Part shown: positions 1 to 64,000 of the stretch, one piece after another
Layout: each line of letters starts with the position of its first letter
Position numbering within the stretch: the first letter of the stretch is position 1
Source: Halobacteriota archaeon
GTDB lineage: Archaea; Halobacteriota; Syntropharchaeia; Alkanophagales; Methanospirareceae
Assembly (NCBI GenBank): GCA_049287525.1
Contig: JBAQFZ010000059.1
Coordinates: forward strand, 3,045 to 67,044
Reading direction: 5' to 3'
Length of the DNA stretch: 64,000 nucleotides
Translations under genes and position numbers: made by a program
Notes under the pieces: generated by a model
Databases searched by the model: none
What the model was told of the DNA's origin: nothing
The model's input: the letters and a program-made list of their open reading frames with translations, nothing else

Positions 1-250
1 TCGCCATATACTTCTTGTAGCCTCCTTTTCGGTAGCCACCGAGTGCTATCACGTGATGATACTCTATGCCGTTCTGATTCAAAACCGCTTCTATATTCGA
101 CTGCTTGAAATGCTTGAGTCTTGAGGTGGGGAATCGTCTTACATCCACGATTGCTTCCGTTTGGTATCTCTTGAGCAAGTTCAAGAAGTCGTATTCGCCC
201 CTTTTACTTGTTCCTATGGTCCATATATTCAACTTTTCGCGTGATTGCAT
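1..250 (-). CDS. DUF488-family protein (3' partial; the gene continues beyond the window start)
   Basis: Minus-strand translation from ATG at 248-250 gives MQSREKLNIWTIGTSKRGEYDFLNLLKRYQTEAIVDVRRFPTSRLKHFKQS...GIEYHHVIALGGYRKGGY, which matches the DUF488 signature (IWTIGTS / VDVRRFP / LGGYR). No stop is reached before position 1. Confidence 0.55.
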   Translation of the reverse strand, partial: MQSREKLNIWTIGTSKRGEYDFLNLLKRYQTEAIVDVRRFPTSRLKHFKQSNIEAVLNQNGIEYHHVIALGGYRKGGYKKYMA

Positions 251-271
251 CGCATCGATTCATATCATATC

Positions 272-643
272 TCACGCCCCCGTCGTCTGCGTTGCTGCAC
301 CTAAAGCTTCTCTCAACTGCTGCTGTAACTGTTGATATTTCTTCTGTACTCTCTCTTCCTGCCTCTCTAACGTCTTCACTCTCAAATCGTAAGTCTCCTT
401 CTTCTCAGACAGCTCCTCTTTCACCTCTTCTTTACCCACCTTTATCATCAACTGGCCGACATTCTTGTACACCATGGAGTTATCATCAAGCTTCCCTAAC
501 TCCCGTAATGCACTTTCTGAGTCCTTCAGCAGCGCCTCGACCTGCATCTTCTGCCTTGCCACAGCCTCTATCTGCGCCTTTAGCTGCTGTAGCTGCGCAA
601 GTTGACTTTGCAACACCGGTGGTATCTCACCGCTTCCACTCAT
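272..643 (-). CDS. pfdB: prefoldin beta subunit
   Basis: 123-aa coiled-coil protein with the LQ..QQL..Q...L..Q and KNVGQLMIKV...ELSEKKETYDLRVKTLERQEE motifs typical of archaeal prefoldin beta. Confidence 0.8.
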   Translation of the reverse strand: MSGSGEIPPVLQSQLAQLQQLKAQIEAVARQKMQVEALLKDSESALRELGKLDDNSMVYKNVGQLMIKVGKEEVKEELSEKKETYDLRVKTLERQEERVQKKYQQLQQQLREALGAATQTTGA

Positions 644-720
644 GTTATATCTCCTCTCTTTGTTTTATGATTGATATGGTTAATTTTATTCTTTTGCCTC
701 TTTATAAATATACTAGTAAC

Positions 721-2124
721 ATGCGAGCAGAGAAGGTAGGAATATTGATCATCGCATATGGCTCGAGATCGGCTGCGATGATAGATGCACTGAGCCGAAG
801 TGACAACTACAATGTGCAGTTCTTCGTCGCGGACAAACAGAGGAATCCGTTCAACGAGCAACAAGCAGCGAAGCACGTGGTCATTCCCAATCTGGATGTT
901 GCAAAGATATGCGACTTTGTAGAAGCGAATAAAGCTGATATAGATTTGGGGATATGTGGACCGGAGCAGCCGATAATAGATGGTGTTCGAGACGTAATTG
1001 AGCGTAAAACAGGTGCAGCGATGATCTGTCCCACGAAAAGATATGCGATAGAAGGGAGCAAAATTTCACAACGTATGCTAATTTGTGGATGTTGCGCAGA
1101 TGCGAATCCGATTTTTAAAGTATTCCCGCGGGCTGAATATGCAAGTGTAAGCGAAGCGAAAAGAGCTGTATGGCGATTCCTGGATGAAATTGGGGATGAG
1201 GTAGCGGTGAAACCGGATACACCTGCCGCAGGTAAGGGAGTAGGCATCTGGGGCGACCACTTCACGAGTAGAGAGGCGTTATTTGAGCATTTCATGTCTA
1301 TTTTTAAGAGTAGCGATGTGCTGATAGAGGAGAAGTTAGAAGGGGAGGAATCGAGCTTCCAGGCGTTCTGTGATGGTAAAAGACTCGTGCCGCTTCCGGA
1401 TACACGGGACTACAAACGCGCATTTGATTCCGATTCTGGTCAGAATACAGGTGGTATGGGCTCTTACAAGGCTAAAGAAGCTTGGCTGCCGTTTATGGAC
1501 AAAAAAGATAGAGAAGAAGAGGAGAAGTTGGTTCAGAAGATATTCCACAGACTTAGAGGTAACGGAAGCAATGACGAGTTGAGAGGCGTGCCGTTCTATG
1601 TAGGGTTCATGCACACCGCCGAGGGGGCAAAGATACTGGAGATAAACAGCCGACCGGGTGACCCGGAAATACTGAACATACTGCCCGTGCTGAAGGACGA
1701 TTTTGTGGACCTCTGCTTCCGGATGGTAGAAGGTAACCTCTCGCGATGTGAGTGTGAGGCTAAGGCGACAGTGGTGACGTATGCCGTGCCCATGAACTAT
1801 GGCGGTTACCGGATTAAATATAGTGGCGAAAGCCGTGTGGATTTGAGCGGTGCTCAGGCATTGCAGAAGAAATATCACGATACCTTGAGAATCTATCCGG
1901 GTTCTATGGAGATGAGGGCAGATGGATATGCGTACGCGCTTGGTTCAAGAACGGTTTGCACCGTGGGTATCGGCGATTGCATAGAAGAGGCGAGAGCGAT
2001 TTCCTTAGATGGCATTAGAAACATAGACGGTGCGTTGTGGAATAGATGGGATATTGGTGCTAAGGAGCATATAGAGCGAAGTGTTAGACGGATGAAGGCG
2101 TTGCGAGGGAGAAAAAAAAGATAG
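721..2124 (+). CDS. purD: phosphoribosylamine--glycine ligase (GAR synthetase, ATP-grasp)
   Basis: Starts MRAEKVGILIIAYGSRSAAM and carries the ATP-grasp motifs AVKPDTPAAGKGVGIW and EESSFQAFCDGK. The ORF-track start at 208 is an in-frame upstream extension overlapping pfdB; the real start is ATG at 721. Confidence 0.88.
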   Translation: MRAEKVGILIIAYGSRSAAMIDALSRSDNYNVQFFVADKQRNPFNEQQAAKHVVIPNLDVAKICDFVEANKADIDLGICGPEQPIIDGVRDVIERKTGAAMICPTKRYAIEGSKISQRMLICGCCADANPIFKVFPRAEYASVSEAKRAVWRFLDEIGDEVAVKPDTPAAGKGVGIWGDHFTSREALFEHFMSIFKSSDVLIEEKLEGEESSFQAFCDGKRLVPLPDTRDYKRAFDSDSGQNTGGMGSYKAKEAWLPFMDKKDREEEEKLVQKIFHRLRGNGSNDELRGVPFYVGFMHTAEGAKILEINSRPGDPEILNILPVLKDDFVDLCFRMVEGNLSRCECEAKATVVTYAVPMNYGGYRIKYSGESRVDLSGAQALQKKYHDTLRIYPGSMEMRADGYAYALGSRTVCTVGIGDCIEEARAISLDGIRNIDGALWNRWDIGAKEHIERSVRRMKALRGRKKR

Positions 2125-2182
2125 GGTAATGGATACATTCGTGATGTAAATCCACCAGAACGATAGATAAAGCGTAGACCTG

Positions 2183-3049
2183 CTACTTCAACAACATCTC
2201 CGTTTTCTGAAGCGCCAGCAAATCATCAGTGCTCAACTTTTCACCATCTCTAAACCGCTCGTAAATACTCTTCGCCGCCTTTCGCGCTTCCACACGCTCT
2301 TTGAATCCCCAATCTTCCTCTATTTTTCGCCTCAACCCCGTTATTACGTGATTAAAGTCCTCTACGTCACGGATATATGTTAGATATTGCCGGTGTGCGT
2401 CATCCGCCTTCTCCTGTGCCTCTAAGAACTGCCGGTGTGCGTCATCCGCCTTCCTATGTACCCTATCCGCTTCTTTAAAGCTCTCCACCATCTTATCATG
2501 GCACTCATGAGAGAGCTTCACGTGGCTTAACACCTCTTCGTGATATTTATCCGCTTCCTCCCGGTACTTTTGTGCACTCAGCAGCAATTCCTTCAACTTC
2601 TGGTCCTTCTCCCATTCCTTCTGCATCAGGACTAGCTCCTTCCTCAGCTCTGCAATCTTCGCCACCAATTTCCGCTCTTCATCTTTACTCAGCACCTCTA
2701 CCTGCTGCTTCAATTCTAACTCATCTATGCGTGTCCTGAGCCCTTCAAAAGTTCGAATGCTATGCATGTCATTCTTCTTCCGCAACTTCTCCACCATCGA
2801 ATAGTACTTAGACGCTTTTCTATTCAACTCGCCCCGATTTGCCTTATTCGCCTCTATTAAAGCTTCATATTCCTCTCTTTTCTTCTTAAAAATCTTCGCC
2901 TTCTCTACTTCCTCGCGGATTCGACCATTTAATTCGTCCCTTAAATCTGCCCACTTACTCGCCTCTGCATTCAATTCAGTCCTTCTTCTCTTATATTCTT
3001 CCGCTTTCTTTATTACTTCCGCTCTCTTTCTCTCTAATTCATCAAGCAT
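2183..3049 (-). CDS. conserved archaeal coiled-coil protein
   Basis: 288 aa, almost entirely heptad-like K/E/R-rich sequence. Contains an internal direct repeat KADDAHRQFLEAQEKADDAHRQYL. Confidence 0.55.
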   Translation of the reverse strand: MLDELERKRAEVIKKAEEYKRRRTELNAEASKWADLRDELNGRIREEVEKAKIFKKKREEYEALIEANKANRGELNRKASKYYSMVEKLRKKNDMHSIRTFEGLRTRIDELELKQQVEVLSKDEERKLVAKIAELRKELVLMQKEWEKDQKLKELLLSAQKYREEADKYHEEVLSHVKLSHECHDKMVESFKEADRVHRKADDAHRQFLEAQEKADDAHRQYLTYIRDVEDFNHVITGLRRKIEEDWGFKERVEARKAAKSIYERFRDGEKLSTDDLLALQKTEMLLK

Positions 3050-3160
3050 CCTTACATCTCACCGTTACCCGGCTCATCTCTACTTTCGCTGAACGCCCCC
3101 TTATCGCATCCTATTCCTTTCGCCTTTTATAACACTTAATCCCCAACCCTTTATAAATAC

Positions 3161-4432
3161 TTACATACTATACAACTCGGGATACTTATACGCATCACCC
3201 TCATCGAAACAATAAAGAACATGACAAAAATCACGCTTTAACGCTATAACTTCTTCCTTCACACGGTTTTCATCTTCGCCTCTTATCACCACCCGTGCTA
3301 TAAGAGTCGCGATCTCACGCATCTCCGATTCCTTCATGCCTATTCTCGTAAGCTCCTGTACGCCCAATCTGATGCCAGACGGTTTATCCGGGGCTTTATC
3401 GAATGAGAACATATTCTTATTTAATATTATATTCGCCTTCTCCAACTTCTTTGCGACTGCATCACCGCCGCCAACACTGCGCACGTCGACTGCAATTTGA
3501 TGCGACTCGGTAAACCCTTTATGTTCACATAACACCTCGAACCCTTCCTCGTATAGATACTGTGCCAGCGCTTTTGCATTTGATTGTATCTGTGCTGCAT
3601 ACTCCTTGCCAAATTGCATCATTTCCACCAGCGTAACTGCCAGTCCCGCGACATGATGCAGATGATGGTTGCTCACCGTTCCTGGAAAGACCGCTTTGTC
3701 TATTTCGTCTTTCAAATACCCTTTACACATGATTAGCCCACCCTGAGGTCCGGGGAATGTTTTATGCGTGCTGCTCGTGACTACATCCGCACCTTCGCGT
3801 AGCGGGTCTTGAAATCGCTTCCCTGCTATGAGCCCCAATACATGCGCGCCATCGTACAGGATCGTTGCACCCACTTCTTCCGCCGCCGCCCGGGCTTCCT
3901 GAACGGGATGAGGGAATAAGAATAGGCTGGCTCCAAACAATAATAGCCGTGGCTTATTCGCTCTTATCGCCTTCTCCATTTCAGCCACATCTATATTCAT
4001 CTCTTCCGGGTCGAAAGGGAACTTTTGCAACTTTAAATTCAGTATCCCGGGCACAGAATATTTCGCATGGCTTATATGACTGCCATCAGGCACCGACAGT
4101 GCCATTATTTTATCACCGGGAGAAGTAAGAGCAAATAATGCAGCTATATTCGCATTAACACCGGAAATCGGCTTTACATTCACATGTTCTGCATCGAACA
4201 GCTCTTTTGCATACTCTATTGCTTTCGCCTCTATCACGTCTATGTACTGGCATCCCTGATAATATCGGTTTCCCACATCTCCCTCCGCATACCTGTGCGA
4301 CAGGTCCGAAGCGAGAAGCTTTCTGACCGTACCGCTTGTCACGTTCTCACTCGCGATTAGCGGCAGTGCATGTTCATAAAGGTCAGTATGCCGCCGCACC
4401 GCTTCTATAATCGCTTCGATCTTATCCTGCAT
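3161..4432 (-). CDS. glyA: serine hydroxymethyltransferase
   Basis: Motifs LIASENVTS, SHRYAEG..GNRYYQGC and HVNVKPISGVNAN, plus the TSSTHKTFPGPQGG lysine/PLP loop. Confidence 0.9.
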   Translation of the reverse strand: MQDKIEAIIEAVRRHTDLYEHALPLIASENVTSGTVRKLLASDLSHRYAEGDVGNRYYQGCQYIDVIEAKAIEYAKELFDAEHVNVKPISGVNANIAALFALTSPGDKIMALSVPDGSHISHAKYSVPGILNLKLQKFPFDPEEMNIDVAEMEKAIRANKPRLLLFGASLFLFPHPVQEARAAAEEVGATILYDGAHVLGLIAGKRFQDPLREGADVVTSSTHKTFPGPQGGLIMCKGYLKDEIDKAVFPGTVSNHHLHHVAGLAVTLVEMMQFGKEYAAQIQSNAKALAQYLYEEGFEVLCEHKGFTESHQIAVDVRSVGGGDAVAKKLEKANIILNKNMFSFDKAPDKPSGIRLGVQELTRIGMKESEMREIATLIARVVIRGEDENRVKEEVIALKRDFCHVLYCFDEGDAYKYPELYSM

Positions 4433-4441
4433 AATTAGCTC

Positions 4442-5362
4442 CTATTTCCCTAACAGTATAGAAAGGATAGCCATTCGCACGGGAACGCCATAGAAAGACT
4501 GAGTGAAATATCTTGCGTTTCTTGTCCCGTCCACCGCCGCATCTATTTCGTACACCCTCGGCAGCGGATGCATCACCACCACCTCTTCATTCGCCTTTAA
4601 CATTTCGGTAGTTATGCGGTAAGTCCCGGCAACTTTGTTATATTCCGCGGGGTCTGGGAAGCGCTCTTTTTGTATCCTCGTTACATATAAGACGTCCACG
4701 TCCTTTATCACTTCTTTTATATCAGTATATTCAAAAGTTTCCGCGCCTGCTTCTTTTAAGTCGGATCTTATCTCTTCCGGCATCTTTAATGCGTTTGGTG
4801 ACACAAAAAATAGTGTTGCACCGTACAATGAGAGTGCATAAGCAAGAGAATGAACCGTTCTTCCATATTTCAGGTCACCTATTAATGCAATCCTTAGCCC
4901 ACCGAGCAGCCCTTCCCGCTTTATCGTGTATAAATCGAGTAAAGTCTGCGTAGGATGCTGCCCCGCACCGTCCCCCGCGTTTATTAGCGGTACTGAGGAG
5001 AACGAAGCAGCCATTCTCGATGCGCCCTCCTGCGGATGTCTGAGTGCAATCACATCACAATAGCCCGAAACCGTCCTTATTGTATCTGCTAAATTCTCGC
5101 CCTTCGCCACCGAACTCGACTCCTGTGAAGATAAGTTTATTACCGCTCCACCTAACCTCTTCATCGCCGCTTCAAACGATAGTCTTGTCCGTGTGCTTGG
5201 CTCGTAGAAGAGATTTGCCAGTAGCGTACCCGCCAGCAAATTGCCTCTTCTCTCTCCTGAGCCGCATGCATACTGCTCCAGCTCTTCTGCCCGGCTTAAG
5301 ATATAATCTATTTCTTCCTTTGAAAAATCGCGTATCGAAATGATATGGCTCTTTGTGAACAT
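4442..5362 (-). CDS. pyrB: aspartate carbamoyltransferase catalytic subunit
   Basis: IISIRDFSKEEIDYIL..., STRTRLSFEAAMKRLGG and HPTQTLLDL...GDLKYGRTVHSL are canonical ATCase motifs. Confidence 0.9.
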   Translation of the reverse strand: MFTKSHIISIRDFSKEEIDYILSRAEELEQYACGSGERRGNLLAGTLLANLFYEPSTRTRLSFEAAMKRLGGAVINLSSQESSSVAKGENLADTIRTVSGYCDVIALRHPQEGASRMAASFSSVPLINAGDGAGQHPTQTLLDLYTIKREGLLGGLRIALIGDLKYGRTVHSLAYALSLYGATLFFVSPNALKMPEEIRSDLKEAGAETFEYTDIKEVIKDVDVLYVTRIQKERFPDPAEYNKVAGTYRITTEMLKANEEVVVMHPLPRVYEIDAAVDGTRNARYFTQSFYGVPVRMAILSILLGK

Positions 5363-5512
5363 CCTGCTATAAGAGTAGCCGTGTAGATAATAAAATTAAC
5401 GGGATGGATTGAATAAATAAATAAATAAATACAAATAAAAAGATAAAAATAGAGAAAATAAAAATAGGAGAGAAAAAGACCTATTCACCCTAAAACTTCC
5501 GCTTCTTCTCCC

Positions 5513-5791
5513 TTACGCCTTTGTCTTCATTGTGATTTCCATCGAGGAAACGTTCGCTTTATCTCCTCCTTCCCCTTCTATCACTTCCGTCCCTATTTTT
5601 ATGTCCTTTATCTCTACGCCGGGCATAAACTTATTCTTCACCACTTCCGCGGTATCCACAGCCCTTGAGATCGCTCGTCCTCTCGCTTTTATCACTACAT
5701 CGCCAAAACCGCTGTTGAACTGCGTCACTACTGCCAGGACATAACTCATTACGGGTTTGTTTCCGACATATATCACGTTGTCTTCTGCCAT
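5513..5791 (-). CDS. albA: DNA/RNA-binding chromatin protein Alba
   Basis: [25 protein letters not shown]...[24 protein letters not shown]. The real start is the internal Met; the ORF-track start at 5854 adds a hydrophobic N-extension. Confidence 0.8.
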
Positions 5792-5856
5792 TTTTGCATC
5801 ACCTGAAAGTAAATACAAGGAGCATATATAAAAAACTTTCCAAGCGGTTGGCACTC

Positions 5857-6261
5857 TCAGTTATCGCTATTAATATTTACCTTCTTGCCATATCTCTCCT
5901 CAGGCTCGAATACCTTTTCCACCACTATCTCACCGTCTATCGTGCGGTAGAAACACGACCGATAGCCCATATGGCATGCTGCACCCCCGATCTGCTCCAC
6001 CTTTAACAGTACTGCATCGCCATCGCAATCTAAAAAGATATCCTTTATCAACTGCTCATTGCCCGAAATTTCGCCCTTTCGCCAGAGCTTCCCCCTGCTT
6101 CGGCTCCAGTAATGCGCTTTCCCCGTCTCTATACTGAGTCGCAACGCCTCTTCGTCCATGTATGCAAGCATGAGCACCTCTCCTGTTTCGTAATCCTGCG
6201 CTATTGCAGCTATCAACTTCTTCTCCTCTTTTCCCCCTGCTACTACCATCTTTCGCTTCAC
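5857..6261 (-). CDS. hisI: phosphoribosyl-AMP cyclohydrolase
   Basis: Motifs [45 protein letters not shown] and [28 protein letters not shown]. Confidence 0.85.
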
Positions 6262-7157
6262 TTCCCTTTTCCGTCTTTGCCCATCAACGCAGCCAGCATC
6301 TCTTTCTGTAATGTCACGATTAAATCGCCAATCAAGCCAAATATGAGGAACTGGACGCCGGAAATGATCATCAAAGAAGTAAAGACGGTGAGAGGTACGT
6401 GTGTTATCCTATTTAACCACTCTAATACGACATAACAGCCAGAAATGACGCCGATAGTTATGAAAGATAAGCCAATGATACCGAAATAGAAGAGGGGGTT
6501 ATGCGTCTTCGCAAGCACGTAGAGCGTATAGGCAATCCGTGGCCCGTCCCTAAAGAAATTGAGCTTTGACTCGCCTTTCCTCTTCTTATAGGTAATAGGG
6601 ACTTCTTTTAGCCGGATACCTTTCTTTACCGACTCTATTACCATCTCGGCTTCTATTTCAAACCCCTCTTTCACAAGGTTCATCTCTTTTACCGCCGTAT
6701 TCGAGAACGCACGGTAGCCCGACAATATATCATTCAATTTTAAACCATAACCAAAGCTGAATACACGGTTCAATACCCAGTTGCCGAACCGGTGAAATCT
6801 TACAAATGCACCACCATACGCGAATCGGTTACCAATCACGTGGTCCGCCTCACCGTTGTATATCGGTTCAAGCAATTTATGGGCCTCCGAAGGTGAATAG
6901 GTACCATCTCCGTCAATCATCACTATTAAGTCACTTTCTATCTCTTCAAACGCCTGTCTGACCGCGTTACCTTTTCCCTTACCGCGCTGAATTTTCACGC
7001 TTGCCCCTGCTCTCTGCGCTATCTCCCGCGTTGCGTCTGTGCTATTACCATCAATCACGAATATATTCTTGAATCCTTCACTTTTGAACTCGCCTATTAG
7101 CTCGCCTATCGTCACTTCTTCGTTCAGCGTTGGTATCAGAATACATACGTCGCTCAT
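6258..7157 (-). CDS. family 2 glycosyltransferase (dolichyl-phosphate sugar synthase-like, C-terminal TM helices)
   Basis: [18 protein letters not shown]...[15 protein letters not shown] and [10 protein letters not shown] (DxD), with a C-terminal hydrophobic tail. The start overlaps the hisI end by 4 nt. Confidence 0.78.
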
Positions 7158-7168
7158 TAGATTAGCAC

Positions 7169-7636
7169 CTATTTCTCTTCCTGCCCTTCCTTGCTCAGCA
7201 CCCTTACGCTATCCCCCCTTACGGTGACTGGTATCGGAACCATCGCCTCAAATAGTTCAATGGTGAGTTCTTCATGCGATTCATCTACTTTCTTCACACG
7301 TGCCTTCTCGCCTTTAAAAGGGCCCGAAATGATCTCTATTATGTTCCCTTCATTTATCCCGGTTACTGATGGTTTAGGTGTGAGAAAATGCGCTACCTCC
7401 TCAAATCCCGTACCTCCCTTGATCAACCCCCTTGCATGTTGTATGTTCTGGATTATTTGCTCTATCATCTCCGGGAAAGAAGCTTCTATCAACACATACC
7501 CCTTAAGCTCATCGGGCACTAAAATCGCCTTTATGCCATGCTCTTGCTTATCCATCCCCCGGATAGAGCTCAGTATCTGATTAGCAACCGCTTGCTCTTG
7601 ATTTACCGTTGTCTTCACTGTATAAATCACTGTCAT
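7169..7636 (-). CDS. spt5: transcription elongation factor Spt5 (NusG homologue)
   Basis: NGN domain (VIYTVKTTVNQEQAVANQI...GYVLIEA) plus KOW (GPFKGEKARVKKVDE). Lies in the conserved ftsZ-secE-spt5 block. Confidence 0.85.
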   Translation of the reverse strand: MTVIYTVKTTVNQEQAVANQILSSIRGMDKQEHGIKAILVPDELKGYVLIEASFPEMIEQIIQNIQHARGLIKGGTGFEEVAHFLTPKPSVTGINEGNIIEIISGPFKGEKARVKKVDESHEELTIELFEAMVPIPVTVRGDSVRVLSKEGQEEK

Positions 7637-7639
7637 AAC

Positions 7640-7867
7640 TCAAAACCCCTTCGGTATAACGGTCATCAAAAGGTATATAGAGAACCCTATGAGACCAATC
7701 AACGCCATTGCAACACCAGCAATCTTTGAAATCTTGATGAACTCATCCCTTTTCGGCCTCGTTGCCAATTTCAGTATCCTTACATACTCCATTAACGCCT
7801 TTGAGATGAACTCAGGATTAATTTTTTCCACAATTTCTTTCAGACCTTCTTGCATTATAGACCTCAC
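7640..7867 (-). CDS. secE: protein translocase subunit SecE / Sec61-gamma
   Basis: 75 aa; YVRILKLATRPKRDEFIKISKIAGVAMALIGLIGFSIYLLM is the SecE TM anchor. Conserved position between ftsZ and spt5. Confidence 0.72.
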   Translation of the reverse strand: MRSIMQEGLKEIVEKINPEFISKALMEYVRILKLATRPKRDEFIKISKIAGVAMALIGLIGFSIYLLMTVIPKGF

Positions 7868-7881
7868 CTACATCTCGGTAT

Positions 7882-8955
7882 TTACTGCACTATTTCTATG
7901 CCATATCGCTCCCGTTTCAAGTCCCTTCGTGCGTATATCTGTTCGGATTTAACTCCCGTAACCACAAGCAGGGTTCGCATCATGTTCTTCAAATCCGGAT
8001 TTATCTGCACACCCCAGATTATCCTTGTCTCCGGGTTCATCAGTTTGTACACTTCCTGAAGTGACCCTTCTGCTTCCGCTACTGTCATGTCCTCCCCACC
8101 AGTTACATTGATCAGCGCGGCTTTCGCATCTGTCACATCCACCTCGAGCAACGGCGAGCTTAACGCTTTTTTAACCGATTCTACCGCTTTATCCTGACCG
8201 TCTGATTCGCCAAAGCCGATCATCGCCATCCCGCCGTCCTTCATCACCGTTCTCACATCTGCGAAGTCCAGATTTACAAGTCCCGGCTTGGTTATCAACT
8301 CCGTTATCCCCTTGACTGACCTCATCAACACTTCATCGGCTACTCTAAAAGCCTCGTTTAACGGTAACCGTGGCACTACCTCCAATAACTTGTCATTTGG
8401 TATCACGATTAAAGTATCAGTATTTTCACGCAGTTTATCGAGTCCAATCTCGGTGTTCTCTATTCTTATGTTCCCTTCGGCACTGAAAGGTAATGTCACT
8501 ACACCTATGGTAAGAGCGCCCGCGTACTGTGCTGCCTCTGCCACTACTGGCGCTGATCCCGTGCCTGTGCCGCCACCCAATCCACAGGTTACAAATACCA
8601 GGTCCGCATCTTCTACCATAGACTTTATTTCCGCTTCATTTTCCCTCGCCGCCTCCTCACCTAACTTCGGAATACTGCCCGCACCCAACCCCTGCGTTGT
8701 CCGCCTCCCTATTAATAACTTCCGCTCTACCTTTGAAAACAACAAATGTTGGGCATCTGTGTTCAAAGCAAATAGCTCGGCGCCAAAAATACCCTCCTCC
8801 GTCATCCGCTGTATCGTATTGGTCCCGCTTCCACCGCATCCAATTACCTTTATAATCGTCTTTGACCTTCCCAATATCGTCTCCAGGTCCTCATTCTCTA
8901 CTGTATCCATTCCTTCTCCCTCAGAAATCACTTCGCTCCCCATTTTTTGATTCAT
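7882..8955 (-). CDS. ftsZ: cell division GTPase FtsZ
   Basis: [17 protein letters not shown], the tubulin signature [14 protein letters not shown], and NTD/T7 loop motifs. Confidence 0.92.
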
Positions 8956-9039
8956 CGTCCCTACTCCCGCTTCTAATCACAATAATAAGAGAAGAGTAAA
9001 GATAAAAAGTATTTCACTTGATAACAGTTCCTCCAGCTA

Positions 9040-9122
9040 TGCGGAGGAGGGGATTCGAACCCCCGAACCCCTACGGGACAGCGACCTCAACGCTGCGCCT
9101 TTGTCCACTTGGCAACCTCCGC
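9040..9122 (-). tRNA. tRNA-Leu (anticodon GAG), long variable arm
   Basis: Reverse complement GCGGAGG-TT-GCCAAGTGGACAAAGGC-G-CAGCG TTGAGGT CGCTG-(14-nt variable arm)-GGGGGTTCGAATCCCCT-CCTCCGC-A. CCA is not encoded. Confidence 0.78.
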
Positions 9123-9187
9123 AAAGCAAAACTTCCCTCTTCAAGAAAGAAGAGCTTATTAAAGAAAAGCATTTTGCTACCTCTACT

Positions 9188-10396
9188 CTACGTCAGAAGA
9201 GTCTTCCGTGCCTTGTCTTCCACGATTGCCATCACATCCTTCAGGGGTACGCCCAGTTCTCTTGCAACTCGCTTTGCATCTTCAAATTCCGCTGCTACGT
9301 TTAGCAAATCCCCCCTTGCATCTCTGCCTATTTTCACGCATACTTCTCGCTCTACACCCCTTACGCGTACCAACACCCTCTTCTGCTCTCGATTTGCGAT
9401 AAACCTGTGTCTTACTTGCATAACGCGAACACCTAACGACCCTGTTTCTGCCATTATTCGATGTGCTATGCGTGAGACGTCCTTTGGTGCGGTAATCACC
9501 TGGATAATGTGACCGCTTCTGCCCTTCTTCATCAGCGTGGGTACAATGGCTACCTCTTTCGCGCCGTCTGCCATCAGAACTTCAATCAGATTGCCCATTA
9601 ATTCGCCTGTAACGTTGTCAACGTTTGTTTCCAGCACTTCGACCTCGTCGCTTAACAGGTATGTATCGGCTTCACACACGCTTGCTCTCAAGACGTTAGG
9701 CATTGGTAAGTCCCGAGAACCCGCGCCGTAGCCAGTCTCTTTAACACGTAAGGGCGGTAAGAACGGTACGGACTGCTGTACGAACTGCGCGAGAATCGCG
9801 GCACCCGTAGGAGTAAGTAGTTCGGATAAGGACGCAAAAGGACCACTTTGGTACAATAAGGACGCTCTTTTCAATATTTCAACGGTTGCCGGTGCAGGAA
9901 CAGGAAGGAGCCCATCTTCCGTCTCCACAAATCCTGTTCCTACTGAAATTGGCATGCTTGCAATGCAATCAGCCTGAAAGTCCAAAAAAGCCATGCTACT
10001 CACTACTATGTCCCCTATTGTATCCATAGCACCGAGTTCGTGAAAAACCAACCTTTGCCTGGGCTCACCATGCACTTTCGACTCGGCATCTGCTAAAGTG
10101 TCAAATATGCTCAATGAATTGTCTATTATCTCCCTACGTAATCCACTATTCGCTATGGTCTTTACGATTTCCTCGTACGACTTCACCCTTCGCGCCTCCC
10201 ACTTATTGCTCTTACTCACGAATTGCACCTTTTTAGCCCGGATGCCTCGCTTTTCCACTTCTTTTACTTCCATGCTCAGGTCAAAGACAGAAATGGCATC
10301 CGCTACCTTCGATTCATCAATCCCTAAATCCAGTAGACTACCAATAATCATATCGCCTGAGGCGCCAGAAAAAGGTTCGAGTACTAATAGCTTCAT
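9188..10396 (-). CDS. larC: LarC-family nickel-pincer cofactor nickel insertion protein (DUF111)
   Basis: N-terminus MKLLVLEPFSGASGDMIIGSLLDLG is the DUF111/LarC signature; 402 aa. Confidence 0.75.
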   Translation of the reverse strand: MKLLVLEPFSGASGDMIIGSLLDLGIDESKVADAISVFDLSMEVKEVEKRGIRAKKVQFVSKSNKWEARRVKSYEEIVKTIANSGLRREIIDNSLSIFDTLADAESKVHGEPRQRLVFHELGAMDTIGDIVVSSMAFLDFQADCIASMPISVGTGFVETEDGLLPVPAPATVEILKRASLLYQSGPFASLSELLTPTGAAILAQFVQQSVPFLPPLRVKETGYGAGSRDLPMPNVLRASVCEADTYLLSDEVEVLETNVDNVTGELMGNLIEVLMADGAKEVAIVPTLMKKGRSGHIIQVITAPKDVSRIAHRIMAETGSLGVRVMQVRHRFIANREQKRVLVRVRGVEREVCVKIGRDARGDLLNVAAEFEDAKRVARELGVPLKDVMAIVEDKARKTLLT

Positions 10397-10487
10397 CTTA
10401 TTCTAACATGGATTTGAATGGATAGATAAAGGATTAACGAAAAAATAACGGTGAGTTTATATTAATAAAGTATTATATATACTGAAA

Positions 10488-10919
10488 GTGGAGAAAGCGG
10501 AAGCGATGTTGTCCCCCATACGGATTTTACATGTAGATGATGAACCCGCGGATTTGGAGATAGCGAGGATACTAATAAAGCGTGAAGTGAGAGATGATTT
10601 CGATATAGTGGGCGTGCGTTCTGCTAAAGAAGCGCTGGAAACGCTTGAAAGTGGCCAATTTGATATTGTCATCGCGGATTACTGGATGCCGGGAACGGAT
10701 GGTATAGAGCTATTAGCATCGCTGAAGAAGAGCGAGAAGTATGCACATCTGCCTTTTATTATGTTCACCGGAAAAGGAGGACCAGAAGTAGCTAAAGAGA
10801 GTTTTGAGAAGGGTGCAGATAGATATATTGCAAAGGGCGGGGACAGCGCGGCGAAGCAGTGCCATGAGCTGGTGAAAGCAGTGAAGGAGTTAGTGAGAGG
10901 GGAAGGGGAAGAAGAGTGA
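10488..10919 (+). CDS. CheY-like response regulator receiver domain protein
   Basis: ILHVDDEPADLEIARILI, DIVIADYWMPGTDGIELL and PFIMFTGKG carry the receiver Asp/Lys motifs. Confidence 0.8.
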   Translation: MEKAEAMLSPIRILHVDDEPADLEIARILIKREVRDDFDIVGVRSAKEALETLESGQFDIVIADYWMPGTDGIELLASLKKSEKYAHLPFIMFTGKGGPEVAKESFEKGADRYIAKGGDSAAKQCHELVKAVKELVRGEGEEE

Positions 10920-10941
10920 GGGTAACCTTCTGACGGTGTAT

Positions 10942-12342
10942 TCATAGATAAGGTGTTAACGTGAGCTGATGGTATACACCCGTGGGGGATAGTGACGAGA
11001 TGTTATACAGGATAGTGTGTGGTTTAACGCCGTAAACGTTAATTGTCCCGGAGAGGGGTATGAACCGGAGATGAACATTTGCCATCTCTCGTATCTCATT
11101 CTTCAACTTTGTGGATGGTTTCAAAATACCTATAAAAACGTCATCGGTTGTTCTCACCCACGACACTATCCAGGAAAGCATGCCTCTTATCTCTTCCTCG
11201 GTGTAAATATCCAATCGCGATAGACCGATAACATGTAATACCGGCTTATTCAACTTCTTATACGCCTCCAGATGTTGCAATAAGTACGTTTTCCGTGACC
11301 CTGCTTCTCTTTCGGTAGCTATCTTGAATGAACTCATCTCTTCACGTTCCGCTTCTGAAATAGAGGGTATCCGCAGGTGTTTATCCAGCACCCTTTCATC
11401 CAGGTAATCTAAAAGAAGCCACTTCACCGAAGAAGAAGAATAGGCACCCTCCTCAGGCATATATATGACACTGCAATCATTCAGCATGAAATTGGAGATG
11501 GTATGGAACAATACGGGTTGGTAACTCTGACTTATACTATCATCCGCTATTTCCAGTAGTACAAAGCTGCCCTTCGGATACCCGCCAATAATCAAATCTA
11601 AATCTTTTATCCCCGTGGAATAATACGGATTGTGTGCTCCCCCGTTCTCTTCATTCCTTTTTAATACACTGTGCCTGCCACTGCCCAATTCGGTGGCGGG
11701 GGTCGCAAAAAGCGTGAACTTCCCGGCTTCCAGTGAGAAGAGGTAACTGGTACGACCAATCCGAAAACCTCTCAACTTATCTATATACATTCTTCTTATT
11801 GTTCGTTCGTCTACTTGATCCTTTTCTAATCTTATAATACTGTCAACGAGATAATCCAGCCTCTTACTACCAGAATACTCGGTGATTAAAAGTAAACGCG
11901 TTTTTGTCTTTCGTGCAATATCCAGCATAGAGTTCTCAAGCTTTTCTATGCTCTTCTGGTTTTCATTACCTATTTGAAACGATACGGCATCCCAGCTATC
12001 TATTATCAAACTTGTAACGTCCTTCTCGGCGACGAGGCTGTAAACAGACCTCAAGAAGCTTGAAGCGTCTCCGTATAGCACCTGGAATTCGGATTCGGAA
12101 AATTCCGATTGCGTAGCATCAATAATATTTTTAGGGGGTACTCGCATTTCCAAACCCGGGAACTGGGCATACAACACGGAAGGGTCTATACGCGTTGAGA
12201 TATAAACCCCTTTTGCTTCGTTCCGGCACAACCGTTCGAGAAGCGTAATCGCATAAGTGGTCTTACCAGTACCAGGAGCACCTTTTAACAGGATGGTATA
12301 ACTCTCCAGTGATTCAAGTGCATTTTCTACTTCGTACATCAT
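10942..12342 (-). CDS. KaiC/GvpD/RAD55-like RecA-superfamily ATPase (tandem, second domain degenerate)
   Basis: N-terminal Walker A (LLKGAPGTGKTTYAITLLERL) plus a second KaiC-like half (IIGGYPKGSFVLLEIADDS) that lacks a P-loop. Confidence 0.6.
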   Translation of the reverse strand: MMYEVENALESLESYTILLKGAPGTGKTTYAITLLERLCRNEAKGVYISTRIDPSVLYAQFPGLEMRVPPKNIIDATQSEFSESEFQVLYGDASSFLRSVYSLVAEKDVTSLIIDSWDAVSFQIGNENQKSIEKLENSMLDIARKTKTRLLLITEYSGSKRLDYLVDSIIRLEKDQVDERTIRRMYIDKLRGFRIGRTSYLFSLEAGKFTLFATPATELGSGRHSVLKRNEENGGAHNPYYSTGIKDLDLIIGGYPKGSFVLLEIADDSISQSYQPVLFHTISNFMLNDCSVIYMPEEGAYSSSSVKWLLLDYLDERVLDKHLRIPSISEAEREEMSSFKIATEREAGSRKTYLLQHLEAYKKLNKPVLHVIGLSRLDIYTEEEIRGMLSWIVSWVRTTDDVFIGILKPSTKLKNEIREMANVHLRFIPLSGTINVYGVKPHTILYNISSLSPTGVYHQLTLTPYL

Positions 12343-12404
12343 CTATCACCCATTAATATTTTAACGCATAAAGAAAGTTTTGATGGACACCAAACCACAG
12401 TCAA

Positions 12405-12761
12405 TTAGCCGTTCACCTCCCCCACTCGCTTCGCGTTTGCTTCTCTTGACCTTCTTTCTATTATCTCTTCTATGCTCTTACTTTCTTTTATACTCTGTAT
12501 GGAACTGATGAACGCAAAGAGAGTCTTTGCATAAGGACTGTTATCGTCCGCTTTTATCACCATTGACTTCCCTATATCTATCTCTTTTAATATACCTGCA
12601 TCCACGAGGTCTGTTATTACTTTCCTGGCAGTGACGTGGCTCACGTCGAGGGTCTTTGCAAGCCCGGTGATATTATTGAAATAACCGTTGTTGTTGTAGA
12701 ATATCCGGATTATTTTGAGATGTATATTATTCTTCCCGAATATTTTCTTTAGTATGTCCAT
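12405..12761 (-). CDS. winged-HTH transcriptional regulator
   Basis: 118 aa; ITGLAKTLDVSHVTARKVITDLVDAGILK is HTH-like. Confidence 0.45.
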   Translation of the reverse strand: MDILKKIFGKNNIHLKIIRIFYNNNGYFNNITGLAKTLDVSHVTARKVITDLVDAGILKEIDIGKSMVIKADDNSPYAKTLFAFISSIQSIKESKSIEEIIERRSREANAKRVGEVNG

Positions 12762-13047
12762 ATGATACTACCTGTTAGTGAAATCACTATATATTTCTTT
12801 TGGTTATCTAAAAAAAAATTGCGGTCATCCCGAAAAAAAAATTAAACATACACGCAAAAAAAATGCTGCCGTTTTCACTTCTGTGGTGCAATGATATGTA
12901 TCTCTAAAAACCGACGTGCTATTTTAAGCATAAATAACCCATACGTTTTATATCCGGCGCTGATAGCTTACGCTAAAACATCCTCGAACTCGATATTATC
13001 CCGCGCCCTCATCTCGCCACCTTTTTCCATTTCAAAGGAAAAACCTT

Positions 13048-14664
13048 TCACGACGTCAATATCTCCTCGAACAATTCCGCCTCCAGTTCATGCAACATTG
13101 GTATCCCCGTGACTTCCGATGCGAGTTTGCTCATTGATGCAATATCACTTTGGTCTATCAAATCCAGTTTGAACTTACGTGTACCTGCGAGCAACTGCTT
13201 TAAGCCGAGCCCCAACCTCTCGCTGAGATAAGTGTAGACACCGACCGCAGACCAGGGTATCTCCTTACCCACTTTATCACCGTATTCCGTTTTTAACTCT
13301 TCGGCAACGATAAAGAACTTTCCTGGATCGTTACCATATTTATTCGCAAAATCCCGTGGTAATCTGCCTTTTTCTGCGAGTTCACAGAAATACAGAGCTT
13401 TCATCGCTGCCGTTAATGGTGACCTCGCCATCGTTATTGATTTCACGAATGGCCCTTTGCCATTGTTGCCATCGAAATTGCTAAGCGCTATCGCCTTGAA
13501 CATCTGCGTCTCGTTGATGAACCCACCAGCCATGCTTATATCCGGCACGTATTTACCCTCTCGCTCCAGTATCCGTGCACACGTTAATACCTGCGCTTCT
13601 AAATAAACGGTAGGCGTGCTCATCTCATTCATCATCGGCACCGGACTCATTCCCGTGCCACCACCAGCGCCGTCAAACGTTATATAATCCACTTTGGCTT
13701 CCGATGCTACTTTCATCGTCCATGCCACATCTACTGGGCGATAAGCCCCGGTTTTTATCGTTACGTATTTTGCACCTATGCCACGTAGCCATTCGACATC
13801 TTCTACAAAACTGCGCTCCTCCGGGAATCCCACTCTGCTGTGCCGCTCAAATGTCTTGAACAAGCCATCATGAAACGCTTCTTGAACCGCTGGCGCTTCC
13901 GGGTCAGGCTGCACGATGTATCCTCTCTTCTTCAGTTCCAATGCCCTTTCCAGCGAAGGTACACGTATTTCACCACCTATTGCCTTTGCTCCCTGCCCCC
14001 ATTTCCTCTCCACTATATTCACGTCCAATTTTGACACTATGTATTCATCCACACCGAACCTCTGGTCTTCTACATTCGTCTGCACTGCGACCTCACCGTA
14101 TTTGCCGTCCCAGTATTCCTTGAAAAGCCTGACCCTTCGTTCCATCTCCGGCGAGTTCGTCACTTTTCCGTTCGTGAATACCGATTCTTTGTCAACGCCG
14201 CAAACATTCTCGCCGATAATAATTATTATTCCTGAGAGTGCGGCACCGATAGCAAGCGCATCCCAGTTGTTTCTGCCCACATCCGTAGACCCGAAAGCGC
14301 CACTTGCCAGTGGTGTCTTTAGCGGAATACCTCCTATCTTCGATTCTATGCTCACATTCGGAAATACTGCTACATCCGGGTCCGGTTCTATTCCTTCTGC
14401 ACCCCGTAATTTCGAGAGGATATTGAAGTCAGACCAATCGAGTCCATAATCCTTGTTCGACGCGGCAGTACTCCATCCATACTGCTCCAGTTCCGGATAT
14501 AATACCTCTCGACCCCGGAACGCACTCTTTCCTATTTCGCATAGCACTGTACACTCCTTCACGCATATCGGACACATTCCACTCAGCGTATTCACATCTC
14601 TCCTTCTCACGGACGTTCCCGTGGTAGACCTCGCATTTGCATATATATCAGGCATTTCAATCAC
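13048..14664 (-). CDS. glutamate synthase large-subunit FMN-binding domain (GltB domain 2) homologue with N-terminal Cys cluster
   Basis: Motifs GGIPLKTPLASGAFGST, FDGAGGGTGMSP and ISMAGGF match the GltB FMN domain. N-terminal Cys cluster CPICVKECTVLC. Confidence 0.75.
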   Translation of the reverse strand: MIEMPDIYANARSTTGTSVRRRDVNTLSGMCPICVKECTVLCEIGKSAFRGREVLYPELEQYGWSTAASNKDYGLDWSDFNILSKLRGAEGIEPDPDVAVFPNVSIESKIGGIPLKTPLASGAFGSTDVGRNNWDALAIGAALSGIIIIIGENVCGVDKESVFTNGKVTNSPEMERRVRLFKEYWDGKYGEVAVQTNVEDQRFGVDEYIVSKLDVNIVERKWGQGAKAIGGEIRVPSLERALELKKRGYIVQPDPEAPAVQEAFHDGLFKTFERHSRVGFPEERSFVEDVEWLRGIGAKYVTIKTGAYRPVDVAWTMKVASEAKVDYITFDGAGGGTGMSPVPMMNEMSTPTVYLEAQVLTCARILEREGKYVPDISMAGGFINETQMFKAIALSNFDGNNGKGPFVKSITMARSPLTAAMKALYFCELAEKGRLPRDFANKYGNDPGKFFIVAEELKTEYGDKVGKEIPWSAVGVYTYLSERLGLGLKQLLAGTRKFKLDLIDQSDIASMSKLASEVTGIPMLHELEAELFEEILTS

Positions 14665-15766
14665 CTCTTATGGTTTGCAATGTAAAAGCATACGGATTCG
14701 TTAAACATGCAGAACAAATCTCCATTTGGTCCTGTATCATGCCATAATTCCTCATTTTCTTATTAAAAGCAAATCTTTCTATCTTTTTTATTCCCTCACC
14801 ATCCAGCTTTTTCGTCTGTATTGACTTTTCTGAAATAGCTACGAGTTCCACTCCTACTTTTGTCCGAATTATTAATGACGTGCATCCAGCCGGCGAACCA
14901 GCCGAGCCAGCGGAAACATCCGCAAGCTGTGAGGTGAAATCTTCACATATCCTGCATGTATCCCGCACGCAGGGGTCCAGTTCTTTAGTTGGAATACCAA
15001 ACTCATTGTCCTTTGTCACCACCATGAATTTCCCCTTTGTAACATAAAACCTCTCCACCTCTTTGATGTCTATTCCACGTTCAGCGAGGAAGATAACCAG
15101 ATCACGGTGCCAGAAAGCCTCAGTGCCGAAAAGCCCGATTAAGACCTTCACCCGATCCAACTCCAAAGCAGGGTCACGCAATGCTTGAAGTCTTCTCACC
15201 GCTTCTATATTACAGCCAGTACCGACCATTGCGATATTTTCATAACCGCGGTCTATCGCCTCCCATACGCCAAGGATAGAAGGGCAGGCTGTGTATTTTG
15301 GACCTATGCCAAGCAAGACGTCTCCCGGTGTAGTGGCAACAAAAGGTTCGGCTTTCCAATCTTCTGTCCTCGTAGCGACAACCGCAGCATCTATAAATCC
15401 ACTTCTTAACGCTTCATATAGCATTGCTGTTACAGCACTGCTATCCTGCCCCACCTCTCTTATGCCCCTTTCCGTTGCTCTTGCACTTAAAATTTCCTGG
15501 TAGTACCCAAGAATCCGCCCCTCGGGTGAGGAAGTGCAGGGGCTGAAATCACATACGCCATAATCCTTCCTTGGACACTCATCCTCACATAAACGACAAG
15601 CTGCGAACGTGCGAGGACAGAAACTGAAACAGAAACCCTTTGACACTGTTCCACCACAGCCCTTATCCCACACTATCTCTTCTTCGCTATACTTCTTGAA
15701 ATCCGGTATGAACGCCGCACACGCACCACAATAGCAGCATACCGGGAAGCTTCTTACGTTTGCCAT
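14657..15766 (-). CDS. FrhB/FdhB/FpoF-family coenzyme F420-dependent oxidoreductase beta-subunit-like protein
   Basis: N-terminal Cys-rich Fe-S motifs (CCYCGACAAF, CRLCEDECP) followed by the FrhB-like AMVGTGCNIEAVRRLQ segment. Overlaps the upstream GltB-domain gene by 8 nt, consistent with one operon. Confidence 0.7.
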   Translation of the reverse strand: MANVRSFPVCCYCGACAAFIPDFKKYSEEEIVWDKGCGGTVSKGFCFSFCPRTFAACRLCEDECPRKDYGVCDFSPCTSSPEGRILGYYQEILSARATERGIREVGQDSSAVTAMLYEALRSGFIDAAVVATRTEDWKAEPFVATTPGDVLLGIGPKYTACPSILGVWEAIDRGYENIAMVGTGCNIEAVRRLQALRDPALELDRVKVLIGLFGTEAFWHRDLVIFLAERGIDIKEVERFYVTKGKFMVVTKDNEFGIPTKELDPCVRDTCRICEDFTSQLADVSAGSAGSPAGCTSLIIRTKVGVELVAISEKSIQTKKLDGEGIKKIERFAFNKKMRNYGMIQDQMEICSACLTNPYAFTLQTIRGD

Positions 15767-16128
15767 AGACTTCTTCTCCTCTTTTTCATCAGTAATGCTT
15801 TCCCGTGTTCTATATTCATAATAGTATTAAAAGACTATTTGAGAACTTTTCATAAAAATTATGATGCCCGCATCATTGCCATACGGCATACAAGTTCTGG
15901 ACTATTTTCATGCGAGTGAACACATATACGAGGCAGCGGAGGGATTGAATCTTCTAATAAAACAGTTTGCCATACTCGCTTGAAGCGGTCAGGAGCGTGG
16001 TGGTACGCGGAAAAGGCGAATCAAATGCTCGCGGTACCCCAAACCATCCAGCAAATCGTAACAATATTCGTAGTTGCCACTTGCCTAAAATACAATCGTC
16101 ATATCTTCCAGACCTGAAAAGAAATCCT

Positions 16129-17895
16129 CTATCTCTTTATAGAAGCGAACTTAAAGATACCATCCAATGATGACTCACTGCCTCTAACCAACCCCTCCCT
16201 TGTATTCACCACGTCCTTAGCTTCAAGCCAGCCACGCCGGGCAGTTGCCACACCGTATTTTATTACCGTACCCATCTGCATCGCATCATGCGAATCTGTT
16301 GATACGGCAACCAAAACACCGTAATCCTTCGCCATACGGCAATGCACATCCTTCAAATCCAGCCGATTTGGAAACGAATTTAATTCTAAGATAGTACCAG
16401 TATCCTTTGCCTTTTGCATGAGCTTCTCCATATCCACTTCATATGGCTCTCGCTTACCCAGAATACGACCCGTGGGATGCGCAATTATATCCACATTAGG
16501 GTTATCCATCGCAGTGATAATCCGTTTCGTCATCGTGTCCCGGTCCTGTGAGAATTTAGAATGAACCGCACCCACCACCACATCTAAGTCCTTCAATATC
16601 ACATCCGGGTAGTCCAAAGAGCAATCCGGCTTAATATCCACCTCAGACGCGGATAATACTCTGAATTTTATGCCCTCAACTTCAAATCGCGTGTTCACCT
16701 TATCTATCTCTACCTGCCGCTCCGCTATCTTCTCCACGGTCATGCCACCTGCAATACCAACCGCAGGCGAATGGTCTGCAACAGCGATATACTCATAACC
16801 CAGCGCAATAGCCGCATCCGCCATCTCCGCTATACTGTTCTTACCGTCACTCCATTTGGTATGCACATGCAAATCACCTTTAAGGTCGCTAACCTCAATC
16901 AGTCCGGGGATTCTACCCGCTTTTGCGGCTTCTACCTCACCACTGTCTTCTCTCAGCTCTGGTGGGATATATGCGAGACCCACGCTCTTGAACACTTCCT
17001 CCTCCTCCTTCCCGCCTATTCTCTCATCGCCGCGGAAGATGCCGTATTCATTTATCTTCAGCCCGTTCTTCACGCCTAACTCCCGTATTCGTATGTTATG
17101 ATGCTTGGAACCCGTGAAATAATGAGCAGCCGCGCCAAAGGAATCCGCGCTCACTACTCGCAAATCCACGTCCATGCCCGTTAATACAATGCTTGACTTC
17201 GTCTCGCCCTTCGCTACTATCTCTTCCACACCGTCCAGACCGGTAAACGCATCCATCACGGCCTGCGGGCTATTCGAGACTACCAATAGGTCTATATCGC
17301 CTACTGTCTCTCGCATTCTGCGTAAACTGCCTGCAATGGTTATAATATCCACTACCTTCTGCTTCTTCAATTCGTTCACTATTGATTCGGCATAAGGTAG
17401 CGCTTTGGAAAGTAGTACACGACCTTTATAGCTTCTGTATTGCGCTATCCCCTTTAATATGTTCTCTTCTACCTTTGTTCCTAACCCCGGTAGGCGTTCC
17501 AGCTTATGCGACTTTGATGCTTCTTCCAGTTCTTCTATACTGCTTATCCCAAGCTCGGCGTGCAATCTGGCTATCGTCTTCGGACCGACACGGGGAATGG
17601 CTAAGAGTTCAAGTAAGCTGGGTGGCACTTCCCGCCTGAGCTCTAAGTGTCGCTTACAATCGCCTGTTTCCACTATCTCCACTATCTTCTTCGCAATAGC
17701 ATCACCCACACCCGGTATCTTCTTCAATTCTTTGACGCCACCACGTTCCGCAATCACTTTCAAATCCTGAGTTAAAGACTCTATCGTCATCGCGGCACGC
17801 CGATAAGCCCTTATTTTGAATGTGTTCTCGCCTTTTATCTCTAATATCTCTGCAATCTCCGCGAATATCCGTGCTATGTCAAGATTTATCATCAT
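16129..17895 (-). CDS. polX: DNA polymerase X family with C-terminal PHP phosphoesterase domain
   Basis: MMINLDIARIFAEIAEILEIKGENTFKIRAYRRAA, pol-beta nucleotidyltransferase GDIDLLV, and a PHP domain (DLHVHTKWSDGK, AVADHS). The start is taken at the internal Met to avoid overlap with the helicase. Confidence 0.83.
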   Translation of the reverse strand: MMINLDIARIFAEIAEILEIKGENTFKIRAYRRAAMTIESLTQDLKVIAERGGVKELKKIPGVGDAIAKKIVEIVETGDCKRHLELRREVPPSLLELLAIPRVGPKTIARLHAELGISSIEELEEASKSHKLERLPGLGTKVEENILKGIAQYRSYKGRVLLSKALPYAESIVNELKKQKVVDIITIAGSLRRMRETVGDIDLLVVSNSPQAVMDAFTGLDGVEEIVAKGETKSSIVLTGMDVDLRVVSADSFGAAAHYFTGSKHHNIRIRELGVKNGLKINEYGIFRGDERIGGKEEEEVFKSVGLAYIPPELREDSGEVEAAKAGRIPGLIEVSDLKGDLHVHTKWSDGKNSIAEMADAAIALGYEYIAVADHSPAVGIAGGMTVEKIAERQVEIDKVNTRFEVEGIKFRVLSASEVDIKPDCSLDYPDVILKDLDVVVGAVHSKFSQDRDTMTKRIITAMDNPNVDIIAHPTGRILGKREPYEVDMEKLMQKAKDTGTILELNSFPNRLDLKDVHCRMAKDYGVLVAVSTDSHDAMQMGTVIKYGVATARRGWLEAKDVVNTREGLVRGSESSLDGIFKFASIKR

Positions 17896-17903
17896 TAAGA
17901 TAT

Positions 17904-19031
17904 CTAATTGACTCCTGTACGGGGCGCTTTCCATTCATGGATTTTGGTGTGCGCACTGGCTTCTACAAGCCAGAGGTCACGGAGCTGGTCAGTAGTAATG
18001 AAAGTGATAGCCGTGCCTTGTTTACCCACGCGAGCCGTTCTACCAATTCGATGTACGTAAGTCAGGGGTTCCTGTGGGATGTCATAGTTGAAGACATGGC
18101 TGATGTCTGGAATATCAATGCCACGCGCCACTACATCCGTACAGATGAGATACCGTATTTTGCCCTCACGCAGTTTTCCTATTGCTTTCTCGCGTGCTGT
18201 CTGGGTGAGGTCTCCATGAATTCGTTCGACCGAGAAGTTACGTCTTTTGAGGATCTCGTAGAAAGACTCGACCCATTTCTTCGTTTTGCAGAATACAAGT
18301 GCCTTTGTTGGTCGCTCCTCTTTGACGACCTGGAAGAAGGCGTCCATCTTCTTCTTTCGGTCTACTTTGACGTAGTACTGCTGGACATCACGGACTGTTA
18401 ATTCGTCTTCTTCAACGTTGGCAGAGAGGAATTCCGGATTGGACATGTACTTTCCAGCCAGCATGCGAACCTCTTTGGGCATGGTCGCCGAGAACAACAA
18501 CGTCTGTCGCTGCTTCGGCATGTTTTCTATTATCCATTCTATATCCTTGATAAAGCCCATGTCAAGCATACGGTCTGCTTCATCGAGGACAACTGTTTCT
18601 GTTTTGTTGAGCTTGAGCGTTCCCCTATCCATGTGGTCCATTACACGCCCAGGTGTGCCCACAACGACATGGACGCCTCGTTGAAGCTGGTTTATTTGTG
18701 TGTTGATAGAAGCACCGCCGTACATCAAAGCCACGCGGCTGCCCGGGCCACCTACTTTCTCGAACTCCGCGGCTACCTGGATTGCAAGTTCACGAGTCGG
18801 CGTCAATACGATTGCCTGGACGTTTTTAGCATCAACCCGTATCTTTTCTGTTATTGGTATGGCAAATGCAAGGGTCTTGCCAGTACCGGTCTTTGCCTGC
18901 CCGATTATATCCCGGCCATTGAGTGCTATGGGTATAGCCATCTCCTGGATGGGCATCATCTCCTCGAAGCCCATTGAGCGTATATTTCGCAGAATGCCGC
19001 TTCGAATGTTGAGTGTCTCAAATTTTGTCAT
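17904..19031 (-). CDS. DEAD-box ATP-dependent RNA helicase
   Basis: Q-motif FEEMMPIQ, AKTGTGKT, DEAD (VLDEADRML), SAT, HRIGRTAR. Confidence 0.9.
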   Translation of the reverse strand: MTKFETLNIRSGILRNIRSMGFEEMMPIQEMAIPIALNGRDIIGQAKTGTGKTLAFAIPITEKIRVDAKNVQAIVLTPTRELAIQVAAEFEKVGGPGSRVALMYGGASINTQINQLQRGVHVVVGTPGRVMDHMDRGTLKLNKTETVVLDEADRMLDMGFIKDIEWIIENMPKQRQTLLFSATMPKEVRMLAGKYMSNPEFLSANVEEDELTVRDVQQYYVKVDRKKKMDAFFQVVKEERPTKALVFCKTKKWVESFYEILKRRNFSVERIHGDLTQTAREKAIGKLREGKIRYLICTDVVARGIDIPDISHVFNYDIPQEPLTYVHRIGRTARVGKQGTAITFITTDQLRDLWLVEASAHTKIHEWKAPRTGVN

Positions 19032-19248
19032 TATAGATACTACATGAGTATAGAAAGATATAAAGGCAGATTAATTATTGCTTCTCCGGGCAACTCCTAC
19101 CCGGGTTGTTATGCAACAGTCCTTTTTATTTTAATAGCAGCCATCACCTTCGCTTTCGTCCATGAGCATTTATTTATATTATAAGGCATCCCGCAGTAAA
19201 CAGCGAAATAGCAGAGGGATTGGACGTTACGCCGTCCAGCATCAATAA

Positions 19249-19320
19249 GGCCGGGGCTGGGATTCGAACCCAGGTCTTGGGATCCACAGTCCCAAGGGAT
19301 ACCTCTACCACACCCCGGCA
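19249..19320 (-). tRNA. tRNA-His (anticodon GUG)
   Basis: Reverse complement GCCGGGG...TGGGA CTGTGGA TCCCA...CTGGGTTCGAATCCCAG CCCCGGC C. Anticodon loop CTGTGGA. Confidence 0.75.
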
Positions 19321-19396
19321 TTCATTTATATAATCTGCTATTTGGTTTATGGTATTAGCTTATAAAAAAATCCTGTACAAATATAGTATTTGAAAG

Positions 19397-20167
19397 ATGG
19401 TTAAGATTGGGAACGTGGAATTAGGACTCAGACCGGTGATAGCAGGCGTAATGAGGGAGTTATCCATTCAGGATGCAGTCCGGGCGAAGAGCAGCGGTGC
19501 TGATGTAATAGAACTAAGACTAGACCTTTTGAAAAGCGAAGACCGGCGCGTGGAACGGGTGAACGAGTTCTTAGGACTGCTAAAGATGCCGGTTATCATA
19601 ACGAACAGGCGGAGAGAAGAAGGTGGCTCTTTTGCAGGCACAGAAGAGGAACAGATTGCCTTGCTTAGTAGCATCCTCGAAACCAGGCAGGTAAACGCGG
19701 TGGACATCGAATTTCTCTCGCATGAAGTGATAAAGCGGCGACTGATAGAGCAGGCAAATAAGCTTCTGATACCCGTTATTCTATCTTTACACGATTTAAA
19801 AGGCATGCCAGATCATGAGAAGATATTGAAAATCATAGATGATATGTATGACGAAGGCGGGAGCATAGCAAAGATTGCCGTGACGCCGAAGACGTTAAAC
19901 GATGCTTTATTCTTGCTCACACTGACGCATGCGGTATCGAAAGCCGGGAAGTCGTTAGTGTGTATTGGCATGGGCTCTGGCCCGATAGGTAGACATCTGC
20001 GACTAATAACGCCGGTATACGGGTCGGTACTGACTTACGGGTTTATTGGAAGCGAAGAGAGCAGCGTGGCTCCGGGGCAGTTCGGTGTGAAGGAGCTGAG
20101 ATACACACTGGATATGCTTGGATTAGGAGCTGCAAGAAGAAGGAATAATGGGGCCGGTGCGATTTGA
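19397..20167 (+). CDS. aroD: 3-dehydroquinate dehydratase, type I
   Basis: Motifs PVIAGVMRE, GADVIELRLDLL, MPVIITNRRREEGG and AVDIEF match type I DHQase. The 3' end overlaps tRNA-Trp on the opposite strand by about 19 nt. Confidence 0.78.
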   Translation: MVKIGNVELGLRPVIAGVMRELSIQDAVRAKSSGADVIELRLDLLKSEDRRVERVNEFLGLLKMPVIITNRRREEGGSFAGTEEEQIALLSSILETRQVNAVDIEFLSHEVIKRRLIEQANKLLIPVILSLHDLKGMPDHEKILKIIDDMYDEGGSIAKIAVTPKTLNDALFLLTLTHAVSKAGKSLVCIGMGSGPIGRHLRLITPVYGSVLTYGFIGSEESSVAPGQFGVKELRYTLDMLGLGAARRRNNGAGAI

Positions 20168-20222
20168 ACGCACGATCGGCGAGTCTGGAGCCCGCTGCCC
20201 TCCCGAACTAGGCCACGACCCC
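20149..20222 (-). tRNA. tRNA-Trp (anticodon CCA), no intron apparent
   Basis: Reverse complement GGGGTCG-TG-GCCTAGTTCGGGAGGGC-A-GCGGG CTCCAGA CTCGC-...-GTGCGTTCAAATCGCAC-CGGCCCC-A. Confidence 0.72.
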
Positions 20223-20312
20223 GTATATCCTGTATGCAGTCTAGTTATTTATAAAAGCGGTATATAATAAAAACCAACGAAAACGAGATTACACCCGATT
20301 CTTTGAGTATCT

Positions 20313-21089
20313 TCATCTAAAGAAGTCATCCGCTCTACGAAACAGCACATCCTTTATGTCTGATTCACGTGCTTTAAAACGTAGCCCACGCACAATTGCA
20401 ACTGGTATGCCCTCCATGAATTCGCCCATCACGAGATTCGCAGCCGCACATACTTCATCCGCAACGGCTTCCTTTGTTATCCGTGCGATTTTACCGAATC
20501 TGTCCTGCTCGCCTCGCCGGTCCAGCAGTGCGGGAACGCCGGAAACGCCCAGGCATATCCCGGTAATTCCGCTTCGAAACGCCCTGCCGAAAGAATCAGA
20601 AGTTAATACCGAGACCTCTTTGCCACATCGCTCTTCTATATCAGTCCTGAATCGAGAAACACTGCCCTGGGGGTCTTCGGGTAGCAAAACCGCTCTTCCC
20701 GCCTCTACGTTTGACTCGTCAACGCCCGCATTTGCGCATACAAATCCATGCTTTGTCTCCACTATGATATTGTTCCCCGCTATTCTTACAATCTCTATTG
20801 TTTCGTTCAGTATAAGTTGAACGATTCGCGGGTCTTTTTCCGTTTCTGCCGCAATTCGCGCCGCTTCATTACCCACTTTCACTTCCGAAAGGTCTACGAC
20901 CCTACCTTCGCTCTTCGCTATTATCTTAGAAGTGAAAACGATGGCATCTCCCTCTTCCAGGCATAACCCGCTCTTTTCCAGTGCCTCAAAGAGCAGTGCA
21001 ATTAAATCGTCTCCCGCCCGTATCTCAGGAAAACCGTTGACACCTATTATTTCCAGATGGTTAGAGAATTCAAACTGATTCTCGCTCAT
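20313..21089 (-). CDS. cofE: coenzyme F420-0:L-glutamate ligase
   Basis: CofE family: IVFTSKIIAKSEGR and GFVCANAGVDESN, 258 aa. Confidence 0.82.
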   Translation of the reverse strand: MSENQFEFSNHLEIIGVNGFPEIRAGDDLIALLFEALEKSGLCLEEGDAIVFTSKIIAKSEGRVVDLSEVKVGNEAARIAAETEKDPRIVQLILNETIEIVRIAGNNIIVETKHGFVCANAGVDESNVEAGRAVLLPEDPQGSVSRFRTDIEERCGKEVSVLTSDSFGRAFRSGITGICLGVSGVPALLDRRGEQDRFGKIARITKEAVADEVCAAANLVMGEFMEGIPVAIVRGLRFKARESDIKDVLFRRADDFFR

Positions 21090-21104
21090 TCTTTATTTGT
21101 TTCT

Positions 21105-21137
<33 letters not shown>

Positions 21138-21192
21138 GACGGACTTTAAAGTAAACGTGAACATTGTTAAATATAAAGGGATGGGATAAGGA

Positions 21193-21381
21193 ATGAAGAA
21201 AGAGCTGATGGATATACTCGCCTGCCCGATGTGTAAGGGCGATTTAGAATTGAGCATAGCAGAGGAAGTGGAAGGCGGCGAGATAGAAAAAGGGAGTTTA
21301 TATTGCAAAAATTGCGACCTGCGGTACCCCATAGAAGAGGGCATACCCAACCTATTGCCACCGGAACTGAAGGTAGAATGA
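21193..21381 (+). CDS. Trm112-like zinc-ribbon protein
   Basis: 62 aa; ILACPMCKG...LYCKNCDLRYPIEEGIPNLL matches Trm112/UPF0434. Confidence 0.72.
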   Translation: MKKELMDILACPMCKGDLELSIAEEVEGGEIEKGSLYCKNCDLRYPIEEGIPNLLPPELKVE

Positions 21382-21413
21382 GAGTATAATTCACGGCGTC
21401 CCGGGACGGTGAG

Positions 21414-22049
21414 ATGGAAAGAATACAGCAGAGGATATACCTTAGTAGAAAGAGTCGGAATTCAATAGAGTTTGAGCATGAAGTATTAAGGATTCCACTG
21501 AAGTTGGGCGGTGAGACGAGCTTTGAGATACTTATCATCAATCACGGCGAGCCAACACATGTGCATTTCTCGCTTGGCGAAGATATGGCGGACAAAGTGA
21601 TGATACTGCAGGATAAGGTCTATGTAATAGAGAAGGAAAAGATAGCAGCGATTGTAAGACTGCCGAAGAGCTATGCCGATGCGTTAGAAGAGGAAGAGAT
21701 GGGTGCAGGCGATATATTCGTGAGTAGCGGCTATGGCGCCACGAAGAGGAGTTTTTCGGTGGAGATAGTAGAGCAGGAGACGGAAGAAAGGACGGTACCG
21801 ATAGAAGAGAGAATAGACGAAGTAGAGGCAAAAAGAGAGATAGAGGAAAAGAAGGAGGAAGTGGTGAGAGAGATTGCAATATCTCTGGAGAGACTGGCTT
21901 TTTTGCGTCGGTTGGCGGTATCCGCAGCGGCAATAGCACTATTTTTTATCGCGTTCGCCCTTAGCTCTTACACTAATCAGCCTATAAATTTCACTTTTGC
22001 GTTAATTGCCGCGGCAATCTTCTTATTTATCGTGATTTATAATCAATAG
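21414..22049 (+). CDS. hypothetical protein, soluble N-domain plus acidic linker plus C-terminal double TM anchor
   Basis: 211 aa; coding-like composition; C-terminal hydrophobic segments LAVSAAAIALFFIAFAL and FALIAAAIFLFIVIY. Confidence 0.4.
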   Translation: MERIQQRIYLSRKSRNSIEFEHEVLRIPLKLGGETSFEILIINHGEPTHVHFSLGEDMADKVMILQDKVYVIEKEKIAAIVRLPKSYADALEEEEMGAGDIFVSSGYGATKRSFSVEIVEQETEERTVPIEERIDEVEAKREIEEKKEEVVREIAISLERLAFLRRLAVSAAAIALFFIAFALSSYTNQPINFTFALIAAAIFLFIVIYNQ

Positions 22050-22083
22050 CAATGAATGCGAGAAGGGAGCTAAAAAGAGGAGG

Positions 22084-22986
22084 ATGTTCCGGCAAAAAAA
22101 AGTCACTGTGGTTGCTATTGTAATATTGGCGGTGATGGGTATAGCGGCGGTTACGGTTTGCATTTGTAGCTCGATGACCACGATAATTGTTATTTCACCG
22201 TCCACTAAAGCCGTGACCCCAGGAGAGACATTCACGGTTGATATACTCGTGACGCCCAATCAGCCACTAAAGGGAATAAATCTGGATTTGAAAATAGACC
22301 CGTCGCTTATTACGGTGAACAGCGTAGCAAATGGAGGGATGTTTACGGGTAGTTGTTTTGGTTCTAATAATATCGGTGATGGTACAGTCACTATATTTGG
22401 TGTCGCTGCTCTCGGTGGGGCAATATCCAGACCCGGCACATTCGCCATGGTCTATATGACTGCAAATTCTGAACACACCGGGACTACTACACTACATTTT
22501 TCACGTGTGAGTGTAGAAGGTCAGGAAGGAGAAGTAAGAAGTGCAGTGACTGATGGACTTGTTACCGTCAGACAGCCAGCGGTTTTTGATACGGGTTACG
22601 GCTCCTATCCGAGCATAGCCGGTACACATACCGGGACAATAACGCCAAACCGGGATATAATGGTTTACATGCTTTACACGTATCCATGCCCGGGTACGGG
22701 TGGGCATACGGCATCTGTAATTATAAAGGATAACACCAATATAACCGGGGATTGGCATGGTTACAAAGGGGATTGGGACGGCATTCGGTTCTCTCCACAG
22801 TTCGTATTACTGACAGGGCATACTTATCATTACCGTATATGCACGGGTTCATATCCACAGATAATTCATAATCACACCCTTGGAAACGAATATGGAATAA
22901 TCAACTGTACGCGGTTTATTGATGTAAATGGTCGGTCGTATAATGATTGGATACCGGCGTTTCGATTAGAGGGTACATTTATTTGA
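22084..22986 (+). CDS. secreted cohesin-domain protein with conserved C-terminal domain (paralogue of 56565..57524)
   Basis: Signal/TM followed by cohesin-like VTPGETFTVDILVTPNQPLKGINLDLKIDPSLITVNSV. The C-terminal domain shares VFDTGyGsYPSIaGTHtGTITP...MYTYPCpGTGGH...TGSYP...NGRsyNDWI with the protein at 56565. Confidence 0.65.
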   Translation: MFRQKKVTVVAIVILAVMGIAAVTVCICSSMTTIIVISPSTKAVTPGETFTVDILVTPNQPLKGINLDLKIDPSLITVNSVANGGMFTGSCFGSNNIGDGTVTIFGVAALGGAISRPGTFAMVYMTANSEHTGTTTLHFSRVSVEGQEGEVRSAVTDGLVTVRQPAVFDTGYGSYPSIAGTHTGTITPNRDIMVYMLYTYPCPGTGGHTASVIIKDNTNITGDWHGYKGDWDGIRFSPQFVLLTGHTYHYRICTGSYPQIIHNHTLGNEYGIINCTRFIDVNGRSYNDWIPAFRLEGTFI

Positions 22987-23008
22987 ACACCATCCAGAGA
23001 CAATATAT

Positions 23009-23518
23009 ATGGGATTAACGGAAGAGGAGTTGCGATTCGTAACTGACAGGATGTTAGGCAAGTTAAGCGTGTGGTTACGTGTTCTTGGACACGATACGGT
23101 TTACGTTGCGGATTTAAAAGCTATGGGCGCTGCTGCTGAGGATAAAGCCCTTGCCGCTTTTGCAAAAGAAGAATCGCGAATATTGCTCACACGAGACAAA
23201 GACCTCGTGACTCTGGCGAGGAAGAAGGGTGTACAATGTCTGTATATACAAGCCGATGATGTGATGACACAATTGAAGGAACTGCTTCGGTATAACTTAG
23301 ACATAAACCTCGAACCTGTGCCGCAAAGATGTAGCGTGTGCAATGCACGTATACGGAGGGTAACGAACGAGGAATGGGATATGTTGATGGGGAATAGCTA
23401 TGTACCAACGAGCGAGGTGGGAAAGAGAGAATTCTGGGTTTGTGTGCGTTGTGGTAAGATATACTGGGCAGGAAGCCACTGGCGGAATATGCGTGAGCGG
23501 TTGAGGCAGTTGCAATAA
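23009..23518 (+). CDS. Mut7-C (DUF82) PIN-like ribonuclease domain protein with C-terminal zinc ribbon
   Basis: RFVTDRMLGKLSVWLRVLGHDTVY... and C-terminal CSVCN...CVRCGKIYWAGSHW. Confidence 0.65.
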   Translation: MGLTEEELRFVTDRMLGKLSVWLRVLGHDTVYVADLKAMGAAAEDKALAAFAKEESRILLTRDKDLVTLARKKGVQCLYIQADDVMTQLKELLRYNLDINLEPVPQRCSVCNARIRRVTNEEWDMLMGNSYVPTSEVGKREFWVCVRCGKIYWAGSHWRNMRERLRQLQ

Positions 23519-23562
23519 ATAAATCTTTTTATGCTCTGAAGATTAAATAGTAGATAGAGAAA

Positions 23563-24537
23563 ATGGCAAAAAGAGGAGTCCAATATTTTACACTTTCTGA
23601 GATAGAGCCCCGCATATGGTTCATGCTGACCGGCTGTAACTTCCGCTGTAAGGGCTGTTTCCGACCTGCTCGCGATGGCGGAGGCACCTTACTCAGTGCG
23701 GAAGAGACACTGGAGTTTGCAGAGCAGGCATGCCTCAGGCATTACGGGCTGATTCCGGTCAAAGCGATGATTACGGGTGGCGAGCCTACACTTGACCGGG
23801 AATACCTCCTGACACTCGTTAGAGGCTTGAAGGCGAGAGGATTCAAAGAGATTATTTTGATGTCCAATGGTTACGAGATTGGACGAGAAGAGAATTATGC
23901 CCAGGAGTTAGTAGCTGGAGGTTTAACCGAGGCGCATATAGACGTCAAAGCATTCTCTGAAGATATTCATATAGGGTACACGGGTAAATCGAATAAACCA
24001 GTATTAAACGCCGTGCGATTATTAAACGAGACGGGCATAGAACTGCTTATTCAGACAGTTTACATGCCTGGTATCGTGGACGATAAGGAGATAGAGCGAA
24101 TAGCACGGTTCCTTTCAGCCATAGATAAAGCGATAAAATATCGGATAAACCCGTTTACGCCCACATTCGCATTTGAAGAAGTTACCAGGCGTCCAACCAT
24201 AGAAGAGATGGAATCCGCTTACAAACTCGCTTCCCTCTATCTACCTAACGTGATAATAAGCAGGAGTTGCTATCGTGAATATCCCACACCACCAGCACAA
24301 GAGACCTGGATAACCGTATATCCTGACCTCACAATCAAAAGGAGAAGCATAAAAGACCAGGAAGAGGATAGAATTTCATGGCTCAGTCATGCAAAGGCGA
24401 AATCACGGGCAGAGGTACTTCAAGCGCTTAATCGCGCAGACCCGGGATATCTCCATGAACTGGGCGAGGTAATAATGAGAAACGCGACTTATTATGCAGC
24501 GCCCAGCACAAATCGCACACCGAAAAACGTTAAATGA
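23563..24537 (+). CDS. radical SAM protein (activase-like)
   Basis: CNFRCKGC (the CxxxCxxC motif), ITGGEPTL and a TIM-barrel-like length. Confidence 0.7.
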   Translation: MAKRGVQYFTLSEIEPRIWFMLTGCNFRCKGCFRPARDGGGTLLSAEETLEFAEQACLRHYGLIPVKAMITGGEPTLDREYLLTLVRGLKARGFKEIILMSNGYEIGREENYAQELVAGGLTEAHIDVKAFSEDIHIGYTGKSNKPVLNAVRLLNETGIELLIQTVYMPGIVDDKEIERIARFLSAIDKAIKYRINPFTPTFAFEEVTRRPTIEEMESAYKLASLYLPNVIISRSCYREYPTPPAQETWITVYPDLTIKRRSIKDQEEDRISWLSHAKAKSRAEVLQALNRADPGYLHELGEVIMRNATYYAAPSTNRTPKNVK

Positions 24538-24539
24538 GC

Positions 24540-25247
24540 TCAATCTTCGCCCGTCTCCATCAACCTCTCAAGCACCTTCTCCAGGTACGCTTTACTTTTT
24601 GCGGCATCTGCAACTATTTGTTTATAGTCCAGTACCTCACCGGCAATTATACCATGAGCATAATTGTCCACAGTGCTTATATTCGCGTATCTAAGCCCCA
24701 GCTCCTTTGCAAGTGTCGCTTCTGAAGCCATGCTCATGCCTACCACATCTGCATAGCTCTTTATGAAGTTTATCTCCGCCCGGGTTTCGAGCCTTGGTCC
24801 CTGAGTCTGGAAATAAACGCCCTGCTTCACGAGGCGGTCCCTTACAACCTCTTTCGCCACTGTTATTATTGCAGTTCTCAAACCTTCATCCAGGCTCGGT
24901 GTAATATGAACGAGTTTGTGCTCATAAAAGGTGGGTATGCTGCACAGGTTTATGTAATCGTGAGGAACAACCAGTGACCGGGGTTTTATATCGCGCTTCA
25001 AACTGCCAGCGGAAGTAGCACCTATGACTTCCTCTATGCCCAGCTCCTTAAATGCCATTATATTTGCCCTGTAATTTATCCTGTGTGGCGGTATATTTGT
25101 CGCTTTACCATGTCTTGGGATGAAGACGCAGGCAGCGGTAACGAGAAGGTAAACTGAGCCGTATATTGTCTTAACCTCCTTCGCCTGCGCACCTTCAAGT
25201 AACCTCGTGCCGAAGAGGCTTGTGCCGCCAATTATCCCGAGTCTCAT
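24540..25247 (-). CDS. mtnP: S-methyl-5'-thioadenosine / purine nucleoside phosphorylase
   Basis: MRLGIIGGTSL..., ...PRHG...PHRINYRANI and VVGMSMASEATLAKELGL match the PNP/MTAP family. The start is taken at the internal Met. Confidence 0.82.
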   Translation of the reverse strand: MRLGIIGGTSLFGTRLLEGAQAKEVKTIYGSVYLLVTAACVFIPRHGKATNIPPHRINYRANIMAFKELGIEEVIGATSAGSLKRDIKPRSLVVPHDYINLCSIPTFYEHKLVHITPSLDEGLRTAIITVAKEVVRDRLVKQGVYFQTQGPRLETRAEINFIKSYADVVGMSMASEATLAKELGLRYANISTVDNYAHGIIAGEVLDYKQIVADAAKSKAYLEKVLERLMETGED

Positions 25248-25257
25248 TTTGCACGAC

Positions 25258-27021
25258 TCACAAGTAATAATATTTACCCGTTTCCTTCTGTTCACGGTCT
25301 TTCGAGGACCCCAGCTTATTTATCCGTGGCCTGAGCGTGCTTTCATCACGTCTGAATGTCACACCCAATTCCTTCAAAAATATGTCCATGCCCTCTCGCA
25401 TCTCAAAACAACCTCTTATCTCGCCTCGTATGCCCGGTTCTCCTTCAAAGACCATTAACCTGTCGCTTAACAGATCTATCATATATATGTCGTGGTCTGC
25501 AATCAACATAGATACGCCCCTTCGCTCTGCATACCGCCTGACTGCTTTTATCAACCGCACCTTCTGCTCCACATCCAGATGCGCTGACGGCTCATCCAGC
25601 ATATACAAAGACGCTTCATGACAAAGACAGGCAGCAATCGCAACGCTTTGCAGTTCACCACCACTGAGTTCTTTTATCTTCTTCGTCTCTATCTCCGGTA
25701 TTCCCAATGGGTGTAACACATCAATAATAGCCGCTTCGCTTAATTTTAGCGAATAAAAGAACTCCTTCACGCTTATATCCCGCTCGCCCTTCAGGTACTG
25801 CGGCTTGTAAGAGATGGTAATGTCAAAAGATATTTTGCCAGTAGTCGGCTCTGTCTCACCTGCTAATACGCGCATAAACGTGCTTTTCCCGATGGCATTT
25901 CTTCCGACCATCCCCAATACCTCGCCAGTCGCTATATCGCCTTGCTGTGCCACCAGTACAAAACCGTCTTTATCATACCGCTTCTCAAAGCCGTTGTATT
26001 CGATGAACACCGCTCTTTCTTCTCGTTTCTCCCGTGGCGGATGTGCGGTGAATTCTATTGGCTTCTCCCGTATACGCACGTTCTCGGCATGCAAGAAGCC
26101 ACCCAAATATTCTTTTATGCCTCTATTCGTGCCCTTTGGCATCGTAACTACGCCATACTCGCCGGGCTTACCGTATATGAGGTGAACATAATCGGCGAGC
26201 ATATCAAGGATAGCGAGGTCGTGTTCCACCACAACCACGGGTTTATCTTTCAAAACAGTTTTTATACCTTTTGCTACATTCACACGTTGATAAATGTCCA
26301 GATATGGTGTTATCTCATCAAAGAAGAAGAAATCCGCTGCTCTTACCATACAGCCAATGATCGCAACCCTTTGTAGTTCGCCACCACTCAGCTCATTTAT
26401 ATCCTTATTCCGTGCTTCTTCAAGTTCAAAACTCGTCACGAGTTGTTCTGCCACGCCAGTTTCGTCTGCTTTTTCCAGTAACTCGTGGACTTTACCATCA
26501 AAGAATTCAGGAATTGCATCCACATATTGAGGCTTATAAGACACTTTTATTGCCCTTTTTGATAGCTTATCAAAGTAAACCTGTAATTCTGAACCGCTGT
26601 ATCGCTTTATTATCTCGTTCCAACCGGTTTCTGATTCTATATTGCCAAGGTTCGGAACCTGCAAGCCCGATAATATTCTGATTGCCGTGCTCTTCCCCGT
26701 ACCGTTCTCGCCTAATAGTCCGGTTACTTTGCCTGATTTTGGTATCGGAATACCATAGAGCACGAACCCGTTTTCGCCATATCTGTGTGTCGCTTCTCCC
26801 TTTAGCTCTTCCGGTAAGCCTATGATAGAGATAGCCCCAAATGGGCATTTCTTTATGCATATTCCACAACCTTCACATAGCTCTTCGGATATTACCGGTT
26901 TACCATCATTGCCCAGGACGATGGTCTCTGTTCCTGTTCGTACCATCGGGCAATATTTCAGGCATTCATACTCGCATCTCCGCGGCTGGCACTTATCCCG
27001 CTTCAGTATCGCTATCCGCAT
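25258..27021 (-). CDS. abcE1: ABCE1 / RNase L inhibitor (ribosome recycling ATPase)
   Basis: N-terminal 2x[4Fe-4S] region (CQPRRCEYECLKYCP...CEGCGICIKKCP) plus two ABC cassettes (GENGTGKST, LSGGELQR). Confidence 0.9.
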   Translation of the reverse strand: MRIAILKRDKCQPRRCEYECLKYCPMVRTGTETIVLGNDGKPVISEELCEGCGICIKKCPFGAISIIGLPEELKGEATHRYGENGFVLYGIPIPKSGKVTGLLGENGTGKSTAIRILSGLQVPNLGNIESETGWNEIIKRYSGSELQVYFDKLSKRAIKVSYKPQYVDAIPEFFDGKVHELLEKADETGVAEQLVTSFELEEARNKDINELSGGELQRVAIIGCMVRAADFFFFDEITPYLDIYQRVNVAKGIKTVLKDKPVVVVEHDLAILDMLADYVHLIYGKPGEYGVVTMPKGTNRGIKEYLGGFLHAENVRIREKPIEFTAHPPREKREERAVFIEYNGFEKRYDKDGFVLVAQQGDIATGEVLGMVGRNAIGKSTFMRVLAGETEPTTGKISFDITISYKPQYLKGERDISVKEFFYSLKLSEAAIIDVLHPLGIPEIETKKIKELSGGELQSVAIAACLCHEASLYMLDEPSAHLDVEQKVRLIKAVRRYAERRGVSMLIADHDIYMIDLLSDRLMVFEGEPGIRGEIRGCFEMREGMDIFLKELGVTFRRDESTLRPRINKLGSSKDREQKETGKYYYL

Positions 27022-27271
27022 TTTACGTTATTCTATTCTCTTCTCCTCTCTGATTCTGGTATGGTGTTTTATCTATTAGTAGTGGAGCGCATAGCTAAAA
27101 AAAAAAGAAGGAAGTTGCACCTGTCAACCCGTGAATACTTTTGTCATCATTCCCTGGCATTATCTAAGCATTTGTCAAAAGTAAATACCGAAAACTTTAT
27201 AAATTGAATGCCTTCATATCTCTTTTGGCTAGTGCAAGAAAAAACGCGAGCGAAAAATAGAGGAGTGAAAT

Positions 27272-29158
27272 ATGGAAGATAAAAGGACGATAGATATACT
27301 AAAATCAAGGCTGGAACTGGAACACTACCAGAAACTTATCAGGATAGATAATCCGGAACTCCTTGCATTCATTGCCAGGTATATTGAGCTTTGTAATCCG
27401 GATAAGGTCTTTGTCCGCACCGATTCTACGGAAGATATACGGTATATCAGGGAGGAAGCGATACGCGCGGGCGAGGAGCAGGAACTTGCCATAAAGGGAC
27501 ATACGGTTCATTTCGATGGCTATTACGACCAGGCAAGGGATAAGACTAATACGAAGTTCCTTATACCGCCGGATGTTGATTTAGGCCCGGGAATAAATGC
27601 AATGGATAGAGTAGAGGGGCTCAAAGAGATTCATGATACTATGCGCGACATCATGCGTGGGCATCAGTTGTTTGTGCTTTTTTGCTGCTTGGGACCGCAT
27701 AATTCAGTATTCGCCATTCCCGCGGTTCAGCTCACCGATTCCGGCTATGTAGCGCATTCGGAGGCACTGCTGTACAGACCTGGCTATGAAGAGTTCTTAA
27801 GAGGAAGGCAATCCGTACGGTTCTTAAAGTTTGTACATTCCGCGGGTGCACTGGACGATAGGAAGACCTCGATTAACTTAGCAAAACGCAGAATTTATAT
27901 AGACCTCGAAACGGAGACGGTGTATAGTGTGAATACGCAATATGGCGGTAATACAATCGGTCTGAAGAAGTTAGCGATGCGTCCAGCAATCACTCGTGCA
28001 TCAAAAGAAGGCTGGTTGACAGAACACATGTTTATCATGGGTGTGCATGGTCCCGCGAATAGGGTAACTTACGTTACAGGCGCGTTTCCATCGCTCTGTG
28101 GAAAGACCTCAACGTCCATGCTGCCTGGAGAAACAATAGTCGGTGATGATATAGCGTACTTAAGGGAAAAAGAGGGTGTGATACGTGCCGTCAACCCGGA
28201 GAGAGGTATTTTTGGAATAATACAGGGTATAAATTCGGAGGACGATCCATTAATCTGGAAGACGCTTCACACCCCTGGAGAAGTTATATTCTCCAATGTG
28301 CTGGTTACAGAAGATAAAAGCGTATTCTGGATTGGTAAAGACGAAGAAGAGCCACTAAAAGGTTTTCATCATTCTGGCGACTGGGAACGTGGAAAGAGAG
28401 ATGAAGGGGGCAAAGAGATCTCACTTTCGCATCCAAATGCACGGTTCACGCTTGACCTGAAGAGCTTAGACAATGTGGACCCGGAGTTCGACAATCCAGA
28501 AGGTGTGGTAATAGGCGGAATAATCTACGGCGGAAGGGATTCGGACACGAAAGTGCCGGTTGAAGAATCCTTCAACTGGGTGCATGGCGTTATTACTATG
28601 GGTGCGGCACTGGAGTCGGAATCAACAGCGGCAACGCTGGGCAAAGAGGGGGAACGGAAGATAAATCCTATGTCGAACCTGGATTTCCTCTCTATTCCTA
28701 TTGGTAGGTATATAGAATCACATCTAACTTTTGGCGCTAAATTGACGAATCCACCGCCCATATTCTCCGTGAACTATTTCCTGCGAGATGCCGGGGGTAA
28801 TTTCATGAATGATAAGACAGATAAGGCTGTGTGGCTAAGATGGATGGAACTGCGTTCACATGGCGAGATGGAAGCATTAAAGACACCTACTGGTTTGATA
28901 CCAGAGTACGAAGCCCTTAGGGGGCTGTTCCAAACCGTACTCAACAAAGACTATCAGAGAGAAGATTATACAAAACAGTTCACTGTTAGGGTGGCGGCGA
29001 ATTTAGCCAAGCTCGAGCGGGTAGAGGCGTTCTACCGGACAAAAGTAAAGGATACGCCAGAACTTGTGTTCACGGTGTTTGAGGAGCAAAGGCAAAGGCT
29101 AATCAAAGCAAAAGTGGAATATGGGGATTACATCGCACCTGATGATGATGATGCATGA
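27272..29158 (+). CDS. pckG: GTP-dependent phosphoenolpyruvate carboxykinase
   Basis: Motifs FPSLCGKTSTSML, YGGNTIGLKKLAMR and GDDIAYL match the PCK-GTP family. Confidence 0.88.
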   Translation: MEDKRTIDILKSRLELEHYQKLIRIDNPELLAFIARYIELCNPDKVFVRTDSTEDIRYIREEAIRAGEEQELAIKGHTVHFDGYYDQARDKTNTKFLIPPDVDLGPGINAMDRVEGLKEIHDTMRDIMRGHQLFVLFCCLGPHNSVFAIPAVQLTDSGYVAHSEALLYRPGYEEFLRGRQSVRFLKFVHSAGALDDRKTSINLAKRRIYIDLETETVYSVNTQYGGNTIGLKKLAMRPAITRASKEGWLTEHMFIMGVHGPANRVTYVTGAFPSLCGKTSTSMLPGETIVGDDIAYLREKEGVIRAVNPERGIFGIIQGINSEDDPLIWKTLHTPGEVIFSNVLVTEDKSVFWIGKDEEEPLKGFHHSGDWERGKRDEGGKEISLSHPNARFTLDLKSLDNVDPEFDNPEGVVIGGIIYGGRDSDTKVPVEESFNWVHGVITMGAALESESTAATLGKEGERKINPMSNLDFLSIPIGRYIESHLTFGAKLTNPPPIFSVNYFLRDAGGNFMNDKTDKAVWLRWMELRSHGEMEALKTPTGLIPEYEALRGLFQTVLNKDYQREDYTKQFTVRVAANLAKLERVEAFYRTKVKDTPELVFTVFEEQRQRLIKAKVEYGDYIAPDDDDA

Positions 29159-29177
29159 ATCCGGCATACATAGATAG

Positions 29178-30215
29178 CTACTTCTTCTTTATGTTATCCG
29201 CCCTCTTCCGCTTATGCTCGACCAGGAAGTCCAGTTGTGCAGGGTCTGCCTCTCCAAAGTCCGCATACCCCTTCTCTCTAATGAACTCTATTACCCTCTT
29301 CGCATTCGCTTCGCGTACGGATATCGTAGAGAATCCGGGGGCACTACCTACGCTACCCACACTCACATCGGCTTCCACCGCCGTGAAATCACAGCAAACG
29401 TGGCAGCCACTCGGGAGTATCTCTTCGAGTACCTTCACCTTAAAATTCACTTCGCTATCCGTCATAGTAGCGATGAACTTACCTTTAGTTATGTCTGTCT
29501 TAACGAGCTTCGAGAAATCCACGCCCTTCTCCTGCAGGTATCGCGAAATATCCGAGTAATGGAAATTTTCAGTGCAGAACAATCCCACCACGAGTTTTAC
29601 CTTCTCCCGGAAAAGGGGATATTCCCGCTGCAGTCTTCTAACACCCGACACGATGCAGGGCGTACCGATAACACCTACACCTCTCTTCGTGAACCTCACC
29701 GCTTTCTTCAACTCCGGGAGTACATCTGCGAACGTATATTTTGTGCCTCCAAGTGTGGAACTCGCAAGCTGCTCGGGCTCTCGCACATGGAATATCTCAG
29801 TCGCCCAGTTCTCGTCCCTGCCCACGAATAAACCCCGGTCTATCAGCCCCAGCTCCATTGCAGAAACGATAAGTTCGGTTACCATCGCACCATCCTGCCC
29901 TGCGAACCGCTTTGACCGCCCGGCAATGAATTCGATTGAGGAACCCATACCACTTAATGGTTCGTAAACAAACCGCGGGCATACCCGTACACAGGCACCG
30001 CAGTCAAGACATCTGGTCTCATAATCTGGAAAATCTACTTTATCCCCTACTATCTCCCACTCGCCGCCGGGGCATACCGCTGCGCACGTCAAGCACCGAC
30101 TGCATATCTTCGTATCTATAACCACTGATTTCAGGTTCTCAAAGTACAATTTATCCTTTAACGGTTTATCATGCCTTTTTATTTCCCATTCGGATTCGCC
30201 TATTACTGTTGCCAT
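29178..30215 (-). CDS. FpoF/FqoF-like protein: N-terminal 2x[4Fe-4S] ferredoxin domain fused to a FrhB-family F420-binding domain
   Basis: CSRCLTCAAVCPGG...CLDCGACVRVCP followed by the FrhB-like GVIGTPCIVSGVRRLQRE. Confidence 0.7.
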   Translation of the reverse strand: MATVIGESEWEIKRHDKPLKDKLYFENLKSVVIDTKICSRCLTCAAVCPGGEWEIVGDKVDFPDYETRCLDCGACVRVCPRFVYEPLSGMGSSIEFIAGRSKRFAGQDGAMVTELIVSAMELGLIDRGLFVGRDENWATEIFHVREPEQLASSTLGGTKYTFADVLPELKKAVRFTKRGVGVIGTPCIVSGVRRLQREYPLFREKVKLVVGLFCTENFHYSDISRYLQEKGVDFSKLVKTDITKGKFIATMTDSEVNFKVKVLEEILPSGCHVCCDFTAVEADVSVGSVGSAPGFSTISVREANAKRVIEFIREKGYADFGEADPAQLDFLVEHKRKRADNIKKK

Positions 30216-30240
30216 TTTGAGGTAGTATTAGGAGAAAGGC

Positions 30241-30747
30241 TTATATAATCTTTTCGTTTTTTTTATTATTTACAAAAACGGCGATGATGTCCCCTCTTGC
30301 TATTAGCCCTACCAATTTACCCGCGGCGTCTACCACGGGAATACGCTTAAAATCGTGCTTGTGCATTATCCGTGCCGCATTAGAGATTGGGTCATCGGGA
30401 GAGATAGTTACCGGGTCTTTTGACATCACGTCCTTCACCTTGCCATCAAACAGTGTATCAATGTCGTCCGGAATCTTCTTTACCTTCTTCATGTAGCGGG
30501 ATATAGAGAACACCGGAAAAGGATTAAGCGGGTCTATATCGGGAAATGGAACCGAAGCAGTCAATTTCATGATGTCCTCCTCACTGATTACGCCAATAAC
30601 CCTGCTCTGGTCATCAATCACCGGTGCCCCACTAATTCGCTTCGTTTTGAAAGTAGCAGCCACGAGAGGTATTTTATCGTCTGGTTTGAATGCTATTACA
30701 TCGGTTCTCATCAACGCTTTAACTTTAATGCCTGCCTTCGTTTGCAT
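30241..30747 (-). CDS. CBS domain pair protein
   Basis: Two CBS motifs (VMRTDVIAF..., VMSKDPVTISPDD...) with GVI/GLI signatures. Confidence 0.75.
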   Translation of the reverse strand: MQTKAGIKVKALMRTDVIAFKPDDKIPLVAATFKTKRISGAPVIDDQSRVIGVISEEDIMKLTASVPFPDIDPLNPFPVFSISRYMKKVKKIPDDIDTLFDGKVKDVMSKDPVTISPDDPISNAARIMHKHDFKRIPVVDAAGKLVGLIARGDIIAVFVNNKKNEKII

Positions 30748-30766
30748 TTCTTACCACCCGCTTATT

Positions 30767-31240
30767 TTATTCTTCCTCATACAGCGAAGCGATAATATCT
30801 GCTCGGGTAACTATTCCTACCAATTTACCGTCACTATCCACCACGGGTAATCTATTGAATCCCTTTGTGTGCATAATCTGTGCTGCATCGTCAATTAACG
30901 CATCCGGGGAGATCGTTTCGGGATTTTTTGACATTACCTCCTTCACTTTCATCTTGCTCGCTTTTTCGATGTCTTGCTGTATATCTTCCAGATCCTCGCC
31001 AAATAACTGTATAAGGTCGTGAATCGTAAAGATAGACGTGTACCAGTGGAAATTATCCAGTAGTTTTAAAATATCCGCTTCACTAATCACACCTACTACT
31101 TCTTCACGGTCATTGAGAACAGGAACCCCAGCTATCTTTCGCTCTTTTAATACGCTCGCAACATCCAGTAATGAATCGCTATCCAATACTGTAATTACTT
31201 CTCGTGTCATAATCTCTTCCACTTTCTCCTTCTCTTTCAT
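30767..31240 (-). CDS. CBS domain pair protein
   Basis: IMTREVITV...GVPVL and VMSKNPETISPDA...LPVVD. Confidence 0.75.
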   Translation of the reverse strand: MKEKEKVEEIMTREVITVLDSDSLLDVASVLKERKIAGVPVLNDREEVVGVISEADILKLLDNFHWYTSIFTIHDLIQLFGEDLEDIQQDIEKASKMKVKEVMSKNPETISPDALIDDAAQIMHTKGFNRLPVVDSDGKLVGIVTRADIIASLYEEE

Positions 31241-31339
31241 TGCTCTTCTCCCTATTATCTCCTTTCTGCTGTTTGTTCTTTTAATTTTAAATATTGGAAT
31301 TTATATATTTGGCAGGGATAGTAAATAAATAAATAAAGA

Positions 31340-31825
31340 ATGAAGATAGGTGTAATCTCGGATACACATGCAAAAGACTTAGTGGACTTACCCGTGCGAA
31401 TTCCAGAAGTCCTACGCGATGTAGATTTGATAATTCATGCCGGTGACTATACAACTATAAATTTGCTTGACCAACTGCGGTACCTGGGTAATTTCAAAGG
31501 TGTTCACGGCAACATGGACACAAAAGAGCTCAGAAGGGAACTACCCGCGAAAGAGATTCTTGAAATAGAGGGATTCCGAATTGGTATCACCCATCCTGCG
31601 GAGGGCGGCAGTCCAATCGGGTTGGAAAAACGCGTAGGTGCGGAATTCGGTACGGATTTAGACCTCATTATTTATGGGCACACGCACAAGCCAGTGAATA
31701 AACGAATCGGTAATGTTATCTATTTCAATCCGGGTAGTGCGACCGGAGTTTTTCCCGCAAGATACCGGACTTACGGTATATTAAGAATAGAAGACGAGAT
31801 AGAAGGTGAACTCATAATATTATAA
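31340..31825 (+). CDS. YfcE/MJ0936-family metallophosphoesterase
   Basis: MKIGVISDTH..., IHAGDYT and IYGHTHKP...FNPGS. Confidence 0.8.
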   Translation: MKIGVISDTHAKDLVDLPVRIPEVLRDVDLIIHAGDYTTINLLDQLRYLGNFKGVHGNMDTKELRRELPAKEILEIEGFRIGITHPAEGGSPIGLEKRVGAEFGTDLDLIIYGHTHKPVNKRIGNVIYFNPGSATGVFPARYRTYGILRIEDEIEGELIIL

Positions 31826-31842
31826 GAATAAGACGTAAAGCA

Positions 31843-33732
31843 ATGGCAACGAAGGCAGGTTATGAAGAGGTAGGATTAAAAGCGGGCCTGGAGATACATC
31901 AGCAGTTAGACACGCAGACGAAACTATTCTGTAAATGCCCTACCCGGCTGCGAGACAAGAAAGAGTCAAACTTCTCGTTTATGCGATATTTGAGGGCGTC
32001 AAAGAGTGAAATGGGTGAGGTGGACGCAGCAGCACTTGAAGAGGTGAAATATAGCCAGACGTTCCTATACAAGAGCTACGACAGCACGTGTCTGGTGGAG
32101 AATGACGAAGAGCCACCGCGTGAATTGAACCGGGAAGCGATAGACATCGCGCTGGAAGTTGCGCTAATGCTGAAGATGAGTCCGCTGGATGAGATACATA
32201 CAATGCGAAAAATCGTGATTGACGGCTCAAACACATGTGGATTCCAGAGAACTGCGTTGATTGCGACCGATGGTGTGCTCCAGACGGAAGAAGGACATGT
32301 CAGGGTGGACTCGCTTTGCCTTGAAGAAGATGCGGCACAGAAGATAGAATCAGAAGGTGACGCTGTTGTCTATTCGCTAGACCGGCTGGGCATTCCGCTT
32401 GTGGAGATATGCACGGCACCGGATATAAGAACGGTGGACCAGGCGAGTAAAGTGGCAGAACAGCTCGGGATGATATTACGGTCCACGGGAAAAGTGAAGC
32501 GAGGTTTGGGGACAATCAGGCAGGACATAAACATCTCAATAGAAGGGGGAGCTCGTGTGGAGCTAAAAGGCGTTCAGAACCTGCGACTGATAGGAAGGCT
32601 GGTGGAGAACGAACTGATACGGCAGTTAAAGCTTATAGAGCTAAAAAAAACGTTGAATAAAAGGGGTGCAAGGGTCGAGCACCGGATAGAAGATTTATCC
32701 TGCATATTCATGAACTCGGCTTCCCGGGTGATAAAAAAAGCGGATGGCAACGTATATGGGGTATGTCTGCGTGGGTTCGCAGGGTTACTCGGGGTGGAGA
32801 TACAGCCGGATAGAAGATTCGGCAGTGAATTCGCGGATTTCGCAAGGAAATATAGCGCGGGTTTGATGCACACCGATGAACTGCCTGCGTATGGTATAAC
32901 GGAAGACGAAGTAAAGTGTCTGCGGGGCGTGTTCGACGCTGTGGCTGAAGATGATTGCGTGGTGATTGTGGCGGCGGGACGAGAACGTGCAGAGAAGGCG
33001 CTGAAGGCGGTGCTGCTGAGGGCAGAGGCAGCGATGCGAGGGATACCAACGGAGACAAGAAGAGCGTTACTAAACGGAACCAGCGCATATATGCGTCCCC
33101 TGCCTGGCGCCGCGAGGATGTATCCTGAGACAGACGTGCCGCCGGTAGAGATAGATATGCAGAAGCTGGAGCAGATTCAATCCAACCTTCCTGAAACGTT
33201 TGAGCATCGAAAAGCCCGTTATATGGAGACGTACCACCTAAATGACGAACTTGCGGATAAAATTGCACGTAACGTTAATTTTACGCTCTTCGAGCAGATA
33301 TTGGATTCGTATGAAGACATACCAGCAACGCTGGTGGTCAGGACTCTTACCGATACGCTGGTCGAATTGATGCAGGACGGAATGGAGGTAGAGCTGCTGG
33401 AGAATCAGCATTTCATGAACCTGTTCGAGCAGCTCTCGGCAAATGCGTTTGGCAAGGAAGCGATACCGGCTATTTTGAAGTTATTGGCGAAGGAGCCAGA
33501 AATGAGTGTGGAGCAGACAATAGCAGAAATAGGGCTTAAGGTGGATATGGCTGAAGTTAAGCAGCTCATAGTGGATATAGTGAACTCTAAGATGGCGTTT
33601 ATACGTGAGAACGGTGTAAGGGCGGTGGGGCCGCTGATGGGTGTGGTAATGAAGGAATTACGCGGGAAAGTGGATGGAAAGGTGATAAATAAGATACTGG
33701 AGGAACAGGTGAAGGAAGTTCTTTCTGGATGA
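31843..33732 (+). CDS. gatE: glutamyl-tRNA(Gln) amidotransferase subunit E
   Basis: GLKAGLEIHQQLDT..KLFCKCPT is the GatE N-terminal signature; 629 aa. Confidence 0.9.
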   Translation: MATKAGYEEVGLKAGLEIHQQLDTQTKLFCKCPTRLRDKKESNFSFMRYLRASKSEMGEVDAAALEEVKYSQTFLYKSYDSTCLVENDEEPPRELNREAIDIALEVALMLKMSPLDEIHTMRKIVIDGSNTCGFQRTALIATDGVLQTEEGHVRVDSLCLEEDAAQKIESEGDAVVYSLDRLGIPLVEICTAPDIRTVDQASKVAEQLGMILRSTGKVKRGLGTIRQDINISIEGGARVELKGVQNLRLIGRLVENELIRQLKLIELKKTLNKRGARVEHRIEDLSCIFMNSASRVIKKADGNVYGVCLRGFAGLLGVEIQPDRRFGSEFADFARKYSAGLMHTDELPAYGITEDEVKCLRGVFDAVAEDDCVVIVAAGRERAEKALKAVLLRAEAAMRGIPTETRRALLNGTSAYMRPLPGAARMYPETDVPPVEIDMQKLEQIQSNLPETFEHRKARYMETYHLNDELADKIARNVNFTLFEQILDSYEDIPATLVVRTLTDTLVELMQDGMEVELLENQHFMNLFEQLSANAFGKEAIPAILKLLAKEPEMSVEQTIAEIGLKVDMAEVKQLIVDIVNSKMAFIRENGVRAVGPLMGVVMKELRGKVDGKVINKILEEQVKEVLSG

Positions 33733-33807
33733 TAGATAATATGTGAGCGTTTCGTTTTAGTGTAGTTAGTGCAACCTTTATATTAGAAGAAGGAGATGTA
33801 TGTAATT

Positions 33808-33934
33808 GGGTATAGCGGCCATAGCGGCGGGGAAACTCCCGGACTCATCCCGAACCCGGCAGATAAGCCCGCCAGCGTTCCTTACGGTACTTAGTTGTGC
33901 GAGCACTTGGGAACTAAGGATCGCTGCTATGCCC
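33808..33934 (+). rRNA. rrf: 5S ribosomal RNA (standalone; no 16S or 23S in the window)
   Basis: GGGTATAGCGGCCATAGCGGCGGGG..CCCGGACTCATCCCGAACCCGGCAGATAAGCCCGCCAGCGTTCC...GTACT...TGGGAAC...GCTGCTATGCC. Conserved 5S loop A and helix II/III motifs. The 5' and 3' ends pair (GGTATAGCGGC with GCTGCTATGCC, including G:U pairs). Confidence 0.7.
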
Positions 33935-34004
33935 AACCCATTTCTTTCCGTTTTCCCAACCAAAGTAGCAGGGTGCCTATTTGTATATATATGCACGGTG
34001 ATGA

Positions 34005-34667
34005 TTGATGCCCGCTAGTAATACGAACTGGAATGAAATAGAGAAGGCGGTAAAGCGGTGTACGAAGTGCAAAGAGGCAGGTTTTATGGAGGTTAACTGT
34101 CCAGATGATCGAATACCCACATCAGAGCCACAAAACGTAAAACTACTGTTTGTTTCCGAAGCACCACCCCTGAATAACCGTTACTACTTCTTCCACGAGA
34201 GCACAAATGATAGACTGCGAAATAGTGTATTTGCACTTTTACGAACTGACCTCGACTATGAAATAAGCACGATTGCGGATTTTATTGCTACTGGTTTTTT
34301 TCTCCTCCCGACTGTGAAGTGCCCCAGCGCAAAAGAAGGACGAAATGCCGCACCCACCAGAAACGCCATAAAACTCTGTGCAGAACTGCATCTCAAACGT
34401 GAAATCGAGCATATAATGCCGGATGGTATCTGTTTATTAGGCAGAACAGCGTTACAGGGCTTTCTTATCTTACGTGATATGTGGGAGGCGCGAAGCTGCG
34501 GCAGTGTGGGCAGGACTTTGACCGAGTCCGCGGGAAAGGTGTTAGAAGTGAAGATTTTGGATAAAGACATCAAGGTTATCATTTCTTATTGGCCCACGAA
34601 GCGGCATCGTAAGTTTCATGAGATAAGCGAACACATAAAGATATTGTTGGACAAGAAAATAAATTAG
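34005..34667 (+). CDS. putative uracil-DNA glycosylase superfamily protein (family 4/5-like, Cys cluster); tentative
   Basis: CTKCKEAG...NC near the N-terminus; LLFVSEAPP resembles the UDG I(M)FVGEAPG motif. Weak overall similarity. Confidence 0.35.
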   Translation: MMPASNTNWNEIEKAVKRCTKCKEAGFMEVNCPDDRIPTSEPQNVKLLFVSEAPPLNNRYYFFHESTNDRLRNSVFALLRTDLDYEISTIADFIATGFFLLPTVKCPSAKEGRNAAPTRNAIKLCAELHLKREIEHIMPDGICLLGRTALQGFLILRDMWEARSCGSVGRTLTESAGKVLEVKILDKDIKVIISYWPTKRHRKFHEISEHIKILLDKKIN

Positions 34668-34995
34668 TGAGACTGATTAACGCTCGTGGGCTCTGCCCAC
34701 GTCCCGGCAAGCCCGGAAAGGGTTTGTTTCACGAGAAAAATCTTAGAGTTCTTGCTTAGATTTCTTGTCTTGTGTTAATCTTGTGAAATCTCGTGGTTTA
34801 TTAATTGCAATTTATTACTGGAATGACTATAATATAACAAACATGACAGATGAAAAGTTACCATGAAACCGTTTTTAGTCGCGGCGTACCCGTTACTATG
34901 ATAGAAGCGAGGGCGATAGATACTAAGCAAGCTCAGGAAATGGCAGAATCGCGTAGAGAGACGGTTGGAAATAGAGTGAATCTCAAAATCGGAAA

Positions 34996-35030
34996 AAATG
35001 AAAAGCCAGTTGTTCACTGGCTTATTTTTA
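34996..35030. terminator. bidirectional hairpin plus T/A-run terminator candidate at the 3' end of the surface-protein gene
   Basis: aagccag ttgttcact ggctt followed by atttttat on the plus strand; the reverse complement is also followed by ttcattttttcc. Confidence 0.45.
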
Positions 35031-36452
35031 TGCTATGCTAAATATCCCGGAATCATACGCCACAGGCGTCCATTTCGTTGATTTTGCCACTGCACGGAAT
35101 GCTTTATGTCCAGAAACTCCGGCTGGTATCTCAGCCCTGAGCGGTATCACCGCCTCGCCCCTGCCTGGTATTGCAACGTACGTAGACGTCCAGTTGAACC
35201 ATGCCATATCTGCTTGCCAATCCGGCGGTAGGTCACTATTATTGGTCAAATGAACGTGGAACAAGTCATCGAAGTTCTCGGTGCTCACGATTTTTATACT
35301 GAGATTCACTGTGGTACCCGCGGTTACGTTACTGAATCTCGGAAGAACAGCAACGCCAAGTCCGCCTTCGGGTCTTAGTTGTCCAGTCAATCTGATGAAT
35401 CCCGAGTAGTTACCGCCGGGTGTTTCGTTCGGTACATGTAACGAGAAATTTATCGGTGTTGGGATGCCACCTTTCAGATTTATATCGAATAAAACACCCG
35501 GGGAGAGAGTAAGCCATTGTTCAACCCCTTTTATCTTCGCATCCAGTTTATCTGCGGGTATAAGCCCTCCCGTCGCTGCTGTCATGTTCCAGGACTCTAT
35601 ACATAAAGCAATTGGTTCATTGCCCTCGTTCATGATCGTGGGCATGCCGGGTGTTGCCATGTCATCGTCACCGTCAACCCATTTCGTTTCGCTGCGGTTG
35701 ACAATGCCATAGTTTATCGCTGAGAAGTCAACCCTCAACGCTACTGAGGATAGATATTCGATGGTGCTCGTGTTATAACTATAATTACCGGTGTGATCGA
35801 ACACCTGTGTACAAACCGTATAGAGTCCGGCAGGATCAGAACAGGCGAAATTATCTTGAGCCACATATATCCACCCAGTTCCGTGCTCGAGATATTCTGT
35901 AATCTCCTCCTTCTCCTCAAATGTGATTGAACCTTCCGCGTATGCGTCTTCCACCGCATCATCACATGCTGCCCTGTCATCCAGTGGTTCAGCAACTGAC
36001 ATATCTTGCAGCTTGGAGTTACAACTACACGTTTCGTTGCATGGTTCACCGCAACATGACTCACCACCCGGACCGGGATAGAATGTTCTGACAACCACTT
36101 CTTTAATAGCCGCTTTGCCGTTTGTGCCACATGCAACAGCATACTTGCTTACTTTCACTGTCTGACCGGGGAAGGGATATACCTGCGTAAACACCTCTCC
36201 TAGCGTATTGTTGTACCGCCGCCAGTTATACTGCACTTTCGGTTGCTGCTTCACCGACACAACCCGGGCATGGGTAGGGACATTTACAGCGGCAAGACCC
36301 TCTGAACTCGTATAATTATAATTGGGATGGTTGATGCTGATGCTGATGTCCGCCGCGTTAGTACCTGTACCTGGCTGTGGGTTAGCACTTGCTATTGCTA
36401 TGCCCATGACTACCAAACCAACTCCAATTAAAATTAAAACTACTTTTTCCAT
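35028..36452 (-). CDS. secreted cysteine-rich cell-surface protein, paralogue of 37759..39096; shares its C-terminal ~110-aa domain with 39237..42077
   Basis: Signal peptide MEKVVLILIGVGLVVMGIAIASA. Conserved blocks ALDdRaACDDAVEaAY, GTGWIYV, CSDPAG.YTVC.QVFDH, IESWNMT, IPADKLDAKI, EQWL.L.PGVLF and FSLHVP shared with the 37759 protein. Many N-x-S/T sequons. Confidence 0.6.
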   Translation of the reverse strand: MEKVVLILIGVGLVVMGIAIASANPQPGTGTNAADISISINHPNYNYTSSEGLAAVNVPTHARVVSVKQQPKVQYNWRRYNNTLGEVFTQVYPFPGQTVKVSKYAVACGTNGKAAIKEVVVRTFYPGPGGESCCGEPCNETCSCNSKLQDMSVAEPLDDRAACDDAVEDAYAEGSITFEEKEEITEYLEHGTGWIYVAQDNFACSDPAGLYTVCTQVFDHTGNYSYNTSTIEYLSSVALRVDFSAINYGIVNRSETKWVDGDDDMATPGMPTIMNEGNEPIALCIESWNMTAATGGLIPADKLDAKIKGVEQWLTLSPGVLFDINLKGGIPTPINFSLHVPNETPGGNYSGFIRLTGQLRPEGGLGVAVLPRFSNVTAGTTVNLSIKIVSTENFDDLFHVHLTNNSDLPPDWQADMAWFNWTSTYVAIPGRGEAVIPLRAEIPAGVSGHKAFRAVAKSTKWTPVAYDSGIFSIA

Positions 36453-36453
36453 T

Positions 36454-37668
36454 TTATCTTATCCCGTCTTTCCTCATGGATAGAATTAATACAGCGCAGA
36501 AGATGGCGATTAGCGCACCAACTACGCCTATTGCTGGTAAGCCCTTCTTTTCTTCCGTGCCCTGAACTTCAAGCTGGAGTTCCTTCGGCTCCGTCTTCTT
36601 CCCCTCGTAGACCGCATAGCCTGTTATGCGGTAGCTGCCGGGTTTATCCAGTTTGAGGTAAGATGTGAGCGTAGTCGTCTCTTTCACCGGAACTTCAAAC
36701 TCGTCACTCTCGATTGTTTCTATGAGTTTTCCATTTCTGTGTACTTCACCCATGAACTTCGCATTTGTATCTATCTTACCCGTATTCTTGAAAGTTGCAA
36801 TCGTTTTTATCATTTCACCAACTGCGGGTTCGCCTTCATAGGATAGAGTACTCAAAATGCCTTCTCTCGTTAAAGTTCCCTTTTCAAGAACTTTAAAAGG
36901 TTGCTCCCGTTCATATAGAACATTGCTATCCAGTGATACCCGGACATTGACGAGATAATCACCAACTGCCTCTCCTTTTGTATCCCATTCAACAGGTATC
37001 TCCTCCAGTATATGAGGCTTCACCGCTTTTTCGGCTTTAGAGAATTTATCAATCACCATACCGGCTTTGCTAATATTAACAGCGATAACCGGCTTTGCCA
37101 CTACATTTCCCGTATTCCGGAACATCGTTTTTATTCGCAATGGATACCCTAACTCGGTATCCTGCAAGGTGATGCCGTTTACAACCCCTGTAAGAATCTG
37201 CTTACCCGTAACAAGAATAGTTACGTCAACAGGCATTCTGATTAACATCTGTGCACCAACGCCACTACTGCTTGCAGATGCGGGTACGTTCTCAACATAT
37301 ACCGTCGAGTTGTAGTTGCCGCTCGGTGCATCCACCGGTATCCGGAACTTGAGTAGTATCCGGGTAGAATTTTTACCGGGTACCGTTATATTTGTCAGCT
37401 CATTTCCCGTTTCATTATAATTATAGTAGCTAATCCAGTTGCTGAGTTCTCCTTCGGCATACGGTCTGAACGTCGTGGTCATCTCATCTGTGTTATGTAC
37501 AATTATCACATGCTCGTACTCTTCGCCCCTAAGCGCATCTGTTATCAAAACCCGGGAAGGCACCACGCCCAGCCCTATCGCACCGGCATTCGCTATAAAC
37601 ATAAGAAGCAATACCAGCATCACTCCGATCATAATGCCCGGTCTTCTCATTTGCGTTTCCATCTTCAT
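36454..37668 (-). CDS. secreted protein with C-terminal TM anchor and basic tail (type-I membrane-anchored surface protein)
   Basis: Signal peptide, beta-rich body, C-terminal GLPAIGVVGALIAIFCAVLILSMRKDGIR. Confidence 0.5.
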   Translation of the reverse strand: MKMETQMRRPGIMIGVMLVLLLMFIANAGAIGLGVVPSRVLITDALRGEEYEHVIIVHNTDEMTTTFRPYAEGELSNWISYYNYNETGNELTNITVPGKNSTRILLKFRIPVDAPSGNYNSTVYVENVPASASSSGVGAQMLIRMPVDVTILVTGKQILTGVVNGITLQDTELGYPLRIKTMFRNTGNVVAKPVIAVNISKAGMVIDKFSKAEKAVKPHILEEIPVEWDTKGEAVGDYLVNVRVSLDSNVLYEREQPFKVLEKGTLTREGILSTLSYEGEPAVGEMIKTIATFKNTGKIDTNAKFMGEVHRNGKLIETIESDEFEVPVKETTTLTSYLKLDKPGSYRITGYAVYEGKKTEPKELQLEVQGTEEKKGLPAIGVVGALIAIFCAVLILSMRKDGIR

Positions 37669-37758
37669 CTTATCAGGATTTGCTTTTAATAATAAAAAAA
37701 TAAAAACCCCGTAAAGGGGCTTACTCTTACTTATATAGTTCTATTTTTTTAGGTTTTT

Positions 37759-39096
37759 TTAACTGCTGTGTTTTCCCGTCAGTCTAATGCACCCGGTATA
37801 GTCGCCCTCCGGTGTATCGGTTGGCACGTGTAGCGAGAACTCTATCGGTGTGGGCACGCATCCTGGCAGACTCACGTTAAATAATACACCCGGTGGCAAT
37901 GCAAGCCACTGTTCAATCACGTTTATCTTGGCATCCAGTTTATCTGCGGGTATAACTCCACCCCCTGTTGAAGTCATGTTCCATGATTCTATAACAATGT
38001 CCATCGGGTCGTTACCATTGTTCTTCACATTGCCAGGGGTTACCCATTTCGTTTCGTTCCGAGTGACATTGCCATAATCCACCTCTGAGAAGTCTATCGC
38101 AAGCGCTATTATTGACAGATACTCGAATGTGTTTGCCATGCAGTCGAATAAACCTCCGTGGTCGAATACCTGAGCGCAGACGGTGTAGTTTCCCGCAGGG
38201 TCAGAGCAGTTGAAGTTGTTGTGCTCGACGTATATCCAGCCGGTGCCATTATCGAGATATTTCATGATGTCCGCCTTCTCATCCGCTGTGAGTAGTCCGT
38301 AGGTACGATATGCAGCCTCCACAGCATCATCGCATGCAGTCCGGTTGTCCAATGCCGTTGCCACGGATTCCTCTTTCAGCACGCAATCGCCAGGTTCACA
38401 ACAGTTTGATTCGTTGCACGGGGTGCAATTGCAAGCACTGCCATCACCGAGCGGCTTGAACGTTCTGACAACCACATTGCTAATGTCGTCCTTGCCGTCT
38501 GGGTCGCAAACAACGACATACTTGTCCACGGTTACGTTCTCACCCGGGATTGGATATACATTCGTATACCCATCACCCGGCGTATCATCTGGTGTCTCCC
38601 ATTTATACTGTACATTTGGCTCCTTGGGTATCACAATGACACTTGCATACGTGGGCACTCCGGGATTGACAGTGGTCTTGAGGTTGTGGTATGTGCTATT
38701 CTCTACAAGCAGACCCATGTAGTAAGCATTTCCAGTCACATTATGGTAGTAGTCACCAGGTGTAGCACTGGCGGGCACTCCTATGCCTAGTATAGAGTAT
38801 CTCGTTTCGTTGGCAGGTAAGTCAAACCCCACCGGGTTAAACGAATATGTCCATCCGGTTTGTTCTGGTTCGATGGTGAAATTCACATACTCGGTTTCCG
38901 TCGTTATGCTTTCAACACTCACGTTGTATGTTGCGGTTCCCCCCGGGCATACTTCATCTCCTATCGGTGTGACATCCATTGTAAACCCAGGGTGGCCTAA
39001 CTTGGCAGAGGATGCTCCTACAAGCACTGCCAATACCATAGACGCTACAAATACCGTCTTTAATATTGTTCTTTTTTCCATTTTTACTTTTTTCAC
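37759..39096 (-). CDS. secreted cysteine-rich cell-surface protein, paralogue of 35028..36452
   Basis: Signal peptide and the same conserved blocks as the 35028 protein (VVRTFkP, ALDNRTACDDAVEAAY, GTGWIYVE, ESWNMTS, IPADKLDAKI, FSLHVP). Confidence 0.6.
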   Translation of the reverse strand: MKKVKMEKRTILKTVFVASMVLAVLVGASSAKLGHPGFTMDVTPIGDEVCPGGTATYNVSVESITTETEYVNFTIEPEQTGWTYSFNPVGFDLPANETRYSILGIGVPASATPGDYYHNVTGNAYYMGLLVENSTYHNLKTTVNPGVPTYASVIVIPKEPNVQYKWETPDDTPGDGYTNVYPIPGENVTVDKYVVVCDPDGKDDISNVVVRTFKPLGDGSACNCTPCNESNCCEPGDCVLKEESVATALDNRTACDDAVEAAYRTYGLLTADEKADIMKYLDNGTGWIYVEHNNFNCSDPAGNYTVCAQVFDHGGLFDCMANTFEYLSIIALAIDFSEVDYGNVTRNETKWVTPGNVKNNGNDPMDIVIESWNMTSTGGGVIPADKLDAKINVIEQWLALPPGVLFNVSLPGCVPTPIEFSLHVPTDTPEGDYTGCIRLTGKHSS

Positions 39097-39236
39097 CTCC
39101 TATTTACCTTTTTCCCTTCCTAACCTTCTCCTTCACTTCCTTACCTTTCTTTCTCTTATTTTTTTAAAAAAAAAAATAAGCCAGCGTATGTATTGCTTGC
39201 TCCATTTTTTATTTTTTGTTTTGGTCGTTCTTGCTT

Positions 39237-42077
39237 TTACTTTATTTCGAGGAAGCCTGTATCAAACACTGTTGGTGTCCACAGCGTTGATTCTACTACT
39301 ACCCGGAATGCTTTCTTGCCCGCTGGAACTCCAGTTGGTACGTCTGCTCTGAGTGGTATCAGTACCTCACCACCTGCGGGTATCGCAACTTCTTTCGACG
39401 TCCAGTTGAACCATGCCAGATCGGCTTTCCAATCGTTTGGTATAGACTCGTTGGTCAGACTAACGAGGAATACATCGTCAAAGTTCTCGGTGTTCACGAT
39501 TTTTATACTGAGATTCACACTGCTGTTCACGGTGTTGAATCTTGGTGTAACCGCTGTACCGATTCCGCCTTTTGGTATGATTGACTCGAACACGTTCTCT
39601 AAGCAGTTGTTCTCTTCGTCACTCTCATTTACCTCGTCCTGGTTATCTGCACACACCACTATGGTATCGTTCGTGCCTGACATCGTGAACGGACCCACGG
39701 TGTTCGTGTAGCATTTACCAGCAGCAAGTGCCGGTACTGCATCCTCCATCACATCTACTCCGTCTATCGTGATGGTCGTGTTGCTCACGCCTGCATCTGC
39801 TTCTCCTTTGTTGCAGACCGTGTACGTGATGTTGTAGGTCTTATCCTCCGGACTTACCCATTCCTCGTACTTTGCCCGGATTACCAGGTCTGGCTTTCCT
39901 GGCGTGTTTATCCACGCATCGTCCCAGTCCATAAACCATTTTCCGTCATATTTGCCCTTTGCATACTGAACATTACGGTCAGCGCCACAGTCAACCACAC
40001 GCGCATCCGCTTCAATAACTATTGTATCATTTATTGTACCATTTCGTGTAAGTACAAAACGTGGGCAGTATTCGTTTACACTCCACTCACGGCTGACAAC
40101 GAGGTCTATGGTTACTTCTTCCACGTGGTATTCCGTTGCTTCGCCTGTCCTATTGTTACTTAAGACGATGAGGTCACACTCGCTGAGTATTCCATATCCA
40201 GGTTCTTCAGGGTTCTGGGTGTCTGTCCAGTTCACCAGCTCGTAGCTGTCCTTACAGCAGCAGACCTCTTCCCATTGCGTTTCCCACGGATTACTGAGGT
40301 CTATCTCCTGATGATCCCGTTCTGAATCGAAGTATAGCATGACACCATCCGGCTCCGTACTCGTTAATTTGAGCGTATAAGGCAGCAATTCCACATGGTA
40401 CCATGTCTTTCCATAGTATTCTGTTATGAACGTCCAATCCATGTTTGGATATGAAGTGCCGTCTCTCCATCCCTGACCGCGTGGGTAGAGCTCATATTTG
40501 TCCCAATAGAACCAGTGATAATCGCCATCCGTAGTAAGTTCAATGTAATATGTTTCATTTGGTATTAATTCAACTGGTGTTATGAAATGGAACTGCACCC
40601 ATACGGGCGTGTTCTTGTCTCCGAGCGCACCTAATTGCAACGTCGAACTTCCAATAGGAATCCTATTGGAATTATAGATTGCAACTGTTACGTTTCCCTG
40701 TTCGCCCCATAATGCGACACGTACTGCATCGAGTGTTGACACTGTTGGCACAAAGCTCTGGTAATCTTTTAGCGGCTCATTCTGAAGTGCATCTGAGGTA
40801 ACCGATTTTACCTGCCACTGGTCTACCACTTTCTCGCCTTCCATGTCTATCTGATCGCAGTGGCTGAGTTTACCATCGCCGTTTGTGTCTTCCCAACTAC
40901 TCAGGTGGTATTTCTTATCGGGCTCAGGACATAGCTCATTGAATCCGTTGCTGATTGGCGCATACGGGTCCCACGAGAGGTTCGCGGGATGTAATATCTT
41001 CGGCTTGAATGGGTAAGGTGGTACCAGCGTATCATCTATGGGGACATTTCCTATTTCCATTTTGATGGTCATATTGCCTGCAAATTCTAAGCTGCAGGAT
41101 GCCAAGTCCCAGAATCTTATATTCGTCAGGTTAACATCGCCGGTGTTCTGTACTTCGCATTTGAATTTATAGATGTCGCCAATCCCGGCACCGTATATCT
41201 CGTCTACCCATTCTTCGTTTACAGGGTCCCACACGGTCTTGTTTACTTCTATACCCGGCTCGTGGCAGGGTGGACATTCGAATTCGTTCTCTAAGCAGTT
41301 GTTCTCCTCTACTTCCTCGTCTACTACATTATCGTAGTCCGCGCAAACCAACACCGTTACATTCCTACCGCAAGGGCACTCGAACGTGCCAACGGTGGAC
41401 GTGTAGTTCTCGCCTGCTGCCAGTGGCGGTACAGGGTCTTCTACCACTCCGTTAGCAGCCGGGAAGCCAGCTACCGCGATGGACGTGTTGCTCGCGCCGG
41501 CATCGCCTGCTCCTTTGTTTGCTACCGTGTAGGTTACCATTATGGTATCATTCACCAATGTCTCGTACTTATCGGTGATTACTAGGTCTGGCTTCTCATT
41601 GTCTCTACAACTGAATGTGCCGTCATGCCATATTGCCGGTGGGTTGCCATAAGATTGATTCCCCAGTTTACAACTTTCATTGAGGTCCAGCAGAGTTGTG
41701 CAGTAGCCCTCGTTTTCGCAATGGATTGTAATAGTCGCGAGCTTTAAACGCTCTCCTGTTATATCGCTTACGGAAGGAGATGCTCCGATTATATGCGTTG
41801 CGCCCTTGTCGTATTTCACAAGGAACATCGAAGGGAAATCCCCAGGTGCTGCTTTTGTAATATTCGCGCAACAGGGGTCGTATTCGATCCAGATGTCGAA
41901 ACCAACTACACCCTCAGTTGCATTCAGTAGTATATCCACATCTGTTGTATTGCAATACTCAGCAGAGCTGTTCTCTGGTTCGAACCATACCGTGTTTGGT
42001 GGCAGTGCTGCTACCACGGAAGCTGACATTGCAAATAATAATGTTACTATTCCAAGCACTACTATTTTGTTATTCAT
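39237..42077 (-). CDS. giant secreted surface protein (946 aa): N-terminal cohesin-like domain, 2x CARDB repeats, C-terminal domain shared with the 35028 protein
   Basis: Signal peptide. Two CARDB-like repeats (PDLVITDKYE...VANKGAGDAGASNTSIAV...EENNCLENEF and PDLVIRAKYE...CNKGEADAGVSNTTITI...EENNCLENVF). The C-terminal RFNTVNSSVNLSIKIVNTENFDDVFLVSLTN...WKADLAWFNWTS is homologous to the C-terminus of the 35028 protein. Confidence 0.7.
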   Translation of the reverse strand: MNNKIVVLGIVTLLFAMSASVVAALPPNTVWFEPENSSAEYCNTTDVDILLNATEGVVGFDIWIEYDPCCANITKAAPGDFPSMFLVKYDKGATHIIGASPSVSDITGERLKLATITIHCENEGYCTTLLDLNESCKLGNQSYGNPPAIWHDGTFSCRDNEKPDLVITDKYETLVNDTIMVTYTVANKGAGDAGASNTSIAVAGFPAANGVVEDPVPPLAAGENYTSTVGTFECPCGRNVTVLVCADYDNVVDEEVEENNCLENEFECPPCHEPGIEVNKTVWDPVNEEWVDEIYGAGIGDIYKFKCEVQNTGDVNLTNIRFWDLASCSLEFAGNMTIKMEIGNVPIDDTLVPPYPFKPKILHPANLSWDPYAPISNGFNELCPEPDKKYHLSSWEDTNGDGKLSHCDQIDMEGEKVVDQWQVKSVTSDALQNEPLKDYQSFVPTVSTLDAVRVALWGEQGNVTVAIYNSNRIPIGSSTLQLGALGDKNTPVWVQFHFITPVELIPNETYYIELTTDGDYHWFYWDKYELYPRGQGWRDGTSYPNMDWTFITEYYGKTWYHVELLPYTLKLTSTEPDGVMLYFDSERDHQEIDLSNPWETQWEEVCCCKDSYELVNWTDTQNPEEPGYGILSECDLIVLSNNRTGEATEYHVEEVTIDLVVSREWSVNEYCPRFVLTRNGTINDTIVIEADARVVDCGADRNVQYAKGKYDGKWFMDWDDAWINTPGKPDLVIRAKYEEWVSPEDKTYNITYTVCNKGEADAGVSNTTITIDGVDVMEDAVPALAAGKCYTNTVGPFTMSGTNDTIVVCADNQDEVNESDEENNCLENVFESIIPKGGIGTAVTPRFNTVNSSVNLSIKIVNTENFDDVFLVSLTNESIPNDWKADLAWFNWTSKEVAIPAGGEVLIPLRADVPTGVPAGKKAFRVVVESTLWTPTVFDTGFLEIK

Positions 42078-42113
42078 TTTTTATCTTTTCACCTCCTAAT
42101 TTTTTATATTCGT

Positions 42114-42196
42114 GCACTTACCACGGTACCATGCTGCAAAGCAGTAGGTAAATCCCCATGCATCTCGGACCGTTTAAACCGTGGTTTCTTACTTCT
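42114..42196 (-). ncRNA. conserved ~83-nt 5' leader element (copy 1) between the promoter and the GGAGGTGA Shine-Dalgarno of gene 39237..42077
   Basis: gcacttaccacggtaccatgctgcaaagcagtaggtaaatccccatgcatctcggaccgtttaaaccgtggtttcttacttc is about 90% identical to 47403-47486. Internal complementarity: ccacgg/ccgtgg and tgcaaagca. Confidence 0.45.
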
Positions 42197-42257
42197 TCCT
42201 GTCCATATCCTCTCTTTTTTCATCTTTTCCCTCCTTCCTATTTTTATAAAAAATAAT

Positions 42258-42277
42258 AAGCGGCAGTTTGCCGCTTA
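42258..42277 (-). terminator. GC hairpin directly after the stop of the dockerin gene 42280..43296
   Basis: aagcggc agtttg gccgctt; on the minus strand it is followed by a T-rich tract (reverse complement of aaaaataataa). Confidence 0.5.
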
Positions 42278-42279
42278 TT

Positions 42280-43296
42280 CTATTTTTCCCTGCAACAACA
42301 GCAGTCCAATGCTTCTCCATACATGTAGTGACGAGCGATTTTTATCGCATCGCCCAGGAAGTCTATATTTCCACTGCAATCCACGTCTCCTGCCCACCTG
42401 CATTTTATGGGGTCGCCGTACATGTAGTGCCGTGCCACACCTATCGCATCGCCCAAAAAGTCCACGTTCCCGTTCATGTTCACGTCACCACACTTCCATG
42501 TATTGGTCAGGCAGTTGTTTGTTTCGTTGCTTTCGTCCACGGTATTATTGAAATCAGCACATACCGTTATGTTATCGCTTAGTGGTGTGTATGTCCATAC
42601 ATAGTTGAAACAACCGATATGACTATCGCCTGGTGCCAGAACTACTGGTACTGGGTCGTATTCCACTTCGAGACCGTCAACATACAACATCGTGTTATGC
42701 CCCGCAGAAGCTGTTCCATTACCCGTATTCGTTACGTTATAGCATATCGTGCAGTTATCAGTCCATGTATCAGTGACCTCCAGGTCTGGTCTTTCCCCGC
42801 ATGAGAATGTGCCGTTTTTCCATTCTACATCGAGTGGTAAGGCAGGTGGTGGTGATAGCAATGAACTACCCTCAATGAATCTCAAAGGAGTGGTGCAGAA
42901 ACTCGTACTGTTGCAGCAGTGAATCGTTAGAGTTCCAATTTGGAAAGTCCCATTTTTCGGACTCAGGGTCATGAACGCTATCCACTCTCTGCCATCAACG
43001 CTTCTATCCCACGTCGAATTTTGGGGTGGTAGCCAATTAGTAGTGTTAATTTCCCAAGTTGTTACATTTGCACACCCTGGATCATAAGAGAGGTATATCG
43101 TGCCACCTGCACAACCACGTTCGTCAGTTACATTAGCCCACACCTCTACCTCTGCAGTATTGCAATAAGGTGCATTGCTGTCCTCTGGTTTAAGCCATAC
43201 CAAGTTCTCTGCGGGCTGAGCGGAAGCTGCCGTTATCCAAACCATTGCAAATAACGCAGCTATTCCAAGGAATACTATTTCATTTTTGTGTTTCAT
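42280..43296 (-). CDS. secreted adaptor protein: N-terminal cohesin-like domain, CARDB-like domain, C-terminal type-I dockerin, ends CCCCREK
   Basis: Signal peptide. The N-domain is homologous to the N-domain of the 39237 protein (VW..PE.S.A.YCNT...YDP.CANVT). The dockerin has two Ca-binding repeats GDVNMNGNVDFLGDAIGVARHYMYG / GDVDCSGNIDFLGDAIKIARHYMYG. Confidence 0.68.
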   Translation of the reverse strand: MKHKNEIVFLGIAALFAMVWITAASAQPAENLVWLKPEDSNAPYCNTAEVEVWANVTDERGCAGGTIYLSYDPGCANVTTWEINTTNWLPPQNSTWDRSVDGREWIAFMTLSPKNGTFQIGTLTIHCCNSTSFCTTPLRFIEGSSLLSPPPALPLDVEWKNGTFSCGERPDLEVTDTWTDNCTICYNVTNTGNGTASAGHNTMLYVDGLEVEYDPVPVVLAPGDSHIGCFNYVWTYTPLSDNITVCADFNNTVDESNETNNCLTNTWKCGDVNMNGNVDFLGDAIGVARHYMYGDPIKCRWAGDVDCSGNIDFLGDAIKIARHYMYGEALDCCCCREK

Positions 43297-43539
43297 CTTT
43301 TCTTCTTTCGCCCCTAGATTTTTTACTCTTTCCTTAAAAAATTCTGATAAAGATGTTCTATTTAAAAGCTTTTCGGATAAATTTCTACTGAAACATTGCT
43401 CAAATCAAGCAAAATTAATAATTGATGTTAAGATAGCCCAAAAAATCTGACCGAAATCTCTATTTTTTCTCTCAGCCTATGCTTCTTATTCATCCCTTTT
43501 CTTTTCGCCTTCCCCCATCTTTTTATAAATAAAATGAAT

Positions 43540-43556
43540 AGCGGCATTCAGCCGCT
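43540..43556 (-). terminator. hairpin overlapping the stop codon of gene 43548..46061
   Basis: agcggc attca gccgct. The same sequence is present at 47538-47558. Confidence 0.45.
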
Positions 43557-46061
43557 TATCTTACAGCAACATTTCAGGTCATACTGACCCGGATAGCCGA
43601 CGTAGTATAGCAGGTCTATCACGTCCGACATGTCTATCCGCTTATCGCAGTTCACATCCGCTGCCCATTCATTACAAAATCGGTATTGACCGGGGTAACC
43701 CACATAATATAGCAAGTCTATTACATCCGGCATGTCCACTACTTCATTGCAGTTTACGTCACCGCATTTCCATGTCTCGGTCAGGCAGTTATTGGTCTCG
43801 TTGCTCTCTGCCATAGTATTATTGGAGTCGGCGCATACCGTTATGATGTCGCCTGGTGGCGTGTATGCCCATGTGTAGTTGAAACATCCAAGGTAACTCG
43901 CATTTGGTGCCAAATTCACGGGTACAGAATCATATACCTTTTCAACACCGTCCACAAACAGCATTGTATTATGCCCTGCTGGTGCTGGTGCCGTTCCATT
44001 TCCGACGTTCGTCACGTTATAGCAAATAGTGCAGTTTTCTTGCCACGTATCCGTGATTTTAAGGTCTGGCTTCTCTTCTGGATATTTAACGGTTAACGTT
44101 ACAGTCACTGCATAAGGGTCCTCATCCGGATCATTAGAACTTATATTTAACCAGCCATGATATTCACCTGGAGAAAGACCGGTACAATTAACGCATACGT
44201 TCACCAGTTTTGAGCCACCCGGGGAAACCGTGAATGTTCTTGGATTGGCATCAAGCCAGCCTGAACCTGATTGATAATGAATTCCGATGTCATCCACCAC
44301 CAAACTACCGTTTCCCGCGTTGGAAACCGTGAATGTCTTGCAATTTACTCCTGCAGTAAGATTTGCATAATAAACAAAATTCTCTATTGCGCATTCGCCA
44401 TAACCAACCTTGAAATAGCCATCACCGTTCCAGCCAGAGCCCCAACTGTTTTTTACAATCCAGTAGTCACCTGTTTCATCGTAACCCGCTATTACAACTG
44501 CGTGATTCACATCGTTATCATCGGTGCATCTGTAAACCCCATTTACATCGAAATACCCGCCAAATTCTGAGCCTATGCCCATAGCAACAGAGAGCGGACC
44601 TTTTTCTATCAAACTATCTTTAATTGTTTCTATATCGCTTGGCACACTCCCGGTCTCGTCTATTTTCTTTAGCCTATCGCTCCAATCGGGACATCTATAT
44701 CTATCAGAACAAGGGCAATTTCGTGCAATATACGGGAAGCAAGCCTCGTCAGTTATTCCTTCGTCCCTTATAAATTCAAGTGCTGTTGAATGCCATCCCC
44801 CATTGCAATCTCCACAAACTATGCAGCAATCCGATACTAAATACTGCTCTGAAAGGTCGAAATCCAACTCCGGATTGTCATACAAGATATTGTATTCAGG
44901 TTCTACTATGCCTACGCCAGAAAAAGCCCAGCAACTGCCACAACTGCCTTGATCCTTAACCGGGGTCATCCAATCGCCTCCGTCTTTATTCCTCCAGTCG
45001 AAGTGGTTCGGGAGGCTTATCTCCTTTTCTTTAATTTCTTTCTTATTAAAGTCCGTATCGCCAACACTCTTATTCTTATTTTTGCCAAGTTTTATCTTTC
45101 CCACCTTACACTTCTCGCTTAAATTCAGTAGCTCCGAAACAGTTTTGCGGGTGCCATCAGGCAGCACACAGGTAGTAGAGTTCGTAGCAAAGCAGTCCTT
45201 CTTTCCTTTTGATGCTATAAGCCAACCCTTTTTAGCACAATAGGAAAACTCTCTCCCACACTCACCACGATAAAAAGCCCAGGCATCGCATTCCGCTTTG
45301 TCGGGCATCACACAGATGCCTCGCTCTCCTTTTTCTCCCTTTTCTATTTTGTATTCGTAGCCCATATCCATGCAGTAAACGGCAGCGGGATTTTTGATGC
45401 CTATAACTTCTCCTTCTGCTTTAGTACTGCCACTCTGAGTGCAGTTAAATTCTGACCCTTTCAAGGTTGTTATATCTGCATTAAGGCTACATGCCTCCTC
45501 ACAGCATTCGAAGTCCAGATGTTCTGGTGTTACGTTAATATCTGGCTCGCCACTGAGCCTGACCGTATTATTGCAGCACTTTGTCGGTAGTTCATCGCAG
45601 TCGCCAGGCACCACTTTAGAGCAGAACTTGTAGTCGCCTATTTCCCATCCCCCGGGAACAGGTGCGTATAACGTAACGGTCCACGTTATATAATATCCAC
45701 CGGGAAGCCAGTCAGATGTCGAATCCGTCCATATTAGGGTACCATCCGGAGCATATTCGTAGAAGTAGATGGTATAATAGCTGCCATCACCATAGTTTGC
45801 AAATTGTGAGTAATCTATGAAGTCGTCATAAGGTTCGTAGCAGGGATACTCTGACCAAACACCGTCGCCATACCATCTGAAGTCACACCCTCTGGCAATA
45901 GGCACATCGTAGTAGTCTTCAATTGGGGACTCTTGTTTTGAGATACTAATATTCAACTCCTGAAACTCCACAAATGCTCCTGACCCGGAGAGCAATGATA
46001 GTGTTAATATCATTGTCATCACTATCGCTATTACATTTATATTTCCTCTTTTAGTGTCCAC
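43548..46061 (-). CDS. secreted multidomain protein: papain-like (C1A) cysteine peptidase, CARDB-like domain, C-terminal dockerin, ends KCCCKISG
   Basis: C1 peptidase motifs KDQGSCGSCWAFS, NHAVVIAGYD and WIVKNSWGSGWNGDGYF. The CARDB PDLKITDTWQENCTICYNVTNVGNGTAPAPAGHNTMLFV is near-identical to the one in 47555..50014. Dockerin repeats GDVNCNEVVDMPDVIDLLYYVGYPGQY x2. Confidence 0.75.
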   Translation of the reverse strand: MDTKRGNINVIAIVMTMILTLSLLSGSGAFVEFQELNISISKQESPIEDYYDVPIARGCDFRWYGDGVWSEYPCYEPYDDFIDYSQFANYGDGSYYTIYFYEYAPDGTLIWTDSTSDWLPGGYYITWTVTLYAPVPGGWEIGDYKFCSKVVPGDCDELPTKCCNNTVRLSGEPDINVTPEHLDFECCEEACSLNADITTLKGSEFNCTQSGSTKAEGEVIGIKNPAAVYCMDMGYEYKIEKGEKGERGICVMPDKAECDAWAFYRGECGREFSYCAKKGWLIASKGKKDCFATNSTTCVLPDGTRKTVSELLNLSEKCKVGKIKLGKNKNKSVGDTDFNKKEIKEKEISLPNHFDWRNKDGGDWMTPVKDQGSCGSCWAFSGVGIVEPEYNILYDNPELDFDLSEQYLVSDCCIVCGDCNGGWHSTALEFIRDEGITDEACFPYIARNCPCSDRYRCPDWSDRLKKIDETGSVPSDIETIKDSLIEKGPLSVAMGIGSEFGGYFDVNGVYRCTDDNDVNHAVVIAGYDETGDYWIVKNSWGSGWNGDGYFKVGYGECAIENFVYYANLTAGVNCKTFTVSNAGNGSLVVDDIGIHYQSGSGWLDANPRTFTVSPGGSKLVNVCVNCTGLSPGEYHGWLNISSNDPDEDPYAVTVTLTVKYPEEKPDLKITDTWQENCTICYNVTNVGNGTAPAPAGHNTMLFVDGVEKVYDSVPVNLAPNASYLGCFNYTWAYTPPGDIITVCADSNNTMAESNETNNCLTETWKCGDVNCNEVVDMPDVIDLLYYVGYPGQYRFCNEWAADVNCDKRIDMSDVIDLLYYVGYPGQYDLKCCCKISG

Positions 46062-46092
46062 TTTTCTTTTTCACCTCATATTCTTTATTCTT

Positions 46093-46521
46093 TTATTGGT
46101 CTCTCATCACCTTTTCTTTCTTCTCTCCATTCCTTTTCACTACATACAACCGCATTTCAGTTCGTACTGTCCCGGATAGCCGACGTAATACAGCAGGTCT
46201 ATTACATCCGACATGTCCACCGTTCGTCACATGATAGCAAATCGTGCAGTTAGCTGGCCAGCAGACCCATTTATCGGTGATCTCCAGGTCTGGCAGTAAC
46301 ATTGCTACTTCCGTCAACGGATGCCAATCTCCGCCTTGTTGTATACCACCAGACGAATTGTAGGGTAGCATTGTATCACCAAGCCCATCGTCATCTTCAT
46401 CCGTACCGGCATAGTCGCTCCAGTAGTTACCGCCAGACCAGAACCCGCCGACGATGTTTGTTCCCGGGATAGATTTTATTACTGCTGCCCCACTTTTGCG
46501 CATTTTCATAATTTTACCCAT
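46093..46521 (-). pseudogene. decayed duplicate of the beta-helix/dockerin gene 47555..50014 (N-terminus fused to a C-terminal segment, internal deletions, frameshifted end)
   Basis: The first 17 aa, MGKIMKMRKSGAAVIKS, are identical to the start of the 47555 gene. They are then fused to IPGTNIVGGFWSGGNYWSDYAGTDED.DGLGDTMLPYNSSGGIQQGGDWHPLTEVAMLLPDLE, which is residues ~590-650 of that gene. The DNA at 46201-46330 is near-identical to 48014-48130. Confidence 0.7.
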
Positions 46522-46642
46522 TTTTCTTAAAATTAAAAACCATGACGGGGCTTAGGCTCATATATAGTTATCGAATAGGGATATTGCATAATTAAGGCAA
46601 AATTGGACTATGGCAGCAATCTGACCCGAGTTGAGCAAGTGG
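46522..46642 (-). promoter_or_regulatory. duplicated upstream (promoter/5'UTR) segment, near-identical to 50024..50142
   Basis: ggggcttaggct.atatatagttatcgaatagggatattgcataattaaggcaaaa.tggactatggcagcaatctgacccgagttgagcaag occurs in both places. Contains TATA-like atatatagtta. Confidence 0.5.
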
Positions 46643-46751
46643 AGAGATTTCGTGGAAGACATTGGATGAAAATGTGAAAAAGAGGCTTACGAGGAATCCC
46701 GCACTCTCAAGTAGGGAAAAAAAAGGAAAAAGGTAGATGGATGTCTAACAC

Positions 46752-47339
46752 CTACTTCTCCATCCACATTTCGGCATACTTGAATTCAACCAGCGAACCG
46801 TAGTCGCTGACTCCAGGATCATAGTCCCCTATAAACCCTGTGGCAGTAGCCTCTCTGAACTTTGAATTTTCACTGTACTTGCTCATAAAGTCACCGGATT
46901 TTGACATCATTTTGAACATGCCTTTTTCCAAATCACCCCCACCGGTCCACTGAGCTTGGATGGCTACTGTCTGCACAGTCCCATCAGACACGAACAACTC
47001 TATATCCACAGGAGAGAGAGTTGCAGTGCTCAGTTGTTTATCTACGTCAAAAACATCCTCGGTAGTGAACTTATAACCCCACTTATCCTCCGACAGCCAC
47101 TCTCCCAGCTCAGAGTCGTACCAATACTTGTAAATACTCAAGTACATATCGGTCCCATCGTCGGTCTCCGTCAGCGACAGGAAGGTATAAGTATACAGCT
47201 CAGGCGATTCCTCTACCCAATCCGCATAGGCTGAAACACCCTTTTCTCGATTGATTGTCTTTGATTCCAACGCTACCACCGCTTCACACATGCTCAATGC
47301 AATAACTAACGCTAGCAGGATTGCCGCTATTTTATTCAT
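46752..47339 (-). CDS. secreted hypothetical protein (signal peptide)
   Basis: MNKIAAILLALVIALSMCEAVVA signal; 195 aa; preceded by a GGAGGTGA RBS and leader-element copy 2. Confidence 0.5.
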   Translation of the reverse strand: MNKIAAILLALVIALSMCEAVVALESKTINREKGVSAYADWVEESPELYTYTFLSLTETDDGTDMYLSIYKYWYDSELGEWLSEDKWGYKFTTEDVFDVDKQLSTATLSPVDIELFVSDGTVQTVAIQAQWTGGGDLEKGMFKMMSKSGDFMSKYSENSKFREATATGFIGDYDPGVSDYGSLVEFKYAEMWMEK

Positions 47340-47402
47340 TTTTATTTCTTTTCACCTCCTATTATTTTGGGTATTTATAAAGCACCCCTCCTCGGCGCTG
47401 AT

Positions 47403-47486
47403 GCACTTACCACGGTACCATGTTGCAAAGCAGCAGGTACATCCCCGTGCATCTCGGACATTTTAAACCGTGGTTTCTTACTTCCT
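47403..47486 (-). ncRNA. conserved ~83-nt 5' leader element (copy 2) upstream of gene 46752..47339
   Basis: gcacttaccacggtaccatgttgcaaagcagcaggtacatccccgtgcatctcggacattttaaaccgtggtttcttacttcc. See 42114-42196. Confidence 0.45.
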
Positions 47487-47554
47487 TTTCTCATCTCCAT
47501 TCTTTTTCTTCAGTCTCTACTCGCCTATTTTCATAAAAAAATAATGGGCGGCAT

Positions 47555-50014
47555 TCAGCCGCTTATTTCTATGCAACAGCATTTCAGTTCATACTGCCCA
47601 GGATAGCCGACGTAATACAGCAAGTCTATCACGTCCGACATGTCTATGCTGCTCTTGTCGCAGTTCACATCCGCTACCCACTCGTTACAAATTGTATATT
47701 GCCCCAGATAACCCACATAATATAGCAGGTCTATTACATCCGACATGTCCACTACTTCATTGCAGTTTACGTCACCGCATTTCCATGTCTCGGTCAGGCA
47801 GTTGTTGGTCTCGTTGCTCTCTTCTATCGTATTAGTGGAGTCGGCACATACCGTTATGATGTCGCCTGGTGGCGTGTATGCCCATGTGTAGTTGAAACAT
47901 CCGGTGTAGCTCGCATTTGGTGCCAAATTCACGGGTACAGAATCGTATACCTTTTCAACACCGTCTACAAACAGCGTTGTATTATGCCCTGCTGGTGCCG
48001 TACCATCTCCGACGTTCGTCACATGATAGCAAATCGTGCAGTTAGCTGGCCAGCAGACCCATATCCCGATTAGCTCCAGGTCTGGCAGTAACATTGCTAC
48101 TTCCGTCAACGGATGCCAATCTCCGCCTTGTTGTATACCACCAGACGAATTGTAGGGTAGCATTGTATCACCAAGCCCATCGCCATCTTCATCCGTACCG
48201 GCATAGTCGCTCCAGTAGTTACCGCCAGACCAGAACCCGCCGACGATGTTTGTTCCCGGAATAGGTGTGATATTCCATACGTTGGTTCCAGCATCATCAT
48301 CATCATAAGCGTTGTTCGTGTTGTCGAAGTAGTTATTGTAGATCGTATTGCCATTGGACAATATTAGAGTGATACCGATGCCGTTAGTGGTTACATTATT
48401 ACCCGTTATCGTAACGTTATCAGAATTATTCAGCCTGATACCACCCGCATTATTGGCAATCCGGTTCTCGCTGATATTGACACCATCCGGGCTGTTATCC
48501 AGATCAGATAAATTGCTCTTCGATGGCTGCATTCCTGACTCATAATCCTCACTTAGCAGCGCAAGTGCAGTAGGCGGCGCAGCATAATCAGCACTTACGA
48601 TTGGCTGCTGCAAAGCGCCACCATCTGCTACTGTGGCACCTGCAAAACCAGGCATCATACCAGAACCTGAACCAGAACCAGAGACGTAATCAAGCAGAAT
48701 GGCGTAGTCACTGTTGTTAACGATAGTATTGTTGTGAATCGAAGCATTGGTGAATGAGTAGAGTTTGATGCCGTAAGCATAACTAAAAGCCGCGTTGGCC
48801 GCGATGTAGTTATCTGAGACAATGGCACCCGAACTTTCTTTCAGATAAACACCGTATCCAAGATAGTCCCCAACTCCATTGTCTACCAGGGTATTTCCTG
48901 TAATCGTCAGATTCGCAGGAGCCGCCGCAGTATAAAAAAGCGTACTTAATATCCCATGATATATGTTATGCGATGCAGTGTTATTACAAATCGTGATGTT
49001 CTCGGTTGGCGAGTCCCCCAGAAAAATGCCGTGATACCCATTATTGTTCGCCGTGTTATTGTAAATCAAAGCGTCACTGCTCTTGTATATAACAATCCCG
49101 TGTACATCATTCTCCGATGCCGTGTTATTGATAACCGTATTGTTATAAGCCGTGTCATGGATATACACCCCATACATATTGTGCCTTGCCGTGTTGTTGG
49201 TTATTGTTGCGTTACGGGACGTCCAAGATAAAATGCCGGTCCCCGTATCTTGAGTAAGATTGAAATTATAGGAGACTTCATTACTGTCAATCAGGCAGTT
49301 ATCCGAAGAATACAGACGTATACCTTCCCAGTCATTATAATTGGCAGTATTGCGTATCAGCTTGTTATTATCTGATTCATAAAGATAGATCCCCATATGC
49401 CATTCGTTCGAGTTCGCGGTGTTGTTCGTGAGCGTATTGTTATCGCTTGAAGCCCACAAGTAGATGCCGTACTGTTTGTTCGCGCTTGCGTTGTTGTTGG
49501 CAATAGTGTTGTTAAATGAGTTGTACAAATAGATACCGCAATTGTTCGAGTTTACTGTGTTGTCCGTGATGCAGCAAGTATTAACGCCGCTAAGGTAGAT
49601 TCCCGCCTTAGCATAACTCGTTGCTCCTATCAACGTGAATCCTGAGATGTTCACCCGGTTTTGGTTCACCTCAACGACATGATCGCTTGCGTCGTTCGCT
49701 TGCACAATCACTACATCCCTGTTCTCGCCTTGCAACGTCAGCGACTTGTTCACGATTACGTTATCAAGGTAACTGCCGTTGTACACGTAAATCAAGTCGC
49801 CCACAGTCGCGTTATTTATTGCCGATTGTATCGGTGTTGAACTCGCATTGAACTGCGCCGGGGCAATCCACCACCCGCTTGTGTTCACATAAATTGCGGT
49901 TGCCGACGCAGTGCCCACGCTACCAAACGTCAATACGATAAACAGGAATAGCACAAGCACAACAGATTTTATTACTGCTGCCCCGCTTTTGCGCATTTTC
50001 ATAATTTTACCCAT
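47555..50014 (-). CDS. secreted right-handed parallel beta-helix (PbH1/NosD-like) protein, CARDB-like domain, C-terminal dockerin, ends KCCCIEISG
   Basis: Many PbH1 repeats (NTVNSNNCGIYLYNSFNNTIANNNASANKQYGIYLWASSDNNTLTNNTANSNEWHMGIYL...). NosD-like C-terminal GGNYWSDYAGTDEDGDGLGDTMLPY. CARDB and dockerin as in the 43548 protein. Confidence 0.75.
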   Translation of the reverse strand: MGKIMKMRKSGAAVIKSVVLVLFLFIVLTFGSVGTASATAIYVNTSGWWIAPAQFNASSTPIQSAINNATVGDLIYVYNGSYLDNVIVNKSLTLQGENRDVVIVQANDASDHVVEVNQNRVNISGFTLIGATSYAKAGIYLSGVNTCCITDNTVNSNNCGIYLYNSFNNTIANNNASANKQYGIYLWASSDNNTLTNNTANSNEWHMGIYLYESDNNKLIRNTANYNDWEGIRLYSSDNCLIDSNEVSYNFNLTQDTGTGILSWTSRNATITNNTARHNMYGVYIHDTAYNNTVINNTASENDVHGIVIYKSSDALIYNNTANNNGYHGIFLGDSPTENITICNNTASHNIYHGILSTLFYTAAAPANLTITGNTLVDNGVGDYLGYGVYLKESSGAIVSDNYIAANAAFSYAYGIKLYSFTNASIHNNTIVNNSDYAILLDYVSGSGSGSGMMPGFAGATVADGGALQQPIVSADYAAPPTALALLSEDYESGMQPSKSNLSDLDNSPDGVNISENRIANNAGGIRLNNSDNVTITGNNVTTNGIGITLILSNGNTIYNNYFDNTNNAYDDDDAGTNVWNITPIPGTNIVGGFWSGGNYWSDYAGTDEDGDGLGDTMLPYNSSGGIQQGGDWHPLTEVAMLLPDLELIGIWVCWPANCTICYHVTNVGDGTAPAGHNTTLFVDGVEKVYDSVPVNLAPNASYTGCFNYTWAYTPPGDIITVCADSTNTIEESNETNNCLTETWKCGDVNCNEVVDMSDVIDLLYYVGYLGQYTICNEWVADVNCDKSSIDMSDVIDLLYYVGYPGQYELKCCCIEISG

Positions 50015-50639
50015 TTTTCTTAAAATTAAAAATCTTGATGGGGCTTAGGCTTATATATAGTTATCGAATAGGGATATTGCATAATTAAGGCAAAAATGGA
50101 CTATGGCAGCAATCTGACCCGAGTTGAGCAAGAAAAGAGAGCCAATAGGAGATGTTCCGATAATAGTTCCAGGTTTACAACTTTTATGTCCAGATTGTAT
50201 TGGAGACGATTGATAGTTTATTGATACAATCCTTCTTTTCATGAAATTAAAGCGGGAGCATGTTCTATAATACTATCTAAAGGAGAAGGAAAAGGAAAAG
50301 GGTGGATATTATGGGACCGATATAGCAATACTTGCTAAAGAACCGGAAGTAAGATGGTATTCCATCAAAAAGAGGTTGAAAGAATGGCTATTGCGTCCTC
50401 CGCCAGTTTTGACAGGATATTCACACTCTCAGACCATCCGATCAAAGAGGATAATAAAAGCCAGGATGGAACTTTTAAGACCTGAACAGCAAGGCATGTA
50501 CCGCCTACACATCATCATCCACATGTTTAGATTCTGCTCTTATGCGTTATTGGCATTAACAAGTCCCTTATTTACGGGATTTTTGAATAGTAAGTTTTAT
50601 ATAGGTGTAGGGGGTATCCATCCTACATAGCAATCAAAA

Positions 50640-51416
50640 GATACAAAGCGAGGCAATCGTGTATACTTGGAAGAGTACAAATCCATAAGGCAAGGAAAAA
50701 AGGTTATTAGCAAATTCATACGCTACATCGGTCCCGAGGACAAACTATCAACGAGTGAAAAAAACGCGCAATCCCGGGAAATTGCTGTCCATCAGGGTGA
50801 TCAACAGAGTCATCGACCCTGAGAGTGTCACCCAAATGGAACGCTGGGTGCCCACTACGGATCTTCCTTATCTGGCTGGGATTTCAGCTAAGGAAATCAC
50901 AAAAGATGCGGTTCTTTCAGCACTCGATTTTGTATGCGTGGATGACCACGGCAGTGGACGTGTCGCTGATCTGAGCGCTGAACTGGGATACAACCCCAAA
51001 AGGATCCGGCGTCGCCAAGTGAACCTCGCAGTGCTGGTATCAAAGCATGATAAACATCCCATCGCGCATTTTGTCTACAATGGAAGCCGTCACAGCATAA
51101 TAACCGTGAAGAATCTCCTCGCTCGCTTGAGCATCGGGTAAGGGCGTATCTGTTCGTGTGCATGCTGGCATATTGGCTATTATCTGTGCTTCAGTGGAAG
51201 TTGAAAGAAGCTTCGGGCAAAGAGGATTCGTGGGAACGTGCAGATACGCTGTTGCAAGACCTTGCCAGAGTAGAACGGGTGGAGGTCACGTTTGGTAATG
51301 AAATAAAGACGTGGTACCTCAATGTGACGAAGGAGATAACGGATACTCTGAAGGAAATCGGCTTGATAGATTTACTTAAAGAGGAAACACACCTCTCTGA
51401 TTGCCTAGAAATGTAG
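50640..51416 (+). mobile_element. frameshifted/truncated transposase remnant (possibly IS1634/IS4-superfamily)
   Basis: Several short ORFs in different frames: ..IVYTWKSTNPIRQGKKVISKFIRYIGPEDK.. (an N-terminus of the kind seen in IS1634-like transposases), MKKTRNPGKLLSIRVINRVIDPE...YNPKRIRRRQVNLAVL, and MLAYWLLSVLQWKLKE.... It lies at the boundary of the duplicated segment. Confidence 0.3.
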
Positions 51417-51441
51417 GGGGTACATCTTCGCTAAGCAGGTA

Positions 51442-52128
51442 TTAAAACTTTCCAGACACAGGATTCCTTGGCGGAGCATCCCCTACTACAAATTTCACTT
51501 CATAATACTTCAACTGGATATTGTCATTAACAGAAACCGCATAATCAAGCCCTTCGTCAAATTCGTTCACAATTATAATTCCTCTGACGCTCTCACCGTT
51601 CTTCGCTAAATTCCGGTTAATCCAGCCCATATATCGTTGAATCTGACCTACTACTTTATCGCTTTCTTTTCCCTTTTTTGTTTCAACCACGACAAAATCT
51701 CTATTCCTATCACTGCACAGAAGGTCTATGCGACCAACAGTCTTTGTATCGTATTCCTTTTCCTTCAGTTCAAGACCCTTTTCTATCTGCGATGGGTCGC
51801 TTGCCAGATAGTTTATCAAATCTTTTTCTAAACTCACAGAATAAGGTGGAATCTCTACAGCCTCTTCTTCATCCTCAAACTCTTCTGCTAAGGCATAATA
51901 GCCTTTTTCAAGTCCTTCGGTAGATAAAATCCCTTCTTTTTTGAGTTTGTTTAGATACGAAGTAAGTCCTGATGGTGTTCTATACCCTTTTTTGACGTGT
52001 TCGGGTTGGCTGCTTCTTATAAAATCGATGATTGCGTCTCTATGTGCTGTGTGCTCTTTCTTTTCGTTTCTCAGATAGTACACAATCAAATCTCTTACAC
52101 GCATCTTCTCTAAATCAAGCATTTCCAT
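51442..52128 (-). CDS. wHTH + PD-(D/E)xK nuclease domain protein (NucS/DUF91-like C-terminus)
   Basis: C-terminal GRIDLLCSDRNRDFVVVETKKGKESDKVVGQIQRYMGWI matches the D..ExK nuclease core. Confidence 0.5.
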   Translation of the reverse strand: MEMLDLEKMRVRDLIVYYLRNEKKEHTAHRDAIIDFIRSSQPEHVKKGYRTPSGLTSYLNKLKKEGILSTEGLEKGYYALAEEFEDEEEAVEIPPYSVSLEKDLINYLASDPSQIEKGLELKEKEYDTKTVGRIDLLCSDRNRDFVVVETKKGKESDKVVGQIQRYMGWINRNLAKNGESVRGIIIVNEFDEGLDYAVSVNDNIQLKYYEVKFVVGDAPPRNPVSGKF

Positions 52129-52208
52129 CTTCTGCCCTCCTTTTTTCTCCTTTCCCCAGCGCCGCTGCGAAACACACTTTAAATCTCATCAACATTTTTT
52201 AACACTTC

Positions 52209-52583
52209 TTATGATGCCTTTATTTTTGGCGCTTCGACAAACAAACCAAGTGTACCTCTAATTTCAAGCCCAAGTGCCTTTGCAGCATTTCTGCCTCTTT
52301 TTTCGTCAATCAATATTCTAGCACCGGAGTGCAGTGCCAGAGCAATTGCCTCCGCTTCTCCTTCATCAACCACAAGCATGAGTGCCTTCACCAATTCGGT
52401 GTTTTTCACTTCAGTAGCCTTAATCCAAGGATTATTTCGGAATAGAATAGACCCTTCAGTTTTTCTCCGTAACTCTCTCGCGACAGCCTCAGGGGCCAAA
52501 ACTTCTTCATGCACCTCTTTAAGAATAAAAAGTAACCTCGATTTAAACAACACCACTAAGGGACCGGTATCAGAAACGATCAT
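52209..52583 (-). CDS. PIN-domain protein (DUF3368-like) type II toxin candidate
   Basis: Starts MIVSDTGPLVVL; 124 aa; 4-nt overlap with the upstream UPF0175-like gene. Confidence 0.6.
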   Translation of the reverse strand: MIVSDTGPLVVLFKSRLLFILKEVHEEVLAPEAVARELRRKTEGSILFRNNPWIKATEVKNTELVKALMLVVDEGEAEAIALALHSGARILIDEKRGRNAAKALGLEIRGTLGLFVEAPKIKAS

Positions 52584-52855
52584 ATTTTGCCAAGTTCCTC
52601 TTGTAAGTCCTCCACGGTGATGTTTGTGTAGCTGATCTTCCTTTTTCCTAACTCGTAGAGAAAATCCCAGAGAGTTAACTTTGCAGTATCCGCAGCTTGT
52701 TTCAATGTCATCTTCCCCTCTCGGTAAAGCTCCACAGCTAAAGCTATTCTCGCCTCGTGATATTTCTTCTGGAGTTCGAGCATGTTATCCGCCAAAGCTA
52801 CGAGTTTATCGTGCTTTGCTACCTCCTCATGATTGGAGAAGTCATTGAAGGGCAC
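52580..52855 (-). CDS. UPF0175-family antitoxin candidate (start may be the internal Met at ~52783)
   Basis: ALAVELYREGKMTLKQAADTAKLTLWDFLYELGKRKISY matches UPF0175, which is known to pair with DUF3368 PIN proteins. Confidence 0.55.
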   Translation of the reverse strand: MPFNDFSNHEEVAKHDKLVALADNMLELQKKYHEARIALAVELYREGKMTLKQAADTAKLTLWDFLYELGKRKISYTNITVEDLQEELGKI

Positions 52856-53040
52856 AGAAAGCTTCTTTAGGTTTGCGATTTTGATTTCTGGTATTTGTAT
52901 AGCTCACCGCAAACAAAGTTCATTGGTGAGCAATTCTTTGAGTTCATCATAGACATCCTTTCCCTGTAACCGCCACGTAGCGAAGACTGAAGCGATGTAT
53001 AAGCCCTTACAGGGCTTGCGGGGTTATAGGGGCAGAGCCC

Positions 53041-53629
53041 CTATTGATAATATTCAGCACCATTCTCGGATCTAAAAGTACCGATGACCTTCCGCATAAG
53101 CACGTGCTCCCTGATAACCTGCTCGCTGAGATTGTTCGTTGGCTCCATTCCAGGGTAAAGGAGGCATGTATACCCGCTTCCCAGACCGTTTCGGATATAC
53201 GTTACCGGCTTCTTCAGTTCTTTGAACGTGCTGAATTGCTCCGCTATCAAACTTTAGGAAAGTTTGATCAAAATGCTTCGCTATCTGCCATTTCCCTATC
53301 CCACACTTCTTTCTGCTGTATCCGCTCTTCCATGGATGCAGGCGGGTCTTTCCCGAGGAACTCCTTTAATGCCTTGAATTTTGCATGAATGGTCTTTGAT
53401 AGCTCCTTACCGCCGGGCTTTTCGATGAACGCCCTTAGGCGTGATGTCGAAGGAATTGAGGTTTTAAATTCTCGTTTATCTTTATTAGCTCTGCATTCTG
53501 CTTTGTTAACCCAGCATTCTGCTTTTCTAGTTCTGCTACCTTTTCTTCCAGCGCCTCTATCTGGAGCATCAAACTTCGATAATCGCTCGCTGTTACTGAC
53601 ATCTCCACACTCAGACTTTCAGCCATCAA
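53041..53629 (-). mobile_element. IS66-family transposase (TnpC) remnant, internally deleted pseudogene
   Basis: N-terminal leucine-zipper piece (LQIEALEEKVAELEKQNAGLTKQNAELIKINENL, 53435-53629). C-terminal piece with the IS66 TNNxSEQ..R.....RK...G..S..GA motif (PTNNLSEQVIREHVLMRKVIGTFRSENGAEYY, 53041-53250). The ~400-aa middle is missing. Adjacent palindromes at 53003-53042. Confidence 0.55.
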
Positions 53630-53690
53630 AAGTAATATGGTGCCATATATTTAAATAAAGGTATTTCCCACTCCAACATATAATGAGCAT

Positions 53691-55520
53691 ATGCACATGT
53701 CCGGAAAAAATCGAAAAGTTTTTAAAGGGATATGTAGCTATACAACTAAAATGAACAAACATTTGTGTACTGCCATGCTGATATTCTCAAAGAGTGCAAG
53801 GTTGGAGAGGTTTAAGAAAGAGCTTCTTCCTCTTATCTTGCTGTTTGCCCTGGCCTTTACAATACGCTTCATGGGTGGCGCATGGGAAACTAGATGGGAC
53901 AACGATGCGTACATGGCGAGACAGTCCGAGCATATCTATTCGTTCGGACACCCGGCAGTTCCGGACCCTTTCAGCTCATCGCCCTTATATCAGCCGGGTA
54001 TGGCATATCTTCTCGCCTTCGTGGGCTGGATAACTGACTTTATCCCATACAAATTTGCGCTGCCAGGCATGATCATCTCAGAGGGACTGGTGCCACCCTT
54101 GCTCGGGGCTGCCACCGTGCTGGTTGTATACTGGTTTGCAAAAAGCCTGTTTAATAAGCCTGCGGGAGTCATTGCGGGAGTTCTTGCTTCATTCTCCTAT
54201 TTTCTGATTTCCCGAACCATGAAAGGGTTCGTCTTCCACAACGCGCTTTCCCTTTTTCTCATCATCTTGACTGTTACGGTTGCTTGGCAAGCGCTCAAGA
54301 CGATTGAGGAATCCTTTCCACGTGATTTTAAGAGTCGAACTGTCTATTTGGCAACGATCCTCGCTCCGGCAGTTCTTATCGGCCTTACGGGTTTCACATG
54401 GGGTGGCTACTTTATCCTGCATGCGATACTGTTTTTTTACGGACTGCTGCTCACCGCTTTCACTTTGATCAGCCGCAATTCTCTGAATAGCGATAAAAAT
54501 TATCTGCTGAAGACCTGGGTGTTCATCTGTTCTACTCTGCTTTTAGGCTCTCTACTCGCATTAATGCTTTATCCGGTACGTGGACCACCGGAGATACTAA
54601 GAGCGGCACAGATGCTGCGATTTGCAGAAGGGCCGCTGGTCTATAAATTTACGGCAGACCTCCATGCGCCAGTACTCGGCAACTTTGACGCTCTTTTTGG
54701 ATCATTTCTGGTGATTGGGGTTGCCCTGACCGCAATTGGCGTATACGGTCTTTACAAACGCGACGAAGAACGAGGATTATATCTCCTTGTTGCACTGCTC
54801 GTTACCCTGGTTCCTGCAGTCAGAGCATACCATTTCATCGACATATTCTCAATGTTTGCGTATACTGCCCTCGGCATAGGTGCCGCGTTCCTCGTGGAAA
54901 GAGCAAGACGGAACGAGCAAAAATTCCTGTGGAAAAAGCTGGTGGCAGTAGCTGTTCTCATAATCTTAGGCATCGCATTCGTCAATCCTGTTATTGGTTC
55001 TTTACCTGCTGTGCGTTTTTCCTATACGATTAAACCAGAATGGAAAGATGCGTTTTGCTACATCAAAAATAATACGGACCCGGATTCCCTGTTCATCAAC
55101 TGGTGGGACTATGGCAATTCATTAGCGTATTTCGCACAACGGCGGTCGGTAATCGACCAGATGCACTTCCCAGACGATGAAGTAACGGCGGTCTCATCGG
55201 TCATCATGGCAACGGACCCTGAGGAAGGATTGCAGATAGCTCGAACTCTCAAACAGCAACACAATAGCTCAGAAGTATATCTGATGCTCTTTCTAAATGA
55301 TGCTTTTATATCGCCCGTGATAGGTTATGCTGCTGGGTACAAACAAGCATCCGTTAATGAGTCTATCGTGATGATTTGCGATGAGCATGGGCGATTGGTT
55401 GGGATGAATGATCTCACAAATCAGACTACCTACTACCGGCTCTGGACTAAACAGTCCATAGCTGGCTACACGCCTTTTTATGCGAATAATGAAGTAAAAA
55501 TATATAGGTTAAACGTGTAG
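53691..55520 (+). CDS. aglB: archaeal oligosaccharyltransferase AglB (STT3 family), short form
   Basis: Multi-TM N-terminus; INWWDYGNSLAYF is the WWDYG motif; 609 aa. The start codon is uncertain (alternative Met at +20). Confidence 0.78.
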   Translation: MHMSGKNRKVFKGICSYTTKMNKHLCTAMLIFSKSARLERFKKELLPLILLFALAFTIRFMGGAWETRWDNDAYMARQSEHIYSFGHPAVPDPFSSSPLYQPGMAYLLAFVGWITDFIPYKFALPGMIISEGLVPPLLGAATVLVVYWFAKSLFNKPAGVIAGVLASFSYFLISRTMKGFVFHNALSLFLIILTVTVAWQALKTIEESFPRDFKSRTVYLATILAPAVLIGLTGFTWGGYFILHAILFFYGLLLTAFTLISRNSLNSDKNYLLKTWVFICSTLLLGSLLALMLYPVRGPPEILRAAQMLRFAEGPLVYKFTADLHAPVLGNFDALFGSFLVIGVALTAIGVYGLYKRDEERGLYLLVALLVTLVPAVRAYHFIDIFSMFAYTALGIGAAFLVERARRNEQKFLWKKLVAVAVLIILGIAFVNPVIGSLPAVRFSYTIKPEWKDAFCYIKNNTDPDSLFINWWDYGNSLAYFAQRRSVIDQMHFPDDEVTAVSSVIMATDPEEGLQIARTLKQQHNSSEVYLMLFLNDAFISPVIGYAAGYKQASVNESIVMICDEHGRLVGMNDLTNQTTYYRLWTKQSIAGYTPFYANNEVKIYRLNV

Positions 55521-55651
55521 CAATTTGAATTTATTTTCCCCTTAACGAACTGCATTCGGTATCAGGATAGAGACTTATCACTTCTAAAGCTTCTTTTATC
55601 GCATCAGAAATAAAATCCGGTGGTCTCGTTCTATCTCAGTTTGTTAGCCTC

Positions 55652-56485
55652 TCAACTCAACTCCAATGGCTTTGCCTCTGACCACATCTCATCAAATTTC
55701 TCTCTCAGCTCTTTTGCTAATTTCACATCCCATATCTTCGTCATCGCAAGTATTGAAGCGGGATTCTTTGGATTTGCCACTTCTAAAACGACCTTTTCGC
55801 GGTCAATAACCTCAAAATAAGAAGGAATAGCTTTTTTCATCACTCTTATTTCAACTTTATCCATTATTTTCTCTTTTACGCCAAGCTCTTTCAAATATTC
55901 CAGCTCTGGTATTATGAACTCTTCATTCAGCAGTGCTTTTATTTTTACTCCCCTCTCGGTAGCTTTAATCACCTCATAAAGTATGAGGTTATATTCACTA
56001 TCTTTAAACACACACTCCCCGTTTTGAGATTCACAGTCTAAGATAACGCAGCAGATTTCTTTCTCCGCCTCTTCAAAATTGGATTTTATCATTTCCGCAA
56101 CTTCTTCTATCCCGACCGCGGTTGTCCAGAAGGTTCTTTCTTTAGGTCTCGCAGGAATTCTCTTTGAAATAATTTCTTCTACCTGTAATGCTGCTTCAAT
56201 CGTCTTCTGCAACTGCTTTTCCATATTCTCCCTCTTTTGCTGCAATAGCGTCTTAAACGCCAATCGGGGTTTTCTTGCTATGTATCTCTTTGGTCTGGTG
56301 TTTTGAACCTCAATCAACCCCCTGGCAGCGAGCGAATTCAATTCCTGATACACTCTGCCAAACGGGATTTTTGTCGCCTTGCATATCACGCTTGCCTCGG
56401 CAATACCCAATTCCACTACTTTCAGGTACGCCTCAATCTCATAATTGCTCAACCCGAGTTCCTTGAGCAGTCTCTTCACTTCCAT
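55652..56485 (-). CDS. TrmB-family transcriptional regulator
   Basis: N-terminal LKELGLSNYEIEAYLKVVELGIAEASVICKATKIPFGRVYQELNSLAARGLI is a TrmB HTH; 277 aa. Confidence 0.72.
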   Translation of the reverse strand: MEVKRLLKELGLSNYEIEAYLKVVELGIAEASVICKATKIPFGRVYQELNSLAARGLIEVQNTRPKRYIARKPRLAFKTLLQQKRENMEKQLQKTIEAALQVEEIISKRIPARPKERTFWTTAVGIEEVAEMIKSNFEEAEKEICCVILDCESQNGECVFKDSEYNLILYEVIKATERGVKIKALLNEEFIIPELEYLKELGVKEKIMDKVEIRVMKKAIPSYFEVIDREKVVLEVANPKNPASILAMTKIWDVKLAKELREKFDEMWSEAKPLELS

Positions 56486-56564
56486 TTTACAACATCTTTA
56501 TAGGTTTTTTGTTGAGTATAAATCTTATCTATTCTATTGTAATTTAGATATATCAATATAAAAA

Positions 56565-57524
56565 ATGTATTATTTTGGGATTAAAAAGATGAGAAAAAGG
56601 GGAAAAATGGGAAGGAGTGTTTTAGCAGGTGGCATAGTTATCTGCATCGTAGCGGCTTTTATCAGCTCTTTGGCAATTCTAGTTCCGGCATTGGCTGCAT
56701 TGCAAGCAGAAGACACTGTGAAGGTCACCGTGAATGCACCTGAGTATGTAAACGGGACTTTTAATGCGAGCATAGATGTGGATAATATTACGGATTTCAA
56801 CTCAGGGCAATTCGACCTTTCCTTTAATTCAAGCGTGGTGAACGTAACTGGCGTAGGGGATGGTGAAATAGCGGGAGAAACGGTGCCGATATTCATGTGG
56901 GATTTCGTTAACGCAGACAAGGTGCGGGTGCTTGTCAGTATGCCAATGGGAGTAGGTTTAAATGGCTCAGGGCACTTAGCAGAAGTGGAGTTCGGGGTAA
57001 GAGGAGAAGAGGGAGATAGAAGCAAGCTGGACATTTCTGGTGGGCTGCTCGTGGATACCGAAGCGAAGGAGATAGAAGTGGAATGGTATCACGATGAAGT
57101 AACAGTTAAAATTAAAGCAGTTGTGTTTGATACGGGTGAAGGAACGTATCCAAGCATCTTTGGAACGCATGAAGGAACAATTACACCTGCTAAAGATATT
57201 TCCGTGCATAAGATGTACACATACCCATGCACAGGGACGGGTGGGCATTCTGAATATGTAAGGATTTGGAATGCCACATTGGATATGGATATAAGTGCTA
57301 CCTGGAAGGGCTATACCGGAAATTACCACAACATCGTTTTCCACGAACCATTCACACTATCCGCAGGAGAAACTTACAACTACACCATTAGAACAGGTTC
57401 TTATCCGCTGGTCCATCACACTGAAGAATTAGAATTAGACGGGGGAATGATGAGGTGCACAAAATTCACAGACGCAAATGGTCGCACTTTTAACGATTGG
57501 ATTCTGGCGATGAAACTCTGGTAA
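56565..57524 (+). CDS. secreted cohesin-domain protein with conserved C-terminal domain (paralogue of 22084..22986)
   Basis: Signal peptide. Cohesin VKVTVNAPEYVNGTFNASIDVDNITDFNSGQFDLSFNSSVVNVTGV...LAEVEFGV. The C-domain is shared with the 22084 protein. Confidence 0.68.
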   Translation: MYYFGIKKMRKRGKMGRSVLAGGIVICIVAAFISSLAILVPALAALQAEDTVKVTVNAPEYVNGTFNASIDVDNITDFNSGQFDLSFNSSVVNVTGVGDGEIAGETVPIFMWDFVNADKVRVLVSMPMGVGLNGSGHLAEVEFGVRGEEGDRSKLDISGGLLVDTEAKEIEVEWYHDEVTVKIKAVVFDTGEGTYPSIFGTHEGTITPAKDISVHKMYTYPCTGTGGHSEYVRIWNATLDMDISATWKGYTGNYHNIVFHEPFTLSAGETYNYTIRTGSYPLVHHTEELELDGGMMRCTKFTDANGRTFNDWILAMKLW

Positions 57525-57540
57525 GAGGTATGGAAGAGAG

Positions 57541-58446
57541 ATGAAGGAAGAAAGAAAGGATAGATGCGATAAGGAGGTAGGAAGAAGAGAAAGAAGTTGC
57601 AAAGGAACCTTGAAGTTGCCAATAGTGGCTAAAGCAGTTTTACTTGTCTTAATGGCAATAGCGGTTACGTCTCTCACGCTTGCTCCCGCAGCAGCACAGG
57701 AAGCAGATGTTACAGTTTCGGTTAATGCACCGGAATATGTAGAGGGAAATACTTTTGTCGCTACCATAGCAGTGGATAGTGTAACCGACTTCAATTCAGC
57801 ACAGTTCGACCTATCTTTTAATCCCGATGTTGTGAAGGTAAGCAATGTAAAGGAGGGGGAAATAAACGGAGAGAATATTCCGATTGTCATGTGGGTTTTA
57901 AACAATGATAAGGATACTGTGCGGGTGCTTGCAAGTCTGACAATTGGAGAAAGTGAGAGCGGCTCCGGGTACTTAGCAGAAGTGGAGTTCGAGGTAAAAG
58001 GAGAAGAGGGAGAGAAAAGCGAGTTAAACCTCTCTAACGGGGAACTTGTTAATGAGACCGGGAAAATAATGCTATCGAATTGGCATGGTGCTGAGGTAAC
58101 AATAGGTGTTACGCCTACACCAACGCCAGAAGAGGAGGAAGATGAAGAAGAAACTACGCCAACGCCTACACAGGAACCCGAAGTAACTCCTACACTTACG
58201 CCGGAAGCAAATATAACAGAACCAATAGTCACAACGCCTACGCCAACATTAGCACATGGTGTAACGCCATTGCAAGAAGCAACACCAGCGGTAAAAACAA
58301 CGCCAAAGCCAACAGCACCGCCAACCACTGAGGAAAAGCTAACGCCCACACCAACGCCAAAGCCTGCCGCTCCAGGATTCGAAGCTATGTTTGCAATAGC
58401 AGTGATGCTGGCAGTTGCGTATGTTTTCAAAAAAGTGGGAAGGTGA
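57541..58446 (+). CDS. scaffoldin-like surface protein: one cohesin domain, Thr/Pro/Glu-rich linker, PGF-CTERM archaeosortase anchor
   Basis: Cohesin ADVTVSVNAPEYVEGNTFVATIAVDSVTDFNSAQFDLSFNPDVVKV...YLAEVEFEVKG. Linker TPTPTPEEEEDEEETTPTPTQEPEVTPT.... C-terminus PAAPGFEAMFAIAVMLAVAYVFKKVGR (PGF, then TM, then basic tail). Confidence 0.7.
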   Translation: MKEERKDRCDKEVGRRERSCKGTLKLPIVAKAVLLVLMAIAVTSLTLAPAAAQEADVTVSVNAPEYVEGNTFVATIAVDSVTDFNSAQFDLSFNPDVVKVSNVKEGEINGENIPIVMWVLNNDKDTVRVLASLTIGESESGSGYLAEVEFEVKGEEGEKSELNLSNGELVNETGKIMLSNWHGAEVTIGVTPTPTPEEEEDEEETTPTPTQEPEVTPTLTPEANITEPIVTTPTPTLAHGVTPLQEATPAVKTTPKPTAPPTTEEKLTPTPTPKPAAPGFEAMFAIAVMLAVAYVFKKVGR

Positions 58447-59810
58447 TAAAGGGAAAAATGAAAAGCAAAACGAAAATATTAGAAATAGCAATCGTGCTGT
58501 GCCTGGTGCTGTTAGTTTCTATGTCTACCTTACCAGGAATTGCCGCTGATCAAAACCAGGAAATGCAAAAAGTAAGTGCAAGCGAGGTTACAGCAGTTTT
58601 AGAGATTTACGGCAACGCAAATGAAGACAATACCATTGACATGCGTGACTTCACCTACACGGCGAGAATAATCTGCTGGTTAGAAGAGGAAACGGATTTG
58701 GCAGATGCAAATTATGACGGAAGAATAAGCGTGGCTGATATGACGCAGATAGGGCTGATTATTCTCGGCAGGGAAAGTGAGCTTACGCTTAGTGATAGCG
58801 CAGATAGAACGGTGACGATATACAAGCCAGTTGAGCGAGTAGTTATCGCGTATTGGATCGATACCGCTGTGACGTTACAGGCACTAAAAGCCGAGGATAC
58901 CGTGGTTGGTGTTACTGATGTCATAAAAGACGAGACAATACTCTTCCCCGAGCTCAGCAAACTCCCAAGTGTTGGATCAGATCCCGATCCTGCTGCTCTC
59001 GATTTTGAGAAGATACTGGAGCTTCGACCCGATATGGTCTTTACAGGAGGTTCTTCAGCGAACCCAACCGCCTATGAAGAAATTGCACGAAGGATACATT
59101 CTGTAAATCCAGACATCGCAGTAATTTTCTTTACTTTCTGCGACCCGGTGCTTTACATCGAGGAAGTAAGAAAGACAGGATATATCTTTGATAGGAAAGA
59201 GGAAGCAGAAGAGCTTATTAAGTTCATTGAGGAACATCTAAATGAGATTAAGGAAAAGGTTAGTAACATCCCTGAAGATATGAGACCAAAAGTTTACTAT
59301 GAGTTTTTCTTTGATTACTACACGAGCGGTGAAGGAACAACCTTTGGCGGAGATATCGAAACGGCTGGTGGAAAAAATGTCTTTGATGACCTTTCAGGCT
59401 TCGGCTACTCGTTGATACCTATGGATCCTGAAGAAGTGATAAATCGCACCCCAGAAGTTATAATTCACCATGTGGGAGGGGCTTATGCTGGTCAAGTTGG
59501 TTGGGGAACAGATGATGTAACTGCACTGCGTGATAAAAGAGAAGAGATTATGAATCGCCCCGGATTTGCTGCTATTCCCGCAGTGAAGAGCGGAAGCGTT
59601 TACACGCTCGCATCTGATGTTGTACTCTCCCCACTCTATCCAGTGGGTATAGCGTATTATGCAAAGTGGTTCTATCCAGAGCTATTCGAGGATTTGGATC
59701 CAAATGCGATTCATCAGGAATACCTCACTAAGTTCCTCAGAATAGACTACGACTTGAGCAGGCACGGCGTATTCGTGTATCATCCAGAGCAGCATCCAGA
59801 TGGAAGGTGA
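58443..59810 (+). CDS. dockerin-fused ABC-type substrate-binding protein (class III, FecB/BtuF/FhuD-like)
   Basis: Signal peptide. Dockerin repeats IYGNANEDNTIDMRDFTYTARIICWL / ADANYDGRISVADMTQIGLIILG. Then an SBP fold (TVTIYKPVERVVIAYWIDTAVTLQALKAEDTVVGVT...LELRPDMVFTGG). Confidence 0.72.
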   Translation: MIKGKMKSKTKILEIAIVLCLVLLVSMSTLPGIAADQNQEMQKVSASEVTAVLEIYGNANEDNTIDMRDFTYTARIICWLEEETDLADANYDGRISVADMTQIGLIILGRESELTLSDSADRTVTIYKPVERVVIAYWIDTAVTLQALKAEDTVVGVTDVIKDETILFPELSKLPSVGSDPDPAALDFEKILELRPDMVFTGGSSANPTAYEEIARRIHSVNPDIAVIFFTFCDPVLYIEEVRKTGYIFDRKEEAEELIKFIEEHLNEIKEKVSNIPEDMRPKVYYEFFFDYYTSGEGTTFGGDIETAGGKNVFDDLSGFGYSLIPMDPEEVINRTPEVIIHHVGGAYAGQVGWGTDDVTALRDKREEIMNRPGFAAIPAVKSGSVYTLASDVVLSPLYPVGIAYYAKWFYPELFEDLDPNAIHQEYLTKFLRIDYDLSRHGVFVYHPEQHPDGR

Positions 59811-60035
59811 TAATATGCTAGTGGTAGATAGCAAGCAGGTAGTGAGATAGCATGAAAATAGAAAATATGTCCCTTATTATGTGGTGCAAATCCCCGAGGG
59901 GGCGAAACGATAGGAAAGAAAGCGAAGGTATAGATAAAAGAAAAGGAGGTGAAAAGTATGACCTACGAAGAGTTTATGGAAGCTGGCTGCTTCAGCAACC
60001 ACTAAATAAACCTATGTTTGTGGGTATTACAAAAA

Positions 60036-60082
60036 ACTGAAAAATCGGGTGGTGGGGTGTCTCCCACCCCCTTTTATTTAAA
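60036..60082 (+). terminator. GC-rich hairpin plus T-run between the SBP gene and the cyclase operon (terminator and/or promoter TATA)
   Basis: gggtggtgggg tgtct ccccaccc followed by ccttttatttaaag; ATG of the cyclase at 60103. Confidence 0.4.
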
Positions 60083-60102
60083 GATGAAAAGGGAATGCAC
60101 AA

Positions 60103-61806
60103 ATGGATATAATGAGTGTGATAGATAGATCGAGGGAATATTTAATTACAAAACAGAGACAAGACGGATCCATTTATGGTGAAGTTGAGTACAGCATTTG
60201 GCCTAGTGCAGCATATCTGCTATTATTAAATTATCTTGGAGTTCATCACGGGAGAAAAATGGATTTAATTGAATGGATTATTGACCATCAAAATGAAGAT
60301 GGAAGTTGGGGAGTTATAACAGACAAGTCTAATGGAGATTACCAAAATACACTAATGGGGTTAGCAGCTGTAAAGGCGTATATGGGCAGAGACAGAGCAG
60401 AGAGAGCAAGAGAATGGGTTCAAACATTTTCAGGTGACAAACTATTAACTCCTTTTACAGCAATCCTCCTTTCGACTAAGGAAGAAGATATAAGAATTCC
60501 AATTCCAATATATCTCACCTCAGTCAAATTTGGCAAAAATTTAGGTAAACTTCATATGATATTCCCGAAACTTTTTTCATGGAGTATTTTCTTTTATCCT
60601 CCATCATGGCTTGGAGAGGATATTCATCCTTCCTTTCAAATAATATCTGTGTTAAAGAGAAAAAAGGATAAGAAAAAACTAAATTATTTTGACAAAATGA
60701 TCGTTAATCGTGCTGAAAAAAAGCTTACCGAGTTGCAGTTAGAAAATGGTAGTTGGTCATGCCTGGCGTTATCTACAATGTGTGCGATATATGCACTTCA
60801 TGAATTGGATCATGACGTCGGCAGTGCACCAATCACCAAAGGATTACAGTTTCTTAGCAATTTAATGGGGCAAGAAGGCAATTTTAATTTGTTCCGACTG
60901 AAGGTATGGGAAACCTCCCTTGCAGTAATAGCGCTAACTGAAAGTGATATGCCTCCGGGCAATCCAATAATAATAGCAGGAAATTTCCTGATTAGAGCTC
61001 AAACAGAAAAAGGGGGGTGGTCATTTGACTTCCCCAGCAACGTACCCGATAATGACGACACTGCCTTATCCCTTTTAGCGCTAAACCGTATACCAATCGA
61101 ACAAAAAAGTAATGCAGTTAAGCATGGTATAGATTATCTCATAAGAATGCAAAATGATGACGGCGGTTGGGGTGCTTTTGACAGGAATCAGTGCCGTAAA
61201 GACCCCGGGAAAAAACCGCCTTTTGAATTGTTATGCCTAATGGATCCCAGTACTGCTGACGTAACCGGGCACGTTCTCCAGGCATTGAAGGATGTGGGTG
61301 GCTTAGATAAATCGTCAAAGATAATTAGAAAAGCGATCAAGTGGTTGAAGAATGATCAAATAAAATGTGGTGCGTGGTGGGGCAGATGGGGAATATGCTA
61401 CATATACGGTACAAGTCGAGTGTTACATGGGTTAAAAGCTGTTGGAGAAAACTTACATTCTGATTATATTTTAAAAGCTATAAGATGGATGCAAGAAATC
61501 CAAAATCCTGACGGTGGTTGGGGTGAAGATATTGCCAGTTCTCGCTCTAATGAGCCAATATTTGGTCCAAGCACTGTAGAACATACAAGTTGGGCCTTGT
61601 TAGCACTGATGGATGTAAATATTGACCTCCGCTCAGAAGTAATAAGGAGAGGGATAGACTTTTTATTAAAATCTCAAATGGAAGACGGGAACTTTCCAGG
61701 AGTGCATACTGCAGATGGTATAGATCCGGTAAAATACGAATTGTACTCTGTTATATTTCCGCTTTGGGCACTATCAAAGTTCCAAAAAATGATAGGAGGG
61801 AGTTAA
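60103..61806 (+). CDS. squalene-hopene-cyclase-like class II terpene cyclase (SQCY / prenyltransferase-squalene oxidase repeat protein) with DxDDTA catalytic motif
   Basis: Five or more QW-type repeats (HQNEDGSWGV, LQLENGSWSC, AQTEKGGWSFD, MQNDDGGWGAFD, IQNPDGGWGED). DNDDTA at 61048-61059. SHC-like N-terminus (REYLITKQRQDGSIYG...YLLLLNYLG). Confidence 0.75.
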   Translation: MDIMSVIDRSREYLITKQRQDGSIYGEVEYSIWPSAAYLLLLNYLGVHHGRKMDLIEWIIDHQNEDGSWGVITDKSNGDYQNTLMGLAAVKAYMGRDRAERAREWVQTFSGDKLLTPFTAILLSTKEEDIRIPIPIYLTSVKFGKNLGKLHMIFPKLFSWSIFFYPPSWLGEDIHPSFQIISVLKRKKDKKKLNYFDKMIVNRAEKKLTELQLENGSWSCLALSTMCAIYALHELDHDVGSAPITKGLQFLSNLMGQEGNFNLFRLKVWETSLAVIALTESDMPPGNPIIIAGNFLIRAQTEKGGWSFDFPSNVPDNDDTALSLLALNRIPIEQKSNAVKHGIDYLIRMQNDDGGWGAFDRNQCRKDPGKKPPFELLCLMDPSTADVTGHVLQALKDVGGLDKSSKIIRKAIKWLKNDQIKCGAWWGRWGICYIYGTSRVLHGLKAVGENLHSDYILKAIRWMQEIQNPDGGWGEDIASSRSNEPIFGPSTVEHTSWALLALMDVNIDLRSEVIRRGIDFLLKSQMEDGNFPGVHTADGIDPVKYELYSVIFPLWALSKFQKMIGGS

Positions 61807-62799
61807 ATGGAGTATACACCATTTTTATTGATATTTCATATAACAGGAAGATGCAATTTACAGTGTGCATACTGCTATGCAAGCTCATATGACCGGACAG
61901 ATTTAAAAATTGAGGTGGTACAGGATATATTATCACAAGCCGCCGAGTTTGACACCAGACATGTCATTTTAAGTGGTGGCGAACCTCTGCTTCATCCTGA
62001 TTTCTATGAGATTGTAGAATACGCAAAGGAACTTGGGCTGAAAGTTCATATAACATCAAATGGCACGATGATTGATGAAATTGCTGCTGAGAAATTAAAA
62101 TCACTTGATGCAAACGTTACAATCAGCCTTGATGGTTCCTGTGTTGAGGTCAATGATCCGTTACGTGGAGCGGGAACGTTCAAAATGGCAATGAACAGCA
62201 TTGATAATCTTGTCAACTCAGGCGTCTATACCTCAATGCGGATGACTCTGGTAAAGCAAAACGTCAATGATGTGCGTAATTACATAGAACTGGCTATGCA
62301 ACTCAATGTCAATAGATGCATAATTGAACGGGTGACAGGTATTATAGAAATTCCGCAGTCCATGGAATTAGAACCATCAATCGCTGATGTGCTCCGATCT
62401 TTTAAAATCATGTCAGAATACAGGAATGTGAATGGGTTCAATGTCGGATCAAATGATCCACTATGGTTATTATTTCGAAAAGATATAGTGGAAAAATACA
62501 AAAACAAAACACATATATGTGGTGGATGCGTTGCTGGAGTAACAACAATAACCGTTAATCCTGACCTTACGGTCACTCCTTGCCCCAGGTTACCAATTAC
62601 GGTCGGTAATTTAAAAGATGATTCACTGGGAGATATCTGGCACAATTCTGATGTTCTTCAAAACTTACGAGATAGGGATCTTTTCGAGGGTTGTTCATCC
62701 TGCAACTACAAATACATTTGTGGTGGTTGTAGAGGTGCAGCACACGCTCATGGGTCATATTTAGGTAAAGATCCACACTGCTGGAGGGTAAACAGATGA
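61807..62799 (+). CDS. radical SAM / SPASM-domain enzyme 1
   Basis: N-terminal CNLQCAYC with SGGEPLL. C-terminal Cys-rich SPASM (CGGCVAGV...CP...GCSSCNYKYICGGCRGAAH). Its ATG overlaps the cyclase stop (TAAATG). GGAGGG RBS. Confidence 0.8.
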   Translation: MEYTPFLLIFHITGRCNLQCAYCYASSYDRTDLKIEVVQDILSQAAEFDTRHVILSGGEPLLHPDFYEIVEYAKELGLKVHITSNGTMIDEIAAEKLKSLDANVTISLDGSCVEVNDPLRGAGTFKMAMNSIDNLVNSGVYTSMRMTLVKQNVNDVRNYIELAMQLNVNRCIIERVTGIIEIPQSMELEPSIADVLRSFKIMSEYRNVNGFNVGSNDPLWLLFRKDIVEKYKNKTHICGGCVAGVTTITVNPDLTVTPCPRLPITVGNLKDDSLGDIWHNSDVLQNLRDRDLFEGCSSCNYKYICGGCRGAAHAHGSYLGKDPHCWRVNR

Positions 62800-63764
62800 A
62801 ATGCGTACTGTTAGTCACTGAATCATGTAATCTGAGATGTAAATACTGTTATATCAGCGCTGGCGAAAATAATGCGCCACTTGCACCAACGCAGCATATA
62901 ATGCATATTATTGACCTGCTGGATACAATTGGCATAAAAAAGTTAATCATCGGCGGAGGAGAGCCTCTCTTAAGAGAGGATATATTTGACATTTTAGATA
63001 AAGCTACTGCAAGAATGCCCACGCATTTACTAACAAATGGAACGTTGATAAACGAAAAAACAGCAAAAAAAATGGCTTTGAGTGGAATAGATGGTGTGAG
63101 CATTAGCCTGGACTCTCCTATGCCAAAAGTCCATGATGAACTTAGAGATGGGTCATTCACCTCGGTTATCAATGGTATAAAACTTTGTGTAAAAGAGGGG
63201 CTGAATGTTGACGTAGCGGCGTGTGTGACTACGAAAAACTTTGATTATGCACTGGATTTAATACTTTTTGCTGAAAATATTGGTGCCACTTCAATCACTT
63301 TTGAAGGCTTAAATCCCGTTGGGAGAGGAAAAGATTGTGCAAACTTAGCATTAACAGCAAGACAAACAGATACATTTTTACAAACTATATATGAGATACT
63401 ACATGATATAAAGCCGAACATTAAAGTAGTAGTATTTGACCCACAATGGGTCAGATGGGACCGTAGTGCAATGGGTTGTGAAGTAGGAAAAACCTTCTTC
63501 GGATTGCGCTCGAATGGTGACATACTTCCATGCACTAATCTCCCTATAACCTTGGGGAACATATTAGAAGATGACTTCTCAGCTATATGGAACTGCGAAA
63601 TGATGAATGCCCTCCGCACGAAGCGAAATGGCGGCTGCAATACATGTCAATATCGAGACCGATGTGGTGGATGTCGAAGTAAAGCGTATGCTGCGGGGGA
63701 TATATTTGGAAGTGATCCATCATGTTCGCAGGCACCGGAAGAGGAGGAGGTGAGGCAATGGTAA
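62796..63764 (+). CDS. radical SAM / SPASM-domain enzyme 2
   Basis: CNLRCKYC, GGGEPLL. C-terminal CEVG...C...GCNTCQYRDRCGGCRSKAYA. Start overlaps the upstream stop (ATGA). Confidence 0.8.
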   Translation: MKCVLLVTESCNLRCKYCYISAGENNAPLAPTQHIMHIIDLLDTIGIKKLIIGGGEPLLREDIFDILDKATARMPTHLLTNGTLINEKTAKKMALSGIDGVSISLDSPMPKVHDELRDGSFTSVINGIKLCVKEGLNVDVAACVTTKNFDYALDLILFAENIGATSITFEGLNPVGRGKDCANLALTARQTDTFLQTIYEILHDIKPNIKVVVFDPQWVRWDRSAMGCEVGKTFFGLRSNGDILPCTNLPITLGNILEDDFSAIWNCEMMNALRTKRNGGCNTCQYRDRCGGCRSKAYAAGDIFGSDPSCSQAPEEEEVRQW

Positions 63765-64000
63765 AACGCTTAGCAAAATTGGCAAAATTCATAGAGCTGC
63801 CTCGACCGCCATTGCTTGTTGTTCCTGCCGCTTTAGGAACTTGTGGGGTATTCCTTTCTTGTGCGGATTCGAATTTCATTGCACTGATACTTGGAGCGTT
63901 AATTCCAGGTTTAGCCTGGGCTGGCGGGCTAGTATTCAATGACTATTTCGATATAAAATCCGATATAATAAGATATCCAGAAAGACCGATTGCTTCAGGC
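63758..64000 (+). CDS. UbiA-family aromatic/isoprenoid prenyltransferase (5' partial; continues beyond the window end)
   Basis: Not in the ORF track because no stop lies inside the window. Translation: MVKRLAKLAKFIELPRPPLLVVPAALGTCGVFLSCADSNFIALILGALIPGLAWAGGLVFNDYFDIKSDIIRYPERPIASG. Contains the first Asp-rich motif NDYFDIKSD. The ATG overlaps the upstream stop (ATGGTAA). Strong GGAGGAGGTGAGG RBS. Confidence 0.65.
   Translation, partial: MVKRLAKLAKFIELPRPPLLVVPAALGTCGVFLSCADSNFIALILGALIPGLAWAGGLVFNDYFDIKSDIIRYPERPIASG

Follow-up and report, generated by a model that had tools for sequence, protein, structure and literature searches.

Two copies of a short repeated element, each ahead of a surface-protein gene, lie within a 64,000-nt stretch of Halobacteriota archaeon DNA (the whole of which is called the window). 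Copy A is on the strand of the gene at 39237-42077, copy B on that of the gene at 46752-47339, and each is found downstream of a TATA-like box and upstream of the Shine-Dalgarno (SD) sequence AGGAGGTGA, in agreement with a sequence-only reading that had put both copies on the minus strand between promoter and SD. A hairpin with a T-run precedes the TATA-like box ahead of each copy; the one upstream of copy A is conserved among paralogues and in metagenomes. With the TATA-to-TSS spacing taken from PMC5378194, transcription from the promoter predicted for copy A would begin ~30 nt before P1. The coding sequences had been called unrelated, and the two proteins indeed share nothing beyond signal-peptide-like N-termini, with a best E of 0.72 in BLASTP. 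The coordinates of all features are collected in Table 1.

Table 1. Map of element copies A and B and of their surroundings in the window.
Feature	Position	Strand	Basis or remark
Copy A: terminator-like hairpin of upstream gene, AATAAGCGGCAAACTGCCGCTTATT, then T-run	42255..42279	-	sequence reading
Copy A: TATA-like box TTTTTATAAAAATAGG	42237..42252	-	predicted promoter
Copy A: whole element, P1 5' strand to pseudoknot 3' strand, 75 nt	42111..42185	-	covariance model, alignments
Copy A: P1 5' strand ACCACGGU, partner 42120-42127 (ACCGUGGU)	42178..42185	-	RNAalifold, pair counts
Copy A: junction J1/2 UUAAA, unpaired	42173..42177	-	alignment of 18 copies
Copy A: P2 5' strand CGGUCC, partner 42150-42155 (GGAUUU)	42167..42172	-	pair counts
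Copy A: 11-nt P2 loop GAGAUGCAUGG, conserved	42156..42166	-	alignment, pair counts
Copy A: pseudoknot 5' strand GAUGCAU within P2 loop	42158-42164	-	alignment, pair counts
Copy A: P3 hairpin ACCUACUGCUUUGCAGCAUGGU, variable arm	42128..42149	-	hairpin folds of homologues
Copy A: pseudoknot 3' strand GUGCACG (GUGCAUC in other copies)	42111..42117	-	pair counts
Copy A: Shine-Dalgarno AGGAGGUGA	42089..42097	-	sequence reading
Copy A: start codon of 946-aa CARDB protein	42075-42077	-	sequence reading
Copy B: terminator-like hairpin ahead of copy	47543-47567	-	sequence reading
Copy B: TATA-like box TTTTTATGAAAATAGG	47524..47539	-	just downstream of terminator-like hairpin
Copy B: whole element	47400..47474	-	covariance-model match 90.4 bits; alignment
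Copy B: P1	47467-47474 with 47409-47416	-	alignment
Copy B: J1/2	47462-47466	-	alignment
Copy B: P2	47456-47461 with 47439-47444	-	alignment
Copy B: P2 loop (pseudoknot 5' strand 47447-47453)	47445-47455	-	alignment
Copy B: P3	47417-47438	-	alignment
Copy B: pseudoknot 3' strand GUGCAUC	47400-47406	-	alignment
Copy B: additional hairpin AGCGCC-GAGGA-GGGGUGCU, separating element from SD	47381..47399	-	sequence reading
Copy B: Shine-Dalgarno AGGAGGUGA	47352..47360	-	sequence reading
Copy B: start codon of 195-aa signal-peptide protein	47337-47339	-	sequence reading

The extra hairpin that follows copy B was seen as the same insert at a metagenome or genome locus labelled L013. A repeat search of the window aligned 42113-42195 with 47402-47484 (83 nt, 93% identical); the repeat reported before, at about 90% identity over 42114-42196 and 47403-47486, was thus real, its limits being 1-2 nt off. 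The 26-nt core with two free positions occurred exactly twice in the window and in none of 100 shuffles, and neither nhmmer nor a covariance-model scan with filters off found copies in the window beyond the same two. High identity inside the window is not by itself evidence of constraint, because the island also holds other recent duplications, 92-95% identical, inside the coding sequence of neighbouring genes; selection is for the same reason to be demonstrated from related sequences and not from the window alone. With only 2 of the ~9 surface-protein genes of the island preceded by the element, the proposed coordination of the island as a whole does not hold.

The suggestion that further copies be sought was borne out by 18 distinct full and 3 distinct degenerate copies, upstream of many genes, from Methanosarcinales/ANME-2-type MAGs and sediment metagenomes. 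An 18-base pattern run over genome contigs found 4 true matches in three Methanosarcinales-type MAGs, a metagenome pattern scan gave 16 additional matches, and the full copy at L032 was reached by a protein-guided search without any DNA pattern. The protein search gave matches with a profile of nine N-terminal domains, and none with a single 170-aa N-terminal domain as query. Since 16 of the 18 copies came from patterns fixing parts of P2, loop and tail, invariance in these parts is partly by construction; the UUAAA junction was outside the metagenome pattern. The degenerate copies are at L027 (3490-3676), L035 and L041; loci L034, L038-L040 (L040 labelled Methanophagales) and L042-L044 were examined and lacked the element, and the viral contigs scanned gave 0 matches. 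Core blocks were 76-100% identical in pairs of copies whose flanks no longer align. Sequence diversity was low (effective sequence number of the covariance model, 1.56) and the taxonomic range narrow, covering a few Methanosarcinales lineages.

Copies inside coding regions had been named as the sign of a repeat or IS fragment; all 18 full and 3 degenerate copies are intergenic, and each of the 21 points the same way as the gene that follows it, whose start codon is 30-134 nt away. A MITE, IS fragment or dispersed repeat was rejected on this uniform placement and on the short distance to an SD; G·U pairs are also accepted between the 8-bp arms of P1, a property of RNA. There was no support for an att site or a tRNA-like reading. 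Upstream of the element there are promoter-like boxes, whose distance from it varies across the copies, and transcription starts were predicted from these boxes; at one locus or more, L004 being the case seen, the copy probably occupies an intercistronic spacer.

The 18 copies share a common fold, made up of P1 (ACCACGGU/AYYGUGGU), the UUAAA junction, P2, P3 and a pseudoknot. RNAalifold yielded P1, P2 and P3 from the copies. P2 (NGGUCC/GGAYYU, superseding a pairing of YGGGG with CCYR that came from a two-copy fold and was not kept in the wider set) closes a conserved 11-nt loop, GAGAUGCRYGG, in which GAUGCRY pairs with the 3' tail GUGCAUC; P3 is a hairpin whose length ranges over 16-40 nt and whose sequence falls into at least five types. 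The self-complementary segments noticed at the outset are present, ccacgg/ccgtgg being P1 and ctgc-ttt-gcag the tip of P3. The fold goes beyond a single hairpin, being a three-way junction plus pseudoknot.

Covariation, which had been marked as worth testing, supported a conserved secondary structure with compensatory base changes across the copies. With the pseudoknot included, 98.1% of 432 cells pair, versus 25-46% in slid controls. Five pairs have changes on both sides, a number reached by 1 of 500 shuffles, and the covariation score of 0.219 was reached by none of 500; the compensatory evidence amounts to a handful of events, located in P2, P1, P3 and the pseudoknot. The P1 helix is 98.6% paired (pair 13:94 is GC9/GU8/AU1). 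Within P2, pair 22:42 is GC9/AU4/GU4/UG1 and goes from G·U in copy A to U·G in copy B, pair 23:41 is GU11/GC6/AU1, and pair 25:39 changes from CG to UA in L032; in the pseudoknot, pair 35:102 is CG13/UG4/UA1 and pair 34:103 is AU16/GU2. Copy A matched the covariance model at 84.8 bits (E = 4e-18), and only 5 of its 7 pseudoknot pairs can form. The J1/2 bases UUAAA are invariant in 18/18 copies. Single-sequence minimum-energy folds gave the same junction in 10/18 copies, and in 5 other homologues the pseudoknot helix replaced P1/P2. The P3 hairpin is kept in 17/18 copies, with its sequence replaced at least five times, and is broken at L013. G·U occupied 59 cells and A·C 5, so that the RNA strand is the mRNA strand; the opposite strand would pair only ~86% of cells. 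An antisense RNA was rejected: the two P3-tip substitutions between the window copies are G·U on the plus strand, and the G·U excess over 18 copies is overwhelmingly on the gene strand.

The Rfam search that had been suggested (Rfam 15, 4227 models) gave no family match to the element. At gathering thresholds the whole window yielded just 5S rRNA and 3 tRNAs, and permissive scans of 41900-47800, 42085-42215 and positions 200-350 of L003 gave chance-level hits only (E >= 0.64, 7-23 bits), far below cut-off. A literature search found no description of the motif. Judged from sequence comparison, the element is an undescribed conserved folded RNA, a new RNA family. A leader peptide (MHGDLP...) read from the AUG in the P2 loop was rejected, since the lengths of the inserts are spread over all three frames (the matches measure 52, 58, 65, 72, 75 and 76); this frame has early stops in several copies, the frame that runs through the conserved 3' block differs between copies, and no conserved SD was found before the AUG.

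Signal-peptide-like N-termini are found on 15 of the 18 downstream proteins, many of which have a cohesin-like N-domain, CARDB or dockerin; they reach ~980 aa, and several are short (56, 192 and 195 aa). Orthologues of the 195-aa protein (~50% identity) in other ANME-2/Methanosarcinales MAGs have a different conserved leader without the element, and degenerate copies exist, so these genes can do without the element. Between the pseudoknot and the SD there are 12 to ~115 nt. The pairing probability of the SD in the folded copies was 0.14-0.76 with no common partner, and no conserved expression platform was found among them; pairing that would sequester the SD, whether with the tail (CAUC with GGUG) or with another segment, was weak and not conserved. 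No U-run follows the element in the copies, nor was a conserved terminator found. The premise that long 5' UTRs are uncommon fails for this order, as 24% of 5' UTRs in Methanolobus psychrophilus exceed 150 nt, and most M. mazei mRNAs are reported to have long 5' UTRs too (PMC5378194).

The element is probably a control element before secreted and cell-surface genes in methane-oxidising ANME-2-like archaea. We favor, at a probability of roughly 0.55, a conserved structured leader RNA acting in cis, where binding of a factor would set translation and/or mRNA lifetime of an extracellular-protein regulon. It would be transcribed as part of the 5' leader of mRNAs mostly encoding secreted or cell-surface proteins. 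What the comparison shows is the family, its fold and strand, and a fixed placement and orientation with respect to genes: P1, P2 and P3 meet at a three-way junction with UUAAA as the single 5-nt joiner, the P2 loop pairs with the tail just 3' of P1 as an H-type pseudoknot, and P3 is a length-variable peripheral arm. The invariant unpaired bases (junction, loop flanks and AA linker) may form a pocket or surface for a trans-acting factor, which could be a small ligand, riboswitch-like, or a protein, and its occupancy would govern translation initiation and/or the lifetime of the regulon's mRNAs. We infer this mechanism, as neither a conserved terminator nor conserved sequestration of the SD turned up. 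Given the distance of the SD and its inconsistent sequestration, the output is more likely to be steric, to work through a standby site or to lie in mRNA stability than to be classic SD masking.

The same fold could instead sense nothing, serving as a constitutive module, a compact 5' structure with an A-rich spacer behind it, that shields the mRNA from decay dependent on its 5' end, enhances translation or offers a standby site where extracellular proteins are strongly expressed. We consider this unlikely. In its favour, neither masking of the SD nor an alternative, switch-like structure was found, the element is followed by an A-rich linker and then a strong AGGAGGUGA, it travels with a shared terminator-promoter-leader cassette, and mRNA-stabilising long 5' UTRs are reported in Methanosarcinales (PMC5378194). 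A stabilising hairpin, however, needs neither invariant junction and loop bases nor a pseudoknot preserved between lineages, and sister genes with the same cassette lack the element. M. psychrophilus has long stabilising or alternative 5' UTRs at mtaA/mtaC, Hsp20 and a cell-surface protein gene; these belong to the same archaeal order, are 100-170 nt and structured, and were proposed to act post-transcriptionally (PMC5378194). Those leaders are gene-specific, whereas the element is a covarying motif shared by unrelated genes and genomes.

A protein as the bound factor has precedents in mRNA operators such as ribosomal-protein leaders and the archaeal L7Ae K-turn sites. Like these, the element is a conserved structured leader site and could let one protein control a regulon; unlike them, it has, by inspection, no K-turn signature of tandem G·A pairs beside a 3-nt bulge (the junction strands UUAAA and GGGUA offer no GA/AG dinucleotide pair, and a K-turn/L7Ae site was rejected), and no resemblance to an rRNA site was found. 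The narrower proposal of an archaea-specific riboswitch class with the element as its aptamer, by which a signalling molecule or ion would switch a cohesin/dockerin surface and secreted regulon in ANME-2, is rather doubtful. A conserved fold with covariation, of modest diversity, was found, and orientation and place suit a 5' UTR in 21/21 distinct copies, with the transcription start predicted; an expression platform, by SD or start masking or by a terminator, was not found. THF-I class aptamers are three-way junctions locked by a pseudoknot, and the element resembles them in being a 75-100 nt element in a predicted 5' leader in cis, with covarying helices, invariant junction and loop bases, one length-variable arm and a loop-to-tail pseudoknot. 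In contrast to riboswitch aptamers it has no Rfam riboswitch match and no recognisable expression platform, its range is narrow, and neither this range nor the varied gene set gave a clue to a ligand. In bacteria, Clostridia among them, c-di-GMP-I/II riboswitches precede genes for adhesins, pili and surface proteins; they too are multi-copy leader RNAs before assorted extracellular or adhesion proteins and not before a metabolic pathway, and c-di-GMP-II is also pseudoknotted. The element matches neither model and its hosts are archaea, in which we know of no c-di-GMP signalling, so the analogy is purely functional.

An action on transcription, with the RNA addressing elongating RNA polymerase or termination factors and promoting read-through of long, T-run-rich surface-protein genes, is improbable. 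The variable distance to the start codon and the intercistronic copy at L004 fit the polymerase as a target and not the ribosome-binding site, and some of the genes are long; yet the short downstream genes speak against it, as does the lack of a match to Rfam families, bacterial antitermination RNAs included. The EAR of Bacillus eps operons, the leader RNA of a bacterial family that brings about processive antitermination, is likewise a structured pseudoknot RNA in leaders or intergenic regions of envelope and surface loci at variable distance from the start codon, but many element-bearing genes are single and short; we know of no archaeal precedent for such a leader. A small RNA working in trans, either from an independent gene with a proximal promoter or derived from the 5' UTR, is about equally improbable: loop and tail are mutually complementary and could pair between molecules, and Methanolobus genes commonly have more than one TSS (PMC5378194), but no U-run terminator follows the element, and its co-orientation with, and closeness to, a downstream SD are strict in 21/21 distinct copies.

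That the element is not an RNA at all, and either arose neutrally when promoter-leader cassettes were recently duplicated or converted or is a DNA-level promoter or operator, is harder still to credit. The 92-95% identical island duplications would suit the former, and TTTAAA and the linkers AATATAAAAAATT (copy A) and CTTTATAAATACC (copy B, 47370-47382) are TATA-like; TTTAAA would then serve as the TATA box, and the 3' block with the A/T-rich linker as a proximal BRE/TATA. The whole reading is disfavoured, and the conserved SD downstream of the element implies a leadered mRNA. Against both stand the conservation amid unrelated flanks in many samples and the compensatory changes in all three helices and the pseudoknot. 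Double-stranded DNA sites would not be expected to show so many more G·U than A·C cells, the 24-nt variation in P3 length would break any fixed promoter spacing, and with P1-arm spacing varying over 50-74 nt a double-stranded operator or promoter was rejected. A self-cleaving ribozyme, or an RNase processing signal trimming the leader to a defined 5' end, is the least credible of these readings: small ribozymes, too, typically have a compact junction with a pseudoknot and unpaired bases that do not vary, and several copies occur per genome, but no ribozyme model of Rfam, hammerhead, twister, twister-sister, pistol, hatchet and HDV-like included, gave a match at E up to 10, and by inspection the hammerhead core is absent from the junction.

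To our knowledge, structured cis-regulatory RNAs are very few in archaea, none being known for the surface biology of ANME or Methanosarcinales, and nothing is known of how the dockerin/cohesin extracellular proteins of ANME-2 are controlled. ANME-2 genomes stand out for their many extracellular proteins with dockerins and cohesins, and what these do in syntrophic consortia is unsettled (PMC9012536). The 75-100 nt fold offers a handle on the control of surface genes without a pure culture; it is fit for in vitro transcription and probing, ligand screens and use as bait for proteins, and as a covariance model it could be run over ANME genomes and metatranscriptomes to delimit the regulon. The element also illustrates neatly how a putative regulatory leader can move as a cassette between unrelated genes. 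If the riboswitch reading were true, it would be an RNA sensor governing cell-surface and consortium building in uncultured methane oxidisers.

The sequence-only reading had proposed that two minus-strand stretches of about 90% identity, lying between promoter regions and Shine-Dalgarno (SD) sites, serve as a leader shared by two unrelated surface-protein genes. Copies A and B (family D10 of the repeat search) proved 93% identical over 83 nt; their 26-nt core occurred twice in the window and in none of 100 shuffles, and neither nhmmer nor an unfiltered covariance-model scan found a third copy in the window. Each copy was preceded by a conserved, terminator-like hairpin and T-run of the preceding dockerin-bearing gene and by a TATA-like box, and was followed by AGGAGGTGA and the start codon, in agreement with the proposed placement; the 946-aa and 195-aa products share only signal-peptide-like N-termini and are otherwise unrelated. 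Because the island of surface-protein genes is full of recent duplications (92–95% identity within coding sequence; families D2, D3 and D6), the window by itself cannot tell constraint from recent copying.

Other features of the window are included in the Table. An 819-aa NosD/beta-helix/CARDB gene has left the 142-aa ORF as a chimeric remnant, whose two 95% matches point to recent duplication with internal deletion in the island. The 567-aa squalene-hopene-cyclase-like protein, to our knowledge unusual for archaea, falls in a 90% cluster that also has Methanophagales-labelled members; besides the 5S gene, no further rRNA was reported in the 64-kb window. The terminator-like hairpin, T-run and TATA-like box are conserved among paralogous surface-protein genes and across metagenomes (family D9), and the unit marks a reusable gene-boundary cassette. 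The A/T-rich, TATA-like stretches between element and SD would, if used as promoters, give transcripts from about the start codon that skip the element; in Methanolobus, genes commonly use alternative TSSs (PMC5378194).

Table. Features of the window and of relative loci (L-numbers) collected from genome and metagenome contigs.
Feature	Location	Strand	Remarks
Element copy A	window 42113-42195	-	
Element copy B	window 47402-47484	-	
TATA-like box, copy A	window 42237-42252	-	after hairpin and T-run
TATA-like box, copy B	window 47524-47539	-	after hairpin and T-run
Gene after copy A	window 39237-42077	-	946 aa, CARDB
Gene after copy B	window 46752-47339	-	195 aa, no Pfam domain
A/T-rich stretch, copy A	window 42098-42110	-	AATATAAAAAATT
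A/T-rich stretch, copy B	window 47370-47382	-	CTTTATAAATACC
Hairpin/T-run/TATA-like cassette	window 42237-42290, 43521-43571, 47524-47578; also L014, L015, L027, L029 etc.		hairpin ATAAGCGGCnnAATGCCGCTTATT
142-aa ORF	window 46093-46521	-	95% matches: 5' end with its upstream region to 49964-50140, 3' part to 48004-48271
Squalene-hopene-cyclase-like gene	window 60103-61806	+	Pfam SQHop_cyclase_C, 7.5e-82
5S rRNA gene	window 33811-33932	+	95.5 bits
tRNAs	window 9040-9122, 19249-19319, 20149-20222		
TCAAACTTTAGGAAAGTTTGATCAAAAYGCTTCGC mini-hairpin, alone	window 53246-53284	+	far from any element
TCAAACTTTAGGAAAGTTTGATCAAAAYGCTTCGC mini-hairpin, other sites	L020 3549-3567; L022 389-450; L024 1356-1417; L027 3530-3600		
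Full copy, protein-guided search	L032/L033 11131-11216		75 bits
Degenerate or variant copies	L027 3490-3676; L035 189-293 (= L036, L037); L041 3307-3410		
192-aa Cys-rich protein	L013 496-1074		without signal peptide
Leaders of 195-aa-protein orthologues	L045 6953-7209; L048 3886-4137		~250 nt, intergenic

We searched relatives for further copies by three routes. A genome-contig scan with an 18-base pattern drawn from the 5' half of the element gave 12 loci, 8 of them chance coding matches in bacteria and 4 true homologues from three Methanosarcinales-type MAGs; a two-block pattern on metagenome contigs gave 16 true loci of 19. In the third, the N-terminal cohesin-like domains of proteins encoded 3' of elements were built into a profile that led to homologous proteins and their contigs, yielding one further full copy (L032/L033) independent of any DNA pattern. 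The total came to 18 distinct full copies (alignment A6), all intergenic, none in a coding region, and all oriented as the next gene. The protein-guided search also gave degenerate copies (L035–L037 and L041), and one metagenome locus (L027) carries another, in which ~90 nt are inserted and P1, P2 and the pseudoknot are all weakened. In L035 and L041 the 5' half is retained, but a different 3' half, common to the two, lacks the pseudoknot tail. Such variants may be copies in decay or belong to a second subtype.

RNAalifold on 17 sequences gave a three-way junction, in which helix P1 (8 bp, ACCACGGU/AYYGUGGU) is joined by single-stranded J1/2 (UUAAA) to P2 (6 bp, NGGUCC/GGAYYU), which closes an 11-nt loop, GAGAUGCRYGG, and P3 stacks straight on the junction, without joining nucleotides 5' or 3' of it. 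On the 3' side of P1, AA leads into a tail, GUGCAUC, complementary to GAUGCRY of the P2 loop; the result is an H-type pseudoknot whose 7-bp stem is crossed by two loop nucleotides (GA), a classical geometry for this type. The P3 hairpin was present in 17 of 18 copies, at 16–40 nt and with at least five different sequences; P3 was broken in L013, and the pseudoknot was weakened in copy A (GUGCACG). Single-sequence folds reproduced this junction for 10 of the 18 copies and gave the pseudoknot helix instead for five others, as expected of compatible helices competing where pseudoknots are not representable. The palindromic mini-hairpin TCAAACTTTAGGAAAGTTTGATCAAAAYGCTTCGC forms the P3 tip in about half of the elements and occurs a second time between element and SD in L020, L022 and L024; the L027 insertion has two of them and the window a solitary one. 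It has the look of a small dispersed repeat able to land in tolerant RNA loops.

Pairs were counted on a MAFFT alignment of the 18 sequences that was not fitted to the structure. Of 432 cells 98.1% paired, versus 25–46% with partners slid by 1–3 columns; five pairs changed on both sides, which 1 of 500 shuffles equalled, and the covariation score was 0.219 versus 0.176 ± 0.009 in shuffles (0 of 500 as high), at a low diversity (effective sequence number 1.56). The covariation that the sequence-only reading had marked as worth testing was thereby found. Informative pairs were 22:42 (GC9/AU4/GU4/UG1), 23:41 (GU11/GC6/AU1), 25:39 (CG to UA in L032), 13:94 (GC9/GU8/AU1) and 46:89 (CG to UA in L021) and, in the pseudoknot, 35:102 (CG13/UG4/UA1), 34:103 and 30:107 (AU/GU each). 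Since non-Watson-Crick cells comprised 59 G·U versus 5 A·C, the folded molecule is the gene-strand RNA; the antisense strand would pair only ~86% of cells. For most sequences, GTCCGAGATG(C) and GGTAAGTGCA had been set by the search patterns, so invariance in part of P2, loop and tail is partly by construction; J1/2, the outer P2 pairs, P1, P3, loop 34–37 and the last two tail bases were free of the patterns, and the real test of pseudoknot and P2 rests on L032. The RNA fold very probably exists.

The pseudoknot tail ends 30–72 nt from the start codon (134 nt in L032 if its SD-led MRKTG start is taken), usually with an A-rich linker of 12–14 nt and then AGGAGGUGA; an extra linker hairpin occurs in copy B, L013, L020, L022, L024 and L030. 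Promoter-like boxes lie 5' of the element, mostly ~50–60 nt from P1 (~30 nt in L008 and L013, ~45 nt in L011); the L004 copy is probably intercistronic, because the preceding gene stops ~20 nt before P1. The premise that long 5' UTRs are uncommon does not hold for this order: the 5' UTRs of Methanolobus psychrophilus have a median of 55 nt, with 24% of them longer than 150 nt, and most M. mazei mRNAs are reported to have long 5' UTRs too (PMC5378194), so leaders as long as the element's are normal for the order.

The element is thus a conserved, pseudoknotted three-way-junction RNA in fixed polarity before genes. Its invariant unpaired bases and pseudoknot speak for a ligand or protein that recognises it specifically; the effect would be on how translation starts from the neighbouring A-rich/SD region, or on how long the mRNA lasts, and we put this reading at a probability of about 0.55. 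Neither the SD nor the start codon was found in a conserved pairing (pairing probabilities 0.14–0.76, no common partner), and no U-run terminator was found. A constitutive stabiliser or enhancer is unlikely, set beside the features from which recognition is argued. We consider a transcription read-through element improbable, and an sRNA, whether trans-acting or derived from the UTR, equally so. Covariation, G·U bias and the varying distance between the arms speak against a neutral repeat or an element at the DNA level, which is scarcely to be expected; a ribozyme or processing site is least probable of all. As for a leader ORF, no conserved reading frame was found in the element; the loop AUG opens MHGDLP..., but inserts fall in all three frames.

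Neither Rfam 15, at any useful threshold, nor full-text literature searches gave a family match or description of the element. It is like three-way-junction/pseudoknot riboswitch aptamers in architecture, bacterial second-messenger riboswitches before adhesin and surface-protein genes in gene association, and antitermination leaders in positional freedom, but belongs to none of them; we regard it as a new family of RNA whose kind, the structured cis-acting leader, is already known.

The downstream proteins begin signal-peptide-like in 15 of 18 cases, many with a cohesin-like domain and then CARDB; dockerin/cohesin proteins are abundant in ANME genomes (PMC9012536). Others are a secreted papain-like protease (after the degenerate L027 copy), a membrane-anchored prenyltransferase-repeat protein, an acidic NAL1-like protein without signal peptide and two Cys-rich products not typical of surface proteins, of 56 aa (MEEKEEEVRGPIGYCYQKRDCTGTKC...; L017 = L008) and 192 aa (L013). 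Homologues of the 195-aa protein carry the labels Methanosarcinales and ANME-2 cluster archaeon. Its orthologues (~50% identity) in two other MAGs lack the element and have a different leader; these leaders (L045, L048) are conserved between both ANME-2/Methanosarcinales MAGs and showed no similarity to the element. Within the window's island the element precedes only 2 of ~9 surface genes, and the others have the same layout of terminator, TATA, purine-rich leader and SD without it. Since sister island genes and the 195-aa orthologues do without it, the element behaves like a leader module that is optional and can be transferred.

Follow-up and report, generated by a model that had tools for sequence, protein, structure and literature searches.

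A conserved cysteine pair in the dockerins of three archaeal secreted proteins and its reading as a covalent clasp

Three secreted proteins of an archaeon end in a dockerin and a run of cysteines, which raises the question of what these cysteines do. The window analysed is a stretch of 64,000 nucleotides, in which the minus-strand genes 42280-43296, 43548-46061 and 47555-50014 each run from a signal peptide to a CARDB domain, a dockerin and a Cys cluster. A preliminary description had reported the ending of CARDB, two dockerin repeats and a Cys run, and this is borne out by the open reading frames, by Pfam matches to CARDB in each protein (E 1e-12 to 1e-14) and by the Ca-loop/helix repeats. 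Among the window's stop-to-stop open reading frames with a length of 50 aa or more, both dockerin loops together with a near-end CCC occur in these three only. On balance we favour the reading that the locus is part of a cohesin-dockerin protein-display system in a relative of the Methanophagales (ANME-1), with the Cys tail as one half of a covalent clasp.

The N-terminal parts of the proteins are unrelated, as was also noted before, and comprise a papain-type peptidase, a beta-helix and a cohesin. The features of the three genes are given below.

43548-46061, minus strand: gene for an 837-aa secreted papain-like protease, GTG start (open reading frame, Pfam)
45972-46061, minus strand: protease signal peptide
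45261-45401, minus strand: protease DUF333 (Pfam)
44364-45014, minus strand: protease Peptidase_C1 with Cys377, His520 and Asn538 (Pfam, 7.5e-50)
44136-44345, minus strand: protease Ig/BACON-like domain
43767-44072, minus strand: protease CARDB (Pfam)
43572-43766, minus strand: protease dockerin, subtype A
43551-43571, minus strand: protease Cys tail CCCKISG
47555-50014, minus strand: gene for an 819-aa secreted NosD-like right-handed beta-helix protein (Pfam)
49898-50014, minus strand: beta-helix protein signal peptide
48107-49897, minus strand: beta-helix (NosD 3e-64, Beta_helix 5e-49)
47780-48088, minus strand: beta-helix protein CARDB (Pfam, 5.8e-14)
47582-47779, minus strand: beta-helix protein dockerin, subtype A (alignments)
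47558-47581, minus strand: beta-helix protein Cys tail CCCIEISG
42280-43296, minus strand: gene for a 338-aa adaptor-like protein (open reading frame)
43219-43296, minus strand: 338-aa protein signal peptide
42793-43218, minus strand: 338-aa protein cohesin (profile against PDB, 5e-6; AF2; Foldseek)
42493-42792, minus strand: 338-aa protein CARDB (Pfam, 1.1e-14)
42304-42492, minus strand: 338-aa protein dockerin, subtype B, with 13-residue loops (hhalign)
42283-42303, minus strand: 338-aa protein Cys tail CCCCREK

The catalytic motifs QGSCGSCWAFS, NHAV and KNSWG are present in the translated protease. Its papain domain also retains the structural Cys22 of the SCGSC motif, which suggests that disulfides do form outside this cell. 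Hydrophobic N-termini are found in 8/8 minus-strand genes within 35028-50014, where sequons occur at 1.2-4.2 per 100 aa (one gene has none); most other genes of the window have 0-1. All three proteins would be exported via their N-terminal signal peptides and are probably N-glycosylated. A rigid unit of CARDB (an Ig-like spacer) and dockerin closes each of them, and the dockerin, a two-repeat Ca-binding F-hand module, would dock its cargo non-covalently to cohesin modules. The cargo is predicted to be a papain-type protease in one protein, a NosD-like beta-helix in another and, in the third, a cohesin acting as a monovalent adaptor, perhaps serving matrix or surface remodelling or adhesion. 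AglB is encoded nearby.

HMM searches matched CARDB and Peptidase_C1 as the preliminary description had anticipated, but Pfam Dockerin_1 remained below threshold in all three proteins (best E 0.028). The dockerin family profile nevertheless matches dozens of solved dockerins over profile positions 3-58 of 70 (E 1e-16 to 1e-7), the best being PDB 8X39 (1.7e-16). The AF2 model of the protease dockerin has a pLDDT of 91.7 with its tail cysteines modelled confidently, and Foldseek returned solved dockerins and dockerins only (TM ~0.7, rmsd 1.5-2 Å). The subtype B dockerin of the 338-aa protein, with its 13-residue loops (DVNMNGNVDFLGD), matched no solved dockerin when searched alone by sequence; against the family profile it scores 99.3% probability (E 3.5e-20, hhalign). 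A one-residue insertion lies in the second Ca loop of the beta-helix protein dockerin (DVNCDKSSIDMSD). Missing Ca-binding positions had been named as the sign of a module without function. Instead, Ca ligands are present at loop positions 1, 3, 5, 9 and 12 and the fold is intact.

The C-terminal modules of the protease and beta-helix genes, previously called near-identical in nucleotides, are less alike than that: their identity is 87.8% across 532 nt (13 gaps), rising to 92% in the best 300 nt. The identity of ~88% extends through the terminator. A module common to all three genes holds for the CARDB part, to which the DNA similarity of the 42280 gene is restricted (~74%), but not for its dockerin, which is of a different subtype. 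Recognition helices vary between dockerin subtypes and are nearly alike in both repeats within one protein. In a protease orthologue (L002) an identity of 67% runs to the end of CARDB, yet the dockerin is of subtype B; in a relative of the beta-helix protein (P0159) CARDB is missing and the dockerin, again of a different type, has three repeats. The proposed shuffling of a C-terminal cassette is thus supported, with cassettes swapped between unrelated or orthologous bodies; recombination would be the means of exchange. Further features of these genes are a shared hairpin and a decayed copy.

43541-43555, minus strand: terminator-like hairpin GCGGC-TGAAT-GCCGC, then a T-run (sequence reading; repeat family D6)
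about 47548-47562, minus strand: the same hairpin at the 47555 gene
about 42260-42274, minus strand: the same hairpin, just past the stop of the 42280 gene
46093-46647, minus strand: decayed deletion derivative of the beta-helix gene (DNA matches)

The last codons of the protease, AGC GGC TGA (S, G, stop), form the 5' arm and loop of the hairpin, and the ISG after the Cys cluster is the translated 5' arm. The decayed copy retains the 5' region with the signal peptide (46471-46647 against 49964-50140, 95%), the stretch where the beta-helix ends and CARDB begins (46212-46472 against 48004-48264, 96%) and an out-of-frame last dockerin repeat (46144-46217 against 47571-47644, 89%). This fourth copy is absent from the preliminary description.

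The same description took the terminal CCC as the motif and proposed a search for it past the dockerins of relatives. A Cys pattern was recovered, but it is another one: CCC occurs in just 15 of 47 homologues, while Cys(-1), in C-G-D, is present in 47/47, and the last helix is followed by at least one Cys in 46 and by at least two in 44. As judged from these sequences, the conserved unit is Cys(-1) of C-G-D with at least one, usually two, cysteines past the last helix, and not CCC. In dockerins of one, two or three repeats the C-G-D Cys stands at the first repeat only and the Cys tail past the last repeat only. When 743 dockerin modules from other lineages were parsed, 58 had both cysteines, 11 Cys(-1) only, 108 the C-terminal Cys only and 566 neither, an odds ratio of 27.6 for mutually related modules pooled from 19 proteins. 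The pair supplies the sole two cysteines of the module in 36 of the 58 having both. ANME-2c and Methanosarcinales relatives are without Cys(-1) and without the C-terminal Cys. Counted per dockerin, the cysteines are even in number in 24 sequences, odd in 23 and most commonly three (Cys(-1) and C-x-C), so that one disulfide is insufficient for all of them. In the homologue P0038 the first tail position is Arg and the next two are Cys.

A known feature of dockerins lies at about these positions. The dockerin clasp links the residue preceding Gly-Asp to one past the last helix, as in Trp(-1)-Pro75 of R. flavefaciens ScaA and Met(-1)-Pro64 of the C. thermocellum type I dockerin (PDB 4FL4), and when it is mutated the Ca-bound fold becomes less stable and cohesin is bound more weakly (Slutzki et al. 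2013, PMC3821032). The conserved cysteines here are at -1 and ~+62 to +65, an equivalence good to about two residues only because linker lengths differ, and the dockerin model has its best structural match in 4FL4 (Foldseek). Known clasps are non-covalent (stacking, hydrophobic, ionic), whereas here Cys is found at both ends, usually with extra cysteines, which implies a covalent or metal-mediated clasp. Given these positions and the recurrence of the same pair in unrelated multi-dockerin proteins, the tail is most likely the C-terminal partner in a covalent form of this "intramolecular clasp". A disulfide between the Cys(-1) before Gly-Asp and a Cys 62-65 residues past that Gly (G0+64 in the case of the protease's first tail Cys) would tie both termini together and stabilise the Ca-bound fold. 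Further cysteines (loop position 4, inter-repeat linker, tail positions 2 and 3) would probably act as extra staples by internal symmetry. The single geometric hint in the model, a beta-bridge from loop-2 residue 3 to the residue preceding the first tail Cys, fits contact of the tail with loop 2 no less well than contact with the N-terminus. The sulfidic, reducing sediments inhabited by ANME-1, in which exposed disulfides may not last, count against a disulfide.

The tail cysteines, Cys(-1) and the loop cysteines could instead bind Zn, Fe, Ni or Cu in a metal-thiolate site, either clasping the termini or serving some other metal role. The modal three cysteines and ~50:50 parity suit Cys3/Cys4 better than paired disulfides, the tail is ordered in the AF2 model, C-x-C, CC and CCC are typical metal-thiolate motifs, and the habitat is reducing and rich in metal and sulfide. 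We nonetheless think such a site unlikely, as modules of other lineages place exactly two cysteines at the same two positions, which alone are insufficient for a metal site. In some ANME-1 relatives the tail has just one Cys (LMCS, LNCRGD, LNCKGG), the tail cysteines vary in spacing and number (one to four), and conserved His or Asp partners were not observed. Surplus cysteines left free might also form intermolecular disulfides that lock the dockerin to a Cys-rich cohesin or cross-link a matrix or sheath. In type I complexes the dockerin termini usually sit apart from the helices that bind cohesin, most close cohesin homologues have 6 Cys, an even number, and a conserved unpaired Cys is identifiable on neither partner, all of which makes this option improbable. 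It does draw on the frequent odd Cys counts, on the unusually Cys-rich cohesins adjoining these genes (7 Cys each), on a distinct Cys-free cohesin/dockerin set within the same window, on single-repeat dockerins with Cys tails, which may need pairing, and on engineered intermolecular disulfides, which are reported to turn cohesin-dockerin pairs covalent.

The earlier suggestion of acylation or processing, here widened to lipidation or sorting of a prenylation-like (CC, CXC, CaaX) or archaeosortase-like kind, is very improbable. Some archaeal surface proteins are lipid-modified, and ends in -CC, -CXC, -CCX or -CCXX superficially resemble Rab/CaaX prenylation motifs. However, the last Cys lies 0-13 residues from the C-terminus and there is no hydrophobic segment, which argues against a sorting or CaaX-type signal. 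There is no PGF-CTERM-style hydrophobic helix or basic tail, real PGF-CTERM sits on cohesins, and the residues after the Cys are the translated hairpin. Moreover, tail and Cys(-1), at opposite ends of the module, vary together, and exported proteins are out of reach of cytosolic prenyltransferases. Least credible is that the common C-terminus is a mere trace of recent local duplication and the tail without role, a reading to which the 88% identity of the subtype A cassettes, terminator included, and the decayed copy between their genes would lend themselves. It is already contradicted by conservation: the combination of Cys(-1) and tail persists in homologues as distant as ~31-50% identity, whose recognition helices are of many different kinds, and at least 11 loci of Methanophagales genomes have it; dockerin fold and Ca ligands are intact.

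The earlier proposal of an adaptor scaffoldin holds up, since a cohesin fold and a dockerin in one 338-aa protein are adaptor-like. The AF2 model of its cohesin has a pLDDT of 91.3, the top 50 Foldseek matches are all cohesins (TM ~0.8), and a homologue 47% identical has a PGF-CTERM end. One match, 5LXV, is the structure of the R. flavefaciens ScaC cohesin. ScaC is a monovalent adaptor scaffoldin with one cohesin and one dockerin, as in the 338-aa protein, whose dockerin subtype is unlike that of the neighbouring enzymes, as expected of a specificity-changing adaptor. The 338-aa protein differs in the CARDB spacer between its modules, its archaeal host and the lack of a polysaccharide-degrading context, and its partners are putative.

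Cellulosome-like display in an archaeon, as first suggested, fits these secreted cohesin and dockerin proteins, but the general system is not new, the cohesin/dockerin/CARDB expansion of ANME-1 being already in the literature. Two surveys give 112-149 dockerin and 77-80 cohesin domains with CARDB enrichment in ANME-1 genomes, and report dockerin and cohesins in one ANME protein and dockerin-tagged substrate-binding proteins (Timmers et al. 2017, PMC5244752; Chadwick et al. 2022, PMC9012536). Lineage and domain set match, and the window holds exactly such genes; those surveys are domain counts, and their accessible passages make no mention of Cys(-1) and the Cys tail, dockerin subtypes or cassette swapping. 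Binding of an archaeal, non-cellulolytic cohesin-dockerin pair from Archaeoglobus fulgidus is reported to have been shown experimentally (cited as Bayer 1999 and Haimovitz 2008). The A. fulgidus 2XDH cohesin aligns to the 338-aa cohesin model at TM 0.69, and that species has few cohesin/dockerin genes against the large diversified repertoire here. We know of no Cys clasp in the A. fulgidus system. Dockerins also bring proteases to cohesin scaffolds in cellulosomes, as in the C. thermocellum S8 protease with a double dockerin (PDB 8X39, whose first dockerin is described as having a unique clasp) and the R. flavefaciens papain-like module, whereas the archaeal protease combines C1, DUF333 and CARDB with a single dockerin.

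The window encodes four cohesins, of which one is PGF-CTERM-anchored. Besides that of the 338-aa protein, the relevant features are these.

39237-42077, minus strand: gene for a secreted 946-aa protein, with a Cys-rich cohesin at its N-terminus (41601-42005) and two CARDB (3.2e-35)
57541-58446, plus strand: anchored cohesin with signal peptide, cohesin, Thr/Pro-rich linker and PGF-CTERM (Pfam Cohesin 2.6e-10, PGF-CTERM 5.8e-5)
56565-57524: second cohesin protein, flanking the anchored cohesin (Pfam Cohesin 1.3e-5)
58443-59810: binding protein with an N-terminal dockerin-like module (Peripla_BP_2 4e-26)

The N-domain of the 946-aa protein is 35% identical to the 338-aa cohesin, and no dockerin or anchor was found in this protein, which is a candidate docking partner. 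The PGF-CTERM cohesin locus provides a context for the route of the dockerin proteins to the cell surface. The dockerin-like segment of its neighbouring binding protein scores 74% probability (E 2.7e-5, hhalign).

The three open reading frames of the preliminary description were confirmed on the minus strand and encode an adaptor-like protein of 338 aa (42280-43296), a protease of 837 aa (43548-46061) and a beta-helix protein of 819 aa (47555-50014). The protease gene has a GTG start and an upstream ribosome-binding site, GAGGTGA. All three proteins carry the C-terminal module that had been described, consisting of a CARDB domain, two calcium-loop/helix repeats and a run of cysteines (CCCCREK in the 338-aa, CCCKISG in the 837-aa and CCCIEISG in the 819-aa protein). 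The Pfam CARDB model (PF07705) matches each of them at 46.5-54.8 bits, against a cutoff of 22.7 (E 1e-12 to 1e-14). Peptidase_C1 (PF00112) covers the 837-aa protein over profile positions 1-219 of 220 (E 7.5e-50), and the papain-family Gln, Cys, His and Asn motifs are found as KDQGSCGSCWAFS, VNHAVV and VKNSWG. This protein is predicted to be a full-length papain-family protease with its catalytic residues. It also contains a DUF333 domain and a weak BACON-like Ig domain (Pfam), and the 819-aa protein matches NosD/Beta_helix (E 3e-64, Pfam).

The protease and beta-helix cassettes had been called near-identical. Aligned over 532 nt with the downstream hairpin included (43520-44045 against 47528-48052), they are only 87.8% identical. 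What the 338-aa gene has in common with this cassette is limited to about 300 nt of CARDB at approximately 74% DNA identity. A fourth copy, missed earlier, lies at 46093-46647 (minus strand); it derives from the beta-helix/dockerin gene by deletion and has decayed. It retains the 5' end with the signal peptide (95% identity), a stretch that runs from the last part of the beta-helix into the beginning of CARDB (96%), and a last dockerin repeat that is out of frame; the three pieces are 89-96% identical to 47571-50140.

None of the three proteins reaches the Pfam gathering threshold for Dockerin_1 (PF00404). The best score is that of the 837-aa protein (E 0.028; 15.1 bits, cutoff 22.9) and the other two have no match. 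Because Pfam makes no call for these dockerins or for the cohesin of the 338-aa protein, family profiles and structure prediction were needed. Two close homologues are above the Dockerin_1 threshold (P0049, 1.1e-8; P0050, 1.1e-10). A profile of 24 family sequences (A3) matches dozens of solved dockerins over positions 3-58 of 70, with E-values of 1e-16 to 1e-7. The AlphaFold2 model of the protease dockerin (pLDDT 91.7) retrieves dockerins only in Foldseek (TM about 0.7, rmsd 1.5-2 Å), the first being the type I dockerin of 4FL4. The calcium-binding residues, whose loss had been named as evidence against a functional dockerin, are intact at loop positions 1, 3, 5, 9 and 12. The 12-residue loop is complete in the 837-aa protein (DVNCNEVVDMPD and DVNCDKRIDMSD) and carries insertions in the other two. 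In the 338-aa protein each loop is 13 residues long (DVNMNGNVDFLGD), and loop 2 of the 819-aa dockerin (47582-47779, minus strand) has a one-residue insertion, DVNCDKSSIDMSD as against DVNCDKSIDMSD in relatives, which might weaken its second calcium site. The 338-aa protein represents a second, adaptor-type subtype (subtype B), whose profile alone matches no solved structure in the PDB. When its profile is compared with that of the other family members, subtype B is clearly homologous to them (hhalign probability 99.3%, E 3.5e-20).

The proposed combination of a cohesin N-domain with a dockerin in the 338-aa protein is supported by the predicted fold of the N-domain. The N-domain has no Pfam Cohesin (PF00963) match. 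The homologue P0054 (E 6e-14 to the 338-aa query) matches Cohesin at 7e-4, which is under the cutoff. The family profile A2, which itself includes two Pfam-positive cohesins and one sub-threshold match, retrieves cohesin 1G1K at 5e-6. The AlphaFold2 model is all-beta (pLDDT 91.3), and each of its top 50 PDB matches in Foldseek is a cohesin (TM up to 0.85); as modelled, the N-domain has a cohesin-like beta jelly-roll fold. The neighbouring 946-aa protein (39237-42077) begins with a related cohesin (35% identity), and a 47%-identical homologue of the adaptor cohesin ends in PGF-CTERM. A second, Cys-free cohesin/dockerin set is found on the plus strand of the window:

56565-57524, plus strand: cohesin protein
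57541-58446, plus strand: cohesin with a Thr/Pro-rich linker and a PGF-CTERM anchor
58443-59810, plus strand: Peripla_BP_2 binding protein with an N-terminal dockerin-like module, Tyr at -1

The loops of the dockerin-like module are YGNANEDNTIDMRD and DANYDGRISVAD, and its gene overlaps that of the PGF-CTERM cohesin by 4 nt. From this arrangement the binding protein looks like one that is tethered to the cell through the anchored cohesin. The presence of PGF-CTERM on cohesins means that surface anchoring through cohesins is directly encoded.

The conservation of the cysteine tail was counted in 47 homologues with a C-terminal dockerin. The Cys of the C-G-D motif that opens the first repeat is present in 47/47. 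At least one Cys is found within the last 16 residues in 46 of the 47, and at least two in 44. The CCC triplet proposed as the motif occurs in only 15 of the 47 homologues and is ruled out as the conserved unit. The last Cys lies 0-13 residues from the C-terminus, and the ends of genome copies include CCCKVL, CCCLE, LNCRGD, LNCTC, LNCKGG and LNCSCSS. In one-, two- and three-repeat dockerins alike, the C-G-D Cys is found at the first repeat only and the Cys tail after the last repeat only. Both cysteines are absent in ANME-2c relatives and in a Methanosarcinales cohesin-dockerin protein.

A terminator-like hairpin is common to the three genes:

43541-43555, approximately 47548-47562 and approximately 42260-42274, minus strand: GCGGC-N5-GCCGC followed by a T-run

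In two genes the codons AGC GGC TGA (Ser, Gly, stop) form the 5' arm and loop of GCGGC-TGAAT-GCCGC, after which the T-run follows. The 338-aa gene has the same hairpin sequence, ATAAGCGGC, directly past its stop codon. The terminal ISG is thus the translated terminator hairpin and is ruled out as a peptide signal. Since the residues past the Cys cluster are hairpin codons and are also disordered in the AlphaFold2 model (pLDDT below 50), the protein effectively ends at the Cys cluster. The acylation or processing role suggested for CCC is unlikely. Pfam detects no PGF-CTERM sorting signal in the three tails, in which 3-5 polar residues follow the cysteines. An archaeosortase-type signal is rejected because the signature motif, hydrophobic helix and basic tail are all missing, and true PGF-CTERM signals are found on the cohesin proteins. 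Prenylation motifs (CaaX; Rab CC/CXC) are likewise rejected, as anything from 0 to 13 residues can follow the last Cys and the proteins carry signal peptides.

Dockerins are known to have an intramolecular clasp, in which the residue or residues just before the conserved Gly (G0), at -3 to -1, are joined to one that lies past the last helix. When this clasp is broken the calcium-bound fold is destabilised and cohesin binding is approximately tenfold lower; examples are Trp(-1)-Pro75 and, in the 4FL4 dockerin, Met(-1)-Pro64 (Slutzki et al. 2013, PMC3821032). With G0 taken as the Gly of C-G-D, one conserved Cys is at -1 and the first tail Cys is at +62 (adaptor), +64 (protease) or +65 (beta-helix protein). 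When a two-residue linker difference is allowed for, the first tail Cys falls within about 2 residues of 4FL4 Pro64. A disulfide from Cys(-1) to the tail is the most likely role of the tail.

Further support for the clasp comes from other lineages. A search of 1.8 billion proteins, in which multi-dockerin proteins dominate over close relatives in the representative library, yielded 743 dockerin modules that were parsed from the best 150 representatives. Cys(-1) and a C-terminal Cys are both present in 58 modules, Cys(-1) only in 11, the C-terminal Cys only in 108 and neither in 566 (odds ratio 27.6; these modules stem from 19 proteins, so that the p-value overstates their independence). In 36 of the 58 modules with both there are no further cysteines, as in tandem arrays of the form xCGD…GPAPKC. 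This co-occurrence supports the clasp independently of the family described here.

It is less likely, though the habitat of ANME-1 is reducing, that the tail forms a metal-thiolate site or provides a free thiol through which molecules are linked. That the structural Cys of SCGSC is retained in the papain domain speaks for disulfides forming at all. That the surplus cysteines (tail Cys 2-4 and loop position 4) constitute a functional thiol or metal site of a Cys-rich ANME-1 cohesin-dockerin class seems to us improbable. Such a site could act, for example, in redox-switchable or disulfide locking of dockerins onto Cys-rich cohesins or the extracellular sheath; if so, assembly would depend on how reducing or sulfidic the conditions in the consortium are. 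The total number of cysteines per dockerin is even in 24 and odd in 23 sequences, with no preference for even, and the commonest count is three, that is Cys(-1) plus C-x-C. The cysteines at loop position 4 and in the linker co-occur with odds ratios of 11-12, values confounded by phylogeny. By internal two-fold symmetry they could be loop-to-linker and loop-to-tail staples. This scheme fits the beta-bridge between residues 40 and 66 of the protease dockerin model (AlphaFold2), which joins loop-2 residue 3 to the residue before the tail, and a foreign dockerin family in which C-C in loop 2 accompanies a C-x-C tail. The tail is better described as part of a clasp between the two ends of the dockerin, built from cysteines of which some are surplus; we consider this plausible but unproven.

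The suggested shuffling of the C-terminal part is supported by comparison with other genomes. At a locus in another Methanophagales MAG (L002), a protease orthologue (2591-5332) shares 67% identity as far as CARDB extends, yet has the adaptor-type dockerin. In the cohesin gene that precedes it (1907-2539), CARDB is joined without a break to the final residues of a dockerin tail, the junction reading …NCTICY|MYGEALNCCCEQEYE. A 45%-identical relative of the beta-helix protein (P0159) is without CARDB and ends in a three-repeat dockerin of another type. The locus in the window shows that cargoes change dockerin type between genomes. Deletion and frameshift derivatives recur, namely the pseudogene in the window, a 210-aa gene in L002 and P0009. 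The recognition helices differ sharply between proteins (VIDLLYYVGYPGQY, AIGVARHYMYG, VRKVFNRYLDP and VGLLWPHVYYP). The two repeats within one protein are nearly identical, a likeness to dual-binding-mode dockerins.

GatE in the window is 100% identical to a protein of a MAG labelled "Halobacteriota archaeon" at NCBI. Its next relatives (75-80%) are Methanophagales, Methanophagaceae and Methanospirareceae, and all 11 genome loci with the CARDB-dockerin-Cys module (11/11) are in ANME-1-type MAGs. For the large set of cohesins and dockerins in ANME-1, a role has been proposed in shaping both the extracellular space and the contacts made with partner bacteria. To our knowledge ANME-1 have not been grown in pure culture, and we know of no ANME-1 cohesin-dockerin binding pair. 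The locus is a compact set of four cohesins (one anchored by PGF-CTERM), four dockerins of three subtypes, and protease and beta-helix cargo. The cohesin-dockerin part of the cellulosome-like system that had been proposed stands; as a system it was already known for ANME-1. The available portions of the ANME surveys report 112-149 dockerin and 77-80 cohesin domains and an enrichment of CARDB in ANME-1 genomes, describe proteins with both dockerin and cohesin as well as dockerin-tagged binding proteins, and make no mention of the Cys feature (PMC5244752, PMC9012536). No description of a dockerin disulfide or Cys clasp was found in the literature searched, the coverage of which was incomplete. 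The Cys-based clasp would be a fresh variation on a known structural theme, plausible but unproven, and does not overturn current understanding. In a dockerin that is naturally clasped by cysteines, the contact that is known to govern stability would have become covalent, and such a dockerin could perhaps be useful in the design of robust cohesin-dockerin parts.

The dockerin genes are part of an island of eight consecutive minus-strand genes with signal-peptide-like N-termini (35028-50014). N-glycosylation sequon density is high in all but one of these, with up to 4 N-x-S/T per 100 residues in the island, whereas cytoplasmic proteins have about 0.3. Cysteine makes up 2-5.6% of most of the eight and approximately 0.2-0.5% of two, so that a high Cys content is a trait of particular modules. 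That it is general to the secreted proteins of this organism is ruled out, since others of them, like the second cohesin/dockerin set, are poor in Cys. Other features in and near the island are:

35028-39096 and 46752-47339, minus strand: four genes without a Pfam match (474, 404, 445 and 195 aa), their N-termini resembling signal peptides
53691-55520, plus strand: AglB/STT3 oligosaccharyltransferase, close to the secreted-protein island

Of the four genes without a Pfam match, two are rich in both Cys and sequons and the other two are poor in Cys; all belong to one secreted-protein island with the dockerin genes. An 83-nt element occurs at 42113-42195 and 47402-47484 (minus strand, 93% identical), one copy in the leader of the gene for the 946-aa secreted protein and one in that for the 195-aa secreted protein. 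An 8-bp stem is possible in it (ACCACGGT/ACCGTGGT). The element is present in the window in these two copies only and has no Rfam match, nor does Rfam match anything else within 39000-51500. Short unannotated ORFs lie just past the island (50755-51416), and at 51442-52855 (minus strand) a NucS-like/PDDEXK nuclease gene adjoins a UPF0175 antitoxin-like gene and an adjacent small ORF. At 60103-63764 (plus strand) two radical SAM/SPASM proteins come after one that resembles squalene-hopene cyclase (SQHop_cyclase_C, 7.5e-82), a trio that is unexpected for an archaeal contig.

Follow-up and report, generated by a model that had tools for sequence, protein, structure and literature searches.

The short segment at 46144-46647 (minus strand) of the DNA analysed here, a 64,000-nt window from a MAG contig of an uncultured "Halobacteriota archaeon", is very probably a dead paralog, or pseudogene remnant, of the adjacent gene for a NosD/beta-helix-CARDB-dockerin-like surface protein; we call the two A′ and gene A, respectively. 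This conclusion is carried by the collinear homology of the two copies, the exact junctions at which parts of gene A are missing from A′, the consequences of these losses for the reading frame, and the removal of the signal-peptide core. A′ is an ordinary pseudogene, unconnected by the evidence to the transposon remnant found nearby, and a clean example of the deletional decay of a paralog. A sequence-only reading of this DNA had already described a decayed second copy in a changing gene cluster, and its second copy with upstream region and its recombining paralogous modules stand, whereas its claims of IS mediation, of a secreted peptide and of a recent event did not survive in the form given.

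Gene A and its short copy

Gene A (47555-50014, minus strand) is an 819-aa ORF in the ORF list and is called by PGAP from a start at 50002 as an 815-aa "NosD domain-containing protein" (MFZ2070904.1). It is composed of a signal peptide, a NosD/right-handed beta-helix, CARDB, and two Cys-rich dockerin-like repeats, with Pfam matches to NosD (3e-64), Beta_helix (5e-49) and CARDB (6e-14), and because its homologs in other archaea have the full beta-helix architecture, the short form is the derived one. The tandem dockerin-like repeats (DVNC..DMSDVIDLLYYVGY), two in gene A and two in gene C, 35 codons apart, have by their sequence the two-segment (calcium-binding-loop/helix) organization of dockerin type I; they score 12.3 bits in A and 19.3 bits in C, below the gathering score of Pfam Dockerin_1 (PF00404, 22.9 bits), and their cohesin binding is putative. 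The upstream region U (50015-50140, minus strand), duplicated together with A, has a BRE/TATA-like CGATAACTATATATAA some 45 nt ahead of the ATG, with a putative promoter role. At the other end, a terminator-like hairpin, GCGGCTGAATGCCGC, with its T-run (47548-47562, minus strand) overlaps the stop codon of A and is conserved 3′ of C (43540-43556) and of g338 (42255-42279), and is absent after A′.

Surface-protein genes of the cohesin/dockerin type, with common 3′ modules, are clustered at this locus; three proteins with cohesin domains are encoded in the window, and one of them has a PGF-CTERM anchor. Between A and A′ lies gene B (46752-47339, minus strand; ORF list), of 195 aa, predicted to be secreted and with no Pfam family, and beyond A′ lies gene C (43548-46061, minus strand), which has DUF333, C1 (papain-type) peptidase, CARDB and dockerin-like parts. 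The 3′ modules of A and C have 87.8% identity across 532 nt, the A-B and g338-g946 spacers match each other at 82%, and module identity across the whole cluster is 74-88%; the sequence comparisons support the view that the genes around A′ form a mosaic of recombining paralogous modules.

A BLASTN search of positions 46000-46800 against the window gave three collinear matches, far beyond chance, namely 46471-46647 with 49964-50140 (94.9%, 177 nt, E 5e-77), 46212-46472 with 48004-48264 (95.8%, 261 nt, E 7e-120), and 46144-46217 with 47571-47644 (89%, 74 nt, E 1e-22), and a repeat search gave the same families. The matching sequence is not low-complexity, against the earlier caveat that identity might be limited to such stretches. 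Overall, A′ keeps 504 nt in the collinear order U′, N′, M′ and D′, at 95.6% identity (22 mismatches) to 47571-50140, and the collapsed copy read earlier as 46138-46642 against 47566-50142 is confirmed with these corrected limits.

U′ (46522-46647, minus strand) is a 126-nt copy of the upstream region of A, for which the earlier long-copy coordinates had been 2-9 nt off, and its eight mismatches include three at the outer edge and four in the TATA/5′UTR region, among them the change from TATATATAA to TATATATGA. Homology ends at 46647/50140 and the flanks past that point are unrelated between the copies, which means that the duplication reached non-coding upstream DNA and has a defined boundary in both. 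N′ (46471-46521, minus strand) retains the first 17 codons (MGKIMKMRKSGAAVIKS), exactly as had been read except for one synonymous difference from A, and these cover the signal-peptide n-region only. In frame with it, M′ (46221-46470, minus strand) copies 48013-48262 with the end of the NosD region, the linker and the start of CARDB; this near-identical stretch had been recognized before, but with a length of about 130 nt instead of 250 nt, and six of its eight mismatches cluster at 46271-46281. D′ (46144-46220, minus strand), whose frame is shifted relative to M′, resolves in a three-way alignment into one hybrid dockerin-like repeat, with 46192-46220 identical to repeat 1 of A (47724-47752) at 29 of 29 nt and 46144-46191 matching repeat 2 (47571-47618) at 43 of 48 nt; the collapsed dockerin end is real, and read in the dockerin frame, it still gives DMSDVIDLLYYVGYPGQYELKC. 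Because homology 3′ of 46144 is only marginal, its score being reached in 7 of 300 shuffles, it is uncertain where the duplicated unit ends on its 3′ side.

Deletions and the residual reading frame

Internal deletions had been proposed as the cause of the collapse, and their exact junctions, read at base resolution, support this. The first deletion took the A segment 48263-49963 (minus strand; the lost beta-helix block had been placed at 48258-49962), with 1701 nt, or 567 codons, removed in frame, so that the signal-peptide h-region and the entire beta-helix are gone and codon 17 is fused to codon 585 at a 2-nt (AG) microhomology. The second, frameshifting, took 260 nt (47753-48012, minus strand), that is, most of CARDB up to dockerin repeat 1, and left a blunt junction at 46221/46220 of A′ with no microhomology. 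The third (47619-47723, minus strand) measures 105 nt, or 35 codons, which is the dockerin repeat spacing, with its crossover inside a 4-nt shared zone at 46192-46195 of A′. The stop-codon/terminator hairpin of A is also missing.

What remains is a 142-aa ORF (46093-46521, minus strand), in which N′ and M′ are in frame and the last ~40 aa are frameshifted read-through. PGAP annotates it as a 138-aa hypothetical protein (WAV32_04780), and this protein annotation counts against a pseudogene reading. The hydrophobic core of the signal peptide is absent, with the N-terminal maximum of 11-aa hydropathy falling from 3.83 in A to 1.0 in A′, and the NosD Pfam match is reduced to a 20-residue sub-threshold stub. 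Because the signal core is gone and some 40 C-terminal residues are out of frame, the ORF cannot be the truncated secreted peptide that had been suggested for it. A′ has nucleotide homology to an intact gene together with a disrupted frame and the loss of essential parts, as a pseudogene does, and most likely, judging from its sequence, it is without protein function; the intact ORF and the retained promoter-like region could allow expression, and this counts against reading A′ as a dead copy.

Origin of the copy and rival explanations

In the explanation that we prefer, a second copy of A with its 126 nt of upstream DNA would formerly have stood between gene B and gene C, and the 3′ modules and spacers common to these co-oriented genes would have been the substrate for homologous recombination. 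At least three or four separate deletions then wore this copy down, the 1701-nt in-frame deletion costing it the signal-peptide core and the whole beta-helix, the 260-nt blunt-junction deletion shifting the frame, a 105-nt unequal recombination merging two dockerin repeats into one hybrid, and a further loss taking the stop-codon/terminator hairpin. We infer that the second copy was once full-length, and likewise in what order the events took place and how the duplication first arose. Deletional bias is documented in prokaryotes and fits the multi-deletion decay of both A′ and the IS remnant discussed below (PMC2817411). Read in the dockerin frame, four of the five differences in repeat 2 are synonymous, and therefore this part diverged while still under selection. 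The family consensus PDLxITDxW (found in C, g338 and g946) is kept in A′, whereas A has the derived PDLELIGIW, and therefore both descend from a common ancestor and A′ did not arise as a recent artefact copied from A. The event had been called recent, which needs a qualifier, given that the 4.4% divergence between A and A′ is similar to the 5.7% that separates the genome of the window from its nearest sampled relative, and that the intact copy has changed since the split.

The divergence between A and A′ is uneven (0/29, 2/~240 outside the mismatch cluster, 5/48 in repeat 2 and 8/126 upstream) and is not fully explained by a single duplication with neutral drift; therefore, gene conversion among the paralogs was probably also at work. 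It is possible, though we lean against it, that gene conversion accounts for much more, and that A′ is a long-standing tandem-family member that was homogenized with A in its 5′ half and then or meanwhile decayed by deletions, with no recent segmental duplication. The mismatches are indeed patchy, with identical runs of 109 and 76 nt beside a cluster of 6 in 11 nt and a 10%-diverged repeat-2 end, this last value being near the 12% background of the A/C 3′ modules, and modules are common across the cluster at 74-88% identity. However, repeat 2 provides a sample of only 48 nt, the cluster of six mismatches is a derived change in A and not an old difference, and identity in the non-coding DNA upstream also stays at ~94% until it stops sharply, which has the look of a duplication endpoint.

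We find it doubtful that the remnant was exapted, its coding part being dead and its promoter-like region now serving gene C after deletion of the terminator between them, or its transcript or 5′ end being regulatory. The start codon of C lies 31 nt after the stop of the A′ ORF and 78 nt after the dockerin-frame stop, terminator-like elements of B lie just upstream of U′, and no minus-strand terminator-like hairpin occurs in 46647-46061, versus one ending each of A, C and g338; without a terminator, transcription from the retained promoter-like region may possibly read into gene C. Against this, the TATA-like element of A′ carries a substitution, an A/T-rich stretch 20-40 nt before the start of C could be its own promoter, and the conservation of U′ is equally explained by a young copy.

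Duplication with deletional decay, as we prefer it, needs no transposon, and it is improbable that transposition or recombination between IS copies made the second copy and its deletions. Upstream of gene A, there is a decayed IS1634-family/DDE transposase remnant (50496-51425, plus strand), with coding fragments located by tblastn at 50646-50762, 50770-51132 and 51126-51413 and tentative terminal inverted repeats at 50496-50509 and 51412-51425, the latter with no flanking direct repeat. It is 54-88% identical to metagenomic transposases, the longer ones carrying PF01609, and by this sequence evidence is homologous to full-length DDE transposases, of which it has lost ~215 aa of the catalytic core (the DDE core is deleted) and two other blocks. 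Two collinear pieces score 19.8 and 25.9 bits at positions 153-202 and 416-481 of the IS1634 profile (NCBIfam NF033559), below its cut-off of 100 bits, which is what a fragment would give. The remnant is real, but it does not abut the copy at ~50142 as had been stated, since its tentative left end lies 355 nt, and its coding fragments 506 nt, from the A copy boundary (50140); nor are the copies bounded by IS remnants, as this is the only one of its transposase family within 64 kb and none lies beside A′ or the junctions. Position 46647/46648, the surroundings of A′ and all deletion junctions are free of IS sequence, inverted repeats and target duplications; the junction sequences consist of A-derived DNA only, with 0-4 nt overlaps, and show 0-2 nt microhomology or repeat-to-repeat recombination instead of the IS mediation once thought probable. 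In a related metagenomic lineage, an A-like, 5′-truncated fragment directly adjoins a different transposase fragment, and this, with the remnant itself, is what speaks for an IS.

It is highly improbable that A′ is an assembly artefact, created when a short-read metagenome assembler followed a chimeric path through repeats or strain variants or collapsed them. The sequence does come from a MAG contig, and the exact runs of up to 109 nt common to the copies can tangle assembly graphs; mis-joins, however, need shared k-mers, and the two large junctions share 0-2 nt, which argues against an artefact, while the third shares 4 nt, A′ has 22 private differences, some of which make up the ancestral ITDK motif absent from A, and unique sequence flanks it on both sides. 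We give very little credence to a cassette-exchange system with A′ as the handles-only skeleton of an exchange and its promoter now driving the peptidase gene C; if true, conserved handles (5′, the promoter and signal-peptide n-region; 3′, the CARDB-dockerin-hairpin-spacer module common to four adjacent genes at 74-88% identity) would allow passenger domains, among them the beta-helix and the C1 peptidase, to be exchanged from one expression site to another by homologous recombination. A diversity-generating retroelement was rejected, the A/A′ mismatches being of all types and not adenine-specific, and no reverse transcriptase was present among the neighbouring ORFs scanned.

Comparison with known systems

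With IS-flanked (composite-transposon-like) segmental duplications, the A/A′ pair shares a transposase remnant at most 0.5 kb from one copy, but it lacks a second IS and target-site duplications, and the boundaries of the duplication and of the deletions have no IS ends. In silent-cassette systems (pilS, vls-type donors), the donors carry the variable region without promoter and 5′ end. A′ is similarly a partial, non-expressed-looking copy beside an expressed surface-protein gene in a rapidly changing cluster, yet it is the reverse of such a donor, since the promoter-like region and conserved ends are kept and the passenger domain is gone, and there is one copy only.

Among ANME and related archaea, cohesin/dockerin surface proteins have been noted to differ strongly from one close relative to the next (Chadwick et al. 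2022, PMC9012536), and gene A and its neighbours likewise have C-terminal dockerin-like repeats in a window with cohesin-domain genes, although these modules are rich in Cys and do not reach the Pfam Dockerin_1 threshold, and A′ is a dead copy and not a working member. Finally, as in the prokaryotic duplicate pseudogenes formed under deletional bias (Kuo and Ochman 2009, PMC2817411; Kuo and Ochman 2010, PMC2916853), A′ is a truncated, frameshifted paralog of an intact neighbour, shortened by deletions and not by insertions, with the same pattern in the adjacent IS remnant; it differs from them in that its largest deletion happens to be in frame and its upstream region is kept, so that it still has an ORF with a start codon, which is annotated as a protein.

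Origin and anatomy of the short copy A'

The comparison of the intact gene A (47555-50014, minus strand, 819 aa) with its short neighbour A' (46144-46647, minus strand) argues that A' is a pseudogene that arose by duplication or recombination in a cluster of paralogous surface-protein genes and was then eroded by deletions. In the ORF list, the same N-terminus begins two co-oriented minus-strand ORFs, namely A itself and a 142-aa ORF of A' (46093-46521). With 46000-46800 as the BLASTN query and the whole window as the target, three matches to A were obtained, all collinear: A' 46471-46647 with A 49964-50140 (94.9% over 177 nt, E 5e-77), A' 46212-46472 with A 48004-48264 (95.8% over 261 nt, E 7e-120), and A' 46144-46217 with A 47571-47644 (89% over 74 nt, E 1e-22). 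A separate repeat search of the window recovered the same A/A' repeat families, and both results together place the duplication far beyond chance. The sequence-only reading, which had described A' as a collapsed copy of A, was thus right on this point; its coordinates are mostly within 10 nt of ours and up to about 20 nt off in the middle stretch, which it gave as about 130 nt and which actually matches over 250 nt.

Four minus-strand pieces make up A'. The first, U' (46647-46522), duplicates the 126 nt that precede A; N' (46521-46471) holds codons 1-17, one of them changed synonymously relative to A; M' (46470-46221) equals A 48262-48013, that is, the end of the NosD region, the linker and the start of CARDB; and D' (46220-46144) is a hybrid of dockerin repeats 1 and 2 of A. 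At the first junction, which has a 2-nt AG overlap, A 49963-48263 is skipped in frame (1701 nt, or 567 codons); the second, between 46221 and 46220, has no microhomology, and A 48012-47753 is skipped there (260 nt), with a frameshift. The first 29 nt of D' are identical to dockerin repeat 1 of A (47752-47724), and past a 4-nt crossover zone D' tracks repeat 2 (47618-47571) at 43 of 48 nt, from which it follows that an unequal recombination over 105 nt, the spacing of these repeats in A according to the repeat search, fused the two dockerin repeats. In the dockerin frame, D' still encodes DMSDVIDLLYYVGYPGQYELKC; the frame entered from M' is a different one.

Homology to A stops at 46144. The 82 nt from 46143 to the start codon of the C1-peptidase/CARDB/dockerin-like gene C (43548-46061) lack the hairpin GCGGCTGAATGCCGC with its T-run, which overlaps the stop codon and is present after A, after C and after the 338-aa gene g338. 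These 82 nt show a marginal similarity, which we do not rely on, to the spacer between A and B, the gene of a 195-aa predicted secreted protein (46752-47339), with 7 of 300 shuffles reaching the observed score. A 20-nt inverted match of 46666-46685 to the N-terminal coding sequence was set aside as chance-level (an A-rich 20-mer with 3 mismatches). That A' is an assembly artefact of this metagenome-assembled genome is highly improbable, given that its junctions share 0, 2 and 4 nt, whereas graph mis-joins arise at shared k-mers, and that it carries private, ancestral-state differences and is embedded between unique flanks.

Coding capacity, direction and age

A is annotated by PGAP as a "NosD domain-containing protein" (MFZ2070904.1) and matches the Pfam families NosD (3e-64), Beta_helix (5e-49) and CARDB (6e-14); the paired repeats at its C-terminus look like dockerin type I but fall below the threshold (12.3 bits against a cut-off of 22.9), and the same module in C scores 19.3 bits (cut-off 22.9). 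The NosD match of A' is a sub-threshold stub of 20 residues. The N-terminus of A has a classic hydrophobic signal core, VVLVLFLFIVL, with a hydropathy of 3.83, against a maximum of 1.0 over the first 45 residues of A', where no hydrophobic core is present, and the last ~40 residues of the 142-aa ORF are an out-of-frame translation of the dockerin region and the 3' flank. Since A' has no signal-peptide core, this ORF does not encode a secreted peptide, and the truncated secreted peptide proposed earlier is not borne out. PGAP lists A' as the hypothetical protein WAV32_04780 (138 aa; MAG "Halobacteriota archaeon", 72,260-nt contig), which is better treated as a pseudogene fragment.

Given the full architecture of homologs of A in other archaea, and the frameshift and missing signal-peptide core of A', the short form was derived by deletion. 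The reverse order, in which the short form would be ancestral and A would have gained its beta-helix by insertion, is rejected on the same three grounds, the full architecture being family-wide. A and A' show 22 differences, unevenly spread, six of them within 11 nt (A' 46271-46281; A 48060-48070), where four residues are altered; A' has the family consensus PDLxITDxW there, as do C, g338 and the further cluster gene g946, and A has the derived PDLELIGIW, so that at this CARDB-start motif A has also changed since the split, either by a multi-nucleotide mutation or by micro-conversion from an unseen donor. In the rest of M', 2 of ~240 positions differ from A; in the repeat-1 part of D' none of 29 do, and in its repeat-2 part 5 of 48. 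As four of these five are synonymous in the dockerin frame, the repeat-2 part diverged while still under selection. The patchy differences and the modules shared within the cluster suggest that gene conversion among paralogs acted beside simple duplication.

Overall, A and A' diverge by 4.4%, comparable with the 5.7% measured over 3.7 kb against the closest sampled relative of this genome, so the word "recent" used earlier for these events needs the qualifier of a roughly species-level age. Exact-protein look-ups, a scan of GTDB representatives and JGI DNA scans found no close strain to date the events in A': the look-ups with A, B and A' returned no indexed contig, the GTDB scan gave no match with B and only distant homologs with A (the best, from an ANME-1 Methanophagales genome, at 55% over the full length and not syntenic), and neither of the two JGI metagenome scans, which used a 24-mer of the duplicated upstream region and a 28-mer of the C/g338 spacer, had a match. 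The only close relative in the collections searched is a 3.75-kb Logan contig of SRR4089363, 94.3% identical, which spans 39700-43460 (the g946/g338 part of the cluster) and not the A' locus.

The surface-protein cluster and the IS remnant

From 39237 to 50014 every gene lies on the minus strand, with CARDB and with or without dockerin-like ends. The 3' 532 nt of A are 87.8% identical to the 3' end of C, the A-B and g338-g946 spacers are 82% identical to each other, and the first 30 nt around the start of B match those around the start of g946; these shared 3' modules, spacers and 5' ends make the cluster a mosaic with different passenger domains (beta-helix, C1 peptidase, unknown), in which the A' locus shows a 3' CARDB-dockerin-terminator module shared and shuffled among neighbouring genes. 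In three adjacent dockerin-type genes, a conserved GC-rich hairpin (GCGGC-loop-GCCGC) plus T-run, at 47548-47562, 43540-43556 and 42255-42279 (minus), either overlaps the stop codon or comes right after it; the 3' module and spacer to which it belongs are 74-88% identical across genes that differ in their passenger domains. The ~195-aa secreted protein of B, which has no Pfam domain, has family members in ANME-2 and Methanosarcinales MAGs; the B homologs there and in a 78%-identical relative lie in unrelated contexts, in those MAGs housekeeping ones, often divergent from a 344-aa gene, and the place of B in the dockerin cluster is not conserved.

Outside the cluster, the genes of the window include those for three cohesin-domain proteins (one with a PGF-CTERM anchor) and for AglB, and ordinary archaeal housekeeping genes. 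Two of the cohesin genes are adjacent, the second with this archaeal surface anchor, beside a TroA-like periplasmic-binding-protein gene and a TrmB-type regulator (a group at 56565-57524, 57541-58446, 58443-59810 and 55652-56485), and the third is at 22084-22986; all three proteins are candidate partners of the dockerin-like proteins of the cluster. This gene set fits the cohesin/dockerin repertoires of ANME and related archaea, for which strong variation between close relatives is described (PMC9012536). At 60103-63764, two radical-SAM/SPASM proteins follow one that resembles squalene-hopene cyclase (Pfam SQHop_cyclase_C, 7.5e-82), a combination unusual for an archaeal genome.

U' keeps a promoter-like region with the BRE/TATA-like CGATAACTATATATGA, one substitution from the version of A and with its TATA-like element at about 46560-46568, and the T-rich and hairpin elements of B lie directly upstream of it. 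The hairpin/terminator output, the only part used of a sigma-70 promoter scan inapplicable to archaea, contains no terminator-like hairpin on the minus strand from U' to C, and the start codon of C (46061) is 31 nt past the stop of the A' ORF, so transcription from U' could enter C. That it does read into C is a tentative proposal, which we consider rather unlikely; if it holds, the C1-peptidase gene may depend on the promoter of the A' remnant.

The earlier reading had the duplication bounded by IS remnants and probably IS-mediated. The window has one remnant, a decayed IS1634-like transposase (50496-51425, plus strand), whose ORFs 50755-51141 and 51156-51416 give weak but collinear matches to the NCBIfam IS1634 transposase model; a protein search retrieved transposases, the longer ones carrying PF01609. 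By tblastn, its fragments cover residues 7-45 (50646-50762), residues 95-256 with gaps (50770-51132) and the last 96 residues (51126-51413), so that internal deletions, three or more, have removed residues ~46-94, ~40 residues from the 95-256 stretch and ~215 residues of the catalytic core; frameshifts are present too, and the IS itself has thus been eroded by several deletions. Its terminal inverted repeats are plausibly marked by 50496-50509 and 51412-51425, which match in inverted orientation at 14/15 (chance expectation ~0.002, our estimate for the space searched); these tentative ends show no target-site duplication. The copy boundary at 50140 lies 355 nt from the IS end and 506 nt from the first coding fragment, and no homology could be detected between the gap (50141-50495) and B, the other cluster genes or the rest of the window. 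No further copies of the transposase or its ends occur in the 64-kb window, and neither the immediate flanks of A' nor its junctions contain anything IS-like; "bounded" is not borne out, and IS mediation remains speculation.

In contigs of a related lineage (73-83% DNA identity), a 5'-truncated A-like fragment lies directly beside a different transposase fragment (2059-3116 of one such contig: a 138-aa DDE_Tnp_ISAZ013 fragment, then a 149-aa piece with the NosD end, CARDB and the dockerin start). At least four samples share this order, which intact NosD/beta-helix/CARDB genes follow downstream; it indicates that IS activity damages the A gene family elsewhere. Beyond the remnant, a NucS_C/PD-(D/E)XK nuclease-like protein (51442-52128) ends 16 nt from the tentative right IS end, and next to it, at 52209-52855, a UPF0175 antitoxin-like gene overlaps a 124-aa ORF by 4 nt, probably as a toxin-antitoxin pair.

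Comparison with known systems

A silent donor cassette differs from A', which has no variable passenger and keeps a promoter-like region and conserved ends. A template/variable repeat pair of a DGR was rejected, as the A/A' mismatches are not adenine-specific and no reverse transcriptase is encoded by the neighbouring ORFs scanned, and so was a composite-transposon-type rearrangement, with a single IS remnant and no IS at the A' junctions. The pseudogene A' was instead dismantled by illegitimate deletions and one recombination between the two dockerin repeats. Its importance is modest and no new mechanism is involved; A' is a base-resolved record of a surface-protein gene duplicated and then dismantled in an uncultured archaeon whose repertoire includes cohesin/dockerin proteins, and its pattern of decay follows the deletional bias described for pseudogenes of prokaryotes (PMC2817411, PMC2916853).
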